Shown: positions 1 to 64,000 of the stretch, piece by piece
How the letters are laid out: the number at the start of each line of letters is the position of its first letter
Numbering within the stretch: the stretch's first letter is position 1
Translations under genes and position numbers: made by a program
Assembly (NCBI RefSeq): GCF_963921235.1
Contig: NW_026948113.1
Location: forward strand, 372,001-436,000
From: Mobula hypostoma
Taxonomy: Eukaryota
Length of the DNA: 64,000 nt
Reading direction: 5' to 3'
The notes under the pieces: model-generated
Seen by the model: the letters and a program-made list of their open reading frames with translations, nothing else
What the model was told of the DNA's origin: nothing
The model's database searches: none

Positions 1-1179
1 CAGCGTACTGAAAGTGTTGCTTTGATCACAGCATCTGCAGACTACTCTGTGTTTACGACTCGTTAGAGGTCTCTTAGCTCAGTATAGCAGTGCGCAATTG
101 GGCCATGTTTATTTAGTTGAGACCATTCTCAGTGAGATAGGGAAGGCTGTTGATAATTGGTGAGTACTATATTGCACGGAGGGGAAGATGATAGGTTGAC
201 GAGGAGCATGAAGTGTGTTTTCTGAGCATTCAATAGACTCACCCAACTTGGGTTGTGACGTCAGCCTCTCCCTCCTGAATTACTTCCCCTTACGTGCCAC
301 CAACTGACTTATGGGAGTGAACAAACTCTACCAGTTTGTAGTCAAAAGTTGGAGGGAAATTTTCATTCTAAAGGTGGTCCAATGTGGTGAATTTTTGAAG
401 AGGAGGTGTGAGATAGAAGATTCTAGATCTAGGCCTATGGACAATTCTGCTAAGGTTACAATCTTCTGAGTCATTTCACTGCACTAGTGCAACAACAGAC
501 GCAAAAAAGTCCATCTTTACAATAAAATCTGCTTATCAATGGGTTTTACATGGACTGGTGATCAAAGTTGTCCTAATCCATTGTGCCTAGTCTGTGGCAA
601 ACAACAAGCAGAGAGTTTAACACATGCTAGGCCAATGTCTGAGCCTGATCATGACACTTGCTAAGAAAATGTGTTTTCAAAAACTTGTATAAAATCATGT
701 CTTAGGCTATAATTTTATTCATATTGCTTTGGCTCGTAGTTTTTAGTAACTTTACTATTTAACATTGTCAATAAATTTTCATGTTGTAAATAGCATTAAT
801 TAAAATCAATTTACAACTTTTATTTAAATTAAACCTACCGAGCCCACCTTTAGAAAAATTAAATCCTATTTTGGCTTAAGCCATTTATTTAACAGAAACT
901 TATTATGTTTGCCTTACGAGGTTTTAAAATTTATGAAAGAGAAACAAAGAGATTAATTTCAAGAAAGCTAGCTAAGTTTAACTGCCTGTTTCTTTTCCCA
1001 AGAAAGGTTCTCTACTCAAAAGAGCATTGACAACTATTTTTGGATGACTATATCCACAACTTACTGATCATACTAACATACCGTGAGCTATAGATATAAT
1101 AATTTATACGTAGGGGGTTCCCTGAGACCTGAAAATTATTTCAAGGGTTCTTCCAGGGCAAAAAGGTTGAGAAAGGCTG
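1..1179 (+). mobile_element. hAT (Charlie/Buster-like) DNA transposon, internally deleted; left end outside window
   Basis: 530-606 translates CLSMGFTWTGDQSCPNPLCLVCGKQQ, resembling the N-terminus of Buster/Charlie transposases. 1164-1179 AGGTTGAGAAAGGCTG is a Charlie-type right TIR, followed by GTTTACAT (NNNTANNN target pattern). Confidence 0.7.
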
Positions 1180-1189
1180 GTTTACATAC

Positions 1190-2110
1190 GTACTGCTAAA
1201 GGCCGATGTTAAGCAGGCACTTGATGTACTGAATGCTGCCATCGGCAAGTAAGAAACAGCCTAACCCAATATCTTTCAGATCATTGGTGGAGGCTTTAAT
1301 TAGGCTTGTATGAAGAAATCTCTGCCCAATTAACATCAACATATCACCTGCAGCACCAGGGGTCCCAACATACTCAGCCACTGCTATACTAACATAAGAA
1401 AGAGCTACCATTCAAACTCTAGACTGCATTTTCGGAAATCAGGCTTTATAAAAACAGTTATAGACATTTGTGTCCCCACAAAATCATTCAGAGTCTTCCT
1501 CAACCAGAAGCCCTGGATGAACCATGAGATCCAGAATCCTATGAGGGTCAGATCAGTGACATTCAGTACTGGTGTCCAAGTAAAATAAAAGGGATCTAGG
1601 TGCGATCTCCAGAAAGCCATCTCACATGTACAGTGGCAATTCAAGACCAGACTTGAATCAGTGAAGGATGCTGAACAGCTGTGGCAGGGCTCGGATGCAA
1701 TTACCTCCTACAAGTGAGACCAAGCGACACAGGTAACCACAAGGCTTTGCTGCCAGATGAACTCAAAGCCTTTTATGCTTGCTTTGACCATGGAGGCACC
1801 TTCACAAACTCTCACAGCTCCTGGTGACCCTGTGATTTCAGTCTCTGAAGTCGACGTGAGAACATCCTTCATGAGGCTGAACCCACAGAAAGTATCTGGC
1901 CCAGATGGGGTACCTGCCTGAGTACTAAAGACCTATGCTGATCAACTGGTTGGAGTGTTTACCAATATCTTTAACCTCTTGCTTCACCAGTCTGTGGTAC
2001 CCACCTACTTCAAGTAGTCTTCAACTATACCTGTGCCTAAGAAGAACATAGTAACCTGCCTCAATGCTGTTGTCCCTTTGTACTTACATCCATTGTGATG
2101 AAGTTTGAAA
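1190..2110 (+). mobile_element. Rex1/Babar-type LINE fragment (decayed APE to start of RT)
   Basis: Stop-riddled remnants QHITCSTRGPNIL, NQKPWMNHEIQ and GPDGVP, matching the better-preserved copies at 8015-9814 and 13547-16615. Confidence 0.7.
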
Positions 2111-2112
2111 GG

Positions 2113-2875
2113 GATCCCCCCACCACCAAGCACATCATTCCCTGTCCCCCCACCACCAAGCTCATCATTCCCTGCCCCCCACCACCAAGCTCATTATTCC
2201 CTGCCCCCCATCACCAAGCACATCATTCCCTGCCCCCCACCACCAAGCTCATCATTCCCTGTCCCCCCACCACCAAGCTCATCATTCCCTGTCCCCCCAC
2301 CACCAAGCTCATCATTCCCTGCCCCCCCACCACAAAGCACATCTTTCCGTTCCCCCCACCACCAAGCACATCATTGTGCCCCCCCCACCAAGCACATCAT
2401 TCCCTGCCCCCCACCACCAAGCACATCATTCCGTGCCCCTCCACCACCAGGCACATCATTCCATGTCCGCCCCCACCACATCATTCCACCCCCCACCACC
2501 AAGCACATCATTCCACTCCCCACCACCAAGCACATCATTCCGTGCCCCCCCACCACATCATTCCACCCTCCCACCAGCAAGCACATCATCCCGTGCCCCC
2601 CCACCACCACCAGGCACATCATTCCATGCCCCCGCAACACCAAGTACATCATTCTGTGCCCCCCCACCACCAAGCACATCATTCCCTGCCCCCCCCATCA
2701 CCAAGCACATCATTCTGTGCCCCCCCCACCACATTCCGGCCCCCCACCACCAAGCACATCATTCCACCCCCCCACCACTAAGCACATCATTCCGCATCCC
2801 CCCACCACATTCTGTGCCCCCCCACATCATTCCACCCCCCCCCAACAAGCACATCATTCCGCCCCTTGAAAGCAG
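2113..2875. repeat. C-rich minisatellite, ~29-30 bp unit, roughly 25 degenerate copies
   Basis: Unit CCCCCCACCACCAAG(C)ACATCATTCCCTGY read directly. It explains the overlapping Pro/His-rich ORFs 2095-2948. Confidence 0.95.
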
Positions 2876-3680
2876 AACAATTGCTACACCTGCCCCTACA
2901 TCTCCTCCCCAACTACCATTTAAGGCCCCAAACAGTCCTTCCAGGTGAGGCGATACTTCACTTGTGAGCCTGTTGGGGTCATTTACTGTGTCCGGTTCTC
3001 CCAGCCCAGCCTCCTGTATATCAGTAAGACTCAACGTAAATTGGAAGACCATTTCGCGGAGCACCTATACTCCATCTGCCAGAAGAAGTGTGATCTCCCA
3101 GTGGCCACCCATTTTAATTCCACTTCCCATTCCGATTCCCTCCTCCATGGCCTCCTCTACTGTCATGATGAGGCCACACTCAGGTTGGAGGAACAACATC
3201 TTATATTCCGTCTGGGTAGCCTCCAACCTGATCGCATGAACATCAATTTCTTGAACTTCCGTTAATGCCCCCCCCCCACCTTCTCCTTCACCATGCCCCT
3301 TTCGCTCTCTCACCTTATCTCCTTGCCTGCCCATCACCTCTGTCTGGTGCTTCTCCTCACTTTTCTTTCTTGCATGGCCTCTGTTCTCTCCTATTGGACT
3401 CCCCCTTCTCCAGCCCTGTATCTCTTTCACCAACCAACATCCCAGCTCTTTACTTCATCCCTCCTCCTCCCAATTTCATCTATCACTTTGTGTTTCTCTC
3501 TCCCCTCCCCCACCTTTTAATTCGACTCCTCATTTTTTTTCTCCAGTCCTGCCAAAGGGTCTCGGCCTAAGATGTCAATTGTACTTTTTTTCCATAGATG
3601 CTACCTGGGCTGCTGAGTTCCTCCAGCATTTGGTGTGTGTTGCTTGGAATTCCAGCATCTGCTGATTTTCTCTTGTCTGT
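2866..3680 (+). mobile_element. Penelope-like element 3' part (GIY-YIG remnant plus terminal repeat)
   Basis: ORF 2945-3265 (YFTCEPVGVIYCVRFS...LLYISKTQRKLEDHFAEHL...LRLEEQHLIFRLGSLQP) is a PLE GIY-YIG domain. A decayed hammerhead-like motif lies at 3544-3581. Confidence 0.85.
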
Positions 3681-4395
3681 ACTTCAAAATTTCACTTCTG
3701 AAGGTTTCCCATTTGCCAAGTACACCTTTGCCAGAAAACAGACTGTCCCAGTTCCCACTTGCCAGATTCTTTCTGATACCATCAAAATTGGCCTTTCTCC
3801 AATCACAACCTGCGGACAAGACCTATCTTTCTGCATATTTATTTTGAAACTAATGCCATTATGAGCACCAGGTGCAAAGCTTTTTCCTACACAAACTTCT
3901 GTCACCTGCCCTGTCTCATTCCCTAAAGGCAGATTAAGTACTGCACACTCTCTCATTGGACTTCTGTGTACTGATTAAGGAAACTTTCCTGAACACATTT
4001 GATAAACTCCGTGAAAAGTTAAAATCACCAACTATAACAACTTAATGTTTCTTGCAACAGTCTGCGATCTGTCTGCAAATTTATTCCTCTAAATCCCATA
4101 GACCATTGGGTGGTCTATAATATAGCCACATTAACACGAACACCTTTCATATTACTCACTGCCACCCATAAAGCCTCACTAGATGAGTCCTCCAGTCTGT
4201 CCTGACTGAGCACTGATGTGACATTTTCCCTGACTATTAATGCCACTCCTCCCCCTTTAATTCCCCCTGCACTGTTGCATCTGAAATTGCAGATCCCCAG
4301 AATATTGAACTGCCTGTCTTCACCCTCCTGCAACTAATGTCTCACTAATGTGTACAATATCTTATCCATGCTCCGAGCTCATCTGCCTTTCTTAT
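3680..4395 (-). mobile_element. CR1 LINE endonuclease-region fragment
   Basis: Minus ORFs CDWRKANFDGIRKNLASGNWDSLFSGKGVLGKWETFRSEI and GIKGGGVALIVRENVT match the CR1 ORF2 APE region. Confidence 0.75.
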
Positions 4396-5960
4396 GAATT
4401 AAGTTGGCTTTATTTCTTACATCCTTCATATACCTGAGGAGTAAAAACGTTACGTCTCTGTCTAAATGTAGAATGTGCAATTTATAGTAATTTATAATAA
4501 ATGGTATGAACAACAGGACAGTCAATATAACATAGAACTATACTTGTATCAGCATGAATTAATCAATCTGATGGCCTGGTGGAAGAAGCTGTCCCGGAGC
4601 CTGTTGGTCCTGGTTTTTATGCTGCGGTACCATTTCCTGGATGGTAGCAGCTGGAACAGATTGCAGTTGGGGTGACTCGGGTCCCCAACGATCCCAGCCC
4701 TTTTTACACACCTGTCTTTGTAAATGTCCTGAATAGTTGGAAGTTCACATCTACAGATGCGCTGGGCTGTCCACACCACTCTCTGCTGAGTCCTGCGATT
4801 GAGGGAAGTACAGTTCCCATACCAGGCAGTGATGCAGCCAGTCAGGATGCTGTCAATTGTGCCCCCGTAGAAAGATCTTAGGATTTGGGGGCCCATACCA
4901 AACTTCTTCAACCATCTGAGGTGAAAGAGGCACATGAAATCCTCGGTGATGTGGATGCCGAAGAACTTAAAGCTGTTCACCTTCTCAACCCCAGATCCAT
5001 TGATATCAATAGGTGTTAGCCTGTCTCCATTCCTCCTGTAATCCAGAACCTGCTCCTCTGTTTTTGCGACATTGAGGGAGAAGTTGTTTTCTTGACATCA
5101 CTGTGTCAGGGTGATGACTTCCTCTCTGTAGGCTGCCTCATTGTTATTTGAGATAAGGCCAATCACTACAGTGTGGTCAGAAAATTTAATCAGCAGATTG
5201 GAGCTGTGGGTAGTGACACAGTCATGGGAATACAGAGAGTAAAGGAGGGAGCTTAGGACACAGCCCTGAGGGGCATTTGGGTTGAGGGGCAGAGGTGAAG
5301 GCGCCCACTCTTACAAACTACCAATGATCTGACAGGAAGTCCAGGATCCAGCTACACAAAGTAGGGTGAAGGCCGAGGTCTCTGAGCTTCCTGTCGAGCC
5401 TGGAGGGAATTATGGTGTTGAATGCTGAACTGCAGACCAAGAACAGCATGCTCACATAAGCATCCCTCTTTTCCTGGTGTGAAGAGCTGTGGGTAATCGT
5501 CTGTCAATCAGTTGTATCAGTAGACAAATTATAGGTGATCCAGTTTATGTGGTAGCAAACTGCAGATGCAGTCCTTGAGCAGCCTATCAAAGCATTTGCT
5601 TATTACTACAGGACGCCAGTCGTTCAGACATGTTACCTTGGGCTTTTTCGGTACAGGAACAATGGTGGATGTTTTGAAGCAGGAGGGCACTCTACACTGG
5701 GAGAGGGAGAGATTAAAAATGTCCGTAAGCACACCTGCCAGTTGTGCCGAGCACACTCTGAGTACCCGGCCAGGGAAGCCATCTGGTCTCGAAGCCTTGC
5801 GACTGCCCACTCATTGGAAACACTTGCATATTTCAGCCTCCGAGATGACCGGGCTGCAGGTCGCATGGAATATACTTCTTGCATTGGATATACACAGTTC
5901 AGGACATTAGTTGTACCATGCTCAATCTTTTAGCATAGACTTAGTCTGAGGTCTTAGCAA
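4395..5960 (-). mobile_element. Rex1/Babar-type LINE, 5'-truncated, with deletions
   Basis: ORFs 4549-4980 (FKFFGIHITED...SILTGCITAWYGNC) and 5529-5810 ([33 protein letters not shown]). Confidence 0.85.
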
Positions 5961-6239
5961 AATCTGTCTCCTCAACCTCTCCACTATCTGGTTTGGCACT
6001 CTCGTTCCCATTCCCCCTTTAACTCTCTGACAGTGTCCATTCCAGCAATGGGTGCTCCAATGTTTCAGGAGGCCCACGACCCACACTCTGTGATGCAGGA
6101 ACAGCTTCTTCACTTTTGGATTAACATTAATGAATGTTACATGAATCCATGAATACTACCTCATTATTCCTTTTTTTGCTCTATTTATATATTCTGTAAC
6201 TTACAGCAATTTTTAGGTTTTAGCCACAAAGCAAGAAAT

Positions 6240-7320
6240 TTCACAACAACACACAAAAACTGCTGGAGGAACTCCAAAGGTCAGACAGCATGTATGGAAA
6301 TGATTAAACTGTCGACATTTCGGCCAAAATCTTTCATCAGGGCTGAGAAGGATGGGGGATGGAACCAGAAAAAGAAGGTGGGGCGAAGGGGAGGAGGACC
6401 AGCTAGAAGGTGGTATTCCAGGTGGGTGCGGGAGGGGTAAGGTGGGAAGCTGGGGGGTAATGAGTGGAAACCGTAAAGGGCTGGGAAAGAAGGAATCTGA
6501 TAGAAAAGAGTTGGTCATAGGAGAAAGAGAAGGAGGAGGGTACCAGGATAAGTGATAGGCAGGTGAGGAGAAAAAGAGACCAGATTGGGGAAATGAGGAA
6601 AAGGGAAGGGACAGAGAAAACAAATACCGGAAGTTGGAGAAATTGATGTTCATGCCATCAGACTGGAGGCTACCTAGATGAAATACGAGGTGTTGCTCCT
6701 CCAACTTGAGAGAGGACCCAGAGTGGCAGAAGAGGAGGCCATGGACCAACATTAGAACAGGAATGGGGATAGGAATTGAAATGGTTGGCTACTGGGAAAT
6801 TCTGCGTTTTGCTGATGGACCTGCTTCATAAAGAGGACCCGCAGTCTGCGTCAGGGCTCACCACTGTAGAGGCTGCTACACTAGGAGCACCGGATACAAT
6901 ACGTGGCACCAATAGATTCACAGGTGAAGTGTTGCCTCAGTTGGAAGGACTGTTTGGGGCCCTGAATGGAGGTGAGGGAGGAGGTGAATGGACAAGTACA
7001 GAACTTCTGCCACTTGCAGGATAAGTGCCAATAGGGAGATTTACGAGGAAGGATGAATGGACAAAGGAATCATGGAGGTAGAAATTCCTGCAGAGAGTGG
7101 AGAGGGGGTAAGGTAAAGCGTGTTTGATAGCAGGGTCCCGTTGAAGATGGCAGACGTTGGAGAGAATGATGTGTCGGATATGGAGGCTCATGGGTGGTCA
7201 GTGAGGACAAGAGGAACTGTACCCGTGTTATGGCAGTGGGAGATGGGGTGAGTGCTGATGCCTGGGAAATGTTGGAGATGTGGGTGAGATCAGCATCCAT
7301 GATGGGGAAGGGAAAGCCCA
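6240..7320 (-). mobile_element. Penelope-like element fragment
   Basis: ORFs 6213-6752 (LKLEEQHLVFHLGSLQSDG) and 6937-7191 (LQRDPAIKHALP). A hammerhead-core motif lies at 6309-6345. Confidence 0.8.
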
Positions 7321-8014
7321 TTTCACAACATATAAGGGAATGACATTAAAACAGTTCTAATTTTGTAGCTGGGTGGTGCAGGGTGGAGCAAGAGCAGGCA
7401 GACAATAGTACGTGCCAGTAAGGCGGAATATAGGCAGATGGAGAAGGCAAGAGAGGAAGAAAAGTGTCTTGACCAGAAATTTTGACTGCCCACTTCCTTC
7501 CATAAATGCTGCCTGACCTCCTGAGTTCCTTAGTTCACACTGTATGTGTGTTTTTAGCCATTATTCCCTGACATTAAAATTGCTTTTCGAGAACCCCTCC
7601 ACTAGTCTAACAGGTTCTAGCTATTCCAGCTATTCCTGAGCGGTCATCTGAGAACAGGAATCAGCACAAACAGAATCAAAGAGATGAGGTAAACAGGAAG
7701 AAACAATGCTGGAGGAACTCAGCAACCAGGCAGCATCTGAGGGGGAAAATGAACAGTCAATATTTAGGGCAGAGACCCTTCATCTTTATTGAAAGTTAGA
7801 GAGATGATAATCAGTTTAAAGAGGTGGGAAGAAGTGGCAAATGATAGGTGGATCCAGGAGAGGATGCGTGACAGGAGAGGAACATGCCCTCTTCTCATTG
7901 CTACCATCATGGAGGAGGTTTAAGACAAACACACACATTTTAGGAACAGTTTCATCCCCTCTGCCATCAGATTTCTGAATGGACCTTGAATCAACCCATG
8001 AACACTACCTCACT

Positions 8015-9814
8015 AACCAGAGGGATGCCAGTAGACTATGGCAGGGTCTAAATGAGATCACTGGGCACAAAGAAAAGGCTGGGAATATCAATAACTGTGG
8101 TGCTTCTCTTCCTGACAAACTTAATGTATTCTACGCAAGATTCAAAGAGAAGAGGGGCATCCTGCTCCCTCCGGATGAACCGGACCTGGTGGCGTTGAGA
8201 TTCATCGTCACTGAGGAGGATGTTAGAAGGACCTTCCTGAAGATAAATCTAAGGAAGGCGACGGGCCCAGATGGTGTCCCAGGACGGGTTCTCCGTCATG
8301 TGCAAACGAGCTAGCTGGAGTGTTTGCTGACATCTTCAACTGCTCCTTGCTTCAGTCTAAGATCCCCTCGTGTTTTAAGAAGGCAATGATAATCCCAGTG
8401 CTGAAGAAGAGCAAGGTGGCATGCCTGAATGACTATCGACCTGTGGCTCTGACATCAATCGCTATGAAGTGCTTCAAGCGATTGGTTATGGCACACATCA
8501 ACCACAGCCTACCGGTCAACCTCGACGCTTTGCAATTCGCCTACTGGAGCAACAGGTCAATGGCAGATGCCATCTCTCTGGCCCTACATTCCTCCTTAGA
8601 ACTCCTGGAGAATAAAGACGACTACGTAAGGCTCCTTTTTATTTACTACAGCTCTGCCCTTAATACCAACTTTCCAAATAAACTGATTCCTAAGCTCCGG
8701 AACCTGGGCCTTAGCACTCAGATCTGCAGCTGGATCTTCAACTTCCTCACAGACAGGACCCAGGCTGTAAAAACAGGGGACAAGCTCTCCTCTACAATCA
8801 CTCTGAGCACTGGTGCCCCACAAGGCTGTGTACTCAGCCCCCTGCTGTACTCACTGTACATCCATGACTGTGTAGCCAAGTTTCCATCGAACTCAATATA
8901 TAAGTTTGCTGATGACACAACGATTGTTGGCTGTATCTTGGGTAATGATGAGTTTGAGTACAGAGATGAAATTAAGAACCTGGTGGCATGGTGTGAAGGC
9001 AATAACCTATCCCTCCATGTCAGCAAGACGAAGGAATTGGTTGTTGACTTCAGAAGGAGTAGTGGACCACACGACCCAATTTACATCGGTGGTGCGCAAG
9101 TGGAACAGGTCAAAAGCTTTAAGTTCCTCGGGGTCAATATCACAAATGACCTGACTTAGTCCGACCAAGCAGAGTCCACTGCCAAGAAGGCCCACCAGCG
9201 CCTTTACTTCCTGAGAAAACTAAAGAAATTTGGCCTGTCCCCTAAAAACCCTCACTAATTTTTATGGATGCACAACGGAAAGCATTCTTCTAGGGTGCAT
9301 CACAACCTGGTATGAAAGTTGTCCTGTCCAAGACCGGAAGAAGCTGCAGAAGATAGTGAACACAGCGCAGCACATCACACAAACCAATCTTCCACCCTTG
9401 GACTCACTTTACACCGCACGCTGTTGGAGCAGTGCTGCCAGGATAATCAAGGACACGACCCACCCAGCCAATGGACTTTTCGTCCCTCTTCCCTCGGGGA
9501 GAAGGCTCAGGAGCTTGAAGACTCATACGGCCAGATTTGGGAACAGCTTCTTTCCAACTGTGATAAGACTGCTGAACGGATCCTGACCTGGATCTGGACC
9601 ATACCCTGCAAAAATCCGGACCTGCCTCTCAGTTTTTTTGCAGTACCTTACTTTCCATTTTTCTATTTTCTATTTATGATTTATAATTTAAATTTAAAAT
9701 CTTTACTATCAATTTGTACTCCAGGGAGCGGGAAGCACAGAATCAAATATCACTGTGATGATTGTACATTCTAGTATCAATTGTTTGGTGACAATAAAGT
9801 ATAAAGTATAAAGT
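8015..9814 (+). mobile_element. Rex1/Babar-type LINE, 5'-truncated, relatively young; RT domain
   Basis: ORF 8320-9159 carries [28 protein letters not shown] and YKFADD. There is a frameshift near 8296, a TAG at 9157-9159 and a frameshift near 9245. The 3' end is AATAAA plus an (AAAGTAT)n tail. Confidence 0.92.
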
Positions 9815-11223
9815 AACACACAAAAAAGTTGCTGGTGAATGCAGCAGGCCAGGCAGCATCTCTAGGAAGAGGTACAGTCGACGTTTCAGGCCGTGTCCCT
9901 TTGTCAGGACTAACTGAAGGAAGAGCTAGTAAGAGATTTGAAAGTGGAAGGGGGAGGGGGAGATCCGAAATGATAGGAGAAGACAGGAGGGGGAGGGATG
10001 AAGCCAAGAGCTGGACAGGTGATTGGCAAAAGGGATATGAGAGGATCATGGGACAGGAGGTCCAGGGAGAAGGAAAAGGGGGGGAGAGCCCAGAGGATGG
10101 GCAAGGGATATAGTCAGAGCGACAGAGGGAGAAAAAGGAGAGTGAGAGAAAGAGCATGTGTATATAAATAAATAACGGATGGGGTACGAGGGGGAGGTGG
10201 GGCATTAGCAGAAGTTAGAGAAGTCAGTGTTCATGCCATCAGGTTGGAGCCTACCCAGACAGAATATAAGGTGTTGTTTCTCGAACCTGAGTGTGACTTC
10301 ATCTTTACAGTAGAGGAGGCCGTGGATAGACATGTCAGAATGAGAATGGGATGTGGAATTAAAATGTGTGGCCACTGGGAGATCCTGCTTTCTCTGGCAG
10401 ACAGAGCGTAGGTGTTCAGCAAAACAATCGCCCAGTCTGCGTTGGGTCTCGCCAATATATAGAAGGCTGCATCGGGAGCACCGGACACAGTATATCACCT
10501 CAACCGACTCACAGGTGAAGTGTCGCCTCACCTGGAAGAACTGTCTGGGGCCCTGAATGGTGGTAAGGGAGGAAGTGTAAGGGCATGTGTAGCACTTGTT
10601 CCGCTTACAAGGATAAGTGCCAGGAGGGAGATCAGTGGGGAAGGATGGGGGCGGGGTACGAATGGACAAGGGAGTCACGTAGGGAGCGATCCCTGCAGAA
10701 AGCAGAGAGGTGGGGGGATGGAAAGATGTGCTTAGTGGTGGGATCCAGTTGGAGGTGGCAGAAGTTACGGAGAATAATATGTTGGACCCAGAGGCTGCTG
10801 GGGTGGTAGGTGAGTTGTTTATTTATATACACACATTCCTTCTCGCACTCTCCTTTTTCTCCTTCTGTCCCTCTAACTATACCCCTTGCCGTCCTCTGGG
10901 TTCCTCCCCCTCCCTCTTTTCCTTCTCCCTGGGCCTCCTGTCCCATGATCCTCTCATATCCCTTTTGCCAATCACCTGTCCAGCTCTTGGCTCCATCCCT
11001 CCCCCTCCTGACTTCTCCTATCATTTTGGATCTCCCCCTCCCCCTCCCACTTTCAAATCTCTTACTAGCTCTTCCTTCAGTTAGTCTGACGAAGGGTCTT
11101 AGCCTGAAACGTCGACTGTACCTCTTCCTAGGGATGCTGCCTGGCCTGCTACGTTCACTAGGAACTTTGATATGTGTTGCTTGAATTTCCAGCATCTGCA
11201 GAATTCCTCGCGTTTGCATTTTT
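9815..11223 (-). mobile_element. Penelope-like element with inverted duplicated terminal repeat
   Basis: GIY-YIG ORF 10205-10678 (-). Arms 9815-10176 and 10814-11178 are reverse complements. AAAGTATAAAGT flanks both sides (9803-9814 and 11224-11235). Confidence 0.88.
11081..11119 (+). ncRNA. Minimal type-I hammerhead ribozyme motif (PLE-associated), core intact, stem I imperfect
   Basis: TTAGT-CTGACGA-AGGGTCTTAGCCT-GAAAC-GTC-GACTG gives a CUGANGA/GAAA core, a short stem II, a palindromic ACGU stem III and a GUC triplet. Confidence 0.5.
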
Positions 11224-11239
11224 AAAGTATAAAGTTCTA

Positions 11240-11543
11240 TGTTTTGCTCTTTTTGGACATCCACACTCACCCCATCTTCCTGCCACCTTAAGAGCGATAG
11301 AGAATCTCTGTTCCCTTCTACCTCACCATGACCATCCAAGCAGTCCTTCCAGGTAACCTGTGAATCTGTTTAGGTATTCTATTGTATTAGGTGCTCCCGA
11401 TGTGGCCTCCTCTATATTGGTGTGATCTGACATAAACTGAGGGACTGCTTCGTCGAGCACCTCCGCTTTATCCACCAAAAGCAGAATTTCCCGGTGGCCA
11501 ATATTTTAATTTTTCTCTGCAATTCCCATTCCTCTTCTGTCAC
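11240..11543 (+). mobile_element. Penelope-like element, left half (split by Gypsy; continues 18748-19210)
   Basis: GIY-YIG remnant (TCESV..YCIRCSRCGLLYIG-like) stops at the LTR and resumes after the 3' LTR with CACAATGAGGCCACTCT. Confidence 0.75.
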
Positions 11544-12336
11544 TGTAACGCTCTGGTTAATATTTTTACTGCTATGCTGTAGGGATTTCATTTTAGCAGT
11601 TCTGTAAGAGCACTCTGTTCAACTTTCAGCCTGTTTGGGTTTGAGCTGAGATAAGGGGCTTTGTTGTTCTACTACAGAATGTGGTGTCAGCCAGACAGGG
11701 TGGTGGAATTGGGAGAAGGTTCTAGAGAACGTTGGGCAGAGAGTTTTTGTGAGGGACACTGGTGTGGGTCTTGGTCTTTGTTGGCAGGAGCTGGGAGAAG
11801 GCAGGAGGGAAGATGGCTGAGGATGCCGTGCCTGTTGCATAAGGTGCTTTGTGCAGATGAATGGCTTCAAGGAGGAAGAACCAATACTCCAGTGGGGGAG
11901 CCTGTTTGTTCAAGATGATTTTCGAGCGACATTCGGAAGTTGCAGTGTGTACATTGAAAACAACAGCTTCTGGAAAATGTAAGCTCCACCGTGCACATGT
12001 GGCTGTTTAAGTATAATGGGCCTTTTTTTGTTTTCTTCTTTCTTTCCTTAAATAACTGGTTGCTTAAGTTAACAGTCTTAAACATACTTCTTTACAATTG
12101 CATGCAGTGTACGACCTGTTGTTTCTTGTCAGGGGCAGTAAATTACACAGCATTCACACAAACCGTGGTTTGCGTTGGCGAGACTTCACAATCTCACATA
12201 TTTGGTGGGATCAAAGTTGTATACACTCTAGATGTATGAAGACTAAGAAAGGTGGGTTTCTCGCCACAGTCCCGCGGCTGTTAGCGAGGGGCTAATGAGC
12301 CACATTACCAGAGATGGCCAGTACAAAGGGGTTTCA
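11544..12336 (+). repeat. Gypsy 5' LTR
   Basis: TG...CA termini and homology to ~17994-18747. Confidence 0.85.
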
Positions 12337-13546
12337 TTGTGGGAGCATCATCCTGGAATGAATTCATTGAAAGCTGTGTGACTGCCCTAAGAATTGATTA
12401 TGGGAGTTTTGTGTTTAAACCTGCGTTAATTTATTGTCCAAGAAAGTGATTAAGATACGTGCTCATGGACGTGCAGGGATTGAGTGTTGTGCGATTCAAA
12501 GACATTGCCTGTAACTAATGCTTGTATTCTGAGTGGGTTGGGTACCTGCAGCCCAGATGAACTGTTGATTCGGGTTTTAAATACTGTTGGAGGATTAGGG
12601 AAAGCTATGATCATGGAGCAAACAGAGGGGAAAGATGAGGAGTTCGTTCAGACTGGAGCTGACATAACGGGTGTGGATCTGCCTGGCACCACTGGAGTAC
12701 CTGGAGAGGCAGGGCCATGAGCCGTCCATATTTTCAGAGAAAGGGGAAATGTAGACAAGGGTGCTGAGTTGAAGGTCAAGTTTCCTGTAGCTGAGGGTGA
12801 AGGCTTTAAAGAAAAGTTGCTCTTGTTTCTGTGGGTGAGGGGGAGGGGATATCTAATGTAATAGTCCTAAATGAGTAATTTAGCTGTTGATTTAAATTCT
12901 GGGCTCGTTTTAGCTATTGCATCACTGGTTGATAAATGCAGAAGTATATCTGTGGAGAGCTAAAGTTATTGTAGGCTGGAAGTGTTCACTGTGGCCAAAC
13001 CTACACCCGATGGGGAAGCAGAATGTGGGGTTTGGGCTGGGCTCAGATACTGGAGTGCTCAGATAATATGAAAAAAACTGAGTCTGATGGAGAAATTAAG
13101 GGGCCATGGCTGATATCATAAGGATACCCAAGGCAGAAAACCCATTAGCCCAGTTAGCTAATTACCTGCAAGCCCGGGAAGATATGTCTGGCACTGCTGG
13201 AAGTGCAGCTGATCTTAGGATGAAGTTTAGGCACACATTCCAGGAGGAAGGAGAGAAGTTATCTGCCTTCATTTTCCGGCTGAAGAATCCACTGCACTGT
13301 TTGTGCCACAAAAGGGGCATTCAACTGTCTCAAAGAGAAATTGCTTGAGGATGGAGCAAGTTGTGAAGGGTGCACTGTCACATGACGATTGCTCTACTTA
13401 TTCCAATGACCCGTAAGATGCCCCCTCCTCCATCTTTTACCAAGTAAGGCTGTGAAGTTAGGAGGAAAACGCAATGGAGGAGCGGGAGGCCTCCGTCAGC
13501 AGGGCACTGTCCTTAGTAGTAACTTCTGTTGCTAAAGCGACCCCTG

Positions 13547-16500
13547 ATCAGAATCAGAATCAGGTTTATTGTCACCGGCATGTGATGTGAAATTTCTTAA
13601 CTCAGCAGCAGCAGTTCAATGCAATACATAATCTAGAAGAGAGAAAAAATAAAAGTAATAATAATAAATAAGCAAACAAGTAAATCAATTACAGTATATG
13701 TATATTGAATAAATTTTTTTTAAATGTGCAAAAAACAGAAATACTGTTTATTAAAAAAAGTGAAGTAGTGTCCAAGAGTTCAATGTCCATTTAGGAAGCA
13801 GACGGCAGAGGGGAAGAAGCTGTTCCTGAATCGCTGAGTGTGAGCCTTCAGGCTTCTGTGTCTCCTACCTGATGGTAACAGTGAGAAAAGGGCATGCCCT
13901 GGGTGCTGGAAGTCCTTAATGATGGACGCTGCCTTTCTGAGACACCGCTCTCTAAAGATGTCCTGGGTACTGTGTAGGCTAGTACCCAAGATGGAGCTGA
14001 CTAGATTTACAACCCTCTGCAGTTTCTTTCAGTCCTGTGCAGTAGTCCCTCCCCACACCCCTCCCCCCCATACCAGACAGTGATGCAACCTGTCAGAATG
14101 CTCTTCATAGTAAAATTATAGAGGTTTTTGGGTGTATCTGTTGACATGCCAAATCTCTTCAAACTCCTAATGAAGTACAGCTGCTGTCTTGCCTTCTTTA
14201 TAACTACATCGATATGTTGGGACCAGGTTAGATCCTCAGAGATCTTGACTCCCAGGAATCTACTTACTCTCTCCAGTTCTGATCCCCCTGTGAGGATTGG
14301 TATGTGTTCCTTTGTCTTACCCTTCTTGGAAGTCCACAATCAGCTCTTTTATCTTACTGGCGTTGAGTGCCAGGTTATTGCTGAGACACCATTCCATTAG
14401 TTCACATATCTCACTCCTGTACATCCTCTCATCACCACCTGAGGTTCTACCAACAATGGTTGTATCATCAGCAAATTTATAGATGCTATTTGAGCTATGC
14501 CTAGCCACACCGTCATGTGTATATAGAGAGTAGGGCAGTGGGCTAAGCCCACACCCCTGGGGTGCGCCAGTGTTGATCGTCAGCGAGGAGATGTTATCAT
14601 CAATCTGCACAGATTGTGGTCTTCCGGTTAGGAAGTCAAGGATCCATTTGCAGGGGGAGGTACAGAGACCCAGGTTCCGCAACTTCTCAATCAGGGTTGT
14701 GGGAATGATGGTATTAAATGATGAGCTACAGTGTATTCGGTGAACAGCATCCTGATATAGGTGTTTGTGTTGTCCAGGTGGTCTAAAGCCATGTGGAGAG
14801 CCATGGAGATTGCTTCTGCCGTTGACCTATTGAGACGATAGGCAAATTGCAATGGGTCCAGGTCCTTGCTGAGACAAAAGTTCAGTTTAGTCATGACCAA
14901 CCTCTCAAGGCATTTCATCACTGTCGATGTGAGTACAGTACTACCGAGTGATAGTCATTAAGACAGCCCACATTATTCTTCTTAGGCACTGGTATAATCG
15001 TTGCCTTTTTGAAGCAAGTGGGCACTTCCGCCCGTTGCAGTGAGAGGTTGAAAATGTCATTGAATACTCCCGCTAGCTGGTTGGCACAGGTTTTCGGAGC
15101 CTTACCTGGTACTCCATCAGGACCTTTCGCCTTGTGAGGGTTCATTCTCTTTAAAGGCAGCCTAATAGCGGGCTCTGAGATGGAGATCACAGAGTCATCA
15201 GGTGCAGCAGGGATCTTCACAGCAGTAGTTGTGTTCTCCCTTTCAAATCAGGCATAGAAGGCATTGAGTTCATCTGAGAGTGAAGCATCGTTGCCATTCA
15301 TACTATTGGGTTTTGCTTTGTAGGAAGTAACGTCCTGCAGACCCTGCTGGAGTTGTCGTGCATCCGATGTCACCTCCAACCTCGTTCAAAATTGTCTCTT
15401 CACCTTTGAAATAACCCTCTGCAAATCTGGTTTTCTGGTACAGGCCTGGATTGCCAGACTTTATTAGATTAGATTAGATTATGAAGACTATTAGATTATG
15501 CAGACCTCTTTTATTGTCATCTAGTAATGCATGCATTAAGAAATGATACAATATTTTCTCCGGTGTGATATCACAAAATATAGGACAGACCAAGACTGAA
15601 AAGCTAACAAAACCACATAATTATAACATATAGTTACAATAGTGCAACAATACCATAACTTGATGAAGAATGCCACAGATCTAGCCTTCAGCAGATGATG
15701 TAACTCCTGGTTCATCCATGGGTTTTGGTTTGGGAATGTACAGCAAGTCTTTGCAGGCACACACTCATCCACACAGGTTTTAATGAAATCGGTAACAACT
15801 GCAGCATAATCCAAATTTGAAGATGAATCCATGAATATAGTCCAGTCTACCAACTCAAAGCAGTCCTGTAGGCGCTCCTGTGCTTCCCTTGTCCATACCT
15901 TCTCAGTCCTCACTACTAGTGATGCAGTCTTCAGTCTCTGCCTATACTCAGGGAGTAGAAGTACAGCCAGGTGATCAGACTTCCCAAAGTGAGGGCATGG
16001 AATAGCATGGTAGGCATTCTTGATGGTGTTGTAGCAATGGTCCAGTGTGTTGTTTCCTCTGGTATTGCAAGTGATCTGTTGATGGTAAATGCTTAGTGAT
16101 CTGTTCAGACTGGCCGGGTTAAAATCTCCCAAAACAATTTTGAAGGCATGAAGGTGCACTGTTTCATGCATGTTGATCCCATTGCTCAGATCATCTAAAG
16201 CCTGCTTGACATTGGCCTGAGGTGGAATGTAAACTGCTACCAAAATGACCCCCGAGAACTCCCGTGATAGGTAAAAAGGACAGCACTTAACTGCTAGATA
16301 TTCCAGGTCTGGTGAGCAGAATTGGGACAGCACTGATATTTGTGCACCAAGAAGAGTTGATCATGAGGCATACTCCTCCACTTCTGCTTTTGAGAGACTC
16401 CTTAGATCTATCCTCATGGTGTATAGTAAACCCGTCGATCTGAATCGCTGAATCTAGTACAGAAGGGGTTAACTAGGATTCCGTGAAACAAAGGACACAC

Positions 16501-16615
16501 CCAGTCCTAATGTCCCTCTGATTCAGCACCTTAGCTCGAAGATCATCGATTTTACTCACCAGTGACTGCATGTTCTCCAGCAAGATAGTCAGTATAGGGA
16601 GTTTAAAATAATGCT
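13547..16615 (-). mobile_element. Rex1/Babar-type LINE (APE+RT remnants) inserted in the Gypsy gag
   Basis: ORFs 15536-16333 (APE), 14918-15220, 14691-14921 and 14317-14682 (GAPQG, YKFADD). (ATTCTG)n tail at 13547-13565. A (TCTAA)n-tailed LINE end is nested at ~15463-15670. Confidence 0.9.
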
Positions 16616-17993
16616 ACGTAAGCAGGGCTTTGTAAGAAGTTGAGAAAGATCTGAGGGCCGAGACATTTCAGATGATATCGATTGGTGCTGCCACCAAGAA
16701 TGACAAGGCGGCTGCTACTGAGCGGGACCCTTGTCCAGAGTGACCGGTATTCTCTGTTATAATTGTGGACAGAATTCAAGCAGGAGTGTGAAGGAGAGGA
16801 AAATCTTCAGAAAGTAAATCAGTGGTTAATCAAGCAGAGAAGAAAAGAGGTAAAATTACTGAGTGACCCAGTAAAGGGATGGGCTGGCGTTTCAGAGAGG
16901 ATACATTTCCATCAGTGTAACAAGGGAAATACTTAAGTACCAAACACTATTCCTGAAGGTTACGGGGCTAAGTTCTGCTGTAACCATATGGATTGAAGGT
17001 GTTTATGCCAGAGCCATACTTGACACAGGTTCTCAAGTTATTTTGCTTTATAGATCCTTCTACAACTGATATTTGATGCACTTACCATTGACTCCACTCT
17101 GTGCCCTTGAGATTCAGGGGCCTAGTACTGATGGTTGCTTGTTGCTGAAGCTGGCGTTTTTGGAAGCAGATGTTGGAGTAACTGAGTAACCATTGACATA
17201 CCAGTGTTGGTCTGCCTAGAGCCAGTTGAAAAAGGTAGGAGCTTCCATTTTTGTGGGAACAAATACTGCATTGTGAGAAGGCTCCCGGGAGAATGCAAGG
17301 AGAGAAATGGAGAGAACTTTTTGAAAACCTTGTCCATTCACCTTGTGTTTAGAGCTGCTGTTGAGAAAGTGCAAGTTTCTCCTAAGCAGGATGTTGAGCA
17401 GAAATGAGGAACTATGTGGTGTACCCAGTCTAAACCTGTCACCTTACGCCCTGGTGGAATAGCTAGAGTGACAGGAACCCCAAACTTGCCAAAATGTTTG
17501 AGGAATGGAAAAGAAGATTAATTGACAAAATATTGAGACCCGAAGATGTGTTTTCTATTGACACAGCTGACTTGCCACACTTCAGGAGAGACCAAGGACA
17601 CTCCTTTTTTGAGAGAGGTCTTGCCAGTTAGCACCAGCAGAAGGTGAGGATATTCGGTCATGAAGCAGGGAGGCCTGAGCCACCAGAAGACACAAGTGAG
17701 AGGTACCCTTTAGCACACAGGAAGGGTCACAAGGGGTGGATGAAACTTGAGGAGCTGAAGATTGGATAAGGAGGTTTCAAAGAGTCAGGAAACCCCCAGA
17801 TAGGTTGGCCTATGTCGCACTGGGGTAACAGAGTGTTGCGTCTATCCCCCTAGTGAGATATGTCACTACCACTCTCAAATGGATTGGAGGTCCTGACATC
17901 AGGGAATTCCTTTGAAAACTATTAAGGATGGGTTGATAAGTTTCAAGGTCATGAGGACATGACTACTTTTTTTACTTTTTGGGAGTGGGAGAA

Positions 17994-18747
17994 TAAAGTT
18001 CTGGTTAAGATTTTTACCGCTACACCATAGGTATTTCATTTTAGCAGTTCTGTTCTACTTTCAGTCTGTTTGGGTTTGAGCTGAGATAAGGGCTTTGTTG
18101 TTCAAATTTGGAATGTGGTGTCAGCCAATTAGGATGGAGGAATTCAGAGAAGGTTCCAGAGAATGCTGGGTGGAGAGTTTTTGTGAGGGACACTGGTATG
18201 GTTTGAGGTCTTTGTTGGCGGGAACTGGGAGAAGGTGGGAAGATGGCTGAAGATGCTGTCCCTGTTGCACAAGGTGCTTCGAGGAGGAAGGACAAACACT
18301 CCAGTGGGGGAGCCTGTTTGTTCAAGATGGATTTCAAGTGAAATTTGGAAGATGCAGTGTGTACATCAACGGCTTCTAGAAGATGTGAGCTCCACCGTGC
18401 ACATGCGACTGTTTAAGTATAATGCGCCTTCTTCGTTTTCTTCTTTCTTTCCTTTAATAACTGGTCGCTGAAGTTAACATTCTTAAATATACTTCTTTAT
18501 AATTGTATGCAGTGTATGATCTGTTAATTCTTGCCGACGGGTGATTGCCAGGTGCAGTGAATCACCTAGCATTCACACAAACCGGGCTATGGGATGGCGA
18601 GACATCCTAACCACGGATTTAGCGGGGCAAAGTTGTATACGCTCTAGATGTATGAAGCCTGAGAAAGGTGGGTTTCTTGCTGTGGAGTCCAGTGAGGGGG
18701 TTAACGGGTATATTTCCAGAGATGCCCAGTACAAAGGGGTTTTACCA
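17994..18747 (+). repeat. Gypsy 3' LTR
   Basis: Follows the PPT, is collinear with the 5' LTR and is visibly diverged from it. Confidence 0.8.
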
Positions 18748-19210
18748 CAATGAGGCCACTCTGCGTGTGGAGGGACCATACCTCATATTAAGTCCATGTA
18801 GCCTTCAAAATGAATGCATGAACATCGATTTTTCCTCCCAGTATTATTTCTTCCTCTCCCTTCCCTCTTCTTCTATTCCCTGCTCTGGTTTCTTACCTCT
18901 TCTCCTCACCTGCTTATCACCTCATCCTGGTGTCCTTCCTTCCTCCCTTTCTCCCATGGTCCACTCTTTTCTCTTTTCAGATTCCTTCTTCTCCAGCCCT
19001 TTACCTCTACCACCCACTGACTTCACCTATCACCATCTAGCTAGTCCTCCTTCCCCTTCCCCACCTTTATTCCACCATCTTCCCCCTTCCTTCCCAGTTC
19101 TGAAGAAGGGTGTCAGTCTGAAACATCGACTGTTTATTGATTTCCATGGATACTGCCTGGCCTGCCAAGTTCCTCCCAGCTCTGATTTCTAATATGTGCA
19201 AAATCTCTTG
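18748..19210 (+). mobile_element. Penelope-like element, right half
   Basis: HNEATLRVEGPYLIL...ECMNIDFS remnant, pyrimidine-rich terminal repeat and a hammerhead-like motif at 19095-19132. Confidence 0.75.
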
Positions 19211-19214
19211 TGCT

Positions 19215-21560
19215 TATATTATGAACAGTTATCCAGGAAAAGATGTGCCATCATTGAAGAGGATCCAGAAGATGTTCCAAAGAATGACTCTGGGAACGTA
19301 AGGTTTAACATATGAGGGATGCTTGAAGGCTCTGGGCCTGTGCGCATTGAAGTTCAGAAGAAAGGCAGGGGGGATCTCATTGAAACCTTTCGAGTATTGA
19401 AAGGCCTAAATAGAGTGGACATGCAGAGGGTGCCTCCTATAGTAGGGTAATTCTAGGATGAAAGGGAACAGCCACAGGACATAACTTGGGAACAGAGGAG
19501 GATGAATTTCTTAGATGGCTGTGGAGACCTAGTCATTGAGTATATTTAAAGGAGAAATTGGTAGCTTCTTGACTTGTAGGGATGTCAGGGAGAAGGCAGG
19601 AGAATGGAATGAGTTGATTAATAAATCAGTCATGATGGAAAGGCAGAGCAGACCCAGTGGGCCAAATAGTTTACTTCTGCTCCTATGTCTTATGGTATAA
19701 CTGTTGGTGAGTGTAATGACCACACAACTAGCCAGCACTTACTGCTCTTCCTGGTGGGCACCAGTTTCCTTTCTGTCTGTGTCCTTTCTGAATGAGCTCA
19801 CTAAGATGTGCATTCTTAAAGCATTTTGTGCATTCCAGAACTAGTCTTCCCTGGCTGGACACTAGGCACCATGTGTAGAGATGTCTATACTGTACATCTC
19901 ACTGCCTCAGCAAAGCAGCCAGCACAAGCAAAGACCACATGCACCCTAGAATTTTCATTCTGCCCCTGCCATTAGGTAGAAGATACAAAAGCCTGAAAGC
20001 AGGTTCCCCAGACTCAAATATAACTTCCAGCCCACTGTTACAAGAAAATTGAATAGTCCACTTGTATGGTACATTGGATTCTGGACCTCACAATCGAATT
20101 TGTTTTGGTCTTACATCTTATTATCTACCCACAGTGCACTTTTACTGTAACTAACACTACATGCTGTATGCCTGTTATTGTTTTCCTTTGTACATAGAAC
20201 ATTGAACGGTACAGGACAGCACCACAATTTGTGCCGAACCAATTAAATTAGTAATCAAATGTCAAACTAAATTAATCCCCTCTGCCTACACAATGTCAAT
20301 ATCCATGCAGTTTCCTCACATTCATGTGCTTATCTAAACATCTCTTAAAGGTCTTTAATGTGTCTGCATCTACCACCACCCCAAGCCATACATTCCAGGC
20401 ACCCTCCACTCTCAGTGTAAAAAAACTTGCCCGTCACATCCTGTTTGAAATTACACCCTCTCACCTTAAATGCATACCCTCTGGTTTTACTGTCTGTTTA
20501 CTCTCAGTCTCACACTCAAAATCTTATAAACCTCTATCAGATCTCCCCTCAAGCTCTGCCGCTTAAGAGAAGGTGATAGGTCCATTCTCTCGTTATAGTG
20601 CTCCAATTCAGACAGCATTCTGGTAAACCTGCGCCCTTTCCAAATCCCTGACATCCTTTCACAGTCAGGCCACTGTGTTCAACTGTGTTCAGTACTGCAG
20701 ATGTGGTTTAACTAGAGTTTTATAAAGCTGCAACTTCCTGGTTTTTGAACTCACTAGAGTCATAGAAAACAACAGCACAGAAACAGGCCGTTCAGCCCAT
20801 CTAGTCCATGCCAAACTTTTTAAACTGCTCAGTTGCATCAACCTGCACCTGGACCATGCCCTTCCTTATTCCTCCCATCCAAATTTCTCTTATACAGTGA
20901 AATTGAAACCACATCTATTACTTACGCTGGCAGCTTGTTCCACACCCTCACGGTCGGCTGAATGAAGAAGCTTCCCCTCATGTTCCCCTGAAACTTTTCT
21001 GAAATACAACAAAGGCTGGGACGCAGGGGAATTGGGAATGACTTGAGTGGGGAAGGGGTAGTGGGAAAGGTAGTAGAACTGGAGGAAGGCCACCCAAAGG
21101 GTAATGACGGGAGAGCACACTGGGGAGTGGAAGAGCACATGGACAGATAATCATCATCAACAAGGCCATTTGACCCACTATGTCCATGCTAAGCCTTCGG
21201 TACCCATCCATGTTTATCCCATCACCTTGCATTTAGTCCATAGCTTTCTGGACCTGAGTGATTCAAGTGTTTGTACAGACTCTTCATCAATGCTAATGCT
21301 GACTCCGCTTCCACCACTCCAGCAGGGTGATCCAGGTACACACAGCTCTCTAGGTGAGAAAGGTTTCCTGCCAAATTTCTTCCCCCTTACCCCAAGTCCA
21401 TGTCCTCTAGTTTTTTGTATCTTTGATATGAGGAGTAGCGTCCTGCAATCTACACACTCTACCCCAGAATAGCTTTACAAACCTGAGTCATGTCTTCTGT
21501 TAATCTCCCCTGTTCCACGGAAACAGATCCCGTCTCTTATATTTCTCCTCATAACTGAAA
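19215..21560. mobile_element. Cluster of short CR1 and Rex1-type 3' fragments, mixed orientation
   Basis: Repeated CR1 3'-end signatures (GGCCTGT..CTGTGCTGT, TATGG, AGAACAT). Individual boundaries were not resolved. Confidence 0.6.
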
Positions 21561-21723
21561 TTCCCCCAGTGAATCTCATCTCACCTCTACAGTACTATAA
21601 CACACTTGCTGTAGTGTAGAACTGCACATAGTACTCCAACCAACCAGGAGAGCGCAAAGTGCAAGTAAGGGAGAGAGCACAGTGAGGAGCCAAAGGAGAA
21701 ATTATTGAGAGTGAAACCAGTTC

Positions 21724-23400
21724 TTTCCCTTTCTTTCTTTGCACTTCGGTCCCCAAACAGGTGGGCTTTACAGCTCTCTGTTTCTTTCTTGACAACAGAC
21801 CCAACTAGCTCCCTCCGTATGGTGGAACTGGTCCGCTCTCTCAATAATTTCTCCTTTTGCCCCTCCCACTTCCTTCAAACCAAAGCTGTAGCTATGGGTA
21901 CTTGTATGGGTCCCAGCTATGCCTGCCTTTTCGTCACCTTCATGGAACAGTCCATGTTCCAGGCCTATACCAGTACCTCTCCACAAATCTTCCTGCACTA
22001 AATTGACAACTGCATTAGTGCTGCCTCCTGCATCCACACTGAGCTCGTCAACTTCATAAACTTTGCCTCCAGCTTCCAGACTGCCCTCAAATTTACTTGG
22101 TCCATTTCCAACACCAACCTCCCTTTTCTCTGTCTCTACCTCCGGAGTCAGTTTATCCACCAATATATTTTATAAACCCACTAATTTTCACAGCTACCTG
22201 GACTATACCTTCTTCCCAACCTATCACTGAAAAAGTGCCATCTCCTTTCAGTTCCTCTGTCTCTATTGCATCTGCTCTCAGGATGAGGCTTTTCACTCCA
22301 GAACTTATGAGCTATCCTTCTTCTTCAAAAAAAGGTGCTTCCCTTCCTCCACCATCTACACTGCCCTCACCCACATCTCTACCATTTTGTCCATGTCTGC
22401 TCTTACCCCATCCGTCCGCCAACCCACCAGGGATAGGGTCTGCTTTTCCTCACCAACCACCCCGCCAGTCTCTACATCCAGCACATAATTCTCTGTAACT
22501 TCCGCCGTCTCATATGGGATCCTACCACCAAGCACATCTTTTCCTTCCCCCCCCCCACCACTTTCTGCTTTCCAAAGGGATTGTACCTTGTGCCTCTCCC
22601 TTGTCCACTTGTCCCTCCCCACTGTTTTTCCTATTTATCCTTGCAAGTGGAACAAGTGTCTCACCTGCCTCTACATCTTCTCCCTCACTAACATTTAAGG
22701 CCCCAAACAGTCTTTCCAGGTGAGGTGACACTTCTCTATGAGTCTGTTGGGATCATCTACTGCTGGTACTCCCAGTGTGGCCTCCTGTATGTTGGTGAGA
22801 CTTAATGTAGATTGGGAGACCATGTCACTAATCACCTACGCACCATCTGCCAGAAAAGTGGGATCTCCCGGAGGCCACCTATTTCAATTCTACTTTCCAT
22901 ACCCATTCCGACATGTCAGTCCATTGCCTCCTCTACTGCTGCAATAAGGCTGGAGAAACAACACCTTATATTTCATTTGGGTAGCTTCCAATCTGATGGC
23001 ATGAACATCGATTTCTTGAACCTGGTAATTGCCCCCGCCCTTCATCATTCACCATTCCTGTTTCCCTCTCTCACCTTTATCCTTACCTGCCCATCACCTC
23101 CCTCTGGTGCTCCTCCTCCTTCCCTTTCTTTCATGGTCTTTTTCTATCAGGTTCACCTTCCATCAGCCCTTGATCTCTTTCACCAATCAACTTCAAAGCT
23201 CCGTACTTTGCTCCCCTCCCTCTCCCCATTTCACCTTGTACTTTTTTCTCCCCTCCCCCCACTTTCTTACTTTAATTTCTCACCTTTTCTCCCCAAACCC
23301 AATGAAGGGTCTCAGCCCAAAACTTTGACTGTTTATTCCTTTCCATCGATGCTGCCTAGCCTGCTCACTTCCTCCAGCATTTTGTGTGTATTGACGTACA
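21724..23400 (+). mobile_element. Penelope-like element (RT C-terminus, GIY-YIG and terminal repeat)
   Basis: LNNFSFCPSHFLQTKAVAMGTCMGPSYACLF (PLE RT) and IRLEKQHLIFHLGSFQSDGMNID (GIY-YIG end). Confidence 0.88.
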
Positions 23401-23519
23401 GAGTTTGTAATCAAAGCAACACACACACAAAATGCTGGAGTAAATCAGCAGGCCAGGCAGCATCGATGGAAGAGAGTAAACAGTCAACGGTTCTGGCCAA
23501 GACCTTTCATCTGGACCCC

Positions 23520-25620
23520 TGCAAGACTTTTTGGGAGTCTGGTGCAGAAATTATAGGAACACTGGTAAAGGTACTTAGAATGTCCTTAAGCACAGGTGGA
23601 GTGCTGAAGGACTGAAGGATAGCTAATGTTGTTCCATTGTTTAAGCAAGACCAATAATAAGTAGGGAAATTGAAGGTCAGTGACCTGAAATCATTAGTTG
23701 GTAATCTTTTGGAAGGTATTCTAAGGGGCATGATATACAGTATAAATATATGGATAGACATAGCCTGATTAGGGAGAGTCATCATGGATTTGTTCATGGT
23801 AAGTTGTGTCTAACCAAACCTACAAAGGTTTCAAGGACATTACCAGGAAAAGGCAGTGGACATTGCCTACATAGACTTCAGTAAGGCAGTTGACAAAGTC
23901 CTGCAAGAGAGGCTGGTCAAAGAGGTTTAATCACCTGGCCTTCAGGATGAAGTAGCAAATTGGATTCAGCATTGGAACTGGAGAAACGAGACAATGATAT
24001 GGTTGCTTCTCTGACTGGAGGCTGTGACCAGTGTTGTGCCACAGGGATCAGTGTTGGGTCTGTTGCTTTTTGTCATCTGTATTAATGATTTGGATGATAA
24101 CATGGTAAACTGGATCAGTAAATTTGTGGATTACACCAAGATTGAGGCATAATGAAACATAGAAAACTAATAACACAATAGACACCCTTCAGCTCACAAT
24201 GCTGTGCCAAACATGTACTTCCTTTAGAAATTACCTCGGGTTACCCATAGCCCTCTGTTTTTCTAAGCTCCATGTACCTATCCAGGAGTCTCTTAAAAGA
24301 CCCTATTGTATCTACCTCCACCACCGTCGCTGGCAGCCCATTCCACGCACTCACCACTCCGTACGTAAAAAACTTGCCCTGACATCTCCTCTGTACCTAC
24401 TTCCAAGCACCTTAAAAATGTGCCCTCTCATGCTAGCCACTTCCGCCCTGGGAAAAAGCATCTGACTATCCACACGATCAATGTCTATCATCATCTTATA
24501 CACCTCCATCAGGTCACCTCTCATCCTCACCGCTCCAAGGAGAGAAGGCCGAGTTCACTCAACCTATTCTCATAAGGCATGCTCCCCAATCCAGGCAACA
24601 TCCTTGTAAATCTCCTCTGCACCCTTTCTATAGTTTCCACATCCTACCTGTGGTGAGGTGACTAGAACTAAGCACAGTACTCCAAGTGAGGTCTGACCAG
24701 GGTCCTCTATAGCTGTAACATTACCTCTCAGCTCAAACTCAATCCCACAGTTGAGGAAAGCCAATGCACCACTTGTCTTCTTAACCACAGAGTCAATCTG
24801 CGCTGCAGCTTTGAGTGTCTGATGGACTCAGACCCCAAGATCCCTCTGATCCTCCACACTCCCAAGAGTCTTACCATTAATATCATATTCTGCCATCATA
24901 TTTGACCTACCAAAATGAACCACCTCACACTTATCTGGGTCGAACTCCATCTGTCACTTCTCAGCCCAGTCTTGCATCCTATTGATGTCCCACTGTAACC
25001 TCTGACAGCCCTCCAGACTATCCACAACACCCCTAACCTCCCTAAATGTGGTGTTACAGGTAGATAGGGTCTTAAAGAGACCTTCTGGCATATTGACCTT
25101 CATAAATCAAAGTACTGAGTACTCATGTTGGGATATTACGTTGGATTGGCCTAACTACAGGAAAGATATCAATAAGTGAAAGAGTACAGAGAAATTTTAT
25201 AAGGATATTGTTGTGATTTGAAGACGTGTTATGGTGAAAGGTTGAATAGGATAGGACTTTTTCCCTGGAGTGGAGGAGAATGAGGTAAGATTTGATGGAA
25301 CTGTACAAAGTTATGAGTTGTAGATAGGGCAAATGCAAGCAAGCTTTTTCCACTGAAGTTGGGTGAAACCAGAACAAGTGGTTATTGTTTAAAGATGAAG
25401 GGTGAAATATATAAGTGGAGATAGAGGAGGAACTTCACTCAGAAATAGTGAAAGTGTGGAATAAGCTGTCAGGGGAAGTGGTGGATGTAGGTTTGTTTGC
25501 AACATTTGTGAGAGGTTTGGTTAAGTACATGCATAGGAGGGGTCTGGAGTGCTGTCCAAGTGTGAGTTGATGGGACTATGAAGACCAACAATTCTGCATG
25601 TTTGAGATGGGCCAAATGGC
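23520..25620. mobile_element. CR1 LINE fragments (+23520-24150, -24160-25040, +25050-25620)
   Basis: CR1 RT remnants: DFSKA.DKV, GVPQGSVLG-like, FINDL-like and 3' ends. Confidence 0.75.
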
Positions 25621-26319
25621 CTACGTCTGTGCTGAGGTGCTCCATGAATCTGACTCTATGAGGAGAGGAGAGAGTGCAGGGGGACAGAGGGAGGACTGGG
25701 TATTGGGAAAAAGCACACAGATGAGCAGAAGGTCGTGGACAAGGGGAGCGACAGAGAGCAGGATGTCACTGAATGAAGTAGACAGAAATCTGGTGTGGGA
25801 GAGAGAGATGGATGGGAACAGGGTGAGGAGCAGTGTAATGTGGAACTGAAGAGCAAAGGAGCCGATGAACGGATGTCTGCAGTGTGTGGGAGTATGTTGC
25901 ACTGAAGTGCGGTCCTTGTGTTTCCAGGAACAGAGCAGAGGGAGGGAGAGATGGAGGGACGGAGGGAGGGAGGTACGGGAAGGGGTGCTGGGAAGATGGA
26001 GGCACAAGAGACTGCAGGTGCTGGAATGTGGAGAAGCAGCCAAAATACTGTTGAAAGTCAGGGTAACTTATTTTTAAACAGAATATTTTTTGCATATAAA
26101 CTGAACTGCCAAAGGAATTGGTTGAGATAGGTAAAGAAACAGCTTTTAAAAAACAGGTACATGCTTTAGAAAGTTTTAATATACATCAAAATAAACTTTT
26201 ATGCATAATAAAATTATTTCCAAGAATAAACCATGCAATGCCTTTTTATTCATACAGTCACAGTTAATGTTTAGAGTTCTATTATATTTGTTAAAATTAA
26301 TACGATTGTTGCCATGCAC

Positions 26320-29300
26320 ACAAATTGCTGGAGGAATTCAGCAGATCAGGTAGCATCTATGGAAAAGAGTAAACAGTCTATGTTTCAGACCAAGACCCTT
26401 CATCATGACTGGAAAGAAACAGATAAGAATTCAAAGTAAGAATGTGGGTGGTTTGAGAGGAGGAAGTACAAGGTCATAGGTGACAGGTGAATCTGGGAGA
26501 GAGGGAGGTGTGAAGTAAAGAGCTTGGGGTTTGATTGGTGAAAGAGATAAAGGGCTAAAAATGGGGAAATCTGATAGGAAAGACAGAAGTCCATGGAAGG
26601 AAGTGCAGGGAAGGAGCACCAGAGGGAGGTGATGGGCAGGTAAGGTGAGAAAGGGAAATGGGGATGGAGAATGGTGAAGGAGAGGGGAGGAGGGGCATTA
26701 CCAGAAGTTTGAAAAATCAATGTTTATTCCATCAGGTTGGAAGCTACCCAGACGGAAAATAAGGACACATCGCAGCAATAGAGGAGGCCATGCATTGACA
26801 TGTCAGAATGGGAATGGGAAGTAGAATTAAAATCGGAGGCCACTGGGACATTCTGCTTCTTCTGGTGAAGAGTGTGTCAGTGCTTGGTGAAGCAATCTCC
26901 CAATTTATGTCAGGTCTCACCAATATACAGGAGGCCACACACCTGGAGCACCAGAAACAGTAGATGACCCCAACAGACTCATAAGTGAAATATCGTCTCA
27001 CTTGGAAGGACTGTTTGGGGCTCTGAATGGTAGTGAGGGAGGAGGTGTAGGAGCAGGTGTAACACTTGTTCTGCTTGCAAGGATAATGCCAGAAGGGAGA
27101 TCAGTGAGGAGGAACAAATGGACAAGAGAGTCATGTAGGGAGCGATTCCTGCAGAAAGCAGAAAGTGTGGTGGGGGGTGGTGGGGAGGGAAAATGTGTTT
27201 GGTGGTGGGATCCTGTTGGAGGTGGCAGAAGTTATGGAGAATTATGTGCTAAACGCAGAGGCAGGTGAGGAGGTAGCTGAGGACAAGAGGAACCTTGGCT
27301 GGGGTGGTGGGAGGATGGGGTAAGAGTAGTCGTGTGTGAAATAGAAGAGATGCAGTTGAGGGCAGCATTGATGGTGGAGGAAGGGAAGTCCCTTTCTTTG
27401 AAGAAGGAGGACATTTCTTTAGTCCTAGAATGAAAAGCTTTATCCTGAGAGCAGATTTTGCGAAGATGAAGGAATTGAGAGAAGGGGGTGGCATTTTTAC
27501 AAGTAACAGGGTGGGAAGAGTCCAGATAGCTGTGAGGGTCAGTGGGTTTATAAAAGGTATCAGTAGATAAGCTGTCTCCAGAGATAGAGACAGTGAGATT
27601 GAAAAAGTGAAGGGAGGTGTCAGAAATGGACCAAGTAACTCTGAGGGTGGAAACTGGAGGCAAAGTTGATGAAGTTAACAAGCTCCACATGGGTGTAGGA
27701 AGCAGCACCAGTGCAGTCCTTGATGTAGTGTAGGAAAAGTTTGGGTGTGATACCAGTGTAGGGTTAGAACAGGGGTCCCCAACCTTTTTTGCAACACGGA
27801 CCGGTTTATTACTTACAATATTCTTGCGGACTGGCCGACCCCCGGGGGGGGGGGGAGGGGGGAGGGTGGGTAGCGTTGCCAACGGACGAGAGTAGCAGTC
27901 AAATACGTTGCGTTTACCCTGTGAGACTACAATGACCATGAAGCCTTGCGCGGGCACCAGTGCGCATGCGTGTATGTGCCGATTTCTTTTCCCCTCCAAA
28001 TCGTTTTTGGCGATTCTGTTCGGAGGTTGGGGGGTGTTAATCACGACCGGAATATAGGTGATATTTGGCTAATACACTCAATTTCGTTTCTAAAAGGGTT
28101 TATCTAACGAATTATCTCGTGGGCGCTGTGGCCGGTCCACGAGACATCCAGATCCTTCAGTTCCCTACATTTTGTGATCTCAGAGGGCATGCACTGAAGG
28201 TAAGAGGGGGATGCGAGGGGTAAGTTTTTACTCAGAGAGTGGTGGATGTGTGGACGACACTGCCTGGTATGGTGGTGGAGGCAAATGCATTACAGGCTTT
28301 TAAGAGATGTTTGAATAGTCACATGGATGTGAGGAAGATGGACGGGTATGGACATGGTGTAGGTAGGAAGGAATAGTGTTTGGGTGTTTTTGATTTTTTA
28401 GCTGGTCAGCACAATACTGTGGGCTAAATGGCCTTTTCCTGAGCTGTAATGTTCTATGTTCTATGAATTTAATATTAAACACACAGCACATATTTTCCTC
28501 GCATAAATATAGAGATAAGTCAATTATCAGGGGAGCTTGAAGCAAGTGTTGAACGAACTTCCAGTAGAAGTGGTAGAGGCAGGTTCGATATTATCATTTA
28601 AAGAAAAATTGGATAGGTATATCGACAGGAAAGGAATGGAGGGTTATGGGCTGAGTGCAGGTCGGTGGGACTAGGTGAGAGTAGCGTTCGGCATGGACTA
28701 GAAGGGCTGAGATCGCCTGATTCCGTGCTGTAATTATTATATAGTTATATAAGTCAATAGTATCATAACATTTTAAGTAACGTTTGGACATTAAATACAC
28801 AGCACATATTTTCCCCGTATGAACACATAAAATCATTGCAACACACCAATATCGCTGAATCAGTGGGAGCCCTGGGCTTGTTTCCCTGCATTAAGACAGT
28901 GCCATCGAGGGGTGATACTCGAAGGGGGTTCCTTATGTCCAGTCTATTCCGCAATTTAGTTCTCGTTGCATTCATTGCAAAGATATGTTGGAAATGGAAG
29001 CAACGTTTTCAGTGCTTTCGCGGCTATCTCAGGATATTCAGCCTTGACTTTGATCCAGAATGCCGGCAGAGATGTTATATCAAATATACTTTTCAGCCCG
29101 CCGTCATTTGCAAGTTCGAGGAGCTGATCTCCTTCGCGCGCTGACATGGATGATGCGCGGGTAATGACCTCGCATGCATTCAAGCTCAACAGTGGCCGTG
29201 ACAGGGAATGAGGAAAGGTGCAGATGACTCATATCGCCAAATCATATCGTTTCCTCGCGGCCCGGTGGTTGGGGACCACTGGGTTAGAACACAGACTATT

Positions 29301-29850
29301 CCACGGAGCCAACAGAAATGCAAGCACAGCTGACAGCCATACAAGTCCCCATGCTGCACCTTTTTCTTGAAGGGAGGAGCCGAAGGAGAAGTTATTGAGA
29401 GTGAGGAACAGTTTCACGAGGTGGAGGAGAGTGGTGATGGAGGGGAACTGGTTGGGTCTGGTGTCCAGAAAGAAATGGAGAACTTTGAGGCCGTCCTATT
29501 GGGATGTGGAGGTGTATAGGGTTGAACATCCATAGCGAAAATAAGATGATCAGGTCCAGCGAACTTGAAATTATTGAAAAGATCAAGAGGGTGTGAAGTG
29601 TCAAGGATGTAGGTGGGTAGAGACTGAACGGGGTGGGGTGATAAAACTGAGTAGAGGTCTGCAGACATACGTTCAGTGGAGCAGGAACTAGCAGAAACAA
29701 TAGGTCTACCTGGACAGGCAGGGTTGTGGATCTTGGGCAATTGGTAGAAACGGGTTGTACGGGGGCAGGAACTATGAGGTTGGTGGCAGTGGATGGGAGA
29801 TCCCCAGAGTTAATATGGTCGGTGATGGTGTAGGAGACCGTTGACAATCT
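26320..29850 (-). mobile_element. Penelope-like element split by a hAT insertion (26320-27769 and 29290-29850)
   Basis: PLE RT remnants LPKIHNPACPGRPIVSASSC, FLTLNNFSFGSS and FYKPTDPHSYLD, plus GIY-YIG at 26744-27001. Confidence 0.85.
27770..29281 (-). mobile_element. hAT (Buster/Charlie-like) non-autonomous DNA transposon with both TIRs and TSD
   Basis: TIRs CAGGGGTCCCCAAC and GTTGGGGACCACTG, with a perfect 8-bp TSD GGTTAGAA (27762-27769, 29282-29289). Minus ORF 28956-29189 (LPAFWIKVKAEYPEIAAKALKTLLPFPT) matches the hAT dimerisation region. Two CR1 3' ends are nested inside. Confidence 0.93.
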
Positions 29851-30109
29851 TCTGAGACCCTGGGGTGGGGGGATCTACTATAATAATTGAGGTGCTCTCT
29901 CAGTGAACCTGGCCACTCCCTGTCCAGTATCGAAAAACACTATTCTGTGATCATTCCCTGACCAGCCCTGTTTCATGAAGTATGACTATGAATCAGCGGG
30001 TCAGGCCGCAGCTGTGGAGGGATCTGGACAGTGGACGTTTTGCGTTGACACTGCATTTTCCTTCACATCTGCCGCCTGACCCGTCGAGTTCTTCTAGAAG
30101 TTTTGTTTT

Positions 30110-30390
30110 ACCCAGTGATTGGAGGAGTTTTGTGCTGAGCAGTTTTCCTCGGGCTGTTCGGAGGTTCCTGAAATCTCCCGCCGGATTTGTTGCAACACAA
30201 CAGGAAGTGGTTTGGCTCCGCTCCCTCCCGCGATCAGCCGACACTCCGCTGCCCACACAGTCATTTCTGTAGAAGGATTTTCAGTTACTGGCTGCACCTG
30301 CACCGACTGGCCGCGTCTGTGAATCTCACTCCACCCTCAGCACTTCACTGACTAACAATCAGGGTTCAGTCGATGCGAGGAGTTGTCGCA
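30110..30390 (+). promoter_or_regulatory. Candidate CpG-rich, TATA-less promoter/5'UTR of the class I-like gene
   Basis: Inverted CCAAT (GATTGG 30117-30122), GTTGCAAC at 30189-30196, ETS CAGGAAGTG at 30201-30209, and local CpG enrichment upstream of the ATG. Confidence 0.5.
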
Positions 30391-30466
30391 ATGGAGAGCT
30401 GGACCGGACCGGTATCGCTCCTTGTCACCGCGTTATCTCTCTGCTCTGTCGCGGGAGACCAGGCAG
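30391..30466 (+). CDS. MHC class I-like gene, exon 1 (signal peptide)
   Basis: GCAATGG Kozak; MESWTGPVSLLVTALSLCSVAGDQA; phase-1 donor G|GTGAGG, which joins exon 2 to give D-S-H-S-L. A weaker in-frame ATG lies at 30373. Confidence 0.8.
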
Positions 30467-31769
30467 GTGAGGCGAGGGTATGTGACGGCGTTGGTCGGGG
30501 GTTGTGTCGGGAAATTCACCTTTAAATCTTTTGGAGTTCCTGGCTGTTGCTCCATTAGGCGGGAAGACGAACTCATCGCACTCCTGTGTTCTCATTTCAC
30601 TCTTGTGAAATTTCTGAAGTCGATAAACTCGGGGCAAAATGTACCTTGAATATGTTTCAGCGGTGGGTAGTTTGGGGTCTATCGCCAGTTCCCAAAGAGG
30701 AAAGTCCCACAATCTTAACAGAGGCATCACATTAAAGCAATTAATCTGAGTTTAACTATCCCTTAACTGCCACGTTACGTCAGTCTGTTTCACAATACCA
30801 GAGAAATACTCCTGTTCTACCCATTCCTCTAGGGTCTGCACACACATAGCGGTCCGAGTGGCCTCTTTCTGTGCCTTATGTGTGAATGACTTCTCTGCTA
30901 ACAAAAACTAACTTGATTTCTCTCATTCCAAGTTCTGTCTCAGGCTCCCGAATCTGAAACATTCATTCTTTGTCTCTCAACCAATGCTACCCGAACTGTT
31001 GCAAGATTTCCACATTAGTTCTGTTTCTCTGTCCTCGCATGCTATCGGAACTTTCCGTCTTTAACTTGAGACATTAACAGTTCCTCTTTTCCCCAGATAC
31101 TGCCTGGCCTGTTGACTATTGTCAGAACATTTTCTTTCTATTTTCAAAGTGCATCAAGAGTTGGCTCTAAGTTTTGGTGATTAATGTGGTAATAGACTGG
31201 CAGAACATTGATGCATGTTATGTACAAGGACTTCTGGGAGGTTTTGTAAAATCGCCAGGTTAACACCGCTCATGCCAAATGATGCAGCGGGAAGTGGAGG
31301 TCGTTGCCAGTGGACATGAGTGGCGAGTTCATCAAAGCTCTGGTGTTGGGGTGGTTGGTCAGTATGTTTACACATGGCAGACTATGGGAGAGTGTTCTGT
31401 GTCTGCACCGGCTGCTTACAGAAAATACAATGAAAAAGGAAGCAGAAAAATAGAAGCAATAAATCACAAAGAACAATATTGCTCAGTTTCAGATACCTTA
31501 GGTAACAGGGAATTTAGAACGCTCAGAGAGGTCATGTTCAGTCACATTTATTGTCATATGCATAAGAATGGTTAGACAGATAAAATGAAAATCTCGCTTG
31601 CAGCAGCATTACAAGCAGGCATATTCAGGGCACACACAATGACAATTATGCAAAGTTTATGCAAGTCAATGAACAAAAAATTACTGCAGATTGAGACATC
31701 AGAGCAAAAAAAAAACTGAATCAGAGATGCCCGGTTGCAGTAGTACACGGGAAAGCAACAGTGGCCGTG

Positions 31770-34530
31770 CCTCTGGCACTGAGTCTGGCCCTGTGGCTCA
31801 GAGGGGTAGGGAACTGAAGAGGGTGGCAGCAGTAATAGGAGATTCTGTAGGCAGGGGGACAGATGGGTGATTCTGTGGATGCAAAAAGGAAAAACACAGA
31901 TGGTAGTTTGGCTCCCAGGTGCCAGGGTCTGAGATGTTTCTGGACATGTCCACAATATCCTGAAAAGGGAGGGTGAGCGGAGAGAAGCCGCATTACATGT
32001 TGGTATCAATGATATAGGAAGGAAAAGGGATGAGGTCCTGTAAAAAAGAATATACGGTGTTAGGAAGGAAGCTGAGGAGCAGGACCTCAAGAGTAGTAAT
32101 CTCAGGATTGCTGCCTGTTCTACATGACAGTGAGGATAGGAATAGAATGAGGTGGCAGATAAATGTGTGGCTGAAGAATTGGAGCAGGGGAGAGGGATTC
32201 AGATTTCTGGATAATAGGGCCCTCTTCTGGGGCAGGTGAAACCTGTACAAAAAGGGATGGGTTGCATTTGAATCCAAGGGGGACCAATATTCTTGTGGGC
32301 AAACTTACTGGAGCTGTTGGGAGTGGTTTAAATGAATATAGCAGGTGGATGGGAACCAGGATGATAGAGCTGAGGATGAGCCTGCAGGTTTACAAGAAGA
32401 TGATGGGTGTAACATGTATGTAAGGAAGGACAAGCCAATGATTGGGTACAATTGCAGACAGAGCAAAGAGTTAAATTGTACCACAGAGGCAAAATTCAAA
32501 AGGGCGAAGAATGCAGGACTGAAGGTGCTGTATTTGGAATAAGGTGGAAGAACTCGTGGTGCAATTAGAGATTTTTCTGTATGACATTGTGGGGATCATG
32601 GAGCTGTGGCTGAAAAAAGGCCAAATTTGGGACCTCAACATCAAGGGATATACATTGTAAGGAAAGAACAGGCAAAAAGGCATAGGCAGTGGTGTGGCTC
32701 TGTTGGTAAGAGATGGAATTACATCTTTAGAAAGAGGTGACATAGGGTCAGAGAATGCTTGTGCTTGAGTTTACTCAGGGAAAGGCTATCTTAGATTGAG
32801 TGTTGTGTATTGAATTGACTTTATTACTTACATACTTCGTAATCTTTACGTTCGTCTCCATCTAAATGTGCAATGTGTAATTTATAGTAATTTATAATAA
32901 ATAGTATGTACAACATAGAAATTCAGTTGTGCCAGCATGAATTAAGCAGTCTGATGGCCTAGTGAAAGAAGATGTCCTTCTTGGTCCTGGCTTTCATGTT
33001 GTGGTACCGTTTCCCAGATGGTAACAGCTGGAACATTTTGTGGTTGGGGTGACTCAGGTCCCTAATGATCCTTCAGGCCCTTTTTACACACCTGTCTTTG
33101 TAAATGTCCTGAATAGTGGGAAGTTCACATCTCCAGATATGCTGTAATAACCCAGATCTTATCAGGGCGCTTAACATAAAGGATTCCGTAGGAGACAGTG
33201 ATCAAAATATGATGGAATTCATGCAGCAATTTGAGAGGGAGAAGCATAACTCACATGCATCAGTATCGCAATGGAATAAAGGGAATGACAGAGGCATGAG
33301 AGCGGAGCTTGCCCAGGTGGATTGAAGGAGAATACTAGTGGGGATGACAGCAGAGATGGCTGAAGTTTCTGGGAATAGTTCACAAGGCGCAGGATAGATA
33401 TGTGCCACAGAGGAAGAAGTTCTCAAATGGCAGGGCTAGGCAACCTTGGCTGACAAAGAAAGTTAAGGACTGCATAAAAGTCAAGGAAAGGACATATAAG
33501 CTAACAAATGTGAGAGGGAAATTGGATGATTAGGAAGCTTTTAAAATCCAACAAAAAGTAGCTAAAAAGGCTATGAGAAGGGAAAAGATGAAATATGAGG
33601 ACTGACTAGCCAATAATATGAAGCAGGACACCAAAAGTTTTTTCAGTTGTAGAAAGAGTAAAAGGGAAGTGAGAGTTGATATTAGACCACTGGAATATGA
33701 TGCTAGTGAGGTAGTAATGCAGGACAAAGAATTGGCAAAGGAACTTAATGGGTACTTTGCATCTGTCTTCACTGTGGAAGACACTAGCAGTGTGCCAGAG
33801 GTCCGTGAGTGTCAGAGAGCAGGAGTGGGTGTTTTGCTGCTACAAAGGAAAAAGTGCTAGCCAACTTCAAGGGTCTTAAGGTGGATAAGTCACCTGAGCC
33901 AGATGGACTATGTCCCAGAATCTTGAGAGAGGTTGCTGAAGATATAACAGATACATTGGACATGCTCTTTCAAGAAAAGCCAGGAAATAATAATAAGACA
34001 CTAATCAAGCCACACTTAAAGCATTGTGAACAGTTTTGAGCCCCATATCTCAGAAAGGATGTGTTATCATTGGAGATAGCACAGAGGAGGTTCAGGAGGA
34101 TGATTCTGGGAATGAAGAGGTTAACGTATGAAGTGTTTGGCAGCTTTGGACCTGTACTCACTGGAGTTTAGCAAAATGTGGAGTGATCTCATTAAAACCT
34201 ACTGAATGTTGAAAGGACTTGTTGGGGTGGATGTGGAGAGGATGTTTCCAGTGGTGGAGTATCCAGAACTAGAGAGCACAGCCTCAAAATTGAGGGGTGG
34301 CCCTTTGGAACAGAAGTAAGCAGCAATTTGTTTTAGCCAGAGAGCTTTAAATCTGTGGAATGCTCTGCCACGGACTGCCAAGTTTGTGCATATATTTAAG
34401 GCGGAAGTTGATCGTGATATGACGAGGATGCAGTGTATGGGGTTGAGTGGGATCTGGATTCAGCCATGATGGAATGCGGAACAGTCTCGACGGGCTGAAT
34501 AGCCTAAATCTGCTCCTTTGTCTTATGGTC
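31770..34530 (+). mobile_element. CR1 LINE (ORF1 esterase and ORF2 remnants) in intron 1, interrupted by a Rex1-type 3' fragment (~32775-33135, -)
   Basis: VIGDS and LHVGINDI (SGNH-type ORF1), LKVDKSPEPDG, and a CR1 3' end. Confidence 0.85.
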
Positions 34531-34599
34531 TGAAAGGTGCAAGAGGCAGTCTGTAGTGTTTCATTGCTGTTGTAGGGTTAGGATTGTGCAGGTTGGTTC

Positions 34600-36880
34600 A
34601 ATAACTGATGTCTGTAGGAAAGTAGCTGTTGCTGAACCTGATGTTGTGGGATGTCAGTCTTCCGTCCCTCCTGCCCGACAGTAGCAGCAAGAAGACTACA
34701 TGATGCGAATGGTGGGAATCCTTGATGGTAGATGTTGCCTTCTTGAAGCAGTGCCTCCTGTAGATACTGCTAGTGTTGGAGTAGGATGTGCCCATGGTGG
34801 ATCAGGCTGTGTCCACCATTCTCTGCAGCTCTTGTATTCCTGTCTATTGTAGATTCTGTACCAGGTTTTGATGCAGCTAGTCAGTAATGTCAAGATTTTA
34901 AAGAAAGTGATTCTTCTGCAGAGTCAGTACAGTCCTCCTGGGTCCATCAAACACCCATTTACACTCGTCTAATCTTATTCTTCCCTCATTCGCATCAACA
35001 CCTTCCCAGATACCACCACTCACACACACCTCAGGGGTGATTTACAGCAGCCAATTAGCCCACCAATCCACACATCTCTGTGGTGTGTGAGGAAATCAGA
35101 GCAACCAGGGGAATCCTATGATATCTTTCTCTGAGATGACAACACCGGGCAGTGCAGAACTGGGATATGCCCTTCAGCCCAAGATGTTGTGCCAAATTAA
35201 TTAAACCGGTAACTAAATGCCTTACTAATCTTAACCCTTCTGCCAATGTCCATATCCTTCCATTCTCTGCAATTCATGGGCCTTTCTAAGTGTTTCTTAA
35301 ATACCTCTAATGTATTTGCCTCCACCACCAGCCCTCACAGCTGATTCCAGACACTGACCACTCTGTAAAATAAACATTGGCCTACAAATATCCTCTGAAC
35401 TTATTCCCTTTCACTTGAAATATATGCCCTCTACTGTTAGATATTTTGACCCTGGGATGCCCCCGTAATCTTATAAACGTCTATCAGATCTTCCCTCGGT
35501 CTCTGTCACTCCAGAGAACAACTCCTCCTCCGCATACACATCACCGAGGATCTCAAATGGTCTGAACATACCAGCTGTTTGGTGAAAAAGGCACAACAGC
35601 ATCTCCTTCACCTCAGACGGTTGAAGAAGTTTGGTGTGGCCCCCCTCCAAATTCTAAGAACTTTCTACAGGGGCACGAATGAGAGCATCATGACTGGCTG
35701 TATCACTGCCTGGTACAGGAACCGTACCTCCTTTAATCACAGGACTCGGCAGAGAGTGGTGACAACAGCCCTGCTCATCTGGAGATGTGATCATCCCACT
35801 ATTCAGGATATTTACAAGGACAGGTATGTAAAAAGGGTCTGAAGGATCATTGGAGACCTGAGTCAACCCAACCACAAACTGTTCCAGCTGCTATCATCTG
35901 GGAAATGGTACCGTAGCAAAAGAGCCAGGACCCACAGGCTCCAGGACAGTTTCTTCCATCAGACTGCTTAGTTCATGCTGATGCAACTGTATTTCTATGT
36001 TATATTGACTATCCTGTTGTACATAATATTTATTATAAATTACTACAATTCTACATTGCACACTTGAACGGAGACATAATGTAAAGATTTTTACTCCTCT
36101 TGTATATGAAGGATGTAAGTAATAAAGTCAATTCAATTCAATTCTTATGTCCTCTAATCCAGGAAGCATTCTGGAAAATCTCTTCTGCACTTGGATACCT
36201 GGAACAGTCTTGTTACCATAAGACCATAAGCCATAGGAGCAGAATTAGGCCATTTGGCCTATCAAGTCTGCTCTGCCATTTCATCCAATTTTACTCACAG
36301 CTCCAATCTGTTGCCTTCTCCCTGTATCCCTCCATGTCCTGACCAGTCAAGAATCTCTCAACCTCTGCCGTAAATATACATAACGGCTTGACCTCCACTG
36401 CTGCTAAGTTGCCTGTGGCAAAGGATCCCACAGATTCACCATTCTCTGGCTAAAAAAAATTCCTCCTCATCTCTGTTCTAAAAGGACAACCCTCTATTCT
36501 GAAACTGTGTCCTCTGGTCTTCGACTCTCCCACCATAGAAAACATCCTCTCCACATTCACTCTATAAAGGGCTTTCACAATTTGACAGGTTTCAAGTAGG
36601 TCCCACCTCATTCTTCTGAATTCTAGTGAATACAGACCCAGAATCAACAAATGCTCTTTATGTGACAAGCCTTTCAATCCAGGAATCATTTCCATGAACC
36701 TTCTTTGAATCCTGTCCAGTTTCAGCACATCTTTCCTAAGGGGCCCAGAATTGCTCACAATACTCCACATGAGGCCTCACCAGTGCTTCATGAAATCTGA
36801 ACATTACACATTTGCTTTTATATTCTAGTCCTCTTGAAGTGACTGCTAACTTTCAATCCCACTTGGGCTACATCACTCAG
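34600..36880. mobile_element. Intron-1 LINE fragments: Rex1-type (-34600-34880; +35520-36145 with (CAATT)n tail) and CR1 (-35130-35520; -36215-36880)
   Basis: ORFs 35579-35842 (KKAQQHLLHLRRLKKFG) and 36450-36770 (LYSLEFRRMRWDLLE). Confidence 0.75.
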
Positions 36881-37607
36881 CTTCTTTCCTTTGACATTGA
36901 TCACTGCATTGGTGCTGCTCCCCACATTCAGACAGAACTGGAAATTATTATTTTCCTTGCTCCCAATTCTTAGCCTATTCTCCTCCTCACACAAGGCATA
37001 TCTAAGTCTTCCCTACCCTCACTACATTCACAAATGTCCTTTCAACCTACAGACTCCAACAACTATCTTTACTTTTCATCCTCCCACTCTGCCTCTTGTG
37101 GGACTCCACTACCTCTTTTCTGTGCTCTTTCTCTGTCACCTTTGCTGCGATGATGAGAATTTCTACACTGGTGCCCCGGAAATGTCTTCTGCTTCTCCTT
37201 GAACCTTGGTTTCCTCTCTATCATGGTGGACTTATGTTCCAGTATGTTTGCCTCTGACTTAGAAACAACTCTATAGTGGGAGTTGGTGCTCCTGTTTCCC
37301 TGCTGCCATTGACCTCCTTTGTGCTGGGGTTTGGGTTGTTTTGTTGGATTGGCTTCAGTGAGTATCTGCTTAGGATTTTGTTAACGGCCAGAGCAGTGAA
37401 GCAAGTTTTCATAGTGTTGGTTGCTCGTGTTTGGGGAGCTAATAAAGGGGGGTGGGAGTGCTGCCTGATCCAGTAGGATGTCTGTTTGGATGTGTATTAA
37501 TCCATTCAAGTGGCGAGTATACCATCAAACTCCCGAGTTGTGCGTTATAAATTGTGAGCATCCTTTGTTGTGTTCTGACACTCCTCTCTCTCTGTCCTTT
37601 TACTCAG

Positions 37608-37856
37608 ACTCACACAGCTTGATGTATTACTACTTCCAATCCATCAACATTCCTGAAATGCCAGCTTTCTTCAGGATTGGGATGCTCGATGACTTGCAGA
37701 TAGACTACTACGACAGCACACTCCGTGAAGTAGAAGTCAAGCACCAGTTGATCGCAGATGGCTTATCGACCAACTACCGGAAAGAACAGAAAGAAATAAC
37801 CGACCAGTTTTATAATTTCATCTTGACAAATCTGAAGCAATTTGCCTTATTCGTTA
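37608..37856 (+). CDS. MHC class I-like gene, exon 2 (alpha1 domain)
   Basis: Polypyrimidine-CAG acceptor and GTGAGT donor; 249 bp, phase 1/1. Translation DSHSLMYYYFQSINIPEMPAFFRIGMLDDLQIDYYDS...NYRKEQ... follows the class I alpha1 pattern. Confidence 0.93.
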
Positions 37857-38319
37857 GTGAGTGTCTTTGATCTCCACTACCCTTTGAGTATCACAGTGAC
37901 TTGCATATTGCCAATACTTTGATGTTCTATTAGATCTGATTATGTTGTATCCAGTTTGAAGTCCTTCACTCTTTCAAATCTCTCAAATCTCCATTCTGCT
38001 CTCTACCTTTCTTAACTCCAATTACAAGAATTCCATCCTAATCATCTGGGTAAGTTCTGACCCTTCAAAATAAACTGATTATCCAGTCCTCATTCCCCAC
38101 GGACCTCTTCAGAGAAACAGTGAAAATCAAACCCACTGTCCATACAGGCTTTGCCTGGCTCAAACCCTAATCCTAAGCCTACTCCCCAACTCCAGACTTG
38201 GGGATGCTTCAGTCTAGGATGGTTTGGCACTAAGTCGTCTATGGTTCTTATCTAGTCACCTGCCACAATGACGCTTTCCAGATCGAATTCGGTGAGGGGA
38301 CTCCATGCATTAGACCTAG

Positions 38320-39680
38320 AACGCTACAACACAGGAAAAGGCCCTTTGGCCCAAAATGTCCTGCTGAACTAATTGTATTAATAATCAAATGTCAAACTAA
38401 TCTCATCCTTTCTGCCTACACAATGTCCATGTCCTGCTCGCCTAAGCTTCTTGAACACCCTCTTTGTATCTGCTACTACCACAACCCCTGGAAGCACAAC
38501 TTAGGAACATGCCATTCTGTAATAGTCTTACCCTGCACATCTCCATTGAACATACCCCCTTTTCCATCCCCTCTTGTATTAGACATTTCAACTGAGGGAA
38601 AAATAATACCAGCTGTCAACTTTAAAACAGAGAAAACAGCCCAAATTGGTCAAATCACTTGTTATAGCACATGCCATCCAATCCAGGCAGCATCTGGTAA
38701 GCATCTTCTGCACCTACTCCAAAGCCTCACCGTCACAGAGTGACCAGAACTGCTGTGTTGCACACTCTGTGCTTATTGACACTGAATACAAACATGTTGC
38801 TTTCACTATTCTCCGCTGTAACTCTCTGCAGTGGACATGGTTCAGCGCAGACTGTACAGTGCAGTCTCTCACTGTGAGCCCCTGCTCTGACCCACATGTT
38901 GACAGAGTCCTTCAATGTGCCCCCTGCTTTGTATGTACAGTACTATGCACTGCACAGTGTTTCAATGTGATCTCTGTACTGTGCACTCTGCATAAGTTCA
39001 AGCTCGAGTTTATTTCTGATCGTAGGCTGACATACACAGGGTACAAATGCCATAAAATCACTGTTTTACAGCAGCATCATGGTATATTACAGGACATGTT
39101 AGCATGGAGTCAATTTTAAATAAATATGCACAACCAGCACATGTGCAAAGTAGTAGTAGTCGTAGTTGTAGTCGTAGTAATCATACTTTATTGATCCCGG
39201 GGGAAATTGGTTAATTGGAAATTGGAAAAAGGTATACAACAAAATTAATTTAACAATATTTGTGCAAGATTAAGAGCCAAGAATATAATCTAGGGTCTCG
39301 TTAAGGCTTTTCTGGTTGGTTAAAGAACCTGGTGGTATTGGGCATGGAGCTCTTGTTGGAGCCTGAGGTGTTAGTCCTTTGGCCTCTGTCCCTCCTTCCT
39401 AGTGGTAGCATCAAGAAGAGAGTATGTCCTGGATGATAGGGAGGGTGTGGCTCCTGGTGATGGATGTTGTCTTCCTGGGAAGTTGCCTTCCGCAGATGTC
39501 CTCAATTGTGGGGAGAGCTGTGCCTGTGATGGGCCTGGTTGAGCCCAGCACCCCCGCAGCCTTTTGTCTTTCAGGGCTTTGGAGTTTATCTACCAGCTGT
39601 GATGTAACCAATCCGAATGCTTTTCACTGCACGTTTGAAAACATTGCCATTCGTTAATGACAAATTGAATCTCTTTAAAC
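38320..39680 (-). mobile_element. Intron-2 LINE fragments (CR1 ~38320-38760; Rex1-type ~39145-39680 with (CTA)n tail)
   Basis: 3'-end signatures shared with other copies in the window. Confidence 0.65.
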
Positions 39681-39944
39681 TTTCCCCTCCCACCTTGCCG
39701 TGTAGATAGTTGCTCACATTGATTACTGATTCCACCAGACCCTGTGATCTGTGCCACACCCTGACAAATGTTCTATATAGGACACTTCACCCCATGCTCT
39801 CGGCCTTAACTGTACACAGTCGCTCACCGTGACCCACTACTTGGTGCACCTCTTAGTCACGTAGCATTTACGTATTTAGCAGACCATTATCTAGTATTGG
39901 AAGCTTCAGCCATTAATGTTAATTAATCTGTTGATAATTTGCAG

Positions 39945-40205
39945 GCTTCAGCTACATACAAGCACTCTGGGGCTGCGCACAATCTGGAGATACGGTCAAC
40001 GCGATTCTAAAAGCCAACTTCCAGGATTTCGGAGTGGTCAGCTGTGATATCAACACAGGGAAATGCACTGGCACTGGTTTCCTAGCAATGTTCAATGATC
40101 AATTGAGCCAATTCAGATTCACTGACGTGACTGCATTGAAGAGTAACTGCACTTGGTATTTGCAAAGGGCTGTTCAGCTTGGAAGAGAAGCATTGGAAAG
40201 GCAAG
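39945..40205 (+). CDS. MHC class I-like gene, exon 3 (alpha2 domain)
   Basis: TTTGCAG acceptor; 261 bp, phase 1/1. Translation SFSYIQALWGCAQSG...VSCDINTGKCTG...KSNCTWYLQRAVQLGREALERQ contains the canonical Cys pair. The donor is AG|GCAAGT. Confidence 0.9.
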
Positions 40206-40224
40206 GCAAGTGGAACATCCTGCG

Positions 40225-40525
40225 ATGGAGAGGGAACTCCCAATTCAGCAACATAAAGGATACCTCAGTCTGAGACGATTATGGGGCTCTGAGACCGAGA
40301 TGGTGTGGGCTGTCATGATTCAGGATACTGAAGGATTTGATGATCTAACAAATTGATGGTGTTCCCAATCTGGGACAGAGAGGGATCTCCTGATCTGGAC
40401 AGTAAGGAAGCTTCCAATCAGAGATGCAGAGGGATCTCCTCATACGGGAAAGAGAGGGAGCTCACAAAACAAAATGGTTAGGGGGTTCCCAATCTGCAGT
40501 AATGAGGGATCTCCTAATTTGAAAC
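40225..40525. repeat. Degenerate ~25-bp-period tandem array (~12 units) at the start of intron 3
   Basis: GGGATCTCC-like cores at about 40232, 40257, 40283, 40307, 40332, 40358, 40382, 40406, 40431, 40456, 40481 and 40506. Confidence 0.7.
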
Positions 40526-40964
40526 AGTGAGTTGATTGGAGTGTACGGCCTACAGGCCTGGAGGTGGACTGTAAGCCCATGATTGGCTCCATTGCTTCTC
40601 TCTGACTGAGGCGTTGAGCAAGTTTGAAGTGGACGAGGCCAAGTGCGGAGGCCAGGCTGGTGTTTGGCGCCATCTGCTGCGTTTGGCTGGTATTCCTCTC
40701 CCTTTTACTAGCTGCTGTTGGAGGAAAGTGCAGGAGGCTTGGGTTCCACATTGCAGGGATTGATCGGTGAGGCTCGTGGTTGTGACTCTTTTTGGAGGAC
40801 TTTAGGGTTCATGTATTTCTGGATTCTGGTTACCCTTTGTTTCCTGTTTCTAAGTGGTTTGATCAGGGTGCATCAGTGCGCACTGGGCGTTTCAGCGAAG
40901 ACTGAATCTGCGGCCTGCATTTGGCTAGTGGCAAGGCACTGAACTAAACTGAGTACATCTGGAG

Positions 40965-43760
40965 TTGATAAAACCATAAGATATAGAAGCAGAATGGGGC
41001 CATTTGGCCCATTGAGTCTGCTCCGCCATTTCATCATGCTGGTCCATTATCCCTCACAGCTCCAATGTCCTGCCTTCTCCCTGTATCGCTTCATGTCGTG
41101 ACTATAAAGAATCTATCAATCTCTGCTTTAAATATAGTAAAGATGTGGCCTCCACAGCTGCCAAGTTGCCTGTAACAATGAATTCTACAGATGTACTGCT
41201 ATCTGGCTAAAGAAATATTTCCTGATCTCCATTTTAAAAGGATGCCCCTCTACTCTGCGTGTCACAGAAATTTACTATTGCTGATTAAACAAGGACACAG
41301 ACCCCAGTATTCTGTTTAATTACTTACTTACATGACCATGGAGAGCCCACTAAAAGACTCTGCTAAAGTGAGCACAAGCATGGTCTTTTATTCCTTAAAA
41401 TACATGCAATTCAGCAGTTTTCAGGAGTCAAGAGTTCCTGCATAGACCTTATTGACAAGATTCAGGATGCTTCCATACCTTACACAAACTTAGATACACT
41501 ACACTCAGCCCCCTTCTTCCAGATCGTTAATGTATATCATGAACAGTTGCAGCCCCAGCACAGACCCCAATGGCACACCACTCACCACTGACTGCCAACC
41601 AGAGAAACACCCAGGTATCCCAACTCTCTTCTTTCTATTAGTCAACCAATCTTCTATCCATGCTAATACATTAGCCCCAACTCTGTTGTTCTATTTTGGT
41701 AAATTATCACCAAAGCCTTTACTGTAACTTCTGCCATTTCTTTCAGTACCCTGGGACTTATCTATCTTCCGGCCCACACGATTGCTCAGCACTACCTCTT
41801 TAGTGATAGCTATTGTATCAGGTTCTCGCCTCCCATTGCGTCCATAACATCTGTCTTTGGCATGTTAGACGTGTCCTCCACCTCCACTGTGAAGACCGAC
41901 ACAACATAGATCTAAAGCCTCTGCCATTTCCTCATTCCCCAATATTAATTCCCCTTCTCGTCTTCCAAGGGACTGATGTTCACTTAAGCCACCCTTTTCT
42001 GCTTTATATAATTATAACAACTTTTACGATCTGTTTTTATATTTTGTGCTGGTTTATTTTCATAGTCTATCTTCCCTTCCTTCACTGCTCGCTCAGTGGT
42101 TCTATGTTGCTTTTTAAAGTTTTCTCAATCTTGCATTTTCCCACTGCTCTTGGCAAATTTGTACAAACGAGCTTTTAGTTTGATGCTTTCTTTCATTTTC
42201 CACCCTTGCTTACTTACTTGCTCCCCACTTTTATCTGGAATACATCTTCTTCTATTGTTTGTACATACCCCGCGCCTTCTGAATTGCTTCCAGAAACTCC
42301 ATCCATTTATGCTCTGCCACCATCCCTTTCAGTGTTATTTTCAAATCAATTTTGACCAGCTCCTCTCTCATGCCTCTGTAATTACCTTTACTCCACTGTA
42401 ATCCAGATACATCTGACTTTAGCTCTCCTTCTCAAATTGGATGGTGAATTCTATTATATTATGATCACTTAACCCTAAGAGTACCTTTACCATAAGCTCT
42501 CTAAACAATTCTGGTTCATTGCACAACACTCAATCCAGAATAGCTGATACCCCAGTGGACTCAACCATGAGCCGCTTTAAAAAGCCATCCCGCAAGCAAT
42601 TCCACTTCTTGGGATCCAGCACAAAACTGATTTTCCAATCTACTTGCATATTGAAATTCCCCACAACTATTGTAACATTGACCTTTTGGCATGCATTTTC
42701 TATCTCCCATTGTAATTTGTAGACCACATCCTTACTACAGTTTAGGGGTCTGTATATAACTCTGATCAAGGTCTTTTTACCCTTGAAGTTCCTTAGCTCT
42801 ACCCACAATGATTCAATATCTTCTGACCCGACATCACCTTTCTAATGATTTGATTTCATTTTTTACCAACAGAGCAATGCCTCCACATTTGCCTACCCTT
42901 TTGATACAATGTGTATCCTTGAATGCTATTACCACACAAAATCATACATGCCAATCTGTAACTGTGCTACAAGTTCATCGACCTTATTCCAGAAGAGAAC
43001 CCCTGCCCTCTCCACTAATTCCTTGGCCACACATACAGCTGCCAAATCATACTATTCTTACCTTCACTGGCACTTGGGACAGGCAGAAATCCAGTGATTA
43101 CTACCCTGGAGGTCCTGTTTTACAGCTTTCTACACAGCTCCCTCAAATCTCTCTTCAGGACCTCCTCAACTTATCGACCCATCTCATTGGTGCCGAGATG
43201 CACCAAGATTTCTGGCTGCTCACCCTCCCTCCTGAAAATGCAATGGACCTGATCCGAGACATCCGTGATCCAGGCAATTGGGAGGCAACATACCACCTGG
43301 GTGTCTCCATCGTGCCCACAGAATCTTGTCTCTGTTCTTCTGCCTGTGGAATTTCCCATCAACACTGAAGTCTTCTTCACCTCTCTGCTCTTCTGAGCCA
43401 CAGCATCAGATTCAGTGCCAGAGAGGAGGTCACTGTGGTTACCCCCGGTCGATTGTCCCCTTCAACAGTATCTAAAGTGGTACATTTATATTGAGGGGTA
43501 TGACCACAGGTGTACTCTGCACTGGCTGTGCATTTCCCCTCCTTCTCCTGACAGTCACTTGTCTACCAATCTCCTGCAACCAAGGGTGACTACCTCCCTG
43601 TAGCTCCTATCTATCACTTCCTCTTTCTCCCATATGAAGCTAAGGTCAGTGAGCTGCAGCTCCAGTTCCTTAACACATTCTCCGAGGAGCCGCAGTTTGA
43701 CGCACCTGGTGCAGATGTGTTTATCCGAGAGACTGGATATCTCCCAGAATACTCACATCT
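40965..43760 (-). mobile_element. CR1 LINE with internal deletions in intron 3
   Basis: ORF 43171-43401 (VVCCLPIAWITDVS...VHLGTNEMG, ORF1 esterase), ORF 42530-42808 (WVELRN.KGKKTLI.VIYRP, APE) and a CR1 3' end near 40970. Confidence 0.85.
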
Positions 43761-44462
43761 CACACACAGTATGAGACACTGCCCCTGGAGTCATTCTCAC
43801 TACACTATGATGCCCTAACAGATGAGGAATGGACAATTAAGAACAAAAATACCCCTGCTTGGATGTTTGATATCCTCTGTGTTGCTAGTTCACTTTTTGC
43901 TGTTTGTGCAATCTGTTCCCTCCCTGCATCTTGCGTGTTTGATGTTTTCTTTGAACGGGTTCCTTGGTGCCTCTTTGTTCCTTCGCTGCATCGGAGGATA
44001 AACCTCAGAGTTGTATTCTGTATAAACAATTTGGTAATTAATCTACTTTGAATCTTTGAGTGAGGGCGCTCCCAAATGGAGACATTGACTGATCTCCCGG
44101 TCTGGGGCAGTGAGGGACCTTCTGATCAATACTGCTGTGCTGAGGGCATTCTCCATCTTGCAGTTTGAGGATGATCTGAATTTGGGATATTGCACGACTG
44201 CTGGACTGGGAATAGTGCCTGTGACCTTGATCTGGACCTGTCCGATGAATGAAAGTAATCTCTGTCTGTAGTCTGCATGAGCTTGGGCTGGGGAGGCTGA
44301 TTTCAGATTAGATGGTGAGTGTAATAGTGAGGCCGATCACATTCTGAGGCAGTGAAGGATGTGAGAGTAATCCCAACATTGAACACTGTAACTTCAGTCT
44401 GTAACGGTAAGGTAACATCAGCCTGAGTTGAGGAGGTGACATAATTTTTGATTCTTCCCCAG

Positions 44463-44738
44463 TTGCTCCAGAGACTCAGGTGTTGACAAGGAGGCCGACA
44501 GCTACTGAAGGCAAGAGTCTGTCGTGCATCATCACTCCCTTCTACCCCTGTGCTATCAATGCCACTTGGCTGAAGAATGGGCAGGTTGTCTCTGAGGGCT
44601 ACAACGTGACTGTGCTACCAAACTACAATGATACATACTGGATGGAACTAGTCATTGAGCTGCAGGGCAACGACCCGAACATCTATACTTGTCATGTCGA
44701 GCACAGCAGCCTGCCAAAGGCCCTGATGGTGAAGGGAG
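44463..44738 (+). CDS. MHC class I-like gene, exon 4 (alpha3 Ig C1 domain)
   Basis: TTCTTCCCCAG acceptor and G|GTAGGT donor; 276 bp, phase 1/1. C1-set motifs LSC...FYP...W.KNG...LPN.N.TY...YTCHVEHSSL. Confidence 0.95.
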
Positions 44739-47031
44739 GTAGGTCATTGTACGGTACAGGATTTGCTTCATTCTGCCTGTGGTGGTTCATGGACTCATGC
44801 AGCAGAGAAGGGGGCTCTTCAGTCTACCTGATTCATGCAAATCCAATTCATGCAAACCCTCTAGTTCTCAAAAACACTTGGCCCGTCCCCTTCTTTAACT
44901 CGATGATTCAACTGCTCATCTAGATACGTCTTGAAAATTATAGAGGTCTCTGCCTCCACCATCTCCTCAGGCAGTCCATTCCCAACTCCAAAAACCCCCT
45001 TGATGAAAGTATGCTTCTGTAGATTCCCTATAAACCTCTTAGTCATTATCTTAAACCTACGTCGAGTTATAGGCACCTTTACTATGGGGAAAAGTTTACT
45101 ACTGTTCAAGCAAACACATGAAGTGGAAGCATAAACTGCAGCAAGTAAAACCTGTAGCATTCTTCAGAATCAGAATCAGGTTTACTGTTGCTGGCATCTG
45201 TTGTGAAATTTGTTAAGTTAGCAGCAGAACAATGCAATGCATGATAATATAGAAAAAATATAGAACAAGTAAGTAAATCAACTACAATAATTATATATAT
45301 GTATATTGAACAGATTTTAAAATAGTGCAAAAACAGAAATAACATATATTTTAAAAAGTTCTTCCAACATTTTCTATGTATTTCCTATCTACACCCCTAA
45401 TAATTCTGTATAACTCCATCAGGTCCACCCTCAGTCTCCTCCCATCTAAAGAAAACAAAACCAGTGTATCTATTCTCTCTTCTCATTCCATCTGAGCCAC
45501 ATTCCGGCGAATCTCCTCCGCACTCTGTCCAATGCAATCACATCTCTCCTCTGCTCTGGTGACCAGAACTGTAAACAATACTCAGAATGTAGCCTCACCG
45601 ATGTTTTATAAAGCTGTACCATAATTCCCATGCCCTTGTATTCCATGCACTGATAACTGGTATCTCATACACTTCCTTCACCACCCTATTTACCTCTTTG
45701 AAAGACCTAATCAAGCATCTCCACCATAAAGCTGCACCATAAGTTCCCTTCTCTTGAATTCTATGCCCTGATCAGTGAAATCCAGCATCCTGTAGGCTAT
45801 CTTCACCACCTTGTCCTCTACTTTGAATGACTTGCTCAAGTAGCCCCACTCTTTCTCACACACCTCTGAAAATTTCTTAATTCCAAGAACATATCCCATT
45901 TCCATTTTGGAAGTTATTATTTACCGTGCTCTTTTATCACTTGAATTAAATCTGTTCCTTCTGCTCACCAGATGTTACAGAAGCAGTTGAGCTGTTGGTC
46001 AAAGAAATATAGTAAGAACTCAACAGAAATAACAACTAAGAAGCAATTGGGACTGTGGGGAAGACCTGACTGTCAAGTGGTCACTGCCTGGCTGTTGGGT
46101 GTTTGATTGTCATAGATTCGTAGAATTCTGCAACAGAGAAACAGACCCTTCAGCCCAACATGCCTTTGTCAATCAAGATTTCCATTCAAAGAAGTCCCAT
46201 TTATCCTGGCCCATATCTCCCTAAACCCTTTAGACCCATTTACTGGTGGATGTATCTTTTAAAAGATGTTAACTTGTCTGCCTCAACCACTTCTTCTGGC
46301 ACCCATAAATTGACCATCATGTTGCCACTCAGGTTCCTGTTACATCTTTTCTCTCTTAACTTAAACCTATACCATCAGGAGCCCTGAAAAATTATTGTGC
46401 ATTCTCTCTATGCCCCTCAAAATTTTATATACTTCTCTCTATAGCTCAGCCCCCTACACTCCAGGGAAAATAATCCCAGCCTATCTTGTCTCTCATTATT
46501 TCTCAAGCATTCCATTCCTGGCACCATCCTTGTGAATCTCCTCTGCATCCTTTCCATCCTAATGACATCCTTCCTTCCTCAAAGCACCTTCTATTTTCCT
46601 ATCCTGCAATATATAAGATACTACCCACCCAGGACTACCCTCCCCCACACCCCCCCCCCCGCCCCCCGCTTCTCCAGCTCCCATCAGGCACAGATACAAA
46701 AGCCTGACAGAATGTACTACTATGATCAATGAACACTTCTGTCTTTCTCCTGTGAGAAAATTGAGTGGACCCAAACATAGTAAGATAGGCATCTGACCTC
46801 ACAATCTAACTTTTAATGGTCTTGCATCCTATTGCCAGCTAGCACCACACATCCTCTGTAAAAGTAATACATTACTCTGCATTCTGTTATTGTTTTCCCT
46901 TGTACAAACTTAATATCCTGATGTAATGATTTGTATGGACGGAATGCAAAACATGTATTTCCACTGTACCTGGTAACTGGTGACAATAATAAAATAATTT
47001 ATACATTTACCGATCTTTACTTGGTGAACAG

Positions 47032-47108
47032 GAGTTGGTGAGCCCCATGGTGCAGGTCCTATGTTGGGGCTGATGACTGTGTTTGCGATAATCTTTGGAA
47101 TGATGTAG
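47032..47108 (+). CDS. MHC class I-like gene, exon 5 coding part (C-terminal hydrophobic segment ending in TAG)
   Basis: Phase-1 acceptor; GVGEPHGAGPMLGLMTVFAIIFGMM*. The exon continues to donor GTGGGT (after 47144) or GTAAAC (after 47148). It is colinear with the paralog at 61963-61851. An alternative in-frame acceptor lies at 47054-47055. Confidence 0.82.
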
Positions 47109-47234
47109 AGGTGCAGCAAGGAGAGAACCAAGACATCACTGGAGGTGGGTAAACGTACAGATGCCTTTGTTAAACCTGCTTGCTGTGACAGTATTAGACT
47201 GTACATTCAACCTCCTCTCTTTTCTCCTTTGCAG

Positions 47235-48375
47235 ATCAGCATTTGGCTCTAACTCAAGCACAGTTCTGAACACAGGGTGCAGCTTCAAACAGGCTTTTTT
47301 GATGAGTGACCGCACACCTCAGCAAGCTTAGAATCAGAATCAGATTTAATATCACTGGCATTGATTGTGAGATTTGTTAACTTTACAGCAGCAGTACAAT
47401 GAAATTTACAATAAATAAAAAACTGAGTTATATAAAGTATATTTATGGCTGTTAAGTTAAAATAAGTAGTGCAAAATAACAGAAATAAAAGAAGTAGGAA
47501 GTAGTGTTCATGGGTTCAATGTCCATTGATAAATCGGCTGGCAGAGGGGAAGAAGCTGTGCCTTCAGGCTTCTGCGCCTCCTTCCTGATGGCTCCAGTGG
47601 GAAGAGGGCATGTCCTGGGTGGTGGTGGATGTAGCCTTCCTAAGGCATCGCTCCTTGAAGATATTTTGGATACTATGGAGGCTGGTACCCCGATAGATCT
47701 GACTAATTTTACAAGTTTCTGCAATTTGTTTCAAACTTGTCCAGTAGTCCCTCATAAGAGATGCTGATGCAGCCAGTCAAAATGTTCTCCATCGTACATT
47801 TGTAGAAGTTTTTGAGTGTTTTAGTTGACCTACAAAATCAACACAACCTCCCAATAAAATACAGCCGCTGTCTTGGCTTCTTTATAACTGCATCCTCAGA
47901 GATGTTGACACCTAGGAACTTGAAATTGCTCATTTTCTCCACTTCTGATCCCTCTATGAAGATAGGTTTAGCGTTACATCCACTGTGGGAACTTGCCTGC
48001 TGAATCTTCTGCTGCTTTGAACAGCTCCCGTTTAGCTATGTCTTAAATTTTTTCTTACATCTGAGAAAGATTTCAAGTTTCAGTCTTGCAGTGCACTGAT
48101 GTTTGACACTCATTTGTAAGGTCCCTCTCCAGTCCTAATTCCACCACAAACGCCATATGTCAAATCATTGCTCTGAAGTATGAATGCCTGTTTTGAACAC
48201 TGGACAGCCAAGAGTAATTCTTTTCTTCATTGGAGATTGGCAGGGTCCAACATTTAGTTTATAATATGAGCAGAAACTCTGGAATGCTGTGGCAATTTGG
48301 TGAATGAGAGAGTACAAAATTTGAGGATTATACAATGGAATAAATATGGTTACTTTCCCTGTTGTATTGTTGGGC
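47235..48375 (+). other. Terminal (3'UTR) exon of the class I-like gene
   Basis: Strong acceptor CCTCCTCTCTTTTCTCCTTTGCAG. Homology to the paralog 3' end runs on both sides of a LINE insert. AATAAA at 48349-48354. Confidence 0.65.
47332..47967 (-). mobile_element. Rex1-type LINE 3' fragment inserted in the 3'UTR
   Basis: (ATTCTG)n tail, TTAG on both sides (47328-47331, 47968-47971), and absent from the paralog. Confidence 0.85.
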
Positions 48376-49609
48376 AAACTCGTATTGTTTTCTCTGGAGC
48401 ATTAGAGGTTTTGGGCAGACCTGATAGAGAATTATATAATCCTGAGAGACATATAGAGATGAGATTGTCAGTTTCTTCCACAGACTAGAAACGTCAAATT
48501 TTAATTGCACCAATTACATTGTAAAAAACTTACTTCTGACATCCCTCTATAGTTTCTTCTAATCATCTTCAAATTATTCTCCCTCATATTAGCCATTTCC
48601 ACCATGGGAAAACTCTGGCTATCCACTCAATTTATTTTTCTTATGCCTCTTACCGTCTTTATATCTCTGTGAAGTTACCTCTCATCCTTCTTTGCTCCAA
48701 AGAGAAAAGCCCTAGCTCACTGAACCTATCTTCATCAGACATACTCACTAATCCAGGCAGCATCCTGGTAAATCTCCACTGCACCCTATCTAAAGCTTCT
48801 ACATCCTTCCTATATGAAGTGGCCAAAAATGAACACAATAATGAAATTATATTCCATGATCAGCCTCTAAAGATGCAGACATGCGATACTGCAACATTTT
48901 CCCAAGACTGAGTCTCTAAACATGCGCTCTCCAGGGGGACAATGCTCCCAAGCATTGCACCTTCGACACTATAGCAGCCCCTCAGCAATGGCCCTTCTTC
49001 AGACAATCCACTTCTTAAAGTGAATCAGAACCTTAGTTACAACATTGGAGACTGGCACAACTTCTCCAGTTGCACAGTGCTCCCCTTGCACTGTCTCTCA
49101 ACAGAACAGTTCTCCCTCAATATCTCTCTTTCAGTCCTTCCTTAAAATTAATCTTTACAGTAGCGCAGTCTCTCAGTATCTCCCTTTAACTGTCTCAGTG
49201 CACACCTCTACTGTTACCGCGCTTCCTTGGAATGTCCTGTTACCGTGGAGTACTTGCTTTGTATTACTCTTTCAAATGGTACAGTGTTTCCTCAGTCCTG
49301 CCCCCCTGACAGGGTAATATTGCCAGCTGACAATGCAACACTCCCTCAACACTGGACTCTGCGTGCAGCATTCTTAGAACTGAGCCCAGCAGTGCAGCAC
49401 TCCGGGTGTTGCCCTCTGTCCGTACATTGATGACTCAGCACAGAAGATGCTGCATTCCATACTATTGTTCCTCCTATGTTGCACAGCTTCACGACAAAGA
49501 TACCACACGGATCATGAATGAATTCCGTTCCTGAGAAGTGCACATGAAGAGGGTCACAGACCTGCTGTGAGAGCATTCATCAGGAAGTTGAACCCACAAG
49601 AGAGCATCC

Positions 49610-51170
49610 AGCCCCGATGGGGCACCTGGCCGAGTACTGAAGACCTCTGGTGATCATGTCACTGGAGTCTTCACTTAAAGCTTTAACCTCTCACTTCAGC
49701 AGTCTCAGGTACCCATCTGCTTCAAGCAGGCTTCAACCTCACTGGTACCAAAGAAGAATGTGGTAACCTACCCCAGTGACCATCATCCTGTAGCACCTAC
49801 ATCCACTGTGATGATGTATTTTGAGAGGTTACTGATGAAACATATCAACTCATGTCTGAGAAACATCTTGGATCCATTCCAATTTGCACACCTTTACAAC
49901 AGGTCCACAGCAGATGCCATTTCATTGGTTCTTCACTCAACCCTGGAACATCAGGACAGCAAAGGTGCATACAACACAATACTCTTTATAGGCATTTAAT
50001 AGTATCACCCCCTCCAAAGTAATCAATAAGCTTCAAGACCTTGGCCTTAATATCTCCGTGTGCAATTGGATCCTCAATTTCCTCGCATGTAAACACCAGT
50101 CAGTTCAGATTGCCAGCAACATGTCCATCAGCACAGATACACCACAAGGCTATGTGCAGGGCACCCTGCTGTACTTGCTTTATACTTTTGGCTGTGTGGC
50201 TATGCACAGCTCCAATGCCATATGTAACTTTGATGGTGACACACTTGTTGGCTGAATCAAAGGTGGTGATGAATTAGCATGTAGGAGGCAGATTGAAAAT
50301 CTAGCAGAGTGGCACCACAACAACAATTTCTTACTCAATGTCAGCAAGATCAAGGGGCTGATTATTGACTTCGGGAGGAAGAAACCAGAGCTCTATGAGT
50401 CAGTCCTCATCGAGGGATAAGATGTGGAGAGGGTTGGAGACTTTAAATTCCTCGGTGCTATTACCTCAGATGATCTGTGCTGGGCCTAGCAGTAAGTACC
50501 ATTACTTCCTTAATTTTGTGAAGATTTGGCATAAAATCTAAAACCTTGATAAATATTTACAGATGGATGGTGGAGGGTACATTGACTGGCTGCATTGCAG
50601 CCTATTATGGAAACACTAATGCCCTTGAATGGAAAATCCTACAAACAAATAGTGGATGCAGCCTCGTCCATCACGGTTAGAGTCCTCTGTACCAGTGAGC
50701 ACAACTACATGGTGAGCTGCTGCAGGAAAGCAGCATCCATCATCAAGGATGCCCACCACCCAGGCCTTGCTCTCTGCTCTCTGCTGCCATCAGCAAGAAG
50801 GTACAGGAGCGTCAGGGTTTTCACCACCAGGTTCGGAAACAGTCACTATCCCTCAACTATTTGGCTTTTGAACCAGAAGGGACATCTTCACTCACTCCAT
50901 GACTGAACTGTTCACACAACCTATGAACTCACTTTTAAGGTCTCTTCATCTCATTTTGTCAACACTGTATTTGTTGATTGCATATTTATTTATTTAGTTA
51001 CTTATTTAGTACTTTGCACAGTTTTTTTGTTTTTCCCTCCTGTTGAGTGCAGACCTTTGATGATTCTATCGTGTTTCTTGGATTTGCTGTGTATGTCCAA
51101 TAGAAAACCAATCTCAGGGTTGTATATGGTAACATATACATTCTTTGATAATAACATTACTTTGAACAGA
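49610..51170 (+). mobile_element. Rex1/Babar-type LINE RT remnant
   Basis: ORFs 49760-49999 (DPFQFAHLYNRSTADAIS), 50058-50255 (PQGYVQGTLLYLLYT) and 50595-50906. Confidence 0.8.
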
Positions 51171-52234
51171 AGTGGGAAAGTGAGCACATTCTTGAAGAGC
51201 CTGCAAGCATGGTCAGGCTCTGACCACACTGGCTAAAGCCAGATCACTAGAGTTGGCTCACAAACTCAACCGTGAAGCTCAGCTCTAAAGTGAGCGAGGT
51301 TCTAAAATTGCTTTGAAATTGTTTTAAAAATTATAGGAAACTTTCAGTCAAATGGAAATTTCGTGAATAAGATCATTTATGTTTGTCCAAAAATTGGGTG
51401 TTCATACTCCAGGGAGGAGATATACAAGGTAGGATTTTGATTAATCTGATGTTTCAGCATCTGGGTCGCAGATAAGACTTCCCTTTCTCCCCGAACCTCA
51501 CCGTTGCCTCAATTCCCATAGTTCGAGGCGACTCACTTGGGTCTCTACTTCTGTGTTCCCTTCAAACTCTCTCCGTTATTCTCTACTGAAATTGACAGGG
51601 TCCCCGGAACAGTACCGGAGTTCCCGTTCTCGGCCTCCCCAGAAACTTGTTAGTGTCCCGGATGCCAGGCTCCCTGGAAATTGACCAGGCTCTTAATCCC
51701 GTGCACTCTTCCGGGGTCACGGGAAAATTTGTCATAACATTGCGTAAGATCTTTAAAAGAGTTGAATACGCATTGGGATATTACATTGGGTTACATTCAG
51801 TACTCGTGAAATTCTGATAGTCTGGTTCCTCTAAAGTCATGAGCGCACTGGAATATCGGAGCTTCACATGACTTAAATGCGGTCGAGATTCACCTGGGTC
51901 CCGGCCTGTGGGGTTCCTTCAGCACTTTGCTTGTGCTGAGGCTGGAATTCTTGGGGGTTCTTTCTTATGATCGCCGAACAGGCACTCCCCAGTTACAAAC
52001 GCCCGACTTATGGACACTTATAAACACTCATGGAATCGTGCATTTGCCAGACCAAGGTGGGCGGGAGCTTATACGGAGCTGCAGGCACCTTCTGAGGGGA
52101 GGGTACGGGGCATCTACCGTGCCTGCTCTCTCCCCACCCAAAGTCGCACTAATTGGGCTCTGTGCAGAGCTGAGCAGACTCGCTCCATCGCTCACTGAGT
52201 CAACAAGGCCTGCTGGTGGGCGCACTTTATTTTT

Positions 52235-52680
52235 AAACCAAGGTTTATTCGTATGATTACAATCAATATTATACATTTTACAGGACATACACACTATTTA
52301 CAGTTTCATATTATAATACGGTCATGACTGTACAAAACACACTTGAGCCCCTGAGGTGCCCACCGGTCCCTGAAAAAGGAATGGTCGTGTATACGTGTAT
52401 ACACCTTCTCCAGGGACACCGAGGCATGGATGTAACCCTCTGGCGGCCGCTGTTCCCGTGTCTACATCGTTCTCCCGTCTCTCATGTTCCCACAATCCTC
52501 TCCCACACACAAAGGAACCCGGGTGATGGCCAGTTCTCAGGACCTGGACCCTGTCGTAACCCGGGGACGACCTGCACATTAAAACCCTGATAACCCAGTG
52601 TTCTGGGGTTATCTGGTGGGGTTCGATCAGCAGGTTCTCAGGATTATTTGTATTGGTATCTCACCAGCCTCCTATTTCGT
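52235..52680 (-). mobile_element. Tx1-like (L1 clade) LINE 3' end
   Basis: Minus frame GYIHASVSLEK...FRDRWAPQGLKCVL...III*, resembling the Tx1-type ORF2 C-terminus, followed by AATAAA (52244-52249). Confidence 0.65.
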
Positions 52681-52913
52681 TTCAAAGAAATATTACATAA
52701 TCTGACAATACATTTTGTTATGAACCAGGCAAGTAGAAAGGGTGCGCAGGAAACGGGTTTCAGTGAATGGACCGGAGGAAGCAGGGTTTCAGTGAGTGAG
52801 AGGGAACCCGGCAAATATTACCTGGTGAGCTGGATACGGAACCTTTGTGATCTCTGAAAAGCCAGTTAGGTGATTATTGGAGTGTTACTTTATTGTCCTT
52901 CTAACAGTGCAGA

Positions 52914-53490
52914 CGTTCATCACTTAGTTCCTTAAGGTTGTTATCGCCGGGGTGGTAATGGGAATGAGCTGCCCCTATCTATTAAATTCTCCCAGTGGGA
53001 TGCGACTCAAATAGCCTGACAACCAAGTCCAGTTCCTGATCTTCATGTGTGGCTACCAAGCCTAGCGGAACTGTTTCTACTGCCAGGAGAAGGACCAAAA
53101 CTGGGTTACTGGCACTTTAAATCCGGTCCCTTCAGGAAAAGCGGCTCGTCAGCCGTGGTTGGCAATTTATCTAGGAGAAGGAAAACTCTGATCTCAAACT
53201 TTTGCTGTCTTGCAGCTATACCCACTCATGGGGAAGGCTTTGGGAGTAAACCCATGAGGGAAAATCTGGAGCTGCAGTCCCTACATTGAGTTTATCGCTG
53301 ACTGGCAAATCCTGCGAAGCAGCTGCTGCCAAAATGTATCGGTCTCTGTTGTTCCTTTCGGTTCTGCAGATGCCTGGAGAGAGGGAGCTTGCTACATGGG
53401 CAACAACTCGTTCTCCACATTATACTGCACAGGCTTGCGTATCTAGACAGCTAGGATGCCACATCCACGGTCAACGCTGACCGACAGAGA
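52914..53490 (+). mobile_element. RTE-like LINE 5'-region-derived repeat
   Basis: Contains CTAGGAGAAGGAAAACTCTGATCTCAAAC, which resembles RTE-clade 5' UTRs (recognition from memory, not searched). Confidence 0.45.
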
Positions 53491-53559
53491 CCTCAACAAG
53501 CCCATCAGTGCCGTTCGCTTCACTCTGCAGTGCTCTCTCAGTATGGTCTCCGATCACTG

Positions 53560-53830
53560 CTGAAGTCACTAAATACCGCTGCTCTGACAGTGCAGAGCTC
53601 CCGCAGCACTTCTCTTCAGTATTCTGCACCAGGCAGGATGATCTCTGACAGACTCGAGCTACCCGGGGATATCGTCGAGTACGTGCAGAAGAGAGGGCTG
53701 GATGTCTGCCATGTCAGGTTGGAACAGGAAAAGACCTTCGCCATGATATGCCACACAGACATTATGGGGTGACTCTAAAACTGGGGTTTGGTGAGTTTGC
53801 AATATGGTGCCGGTGAATCACGGTGACATT
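53560..53830 (+). mobile_element. Tx1-like LINE RT fragment
   Basis: PGRMISDRLELPGDIVEYVQKRGLDVCHVRLEQEKTF resembles the L1/Tx1 RT segment PGR.I.D...LDQEKAFD. Confidence 0.65.
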
Positions 53831-53859
53831 TTGTGGGCTATGTACAATACTTCTAAATA

Positions 53860-56720
53860 TACCTCTTTTGAATTATTCTCACTGCGATCTGCAGCGTGTA
53901 ATTTCCCTTTAAGCAATATACTTTTAAATTGAGGTTGGGTTGGACTATGAAGCGTCTGTTAAGGTTTCCTTTTTGTTTTTTGTTTCCTCTTTTACTGTAC
54001 TATTTAAATAGCTGTGATGCGCTCTTCGTGCCAGATGTTGGAGAACTAGGAGACCCAGAATCTCCTGGAGATCTACATCTGCATGAAATGCATCTGCCTG
54101 CAGCTCCTTGAAGACCATGTCAGGGATCTGGAGCAGCAACTGGATGACCTTTGGCTTGTACGGGAGAGTGAGGACATAACTGATCAAAGTTACAGGGAAG
54201 TAGTTACCCTGAAATTGCAGGTGAATAGCTGGGTGACTGTTAGTAGAAACGGAAATAGGCAGTTAGAGCAGAGCACCCCTGCGGCCATTCCCCTCAAAGG
54301 GTGGTGAATTTGTGGAATTGGTTGCCACATGCAGCTGTGGAGGCCGGGTCATTGGGTGTACTTAAGGCAGAGATTGATAGGATGTTGATTGGACATGGCA
54401 TCAAAGGTTACAGGGAGAAAGCCAGGAACTGGGGTTGAGGAGGAGAAGAAAAAAAAAATCAACCATGATTGAATGTCAGAGAAGACTTGATGGACCAGAT
54501 GGCCGAATTCTGCTCCTGTGTTTTACGGTCTTATGGATACTGGATCTGCTGTTAGGGAATGATACAGGGCAGGTGACATAAGTTTGTATAGGGCAACATT
54601 TTGCATCCAATGCCCATAATGCCATTATTTTCAAGGTAAATATGCAAAAAGGAAGGTCTAGTCCACGGGCTGAGATTCTAAATTGGAGAAAGGCTAATTT
54701 TGATGGTATAAGAGAGAATCTGGTAGTGTGGAGTGTGGATTGTGAATTGCTGTTTTCTGACAAAGGTGTACTTGGAAAGTGAGAGGCCTTCAAAAACAAA
54801 TTTTGAGAGTACAAAGCTTGTATGTACTTGTCATGTAAATGGTAAAGATAACAAGTGCAGGGAACCTTGGTTTTCAAGAAATATTGAGGCCCTTGTTCAG
54901 AGAAAAAGGAGGTGTCTAGCAGGCACAGGCAGGGAGGAACAAATGAGGTGCTTATGGAGTACAAGAAATGCAAGAGAACACTTAAGAAAGAAATCGGGAA
55001 GGCTAAAAGAAGACATGAAGTTGCTCAAGCAGAGAAGGTGAAGGAGAATCCCGAAGGATTCTATAGATATGTTAAGAGCAAAAGGATTGCAAAGGACAAC
55101 ATTGGTCCTCTGGAAGACCAGAATAGTAATCCATGTGTGGAGCTGAAACAGATGAGGGAGATCTTCAATACATTCTTTGCATCTGTATTTACTCGGGAGA
55201 CAGACACAGAGTCAATAGAAGTGAGGCAAAGCAGCATCAACTTCACGGACCCTTTGCAGATTATAGAGGAGGAGGTGTTTGTTACCCTGAGGGAAATCAG
55301 TGTGTATATAATCCCAGGGCCTTACAAGATATTCGCTCAGACCCTATAGGAGGGAAGTGCAGAACTTGCCAGGGCCATAGCTGAGATATTTTAAACCTCC
55401 CTAACAACAGGAGAGGTACCAGAGGACTGGAGGATAGCCAATGTTTTTTCTGCTGTTTAAAAAAGGCTATAAATAGAAACAAGGAAACTATAGGTCGGTG
55501 AGTTTGACATAAGTTGTGGAAAATTTATTGGAAGGTATTCTAAGGGACCGGATATACAAGTATTTTGATAGACATGGAATAATTAAGGATAGTTGGCATA
55601 GCTTCACGTGTAGTAGCTTCAGTTGCTCAGTATTCAGGATGAGGTAGTAAATTGGATTAGTCATTGGCTTTGTGGGAGGAGCCAGAGAGCAGTGGTAGAC
55701 AATTGCCCTCTGACTGGAGGCCTGTGACTAGTGGTGTTCTGCAGGGATCGGTGCTGGATCCTTTGTTGTTTGTCATCTATATCAATGATCTGGTTGATAA
55801 TGTAGTTAACTGGATCAGCAAATTTGCGGATGATACCAAGGCTTGGGGTGTAGTGGACAGTGAGGAAGGTTATCATGGCTTGCAGACAGATCTGCATCAG
55901 CTGGAAAAGTGGGCTGAAAAATGGCAATGCAATTTAGCGCAGACAAGTGTGAGGGGTTGCACTTTGGCTGGGCCAGCCAGGGTAGGTCTTACACAGTCAA
56001 TGGTAGGGCACTGACAAATGTGTTTGGAAAAAAGGGATCTGGGAATACGGGTCCATTATTCTTGGAAAGTGGTGTTCCAGGTAGATGGGGTTGTAAAGGA
56101 AGGTTTTGGCATTTTGGCCTTCATAAATCAAAGTATTGAGTACAGAAGATGGGATGTTATTTTGAAGTTGTATGAAATGTTGCGGAGGCCTAATTTGGAG
56201 CATTGTGTGTAGTTTTAATCAGGAAAGATGTAAACAAGGTTGACAGAGAAAAGTATGGGGGAGGGGGAGAGTAAGAGGACCTGAGTTATAAGGAAAGATT
56301 GAATATGTTAGGAATGTGTTCTTTAGAATTTAGAAGACTGAGAGAAGATTTGATAGAGGTATACAAAATTATGAGGGGCATAGATAGGGTAAATACAAAC
56401 AGGCTTTCTTTTTCACTGAGGTTGGCTGGTACTACACCTGGATTAAGAGTGACAGGTGAGAAGTTTAAGAGGAACATGAGGAGAAAGTTCTTCACCCAGG
56501 GCATTGTGAGGGTGTGGAATGAGCTTCTGGCACAAGTGGTTCATGCAAGCTCAATTTCAATGCTTAACAGAAGTATGGATAGGTACGTGGAGAGTAGGGA
56601 TATGGAGGGCTATGGTCCCGGAGTAGGTCAATTGGAATAGGCAGCTTAAATGGTTTTGGCATGGACTAGATGGGCTGAAGGGCCTGTTTCTATGCTGTAC
56701 TTCTCCATGATTCTATGATC
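53860..56720 (+). mobile_element. CR1 LINE, ORF1 to 3' end, with deletions
   Basis: ORF1 CMKCICLQLLEDHVRDLEQQLD, ORF 54912-55349, ORF 55664-56014 (VTSGVLQGSVLDPLLFVIYINDL...KFADD) and an (ATTCTATG)-like tail. Confidence 0.9.
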
Positions 56721-57324
56721 AATCCCAGAAAGTTCATTGGTGTACTGACTTGTTCAAATCACATCTTGCCAGTTGCACAATTCTTTCTATGTGAGAGAAG
56801 GAGAGTATTTGATGGTATTTTCATGGCATAACTGTATCAGTTTTTCTGGTTGTTTTTTTCCAGATGGGAGTAAAATTAGAGCACATTTTTAATTTCTCCT
56901 GGAAGATTACTTGAATGAATGCTTGCCTTTATCTTTTAGACATGACTTAATATTTTACAGATGTTTAAATTTTCATCATATTAACCATCATTTAAGTCGA
57001 GATACTGAGTTTGTGAAAGAGGCAAGCAGTGTTAGATTCTGAATGTCTGGTTCCAAAAAGCTGCAGCACTTTAAAATCAGCTGCGATGTGTTCTGTCATT
57101 GAAACATGTTTGCCATGTGGTAATGTAAAATTAGGGGTTGAATTTCAATTTTTAAAGATTTTCTATAAATCATTTTAGATTTTCCTCTAATTTAATAAAT
57201 TTCTGTAGTTAATAACTAAATAAAAATCATTTGATTTTTAAAAATGTTGTTGTCATGGGGGATTTCAACTTCCCTCATACAAACTGGGACCTTCTTAGTG
57301 AAAGGGGTTCAGGTGGGGTTGAAT

Positions 57325-59060
57325 CACATACAAGAGAAAATCTGCGGATGCTGGAAACAATACACAATATGCTGGAGGAACTCAACAGGACAGGAAGCAT
57401 CTATGGAAAAGAGTAAACAGTTGACATTTTGGGCCGATACCCTTCATTGGGACTAGAAATAAAGAGATGGGAAATCAGCGTATGACGTTAGGGGAGGGGA
57501 GGAAGAAGTGGAAGGTAGTAGATGATAGGTGACACCTGGAGAGGGCGAGGGGTGGAGTGAAGAGCTGGGCAGTTGACTGGTGAAAGAGAGAAAGGGCTGT
57601 AGAGGGGGAAATCTGATTGGAGAGGACAGAAGGCCATGGAGGGAAGTGAAGGAGAAGGAGTACCAGGATGTAGGAAAAGTTGGGAAGTGATACCGATGAG
57701 GGCTTGGAACATAGAGTGTTCCACGTAGCCAGCAAAAAGGTCGGCATAGCTGGGACCAATGTTCCCTGTGAAGTGCACACATCTTTTGCTACTAGCACAC
57801 AAAGGAACTCAAATTGTGCAAAAAAAGGTTGTCACCTTCTACCTTCTACCTTGTTGGCATGCTAAATATTTTTTATGATTGTTCGCAATCACATTTCATT
57901 TTACAGTTTCTGAAGCAGACAGTTTTGACAACGTAGAGATTGCAATGATTTGCCTGCAGGCTTATTTATGCTATTTCTATTGAAGTTATTTACTGCGCAC
58001 ATGTAGTTGTCACTGAGTAAAAAATTGCACAGCACAAGATTTTTGTGCACACTGGTCATTACAAATTAGAGAGAACATTGGTTGGGCCCCATGCAAATCC
58101 CCATGGCTACACCTTTTGTGGGGGAAGTGGGAGGAGACAAAGGAGAAATTATTGAGAGTGAGGAACAAGTCCGTCAGACAGAGTAGAGTGGTGGTGGAAG
58201 GAAACTGGTCGGGTCTGGTGTTCAGAAAGGAGGGCTTTGAGGCCTGATGTGGATGGAGGTGCATAGGGACTGGACACTCATAGTGAAAATGAGATGACCA
58301 GGGCCAGGGACCTTGAAGTCATTGAAAAGATCAAGAGCATGTGATGTATCACAGATATAGGTGGGAAGGGACTGAACTGGGGGGAAAACAGAGTCAAGGT
58401 ATGCAGATATAAGTTTTGTGGGGCAGGAACCAGAAGAAACGATGGTTCTATCTGGACAGGCAGGTTGATGGGCATTGGGAAGATGGTAGAAATAGGAGGT
58501 GTGGGGTAAGGAAACTATGAGGTTGGTGGCAGTGGATGGGAGCCCCCATAGTTAATAAAGTCAGTGATGGTGCAGGTGACAATGGGCTGGTGCTCCTTAG
58601 TGGGGTCTGTTTGAGGGGTAAATAAGAGGAGGTGTCTGAGAGTTGTTGACTGGCCTCACCAATGTGAAGGTCACTCTGTCAGACTACTACAGAACCGCAC
58701 TTATCTGTGGGTCTGTTGGTGAGGTTAGGATTGGAGAGAGGAGTGGTAAAGTCAAGACGGTTGATATCTCGTAGGCAGTTAGCAATGAAAAGATATAGAG
58801 CAGGCAGGAGACCCGAGCAGGGAGTCCAGGAAGAGGAGGAGGGTTGGACGGGAGAAGGACTTATCAGTGCAAGCTGGAGAGTCCTTGCCAAAGAAGTAGG
58901 CACGGAGAAGGAGGCGGCAGAGGAAGAGCTCAGTATCATAGCGGTCATGGAACTCACTGAGGAGTGGGTGCGGGGTACAAAGGGAAGGCCTTTGCTGAGG
59001 ACAGAACTTCCTGCCCCAGAGAGGTGAAGGTCAGAGGGAATATAGGGTATGAATGCCAGA
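57325..59060 (-). mobile_element. Penelope-like element fragments inserted into a CR1 APE fragment
   Basis: PLE RT remnants (PTDKCGSVVV, LNNFSFVSS). The CR1 APE text (VVMGDFNFP... / DGVEFVQCIQEGF) is continuous across the insert. Near-TSD TGGGGTTGAAT (57314-57324) and TGGAGTTGAAT (59061-59071). Confidence 0.7.
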
Positions 59061-59734
59061 TGGAGTTGAATTTGTTCAGTGTATTCAGGAAGGATTCTTC
59101 AATCCATATGCGGACAGTATAATGAGTGGAGAGGCCATATTGGACCTGCTGTTGGGTCATGAGCCTGGCCGGGTGACTGACCTTTCAGTGGATGGGGACA
59201 GTTAGGGAGCAGTGACCACAACTCCTCATCTTTCAGCCTAAGTACAGGCATCGATAAAGTTATGTATGGTCCTTGTGGAGAGTTTTAAATTAGAGTAGGG
59301 TAAATTATGAGGGCACTAGGCAGGAACTAATAAGTGCTAATTGGAAACACCCTCCTCTGACAAGTCCACATTGGACATGTGAAGGATGATTAAGGATCAA
59401 TTCCACAGTGTACTGGAAAAGTATGTTTTTTAATTTCTCCTGGATAATTATTTGAATCAATGTTTGTCTTTATCTTGATGGTATTTTAATAGTTTAACTA
59501 CACGTATCAGTAATTCTGATTGGTTTATTCCAGATGGAGTACAATTAGAGCAGGTTTTTAATTTCTCCTGGATCAATGCTTGTCTTTATCTTTTAGACAG
59601 GATGAAATATTTTATAAATGTTGAAATATTTATCACATTTAACTATTAACACCAAGTTCCTGAGTTGTGAAAGAGGCAAGCACACTTGGATTCTGCATGT
59701 TTGGATCCAAGTGCTGGAGCACTTTAAATTCAGC

Positions 59735-60375
59735 TGTGAACAGTAAGTTGGTTAAGAAGGCAATGGAATGTTTGCTCTTATTAGTGGAGGCAATGAGTTC
59801 AAAAATCAGGAGGTTATGCTGCAACTTTATAAAACTCTGGTTCGGCCACATCTGGCATATGGCATATAGTTCTGGTAGCCCCATTATATAAAGGATGTCG
59901 GGACTTTGGAGAGGGTGCAGAAGAGCTTCACCAGGATGTTGCCTGGTTTAGAGGGCGTGTGTTAACATGAGATGCTGGATAAACTTGGGTTGCTTTCTCT
60001 GGAGCGTCAGAGGATGAAGGGAGATCTGACTGAGGTTTACATGATTGTGTGAGGCATATATAGAGTGGGCAGAGAGTATCCATTCCCAAGGTTGAAATGT
60101 CTAATACCAGAGGGCATGCATTGAAGGTGAGATAGGGTAGGTTCAAGGGGGACGTGAGAGGGGTTCTTTGACTGAGAGTTGTGGATGCCTGGCATGGTGG
60201 TAGAGGCAAACACATTAGCAGCAGTTAAGAGACGTTTGGATAGGCACATCGATATAAAGAGGATGGAGGGAAATGGACAATGTAGGTAGGACCGATTAGT
60301 GTTTGGGTGTTTTTCAGTTGCTTTTTAATTGGTTTGGTACAAATTATGAGTCAAATGGCCTGTTCCTGTGCTGTA
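59735..60375 (+). mobile_element. CR1 LINE 3' fragment
   Basis: CR1 RT C-terminal and 3'UTR signatures. Confidence 0.75.
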
Positions 60376-60529
60376 CATTCCAATGTTCAATCTCCCTCCA
60401 GACATAATACGTTCCAACCACTACCACCCTCTGCGTTCTTTGGGCAAGCCAATTCCGAATCCATGCAGACAGGTTTCTATGGATCCCATGCCTCATGATG
60501 TCTGAATGTCTACCAAGATATTTCTGGAT

Positions 60530-60653
60530 GAGAAGACCATGACCCGTCACAGGAAGAATGTGCAAACTCCACACGGACCATGCTGGAGATCAGGATTGAA
60601 CCCGTGTCGCTGGAGTAGAGAGGCTTTGCTCTACTTGCTGTGCTATAGTGCCT
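60530..60653 (-). mobile_element. tRNA-derived SINE head
   Basis: The reverse complement begins GGCACTATAGCACAGCAAGTAGAGC and contains a B-box-like GGGTTCAATCC. Confidence 0.6.
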
Positions 60654-61194
60654 TCAGATAACAAGCTGAGAGTCCTCCTCGACCCAACCAGTAATATCGA
60701 CAAGGCAATAGCAAAGGCTGACACTTCTGTCATAATAGCAAATAGTACACATGATCCAGGGAAATAACCGCATTAGACCTTAGAACATAAAACATTTCAG
60801 CACTGCAATAAGCCCTTCAGCCTATAATGACTGTGCTATTCATGATGCCTAATTAAACTAAATATCTGTCTGCGCATGGTCCCTATCCCTTCATTCCCAC
60901 AGGTCCATGTGTCTGTCTCAATGCCTTTTAATGACCAGTATGATGTTTGTTTGCACCATCACGCCTGGTAATGCATTCCAGGCACTTATCAGACTTAGCA
61001 TATTAAAAAAGAACAACTCCTTTAAACTAAAGTGATGCCCTCTAATATTTGACATTTCTAGGCTGGGAAAAAGACTGACTACCCTCTCTCTGGTGTTGCT
61101 GAGGATTATATAAATGCCCATCAGGCTTACCATGCCTCCAACACTCCAGAGGAAAGAACACGGATCTGTCCAAACCGCCAGCAGGGATATTGGG

Positions 61195-61765
61195 CATATT
61201 TACACCACGCTATGAATCTTAGATTAATTTTTAACTCTACGTCAACCCAAATTGCACCAATATACAGGGGTTTCTGTTCCTATTTTAAAGAAAATGTTGG
61301 ACCCTCCCAATCTCATATTAAGGGAAGAATTCATCTTAGGTATCCGGAGTTCACAACAGGAATTCACTCTTCCAGTCAGGTCCTTCCAAATGCCCAGTAA
61401 ATCTTTCACTGCTTTATCCCACCAACTTGCCTTGGCAGTAGTTCCTCACACCAATGGTCTGATATACAATATTGCATTGGCGTTAGGGTTGGGAAGAGGT
61501 ATTCAGGTCAAGTAGGGCTTTACAAATGAGAAGTTGAAACTTCAACACACCACAACACTGAAACCTGATCGCTGAGTGAGATGTAGGAAAAAGTTATAAC
61601 ATTGCAAAACAGACGAGCTGTAAAGTGGCAGAAGATTCAGCTAAGCATTTCCCGCACTGGAGCCAACACTAAGCTTGCTTAGGTGTTGAACCATTAATCA
61701 CAAAACCAGGCAGAGGATCCAGCTTGTGTTCAGAGCTGAGCTTGAGATTTGGGCCAAACACCCAC
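61195..61765 (-). other. Terminal (3'UTR) exon of a paralogous class I-like gene
   Basis: Acceptor TTCTCACTTTTCTTTTGCAG (AG at 61767-61766). Colinear homology to 47235-47331 plus 47968-48330. Confidence 0.7.
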
Positions 61766-61886
61766 CTGCAAAAGAAAAGTGAGAAGAGATTGATTGAGCA
61801 ATACTGTGACAGCAAGCAGGATTAGTGAAAGGACCTGCGTGTTTACCCACCTGTACTAAAGCCTTGACTCTCTCCTTGCTGCTCCT

Positions 61887-61963
61887 CTACACCACTTTAA
61901 CCATCATCGTAAGTGTCGCCATCAGCCCCAGCAAAGGACCTGCACCACGAGGCTCCCCGGCTC
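61887..61963 (-). CDS. Paralogous class I-like gene, C-terminal exon coding part
   Basis: GAGEPRGAGPLLGLMATLTMMVKVV*. 56/77 nt identical, ungapped, to 47032-47108, with the same acceptor context, same TAG position and same GTGGGTAAAC donor. Confidence 0.85.
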
Positions 61964-63249
61964 CTACTCACCAAGTAAAGATTGGTAAATTGGTAATATT
62001 TTAAATTGTTGTCACATGTACTGAGGTACACTGAAAAATCTTTGTACTGCATGCCATCCACAGATAATTGCATTACAATTGCACATTGAGATAATACAAG
62101 GGGCAAAAATAGCAAAATGGAAAGCAACTTGTAACAGTTACAGAGGAAGTAGAGAGCAGGCACACAGTAAGGAGCAAGGGCCACAGTATGGTTGATCGTG
62201 ACATCAAAGGTTAAACGTGCCGTACTATGGAACTCTACAATACTGTTATAACAGCAAAATAGAAGCTGTCCTTGATCATCAGTGTGTGCTTTCAGGCTTT
62301 CGTACCTTCTGCTCAGCAGAAGGTGGGGGAAGAAGAAAGAATTTATGGTGCAGGCGATGTCTTATTCACTGGAGCTTAGGAGAATGGGGTGATCTTATGC
62401 ATATTAACGAAGGAAGGAAGTCATTAAACTGGAAAAGGTGTACAAAATATTCTCAAGAACGTTGCCAAGAAAGGTACACTTGAATTAGAAGGGGAGGTAG
62501 CATAGCTTGGCATTATTTTCCCTTGAATGTAAGAGGTTGAGATATATAGAAAAACGTATAAAATCATAAAGAGCATAGAGAGGATGAATGCACAATCTTT
62601 TTCCCAGGATTTGGGCATCAGGAACTTTAGGACAAAGGTTTAAGGTGATTAGTGAAAAATTATAATAGAAACCGGAGGGCCAACATTCTCAAGCAGAAGT
62701 TGTCAGCACAGGGAAGGAGATGCAAGAGAAAGTGGTTTTGGCAGCTACATTAACAACATTTTAAACAAAAAAAAAAAAATCACTGGAACCAGTAGGTAGA
62801 CAGGAAATGTTTGGTAGTATATGGGCCATGGTAGGAATCTTGGTTGGCATAGACCAGTTGTGCAGATGGCCTGTTTTTGTTCCGTAAGGGTCTATGACTT
62901 CTCTAAATGTCAGTCATTTCTCAGCCAGGCAGTGGCCATTGGACAGTCAGACCTTGACCCACAGGCCCAATCACTTCTCAGTTGTTTCTTTCCTTGAGCA
63001 TCTATTATGTTTCTTTGGCCCATAACTCATAATTGCTTCTTACGACTGAACACAAACAAGAGAAAATCTGAAGATACTGTAACCTTGTAAATAATAACTT
63101 TCAGCAAGGACATGGGACATGTTTTTTGAAGAAAGAAACTTTCAGAGGCGTGTAAGAGAAGAATGGAGCTACTTGATCAGCTCTTTCAAAGTGGTAGACA
63201 CGGTGGTAAAGAAAGCCTACAGGATTTATTAATCAGGGCATAAAATATA

Positions 63250-63535
63250 ATTTGTTTTATTTAGAGAAACAGTACAGACCAGGCCCTGCTGGACCAATGC
63301 ACTACACCATCCAACAACCCACCTATTTAACACCTGTCTCATCATAGGACAATTTACAATGACGAATTAACCCACTAGCTGGTACGTCTGTGGACTATGG
63401 GAGGAAGCCGGAGCAGCCAGAGGATATCCAGGCAGTTCATGGAGAGAACGTGCAAACTCTTACAGACGGCATTGGAACTGAACTCTGAACTACACTACCA
63501 TGGTGTTCTGTGAAGCTCTGGTACAGCTTTACTGA
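63250..63535 (-). mobile_element. SINE insertion (V-SINE/HE1-like body) specific to the paralog intron
   Basis: GGGAGGAAGCCGGAGCA...GAGAACGTGCAAACTC core; it interrupts the CR1 remnant shared with gene 1 intron 4. Confidence 0.6.
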
Positions 63536-64000
63536 GGAGATGCATCATCGGGTCAGTCAAAGAGGTAGGTATAGTGATGAACAAAGTGTACAGGATACGA
63601 GTGTTCATTAATATGGGCACAGAATACAAAACCAAGGAAATTAGGGTACAGCTTTACAAAACATTACCTAGGCTACATCCCAAGTACTTGATGCATTTGT
63701 GGTCACCAGCCCAGAGGAACAATTTGATTGCATGGGACAGAGTACACAGGATATTCACCAGGATTTTATTGGGATGCAATGTTTCAGTGAAGAGGCCAGG
63801 TTTGATTTCCCTGAACGGGAGGAGGCTGAGAGAGGAGCTGATGGCATTATACAAAATTGTTAGGGGCATTGAAAGGAAAGATGTACAAAATGCTGAAAGA
63901 GCAAAGCTTTTTTTTACTGCAGTAGTTTGTATACTGCTCCCACTTAATTTCTTTTATAAAACAGCAGCAAACTTTTCCCCATAGCAGAGGTGCTTATTAC

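Follow-up and report, generated by a model that had tools for sequence, protein, structure and literature searches.

The 64,000-nt window analyzed here, a stretch of the lesser devil ray (Mobula hypostoma) genome, contains on its forward strand a gene coding for an MHC class I-like protein. Splicing of the window sequence joined five exons (76 + 249 + 261 + 276 + 77 nt) into a 939-nt coding sequence of 312 amino acids with a TAG stop codon, all introns being in phase 1. Exon 1 (30391..30466) carries the start codon and the signal peptide (MESWTGPVSLLVTALSLCSVAG...) and ends in phase 1. It is followed by exon 2 (37608..37856), which encodes alpha1 in 83 codons and includes the motif GMLDDLQIDYYDS, by exon 3 (39945..40205), which encodes alpha2 in 87 codons, and by exon 4 (44463..44738), whose 92 codons form an alpha3 domain of the Ig C1-set type. 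The coding part of exon 5 (47032..47108) comprises a short linker and a hydrophobic tail of 16 to 17 amino acids (GPMLGLMTVFAIIFGMM), with the TAG at 47106-47108. All four acceptors are AG and three of the donors are GT. Intron 3 instead has a GC donor at 40206-40207 (AAG|gcaagt), a feature of the gene that the earlier note on this DNA does not mention.

That note had given the same five phase 1 exons, coding length and domain sizes, and it was exact in each of them: residues 7-318 of the RefSeq protein P0158 (Mobula hypostoma) match the spliced protein with 100% identity. The gene is not hidden, as the note had it, because RefSeq already annotates it with exactly this five-exon model. P0158 starts at an in-frame ATG at 30373, 18 nt upstream of 30391, and relatives from other species start at the MESW position in the alignment. 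Downstream of the stop codon, exon 5 continues on the same strand as 3' UTR (47109..47144) up to the donor GAG|gtgggtaaac, and this region, donor included, is conserved in the paralogues A', B and C described below. From the word content and an acceptor (ttgcag| at 47235) we infer a 91-nt intron in the 3' UTR (47145-47235, forward strand) and a further UTR exon from 47236, although no joint between them was seen.

The gene is intact, and its transcripts are spliced as the model predicts. Contigs from all four RNA-like runs contained the joint between exons 3 and 4 (40205->44463) at the predicted sites. In all four runs these contigs showed 0 differences from exon 3. Loose ends of contigs at 39945 corresponded to the end of exon 2 (last 30 nt) in runs X2-X4, and those at 44739 corresponded to the start of exon 5. 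Furthermore, unique intron sequence adjoining the exons had a depth of zero in the RNA-like runs, and repeats within the introns reached a word depth of >1000 for parts of intron 3. We read the four runs as RNA because their contigs are spliced and the introns are empty. The joint between exons 1 and 2 is known only through length, from one 1135-nt contig that extends 358 nt ahead of exon 3. In the runs that contained 92-100% of the words of exon 3, 15% of the words of 47146-47290 were present. At base 44549, the reference has a T (Cys225) and all four runs have a C (Arg); arginine is the state of codon 225 in every relative, and cysteine occurs only in the reference. With regard to the surrounding repeats, Pfam found one match above the cut-off (ALKBH8_N-like, 35579-35842) and two below it among the transposable element (TE) open reading frames of the introns, so that the case for calling this DNA TE-dense is the very high depth of repeats seen in the RNA-like contigs.

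We then examined the domains of the protein. Pfam MHC_I is matched at 18.7 bits, short of its cut-off of 28.3 bits, and C1-set is matched with an E value of 4.9e-13 by the whole protein and of 3.5e-14 by exon 4 alone. The claim that the locus holds a complete, intact and divergent non-classical class I-like gene is correct. All structural cysteines are kept, the reading frame is open and every splice site is usable. In alpha2, the pair Cys119/Cys177 is accompanied by an extra pair, Cys142-x6-Cys149. AlphaFold gave a pLDDT of 86.8, and the predicted fold consists of a class I alpha1-alpha2 platform and an Ig C1 domain. A fold search with this predicted structure returned class I structures at Z 22-24 over about 260 residues, including UGA (9CH4, Z 23.6), UFA (8GM8, Z 22.8, 38% identity) and peptide-binding class I molecules of birds. 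Because all Z scores lie within about 1 of each other, the fold search does not distinguish UFA from ordinary class I.

Judged by its sequence, the gene is a member of the elasmobranch UFA lineage of non-classical class I. Nurse-shark UFA (8GM8, named as such from the title of its PDB entry) was the best PDB sequence match for alpha1 (E 5.4e-12, next best 7.5e-6), for alpha2 (E 1.1e-8, with no other credible PDB match) and for alpha3 (E 4.4e-24, next best 3.6e-17). In a maximum likelihood tree (LG+C20+F+G4) that did not include CD1, MR1 or the named UAA, UBA, UCA, UDA and UEA sequences, 21 ray and 9 shark UFA sequences formed one clade with a support of 100/100. UGA, a Heterodontus class I of unassigned lineage and the class I sequences of coelacanth, lungfish, caecilian and squamate fell outside. 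Within the clade, the branching follows the species groups, that is, sharks, skates, electric ray, sawfish, stingrays and mantas. We also noted three marks of the lineage, taken from our own reading of the alignment and not from a published definition: the C-x6-C pair of alpha2, the loss of 4 residues at the end of the alpha1 helix and the motif GMLDDLQ. They were found in the window protein, in 8GM8 and in the Cetorhinus, skate, sawfish and stingray sequences; Heptranchias is without the Cys pair and has GKLDDLQ in place of GMLDDLQ. The shortening of alpha1 and alpha2 that had been remarked upon earlier was confirmed and proved to be a trait of the UFA lineage.

The earlier note had also considered that the gene might represent a new lineage. 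A new class I lineage merely resembling UFA would be consistent with an identity to shark UFA of only 38-41%, with the MHC_I score below the cut-off and with the fact that the ray family is multicopy, whereas UFA has been described as single or low copy (PMC12562908). However, the 100/100 clade with shark UFA and the branching by species groups inside it largely refute this reading. Additionally, the C-x6-C pair, the deletion at the end of alpha1, GMLDDLQ and a tail-less C-terminus are all shared. A search with shark UFA as the query returned shark UFA and this ray family and nothing else, and in the searches no other family fell between the ray genes and shark UFA. A new lineage is thus not supported and appears very improbable; the gene clusters inside a lineage already characterized by 8GM8 and showing the same features, an outcome that the note itself had named as making the gene known rather than novel. 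Our literature searches on 8GM8 and on UFA/UGA found passing mentions of UFA and no primary paper on it. In these mentions, UFA is described as CD1-like, with crystal and mass spectrometry evidence of lipid binding (PMC10751288, PMC12562908); besides PDB titles, this rests there on "unpublished data" or "personal communication." UFA is placed in a class Ib cluster together with UDA and UEA, one flank of which is formed by brd2 and beta2m (PMC10751288, PMC12562908).

Next, we looked at the genomic setting. Pfam MHC_I matches in the genome are confined to 27.98-32.0 Mb of scaffold C12 and to two small scaffolds, C13 and C15. The UFA copies on C12 are located at 28.87-28.97 Mb, with class I genes on either side (27.98-28.02 Mb and 30.09-32.0 Mb). 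C13, the 516-kb scaffold of the window itself, bears a Pfam-positive class I gene (C13:353030-355597) and a BET-domain gene (C13:214192) that has no counterpart on C12 and that we consider a candidate brd2. The gene thus lies in an MHC class Ib cluster near a candidate brd2. Pfam MHC_II_beta gave no match in this genome, but the control genomes were equally silent, which makes this result uninformative.

The ray's own genome yielded five alpha1 and five alpha3 matches, namely copies A and C on C13 and copies A', B and C' on C12. A and C are collinear with A' and C' over at least 45 kb at 94-97% identity and could therefore represent a second haplotype, which would leave at least 3 loci. C13 may be a plain haplotype copy of C12, but it also bears the BET-domain and class I genes that C12 lacks, and we count up to five UFA loci in this genome, which departs from a single or low copy number in either case. 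Similarly, 4-6 annotated proteins of this family are present in each of Mobula birostris, Hemitrygon akajei and Hypanus sabinus. Paralogues A and B differ at 13.1% of bases in the alpha1 and alpha2 exons, compared to 3.9% in the introns and surrounding noncoding DNA, and the variability between paralogues is concentrated in the helices that form the groove. In contrast, alpha3 and the tail are 91-95% identical among paralogues. The pN/pS between paralogues is about 1 or higher and reaches 1.6-1.8 for alpha1 and alpha2. A pN/pS of >1 was not taken by itself to prove selection: the counts are small, and divergence at synonymous sites likewise exceeds that of the introns. The divergence in the groove exons could also have come from exons exchanged between copies rather than from selection. 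We propose only tentatively that, in mantas and stingrays, UFA may have expanded into a small family of GPI-anchored molecules whose groove exons were driven apart by selection.

The C-terminus differs from that of classical class I, in which a cytoplasmic tail follows the transmembrane segment. It terminates after a hydrophobic run, without a cytoplasmic tail, and reads ...VKGGVGEPHGAGPMLGLMTVFAIIFGMM-stop, i.e., small residues and a short spacer ahead of a hydrophobic end that no charged tail follows. This pattern, which is of the GPI signal type, is kept across the clade. In the alignment, skates through sharks keep the hydrophobic end without a tail and the stop falls in the same column, except in an alternative isoform from Narcine and in the crystal construct, which is truncated. 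The hydrophobic tail of exon 5 is a candidate GPI attachment signal. The same molecule could also be a tail-less transmembrane protein held by its short hydrophobic end, without a GPI anchor, since a run of 16 to 17 residues could cross a thin membrane. However, no charged residue follows the run, and small residues (G-G-V-G) lie 6-8 positions ahead of it, as in GPI signals. In addition, the automatic naming in RefSeq chose mouse Q7 (Qa-2), a GPI-anchored molecule, as the closest name for a stingray relative, although this is no more than a hint. Insertion by the hydrophobic end is possible but somewhat doubtful, and we favor the GPI anchor.

The position of the stop codon raised the question of whether the gene is an expressed but functionless copy that is becoming a pseudogene, crippled by a stop mutation where its membrane segment ends. 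Past the TAG, the frame gives the basic, stop-transfer-like RCSKERTKTSLE and then a splice donor, as in a classical class I transmembrane exon. A neighboring inverted copy bears defects, and the pN/pS values between copies would also be in agreement with decay. Nevertheless, the stop position is kept in the aligned full-length UFA sequences of rays and sharks and is thus ancient, and we rejected the reading in which a transmembrane exon was recently broken by a nonsense mutation at the TAG. The frame, the structural cysteines and the splice sites are all preserved, and correctly spliced transcripts were present in four samples. Furthermore, the conservation of alpha3 and the tail next to variable groove helices is a pattern unlike uniform decay. 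Loss of function is unlikely on these grounds.

To characterize the groove, we aligned the protein with a classical-type caecilian sequence (P0134). Most of the residues that hold the peptide termini in classical class I are lost, which is another trait of the UFA lineage: the segment around position 84 is deleted, and T143, K146, W147, Y159 and Y171 are all replaced. Only the equivalents of Y7 and Y59 are kept. Their retention, together with the peptide-binding bird molecules among the best fold matches, would be compatible with peptide presentation as in classical class I. However, the replaced residues argue against this, as does the platform, which is far more hydrophobic than that of the classical-type sequence (hydrophobic fraction of alpha1-alpha2 of 0.41, compared to 0.43 in UFA and 0.31 in the classical type). 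Moreover, the nearest solved relative is described as lipid binding (PMC12562908). Peptide presentation is hence highly improbable, and a hydrophobic ligand is the preferred reading.

Overall, we assign a probability of about 0.8 to the reading that the gene encodes a lipid-binding (CD1-like), probably GPI-anchored class Ib heavy chain of the UFA lineage and belongs to a group of recent paralogues in the lesser devil ray. Such a molecule would hold a hydrophobic, non-peptide ligand in its unusually hydrophobic groove, as in shark UFA, and display it at the cell surface. There, a GPI anchor would probably substitute for the tail-less hydrophobic C-terminus, and beta2-microglobulin would be the probable partner. 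Since the identity to nurse-shark UFA is only about 38%, the ligand could differ from that of the shark. Likewise, the paralogues differ mainly in the groove helices, suggesting a somewhat different ligand for each copy.

The gene call made from the sequence was correct, yet the gene was in RefSeq and its lineage had already been named and had a crystal structure. What is new here is modest: UFA is multicopy in mantas and stingrays, and its groove exons outpace noncoding DNA. The names that RefSeq gives to this family (MR1-like, CD1d-like, Q7-like, zinc-alpha-2-glycoprotein-like and HFE homolog) can be replaced by UFA, and UFA is more than a single-copy gene in myliobatiform rays. Among the copies, divergence in the ligand-binding exons runs at about three times that of the introns, and alpha3 and the putative anchor remain unchanged. 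If selection indeed drove the groove exons apart, the ray family would amount to an independent, polygenic means of displaying differing lipid-like ligands, analogous to mammalian CD1a-e. Should UFA prove to be an old molecule of lipid presentation, its variants in rays would form a natural series for questions on its ligands, and rays could be used to address whether innate-like T cells reading UFA exist in cartilaginous fish.

We finally compared the ray gene with known systems. Mouse Qa-2/Q7, ULBP/RAET1 and MILL, which are GPI anchored, share the short terminal hydrophobic run preceded by small residues, but they belong to unrelated lineages, and GPI anchoring in the ray is predicted. Shark UGA (9CH4; Pristiophorus P0116 and P0101) is likewise an elasmobranch class Ib molecule called CD1-like, and its fold match is equally good. 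Unlike the ray protein, it is outside the UFA clade, at 28% identity, scores 97 bits with Pfam MHC_I, and has full-length alpha1 and alpha2 domains, a transmembrane segment and a cytoplasmic tail. CD1 also has a transmembrane segment, plus a cytoplasmic sorting tail. The CD1-type Pfam model MHC_I_3 gives no match to the ray protein, and relatives match it only below the cut-off (22 versus 35 bits). The likeness to tetrapod CD1 lies in a proposed principle, with several differing copies in a genome and a hydrophobic groove for a ligand other than peptide, and rests on the UFA literature (PMC10751288, PMC12562908) and on amino acid composition. The closest system is shark UFA, known from nurse shark (8GM8) and from orthologues in Cetorhinus, Carcharodon, Chiloscyllium, Heterodontus, Heptranchias and others. 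It is the best match in three domains and shares the 100/100 clade, the short alpha1 and alpha2, the alpha2 C-x6-C pair, an NATW sequon in alpha3, the hydrophobic platform and the location in the MHC class Ib region. The tail-less hydrophobic C-terminus is common to the full-length orthologues as well, the 8GM8 crystal construct excluding that part. At about 38-41% identity, however, the ray genes form a branch of their own that is multicopy and in which the introns diverge more slowly than the alpha1 and alpha2 exons.

Three-frame translation and splice-site inspection exactly reproduced the gene described in the earlier note, five exons joined in phase 1 into a 939-nt CDS of 312 aa. Exon 1 (30391-30466, 76 nt) encodes the signal peptide, exon 2 (37608-37856, 249 nt) the 83 codons of alpha1, exon 3 (39945-40205, 261 nt) the 87 codons of alpha2, and exon 4 (44463-44738, 276 nt) the 92 codons of alpha3, while the coding part of exon 5 spans 77 nt (47032-47108). 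All junctions are in phase 1; three introns are GT-AG, and the donor of intron 3 is GC, set in a strong context (AAG/gcaagt). Family sequences were gathered by a profile-free alpha3 search and by a word-based search started from a stingray relative. By local BLAST against these sequences, the spliced protein was 100% identical across all 312 residues to residues 7-318 of the RefSeq Mobula hypostoma protein P0158, titled [quoted passage not shown] and located on a 516,489-bp contig, the length of the scaffold carrying the window. RefSeq thus already contains this five-exon model with its GC donor, and, contrary to the earlier note, the gene is not hidden. RefSeq departs from this model in the start only, taking an in-frame ATG at 30373; in the alignment, relatives from other species begin at the MESW position. 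The context of the 30373 start is weak; the downstream ATG at 30391 has G at -3 and +4 and matches the start position of relatives in other rays. Within intron 1, an ORF at 35579-35842 (+) matched Pfam ALKBH8_N above the cut-off (3.1e-6). This domain is suspected to ride on retrotransposons in fish genomes, and the ORF is likely repeat-derived.

The window protein contains a Pfam C1-set domain (4.9e-13), but its MHC_I score of 18.7 bits lies under the 28.3-bit cut-off, indicating that the gene is divergent. When the domains were searched separately, the best PDB sequence match of each was 8GM8 chain A (alpha1, 5.4e-12; alpha2, 1.1e-8; alpha3, 4.4e-24), and beyond 8GM8 no credible match to alpha2 was found among PDB sequences. 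This entry, "shark nonclassical MHC class I, UFA", was released in November 2024, and 9CH4, "shark nonclassical MHC class I, UGA", in March 2026. The ectodomain was modelled with AlphaFold (pLDDT 86.8, pTM 0.73), and class I structures aligned to the model at Z 22-24 over ~260 residues. The reading as a non-classical class I gene was right. An ML tree was computed from 40 sequences. The UFA chain of the nurse shark is P0183; P0116 and P0101 were judged, from their near-identity to 9CH4 segments, to be Pristiophorus UGA orthologues. UFA sequences from rays (21) and sharks (9) formed a single clade (100/100 support), outside which fell UGA, a Heterodontus class I of unassigned lineage, and coelacanth, lungfish, caecilian and squamate class I. 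Within it, the rays (skates, electric ray, sawfish and myliobatiforms) were one group (100/100). Myliobatiform UFA comprises two old sublineages, the first with one sequence per sampled species (P0154, P0002, P0152) and the second with separate expansions in Mobula and dasyatid stingrays. The window gene is a member of the Mobula expansion; closest to it is a copy on another scaffold, C12 (95% identity), followed by M. birostris proteins (82-84%). It therefore belongs to the UFA lineage. Among the checks proposed earlier, BLAST upheld the gene call and the tree removed the suggested novelty, since UFA already has a name and a solved structure.

The odd features flagged in the earlier note are traits of the UFA lineage, as they are common to its relatives in the alignment. 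The shortness of alpha1 and alpha2 was confirmed; that of alpha1 is a UFA trait, arising from small deletions common with shark UFA. One of these, 4 residues long and at the end of the alpha1 helix, takes away position 84 together with the usual glycosylation site. In alpha2, the usual Cys119/Cys177 are accompanied by an additional pair, Cys142-x6-Cys149, and this C-x6-C pair is found from sharks to rays. The Ig cysteines of alpha3 are at 217 and 272. Among the residues that bind peptide termini in classical class I, the equivalents of Tyr7 and Tyr59 are kept and those of T143, K146, W147, Y159 and Y171 are replaced. The hydrophobic share of the alpha1-alpha2 platform is 41% in the window protein, 43% in UFA, 36% in UGA and 31% in a classical-type sequence.

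Expression was examined in four runs of one study that contained 92-100% of the words sampled from exon 3. When their contigs were aligned to 39300-45100, all four runs had the joint 40203 to 44461, which, given two ambiguous letters, is equivalent to the predicted 40205 to 44463. Loose ends 5' of 39945 read the final 30 nt of exon 2, and those past 44739 the first bases of exon 5. The RNA-seq junction check proposed earlier bore out the model from exon 2 to exon 5. In the same interval, unique intron sequence adjoining the exons had zero contig depth. Given the spliced contigs and empty introns, the four runs behave as RNA. One contig of 1135 nt extends 358 nt before exon 3, which fit exons 1 and 2 plus a 33-nt leader, and 239 nt past exon 4. 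Exon 3 in the contigs showed 0 differences from the window, whereas the C12 near-copy differs at 10/261 bases, indicating that the transcripts derive from the window copy. Base 44549 is T in the reference (TGT, Cys225) but C (CGT, Arg) in the contigs of all four runs. Arg225 is the family consensus (FYPRAINATW), found in every relative aligned; the T represents an allele or else an error of the assembly, and Cys225 was carried over into the RefSeq protein. Within intron 3, 40852-41045 and 42210-42985 had word depths of ~200 to 3500 in the RNA-like contigs, with many short contigs at 95-99% identity; these are high-copy, transcribed repeats.

The C-terminal 25 residues are GVGEPHGAGPMLGLMTVFAIIFGMM. 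The hydrophobic run is followed by no charged residue and preceded, at a distance of 6-8 positions, by small residues; the aligned full-length UFA proteins likewise end after a hydrophobic run of 14-17 residues. Judged from sequence, such an end has the make-up of a GPI-attachment signal, and we favour a candidate GPI anchor over a tail-less transmembrane anchor at about two in three. Past the TAG, the frame would read RCSKERTKTSLE and then a donor, GAG/gtgggtaaac. Paralogues A', B and C conserve this sequence past the stop together with the donor. The stop appears to reflect ancient truncation of a transmembrane exon of the classical type, in favour of which a recent lesion was set aside. The conserved donor, the presence of only 15% of the words of 47146-47290 in the RNA-like runs, and an acceptor at 47235 suggest that exon 5 is probably spliced at 47144 to a predicted UTR exon starting at 47236.

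Searches with alpha1 and alpha3 found five UFA-type loci in the genome. On C13, the 516,489-bp scaffold carrying the window (C13:372001-436000), these are the window gene (A, 30391-47108) and an inverted copy, C, 34.5 kb to its right; on C12 they are A' (28.93 Mb) and B (28.87 Mb), both intact from alpha1 to the stop, and C' (28.97 Mb). An assembly gap (C12:28,888,615-28,888,814) lies immediately past B. Paralogue C, tail-to-tail with A, occupies 61890-61964 (-) and continues past the window's right end (L005/L009, C13:436001-452100). It belongs to the P0154/P0002 sublineage and has its stop codon and post-stop donor at the same position as the window gene. Tyr replaces the first Ig cysteine of its alpha3 (SLPYIITPFYP), its alpha2 and alpha3 ends look frameshifted, and its RefSeq model is only partial (P0167, 198 aa); it is probably a pseudogene.

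Between A and B, 67/510 bases (13.1%) differ in the alpha1 and alpha2 exons, compared to 460/11,690 (3.9%) in the aligned surrounding non-coding DNA (Fisher p = 1.5e-16) and 3.2% in alpha3 plus exon 5. The pN/pS ratio was 1.8 for alpha1 and 1.6 for alpha2. Synonymous divergence in these two exons likewise exceeds the intron level, on small counts, and exon exchange between copies may thus contribute alongside selection. Among 13 myliobatiform paralogues, variability peaked in the alpha2 helices and the latter half of the alpha1 helix, with a mean entropy of 0.83 in helices, 0.47 in strands and 0.25 in alpha3.

The window is collinear from 34157 to 64000 with C12:28931401-28977735, over at least 45 kb at 94-97% identity; transposon-sized insertions and deletions occur along this stretch. 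C13 also holds a BET-domain exon (C13:214192-214383, -), one of four in the genome and the sole one near class I genes; the genome search found none on C12. The exon may belong to brd2, a gene reported to flank the elasmobranch class Ib cluster. A further class I gene, 56 kb left of the window gene (C13:353030-360490, +; L006:8025-8258, L010:5237-5494), passes the Pfam MHC_I cut-off and has no C12 partner. Its alpha1 is closest to PDB chains 5H5Z and 6LUP ("MHC class I antigen/protein"), which we take to be classical-type fish class I, and its alpha3 to shark UGA (9CH4, 1.2e-19). Given the collinear stretch and these two C13 genes with no match on C12, C13 may represent either a divergent haplotype or a duplicated part of the MHC that is unplaced. 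Every class I exon in the genome that is Pfam-positive maps to C12 at 27.98-32.0 Mb or to one of the small scaffolds C13 and C15, in agreement with the published rule that class I genes of elasmobranchs are without exception MHC-linked (PMC10751288).

Overall, the gene was already in RefSeq, and its lineage, UFA, had been named and structurally solved before. Modestly new are the assignment of variously named RefSeq ray proteins to UFA, the presence of several UFA copies in myliobatiform rays and the speed at which the groove exons diverge between copies. Two papers describe UFA and UGA as CD1-like class Ib genes that are MHC-linked in sharks and rays, for which crystal structure and mass spectrometry, cited as unpublished data or personal communication, point to CD1d-like lipid ligands (PMC10751288, PMC12562908). 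Together with the amino-acid composition, this literature suggests that the ray protein may hold a lipid or other hydrophobic ligand. The window protein shares 38% identity with UFA, compared to 28% with UGA.

Follow-up and report, generated by a model that had tools for sequence, protein, structure and literature searches.

How is an MHC class I-like protein held at the membrane when its reading frame ends directly behind a short hydrophobic segment? The question is raised by two genes in the stretch of Mobula hypostoma DNA analyzed here (the window; 64,000 nucleotides), in which positions 47032-47108 of the forward strand read (G)GVGEPHGAGPMLGLMTVFAIIFGMM, with a TAG stop codon at 47106-47108. 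The first of these, gene 1, is an intact five-exon MHC class I-like gene with a spliced product of 312 amino acids that is 100% identical to an NCBI protein from the same species (P0007). The second is an inverted paralog whose alpha domains fall past the right end of the window. The features of both are as follows.

30373..30466, + strand: gene 1 exon 1, leader (signal peptide); donor GTGAGG, phase 1; 100% identical to P0007
37608..37856, + strand: exon 2, alpha1 domain; weak Pfam MHC_I match; aligned to 8gm8
39945..40205, + strand: exon 3, alpha2 domain; GC donor (GCAAGT) at its end
44463..44738, + strand: exon 4, alpha3, Ig C1-set domain; Pfam C1-set E 3.5e-14; RNA joint 44738/47032 in four runs
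47032..47105, + strand: exon 5, coding part; candidate omega triad G-V-G, spacer EPHGAGP, hydrophobic end MLGLMTVFAIIFGMM
47106..47108, + strand: TAG stop, at the putative former transmembrane (TM)/cytoplasmic boundary
47109..47144, + strand: exon 5, post-stop part (3'UTR), 36 nt, purine-rich; conserved core GCAGCAAGGAGAGA
47145..47234, + strand: 3'UTR intron, 90 nt; joint 47144/47235, GT..AG, in four runs; conserved in 10 genes
47235..47401, + strand: next (3'UTR) exon; RNA contigs break in a repeat from about 47330
61890..61963, - strand: paralog, coding part of last coding exon, (G)AGEPRGAGPLLGLMATLTMMVKVV; UFA B sublineage
61887..61889, - strand: paralog TAG, in the same alignment column as the gene 1 stop
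61851..61886, - strand: paralog, post-stop exon part, 36 nt; then donor GTGGGT at 61850

Gene 1 has one exon per domain and every intron is in phase 1; the same five-exon structure was rebuilt exactly for nine genes, with joints seen in RNA. The phase-1 splice from the alpha3 exon (44463-44738) fixes the frame of exon 5, so the TAG lies in the true reading frame, and the C-terminus written out in a preliminary description of this DNA was recovered in that frame with the same letters and the same stop. The exon 47032-47144 is bounded by the acceptor ..gaacag and the donor gtgggt, and the codon of the candidate omega Gly is split by the intron in front of it. At the other end of the protein, the N-terminus MESWTGPVSLLVTALSLCSVAGDQA has, judged by eye, a hydrophobic core and a small-residue cleavage region. 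There are two in-frame ATGs 18 nt apart, at 30373 (the NCBI start, MRGVVA-MESW...) and at 30391, the second of which starts our 312-residue model; the C-terminal finding is unaffected by the choice.

Contigs from four RNA runs (X1-X3 from the same organism, X5 carrying another organism label) were mapped on 44400-47900. Two GT..AG joints, 44738/47032 and 47144/47235, were common to all four runs, and alpha3, exon 5 and the downstream exon were all bridged by single contigs. RNA word depth reached 2924 on exons in X1 and was 0-15 in introns, which indicates that the transcripts are spliced and that gene 1 is well expressed. The letters at 47106-47108 were unchanged in the contigs of X1-X3, with no other letter reported; together with the identical NCBI protein, this bears out the earlier argument that the stop is not a sequencing error. 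In X5, for which the differences are listed in part only, 47100 is changed from A to G (Met to Val), in agreement with the ...GVM ending of Mobula birostris proteins. The preliminary description had named an mRNA with a different TM/cytoplasmic exon as one case that would overturn its reading; the only GT..AG joint leading out of alpha3 in the contigs of the four runs, which drop rare forms, goes to exon 5.

The intron between alpha2 and alpha3 begins with a GC donor (GCAAGT, 40206-40211) that is kept in seven of the nine rebuilt genes, from Heptranchias (a shark) to rays (gene 1 and loci L002, L003, L004, L006, L007 and L008); a GT donor after alpha2 occurs among the nine only in Hemitrygon A (GTAAGT) and Amblyraja (GTAGGT). 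In RNA, a loose end before 44461 matches the 3' end of exon 3, which shows that the GC donor is in use. At about 47330-47700, and at 46500-46740 and 45100-45450, RNA word depth climbs as high as about 18,000, loose ends and unusual joints are numerous, and these stretches behave like dispersed repeats (SINE-like, AGAATCAGAATCAGATTTAATATCACTGGC...). The repeats break the contigs and so limit the mapping of the 3' end of the gene 1 mRNA. The window also contains reverse-transcriptase-like open frames on both strands (4552-5930, 8227-9583, 13783-16360, 49679-50903, 55661-56637 and others), and the class I-like genes are embedded in retrotransposon-dense DNA. A low-complexity tandem array at 2041-2945 (+) gives long open frames in all three forward frames, with a Pro/His/Thr-rich repeat (..PPTTKHIIPCPP.. 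and similar).

The class I lineage to which these genes belong was identified by comparisons of sequence and structure. Used alone, the alpha3 exon matched Pfam C1-set at 53.3 bits (cut-off 21), the alpha1 exon matched MHC_I weakly and below the cut-off (E 0.002), and the alpha2 exon had no Pfam match. Among 1.84 billion representatives, the alpha2 exon retrieved two proteins, which opened the family when searched with. The best match to gene 1 among solved structures by phmmer was 8gm8_A (E 2.9e-59, residues 33-291), followed by 9ch4_A (4e-28) and by MR1, CD1c and HLA (around 1e-22 to 1e-26). An AF2 model of gene 1 (pLDDT 67; below 50 and hence uninformative for the tail, residues 296-318) likewise superimposed best on 8gm8_A (Z 22.1, 38% identity) and next on 9ch4_A, UGA (Z 22.0, 28% identity). 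PDB entry 8GM8 is titled 'Crystal structure of shark nonclassical MHC CLASS I, UFA'. In a maximum-likelihood tree built without a classical class I outgroup, the nurse-shark 8GM8 protein (P0028) grouped with Chiloscyllium (100/100) inside a shark clade that stands opposite a batoid clade, matching the species tree. Because 8GM8 is the best match and its protein falls inside the family, we assign the window genes by sequence to UFA, the nonclassical, MHC-linked class I lineage of sharks and rays; they are not, as first supposed, an undescribed lineage.

UFA is multicopy in Mobula, Hemitrygon and Hypanus, with an A group that includes gene 1 and a B group that includes the paralog. The A group expanded separately in Mobula and in Hemitrygon/Hypanus, and the B group comprises Hemitrygon P0001, M. 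birostris P0003 and a partial M. hypostoma model (P0016), which fits the paralog of the window. Among recent A duplicates in Mobula, Hemitrygon and Hypanus, the dN/dS of alpha2 was 1.2-1.6 in three of four pairs and 0.89 in the fourth, and that of alpha3 in the same pairs was 0.3-0.4 (all single-pair estimates); selection on alpha2, the ligand-binding domain, may be relaxed or diversifying.

On the reverse strand, the last coding exon of the paralog starts at 61963 and its TAG occupies 61889-61887, which gives a tail of the same length as that of gene 1. The last 10 residues differ at every position (TVFAIIFGMM in gene 1, ATLTMMVKVV in the paralog). The RNA runs contain much of the 3' region of the paralog (share 0.56 in X1). 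The equal length, the identical position of the TAG and the complete divergence of the last 10 residues, as first described, can all be read from the two exons, and the stop is indeed shared and real. The further argument that it had been kept in two separate copies has to be softened, since the introns of the two are still alignable (72-75% identity) and the common TAG is therefore one ancestral inheritance and not two independent events. In a side comparison of A with B (L008, the M. birostris B gene), dS was 0.24 in alpha3 and 0.44 in the tail exon, as against 0.82 in alpha1 and 1.33 in alpha2; this likeness in the 3' half suggests gene conversion or exon shuffling between the paralogs.

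Evidence that is independent of the two window copies comes from the rest of the lineage. In all 26 full-length relatives the protein stops at a single alignment column, behind a run of 13-15 hydrophobic residues, and no more than one of its last 13 residues is charged or polar (D, E, K, R, H, N, Q). These proteins represent 16 named species from four batoid and six shark orders, plus one skate-like sequence (Logan), and cover rays, sawfish, skates, an electric ray and sharks (Mobula, two species; Hemitrygon, Hypanus, Pristis, Amblyraja, Narcine isoform X1, Cetorhinus, Carcharodon, Mustelus, Pristiophorus, Heterodontus, Chiloscyllium and Heptranchias). Exact coding sequences were rebuilt for nine genes, and the last coding exon with its flanks was aligned for ten genomic copies from seven species; in each of the ten, the stop codon is TAG and occupies an identical column. 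The isoforms that NCBI lists for the shark genes vary elsewhere in the protein and retain the C-terminus; hydrophilic ends are predicted by NCBI in Narcine only (the exon-skipping isoforms X2 and X3).

Between shark and batoids the upstream intron is 36-46% identical, which is essentially random, whereas the coding part of the tail exon is 55-59% identical; the hydrophobic tail, with a pairwise identity of 53-61%, is roughly on a par with alpha1 in conservation. At deeper nodes, dN/dS over the whole gene is about 0.4 (alpha3, 0.3-0.4), and by this measure the UFA gene is under purifying selection. For the tail exon, with its 25 codons, dN/dS is noisy (0.2-1.15), and variation is least at second codon positions, a pattern that fits selection on the character of the tail and not on its exact residues. 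When drift was simulated from the gene 1 tail, the stop and the hydrophobicity were both retained in 12% of trials at 0.3 substitutions per site, in 2.5% at 0.6, in 0.5% at 1.0 and in 0.08% at 2.0. Given many independent lineages, chance retention of the tail-less design can be dismissed. The arrangement noted in the two Mobula copies (small residues, a spacer, a hydrophobic end of about 15 residues and no tail) is thus real, expressed and present in every elasmobranch order sampled, and the breadth of its conservation strongly favors a functional membrane-attachment signal, as judged from these alignments.

The same observations bear on two readings in which the ending is not an attachment signal. 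Were gene 1 a transcribed pseudogene or an annotation artefact, the TAG would be a disabling mutation in recent duplicates, and it does sit inside a formerly longer open frame and is held by the two window copies through descent. The five exons are, however, intact, properly spliced and highly expressed; intact relatives exist in the 16 named species, with no frameshift or stop seen in UFA orthologs; the whole-gene dN/dS is that of a constrained gene; and the ectodomain of the nurse-shark relative has been crystallized (8GM8). We give this explanation practically no weight. It is also improbable, if less so, that the product is mostly not anchored at all, being secreted, shed or kept in the ER, with the hydrophobic end acting as a retention or degradation signal or with an exon-skipped soluble form dominating. 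The Narcine isoforms with hydrophilic ends would suit such a product, as would the lower depth of the exon-5-bearing contig relative to that of alpha3 in X1 (2133 versus 2924) and the behavior of MICA*008, which is made soluble first and is slow to mature. Against it stand the single joint out of alpha3 in all four runs and the hydrophobic end and stop position, kept in 26 of 26 proteins contrary to drift, which are hard to square with a dispensable exon.

Behind the stop, the exon runs on for another 36 nt in rays and sawfish, or 41 nt in skate and shark, before a conserved donor is reached; a short intron and a conserved exon come next. Read in frame, this stretch gives RCSKERTKTSLE in Mobula gene 1, RSSKERVKALVQ in the Mobula paralog, RRGAMRREARCDN in Amblyraja and RPRAAGREERYNH in Heptranchias, and by its sequence it looks like the fossil basic start of a class I cytoplasmic tail. 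A core rich in purines, GAGCAGCA(A/G)GGAGAGAG, is conserved within it between sharks and rays (47109-47144; 61851-61886 on the reverse strand; equivalents in L001-L008), and 36% of the columns of the stretch are invariant, as against 14-24% in the flanking introns. A special constraint on the G of the TAG was also considered and was not significant against the 14-24% of invariant intron columns.

Such conservation behind a stop raises the prospect of dual anchoring, in which some ribosomes would read through the UAG, so that a small share of the protein would be transmembrane and carry a short basic tail, beside the terminated form. The UAG in 10 of 10 genomic copies, the 12-14 following codons that are stop-free to the donor and encode basic residues, and a core conserved from shark to ray with more invariant columns than the introns are what it would predict. 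Yet a 5-nt indel directly after the stop separates rays and sawfish from skate and shark, and a 1-nt indel in the next exon separates A from B copies, so no extension peptide is conserved. Variable sites are spread over the three codon positions (7, 3 and 5 of 12 at positions 1, 2 and 3) with no third-position bias. The tract is T-poor and, in gene 1 (the only copy read in this way, by eye), open in all three frames, which makes the openness of the post-stop frame uninformative. We know of no readthrough motif of the form UAG-A/G-G. On the indels, the absent third-position bias and the openness of all gene 1 frames, we reject a conserved readthrough peptide and regard dual anchoring as very unlikely. 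A purine-rich splicing enhancer is a simpler account of the conservation, and the core is probably such an enhancer or another RNA-level element of the 3'UTR.

These features suggest a history for the stop. In an ancestor of sharks and rays, the TAG would have arisen exactly at the junction of a class I TM segment and its basic cytoplasmic tail, and the old cytoplasmic exons would survive as spliced 3'UTR. In mammals, a stop less than 50-55 nt from the last exon junction avoids nonsense-mediated decay. Were the same rule to apply here, the UFA mRNA, with its stop 36-41 nt before the last mapped junction, would be spared.

What, then, does the conserved ending do? We consider it likely that the UFA protein is held on the cell surface by a glycosylphosphatidylinositol (GPI) anchor, with the exon 47032-47144 encoding the predicted attachment signal. 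After cleavage of the signal peptide, the alpha1-alpha3 ectodomain would fold in the ER, and GPI transamidase would cut at a Gly of the GGVG cluster, the likeliest site being G/V-G. With the second Gly of GGVG as omega, V would be omega+1, G omega+2 and EPHGAGP omega+3 to omega+9, with the hydrophobic run from omega+10. The ectodomain would then be passed to the GPI lipid and the mature protein would lie in the outer leaflet, without cytoplasmic sorting or signaling motifs. By our own rule-based scan, an omega-like triad of small residues stands 7-10 residues ahead of the hydrophobic run in every member: G-V-G with a spacer of 7 in rays and sawfish, and G-V-S (7), G-S-S (7) or G-G-S (8) in sharks. 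For two skates the spacer is 4 by the run definition used, or 10 when MLVL is counted as the start of the run.

The main rival is a tail-less TM anchor, in which the hydrophobic end would stay uncleaved in the bilayer, a very short anchor whose C-terminus is free and carries no cytoplasmic tail. On a simple Hessa sum (a home-made heuristic without position weighting or a TM/GPI control set), the best 19-residue window came to between +1.2 and +5.8 kcal/mol for 24 of the 26 proteins, values that disfavor membrane integration, and to about 0 for the two skates. By this rough score the stretch appears to lack the length and the hydrophobicity of a membrane-spanning helix, and a GPI signal fits best. 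The core run comprises just 13-15 residues and begins after Pro or Gly; in several members K, R or E stands 2-3 residues before the end, so that the apolar stretch shrinks to 11-12 residues; the run is not followed by basic stop-transfer residues; and the small-residue cluster lies at omega-site distance in all members. Several observations nevertheless count against a GPI signal, and all of them but the short linker count for an uncleaved anchor. The uncharged stretch GAGPMLGLMTVFAIIFGMM of gene 1, from GAGP to the end, is 19 residues long, and that of the skates, where the score is near zero, is about 21; the candidate omega site is merely 2-3 residues past the end of the alpha3 domain, a short linker; and the tail, with a conservation near that of alpha1, is conserved beyond the strict need of a discarded propeptide. 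A search restricted to alpha3 returned family members only, with no classical class I that could serve as a TM control, and the last 40 residues, searched against the Atlas, matched C1-set fragments only, which are silent on anchoring.

Engineered and natural variants of MICA illustrate both outcomes. MICA*008, whose truncated TM segment ends at a premature stop, is GPI-anchored, whereas the MICA*004-stop construct, with its TM segment truncated, gained no GPI anchor; there, a stop alone did not suffice. This caution, together with the fact that the omega and hydrophobicity assessments are our own heuristics, is why we place the GPI anchor no higher than likely. The tail-less TM anchor we consider unlikely, though it is the alternative to be taken most seriously.

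With a GPI anchor as the preferred reading, part of the picture is already known: UFA is an established lineage, and the GPI-linked class I-like design obtained through a truncated TM exon is familiar from mammals. A tail-less UFA with a GPI-type signal, fixed across all sampled elasmobranch orders, appears to be unreported in the literature searched. That literature, which included no primary UFA paper, contained no statement on the membrane anchor of UFA, described no class I molecule with a GPI link from any fish and did not mention 8GM8, and its text matches to 9CH4 were unrelated to the PDB entry. The group behind 8GM8 may well be aware of the UFA ending.

For the broader proposition, that UFA, CD1-like and reportedly lipid-binding, acquired a GPI anchor before sharks, skates and rays diverged and has kept it in all of them, we lean slightly toward acceptance. 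If it is true, no other MHC-like molecule with a GPI link would come near UFA in age. The GPI-linked class I-like molecules known otherwise are scattered, young mammalian cases (Qa-2, ULBP/RAET1, MILL, MICA*008); here the same design would be fixed in a whole ancient lineage of cartilaginous fish that is under study as a possible counterpart of CD1. Trafficking and lipid loading of a GPI-anchored UFA would be independent of cytoplasmic motifs, which would limit the sites of ligand acquisition and the means of signaling. Lipid presentation would proceed without tail-directed endosomal sorting, and the lipids would be picked up, as by CD1a, on the cell surface, within rafts or in recycling compartments. 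PI-PLC release offers a simple, testable handle for work on shark and ray immunity. The locus would also illustrate how one stop codon between TM segment and cytoplasmic tail can convert a class I gene whose former cytoplasmic exons are kept as spliced 3'UTR.

Among known systems, CD1 is one comparison. NCBI labels some UFA members 'CD1d-like' or 'CD1c-like', but by sequence UFA is not nearer to CD1 than to other class I proteins (CD1c E 1.3e-23, MR1 2.4e-26, HLA about 1e-22), and in the structural ranking UFA and UGA are followed by chicken YF1 and classical class I. CD1b, CD1c and CD1d carry a tyrosine-based endosomal sorting motif in the cytoplasmic tail; UFA, having no cytoplasmic tail, is without it. 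Reviews describe UFA as CD1-like in its groove and lipid-binding, on data that are unpublished or communicated personally, and its pairing with beta2-microglobulin is likewise given in a review as a personal communication. The reviews also call UFA single- or low-copy, in contrast to the multigene groups of Mobula, Hemitrygon and Hypanus described above. The crystallized construct (8GM8) is the ectodomain only, of 265 amino acids.

ULBP/RAET1 and MILL, mammalian families of NKG2D ligands, resemble UFA in having class I-like ectodomains, some of them GPI-anchored. Some RAET/ULBP members are GPI-linked, and ULBP/RAET1 proteins lack alpha3 and beta2-microglobulin. UFA, in contrast, has a C1-set alpha3, and no kinship in sequence with these families is apparent beyond the class I fold. 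Closer in design are Qa-2 (Q7/Q9) and MICA*008, which took the route proposed here for UFA: a class I TM exon is shortened by a stop, no tail remains and the downstream cytoplasmic exons serve as UTR. Mouse Qa-2 is GPI-anchored through a stop in exon 5. Both are mammalian and arose independently of elasmobranch UFA. MICA*008 needs a frameshifted peptide and follows a slow, non-canonical route to its anchor, whereas GPI attachment of UFA is a prediction. They differ in reach as well: MICA*008 is a human-specific allele and Qa-2 a mouse locus, whereas the UFA stop is lineage-wide and older than the split of sharks and rays.

Follow-up and report, generated by a model that had tools for sequence, protein, structure and literature searches.

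Two class I-like genes in tail-to-tail orientation

The window, a 64,000-nt stretch of the Mobula hypostoma genome, carries an MHC class I-like gene on its plus strand (gene 1; CDS span 30373..47108) and, on the minus strand at its right edge, a partner of that gene's 3' part (copy 2; 61030..64000). The exons of gene 1 (30373-30466, 37608-37856, 39945-40205, 44463-44738, and 47032-47108) translate exactly to the RefSeq protein XP_062894931.1 (P0155), which is assigned to an unplaced scaffold of 516,489 bp in assembly GCA_963921235.1. Its alpha3 domain matches PF07654 at 2e-13, with alpha1 and alpha2 (PF00129) on separate phase-1 exons; its C-terminal exon (47032..47108) encodes VGEPHGAGPMLGLMTVFAIIFGMM, and it has a 3'UTR intron at 47145-47234 and the poly(A) hexamer AATAAA at 48339-48344, all on the plus strand. 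The alpha2 exon ends at a GC rather than a GT donor (40205-40211, caag/gcaagt); since splicing at this site still yields the RefSeq protein without any difference, the following intron is of the GC-AG type.

The segment at 61030..64000, read on the minus strand, appears to contain the last intron, the last exon, and the 3'UTR of a second gene of the UFA lineage of MHC class Ib, lying tail to tail with gene 1. We call gene 1 A-type and copy 2 B-type, after the two sublineages described below. A first-pass annotation of the window had proposed that the reverse complement of the right edge is colinear with about 45065-48330, with position 64000 corresponding to about 45065 in gene 1. BLASTN of 61195-64000 against the whole window, leaving the self match aside, gave six colinear minus-strand blocks on 45066-48300 (65-79% identity, E = 1e-9 to 8e-62), and a single short stray match outside the colinear blocks. 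At higher sensitivity the match ran from 45066-48515 to 64000-61030, reaching 165 nt farther left than 61195, so that the proposed colinearity holds over an even longer stretch and position 64000 falls on 45066. Block-wise global alignment with MAFFT gave 69.3% identity between copy 2 and gene 1 (K2P 0.40) over 2,502 aligned bases; the C-terminal exon is 72.7% identical over its 77 nt, as compared to 68.4% in the intron, the exon being very short for such a comparison.

The colinearity extends over five blocks on gene 1 positions 45066-48515, and it is broken by insertions private to either copy, which make up the gaps between the blocks. Those private to gene 1 (45151-45359 and 47332-47967) both belong to a repeat family found also at 13548-14301; they lie in the last intron and the 3'UTR of gene 1, copy 2 has none, and both entered gene 1 after the A/B duplication. 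The stretches private to copy 2 are 63247-63511 and 61373-61477. Within the former, contig depth over a stretch of 32-37 nt (63341-63377) is 76-547 in each of the four RNA-like runs, and in that bin only; one run has the stretch at the tip of a 4.2-kb contig. This is probably the conserved core of an abundant SINE-like dispersed repeat that is carried in many transcripts. The single Rfam match over 60000-64000, to the archaeal snoRNA sR24, falls in a copy 2-private insertion and scores below threshold, and we took it as chance. Also in the intron, the two copies have in common an old LINE-like ORF2-tail remnant (63512..63900, plus strand; 70% identity to its partner at 45360-45746), whose other matches in the window are short and weak. 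In both copies it runs antisense to the gene it lies in, between stretches of unique colinear sequence, and thus predates the duplication. Shared CR1/LINE remnants had been part of the initial proposal; the shared remnant is there, while the CR1 label went unconfirmed, as Pfam returned no match for the ORFs of the remnant.

Anatomy and transcription of copy 2

Within the window, copy 2 begins with the 3' portion of the intron between alpha3 and the C-terminal exon (61964..64000, minus strand, as are all features of copy 2 that follow), which ends in the acceptor ag at 61965-61964. The C-terminal exon (61887..61963) completes a split Gly codon and continues with 24 codons (AGEPRGAGPLLGLMATLTMMVKVV) to a TAG placed as in gene 1, giving a hydrophobic ending without a tail. 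The first part of the 3'UTR, 36 nt up to the donor (61851..61886), is followed by a GT..AG intron of 85 nt (61766..61850), the partner of the 3'UTR intron of gene 1, and by a terminal 3'UTR exon (60298..61765) whose end is approximate and lies 0.73 kb beyond the duplicated block. The 3'UTR, the short intron, and the C-terminal exon that the first-pass annotation had recognized by colinearity are thus found in both copies, with splice sites and stop codon kept, and the exon can be placed at 61963-61887.

Copy 2 is still transcribed and spliced. Of the words sampled from 61030-62000, up to 56% occur in small RNA-like runs, and four such runs mapped on 60401-64000 give unbroken contig cover from 60401 to 61965 and nearly none in the intron to the right, where depth is zero beyond ~61965 apart from stray pieces. 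The 85-nt intron is spliced out in contigs of the runs X9, X10, and X12 from organism A (joint 61759>61845, or cut 61765>61851 when shifted by 6 nt), and a similar joint occurs in X14 from organism B. The runs are Logan contigs, which can be chimeric and give neither strand nor level; that they derive from RNA is a guess, which the splice joints support. In X10 and X12, 62-77 nt of the window at 61497-61573 are replaced by 4-19 other letters, an indel that distinguishes the window copy from a second B copy or an allele expressed in the same species.

At 61199..61204, the position of the ancestral poly(A) hexamer, copy 2 has TGTAAA where gene 1 has AATAAA, and contigs read through it. Contiguous contigs from the four runs cover the terminal exon, and all four of the contigs that reach 60401 stop 103 nt farther, near 60298, some 26 nt downstream of an ATTAAA at 60324..60329 that is probably the poly(A) signal now in use. 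From these contig ends and this hexamer we conclude that copy 2 reads through the dead ancestral signal into a 3'UTR of ~1.5 kb. It seems, then, that the ancestral AATAAA is gone from copy 2 and that the transcript of this copy ends ~0.9 kb farther downstream, at the ATTAAA. The extended 3'UTR includes, just upstream of the ATTAAA, an ORF fragment that resembles LINE reverse transcriptase (60344-60574, minus strand), for which Pfam gave no match.

Connection to upstream exons

A contig from run X9, which matches the window with 0-1 mismatches (1 in 256 nt), joins the C-terminal exon of copy 2 to the sequence HNLTPFVSMP+G, the end of an alpha1 domain. Among family members, HNLTPFVSMP occurs only in XP_062894932.1 (P0164), and we therefore assign the window exon to the gene of that protein. 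XP_062894932.1 is annotated on the scaffold of gene 1 under the next accession after XP_062894931.1, with a CDS span of 6,957 bp, and its model comprises alpha1, ~30 residues of alpha2, and alpha3. The proposal of an inverted class I-like paralog entering from the right edge is therefore borne out by both a transcript and a neighboring RefSeq model. It had been made with the proviso that a lack of alpha exons upstream on the minus strand would reduce the match to a partial duplicate or pseudogene fragment; the alpha1 end in X9 shows that such exons exist, and copy 2 is thus a gene and not a fragment. The exact place of its alpha exons beyond 64000 we infer: colinearity with gene 1 would put the alpha3 exon near 64.3-64.6 kb, in line with the 0.3-0.6 kb past the edge predicted in the first-pass annotation, and the CDS span of 6,957 bp is compatible with such a place.

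Part of the match, the remnant at 63512-63900, is LINE-like, as would be expected if all of it came from a duplicated 3' piece or from transposable elements common to both places, and not from a gene. We see next to no room for this explanation: colinearity extends across 3 kb, most of it unique sequence, the neighboring gene is annotated, and the transcript that ties the match to an alpha1 exon refutes it.

The junction of alpha1 and tail in X9 keeps the frame while leaving out alpha2 and alpha3; it was seen in one contig, at a depth of 8. Two further contigs show what precedes the C-terminal exon in other copies. The one from X14 (organism B) reads ...SLPGALMVQG/GAGEP in frame, identical to the intact protein P0151 of M. 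birostris. The one from X12 (organism A) differs from the window at 12 positions and reads ...SSLLGH-stop with one G fewer than X14; this is also how P0169 ends, the second B model of M. hypostoma, on a 199-Mb chromosome, and the frameshifted contig probably derives from that second copy.

Assignment to the UFA lineage

A gene of the UFA lineage would be expected to map to the MHC-Ib cluster together with UDA and UEA; the scaffold of gene 1 is unplaced. For gene 1, the best PDB match was 8gm8_A (5e-12 for alpha1, 4e-24 for alpha3, 2.9e-59 for the whole chain), and the B relatives gave the same best match at 2.5e-62 over alpha1-alpha3; the next match after it, at 1e-28 to 1e-31, was some 30 orders of magnitude behind. 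8gm8_A is a solved shark chain and the nearest structure for the UFA lineage; its PDB title does not mention UFA and the name rests on reviews, and a literature search for text tying 8gm8 to the name UFA found none. Assignment to UFA is based on this nearest structure and on grouping with shark homologs in the tree described below. Behind 8gm8_A, gene 1 matched 9ch4_A, MR1 (2.4e-26), CD1c (1.3e-23), and HLA-A chimeras (~1e-22). RefSeq automatically names such models "CD1c-like", "CD1d-like", or "MR1-like", and a non-classical class I architecture is common to these genes and mammalian CD1 and MR1. In sequence similarity, CD1c and MR1 do not surpass the classical class I chains, and CD1 is not nearer than the remaining class I families.

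UFA has been described as a CD1-like MHC class Ib lineage of elasmobranchs (PMC10751288, PMC12562908), and its hydrophobic, lipid-binding groove has been reported as a personal communication only (PMC12562908). Gene 1 has the exon plan of class I with phase-1 junctions, in common with elasmobranch UFA, and while the literature describes UFA as single- or low-copy, here we find clusters of 4-7 models and two old sublineages in rays.

Two sublineages and their age

A maximum-likelihood tree of 21 proteins, rooted on the shark relatives P0013 and P0032, resolves a B clade (support 100/99) of Hemitrygon, M. birostris, and two M. hypostoma sequences; its sister group (91/85) consists of the sawfish together with all A genes, and Narcine and two sharks fall outside both. 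The B clade joins manta and stingray genes apart from the A genes, so that the A/B split predates the divergence of eagle and devil rays from stingrays; it possibly predates the sawfish divergence too. Complete B proteins of 315 aa are found in M. birostris (XP_072113434.1, P0151), Hemitrygon akajei (XP_072885753.1, P0002), and Hypanus sabinus (XP_059826634.1, P0175), and the B sublineage is intact in these three rays; P0151 and P0002 carry PF00129. The C-terminal exon of copy 2 agrees with P0151 at 24 of 25 residues and with the gene 1 exon at 12 of 25 (48%), and P0164 and P0151 share 90% identity across 198 aa. Set against P0151, the gene 1 exons are 57% identical for alpha1, 48% for alpha2, and 85% for alpha3.

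Accession numbers suggest that A and B genes are interleaved in clusters in three other rays, as judged from RefSeq numbering and not from coordinates. The M. birostris run from ...434 to ...441 goes B, A, A, A, truncated B, A; the Hypanus sabinus run from ...634 to ...639 starts with B and continues with A genes; and in Hemitrygon akajei, B and most A models share one nearby run (XP_0728857xx-8xx). The old duplicated gene pair or cluster that had been read from the window is thus supported by the B clade and these interleaved runs. In the M. hypostoma assembly, the A/B pair is present twice, as P0172 and P0169 on the 199-Mb chromosome and as P0155 and P0164 on the 516-kb scaffold. The A models P0155 and P0172 are 95% identical and the B models P0164 and P0169 are 90% identical (differences of 4.7% versus 10%), which hints that the scaffold may be a paralogous copy and not a haplotig of the chromosomal pair; the lower figure for B also fits relaxed constraint on that type.

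Decay or function of copy 2

Although it groups with the complete B proteins in one clade, the M. hypostoma model P0164 appears damaged. Compared to the 315-aa proteins it lacks a leader and retains no more than the first third of alpha2; Tyr replaces the first Cys of the alpha3 disulfide pair, a residue that 21 relatives all keep; and the protein ends in LLGY-stop. These lesions are read from an automatic RefSeq model, not from the DNA. P0164 still carries PF07654 (MHC class I alpha3, Ig C1-set), without the disulfide pair owing to the Cys-to-Tyr change. The premature stop where alpha3 ends keeps the reading frame from reaching the C-terminal exon that lies in the window. In both copies, the predicted short hydrophobic C-terminus with no cytoplasmic tail would resemble that of mouse Qa-2, a GPI-anchored class Ib protein, but in copy 2 the frame that contains alpha3 stops before the tail exon.

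The second M. hypostoma B model, P0169, has the same Tyr and the same early stop, and it keeps the leader, alpha1, alpha2, and alpha3. The truncated M. birostris model P0003 ends ...PGH as well. The stop at the alpha3 end may thus have arisen before the two Mobula species separated, and the Cys would have been lost afterwards. Copy 2 shows what characterizes a transcribed unprocessed pseudogene, namely an intron that is kept and spliced, transcription, and lesions relative to intact orthologs (the lesions again from the RefSeq model), and it is most likely a transcribed, decaying pseudogene; the loss of function, like the age of copy 2 in years, is something we infer.

Some observations would also be compatible with activity. 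The isoform that runs from alpha1 to the tail is in frame, and some product is possible; and the C-terminal exon, one residue off the intact manta protein, would fit continuing constraint too. If copy 2 were functional in M. hypostoma, the odd model would be due to an error of assembly or annotation, or to one defective allele, and the product would end in the GPI-type tail encoded by 61963-61887. The intact exon, acceptor, and stop, the intact and spliced 3'UTR intron, the near-identity of the exon to P0151, and the intact orthologs in three other rays would all be in keeping with this. We nonetheless consider it unlikely: two independent M. hypostoma models share both the Cys-to-Tyr change and the stop before the tail, an RNA contig of X12 has a 1-nt deletion, P0003 is truncated in the same manner, and the B copies differ from each other by about twice as much as the A copies.

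A truncated B gene might instead have been kept as a novelty, giving either a soluble, anchor-less class I chain that ends at alpha3 or a small product of alpha1 plus tail. The former could be made from a model such as P0169, with its leader and all three alpha domains, and a stop found in models of both Mobula species may predate their split; the latter could be made from the in-frame junction. Set against these, an Ig-domain Cys that is invariant in 21 relatives is lost, the window copy is missing its leader and most of alpha2, a chain of alpha1 alone could not adopt the class I fold, and the junction was found in only one contig of depth 8. To a new product of either kind we give very little credence.

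We thus favor, with good though not complete confidence, the reading of copy 2 as the 3' end of a B-type UFA paralog that lies tail to tail with gene 1, dates from an old split, corresponds to XP_062894932.1, and is transcribed and decaying. On this reading, the B sublineage parted from A before devil rays and stingrays diverged; in M. hypostoma the gene is still transcribed and spliced, the ancestral poly(A) signal is lost and the end has moved ~0.9 kb downstream; and the coding part is damaged by the stop at the end of alpha3, the Cys-to-Tyr change, and, in the model, the absence of the leader and most of alpha2.

UFA clusters in rays

The gene itself had already been annotated in RefSeq and the lineage had a name. 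New here are the transcript that connects the window exon to alpha1, the loss of the poly(A) signal together with the lengthened 3'UTR, the in-frame isoform with skipped exons, and the dating of the A/B split. Copy 2 opens no new question, but it adds to a picture in which the CD1-like class I lineage of rays forms small clusters with inverted and interleaved paralogs. A B sublineage that is intact in manta and stingrays and probably decaying in a devil ray bears on the early diversification and turnover of lipid-presenting class I genes.

A broader reading, which we offer tentatively and do not ourselves hold to be probable, is that rays expanded a supposedly single- or low-copy UFA gene into clusters with two ancient sublineages whose ligand-binding domains differ strongly (the 57% and 48% identity of alpha1 and alpha2 noted above, as against 85% in alpha3). 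B would be conserved as one gene per cluster and A would multiply, in a division of labor like that of CD1a-e, with B now being lost in M. hypostoma.

One further M. birostris model is of B type: P0168 (XP_072115050.1, 581 aa) carries the full alpha1-alpha2-alpha3 set twice in tandem ahead of its tail, and may be a read-through model of two neighboring B genes.
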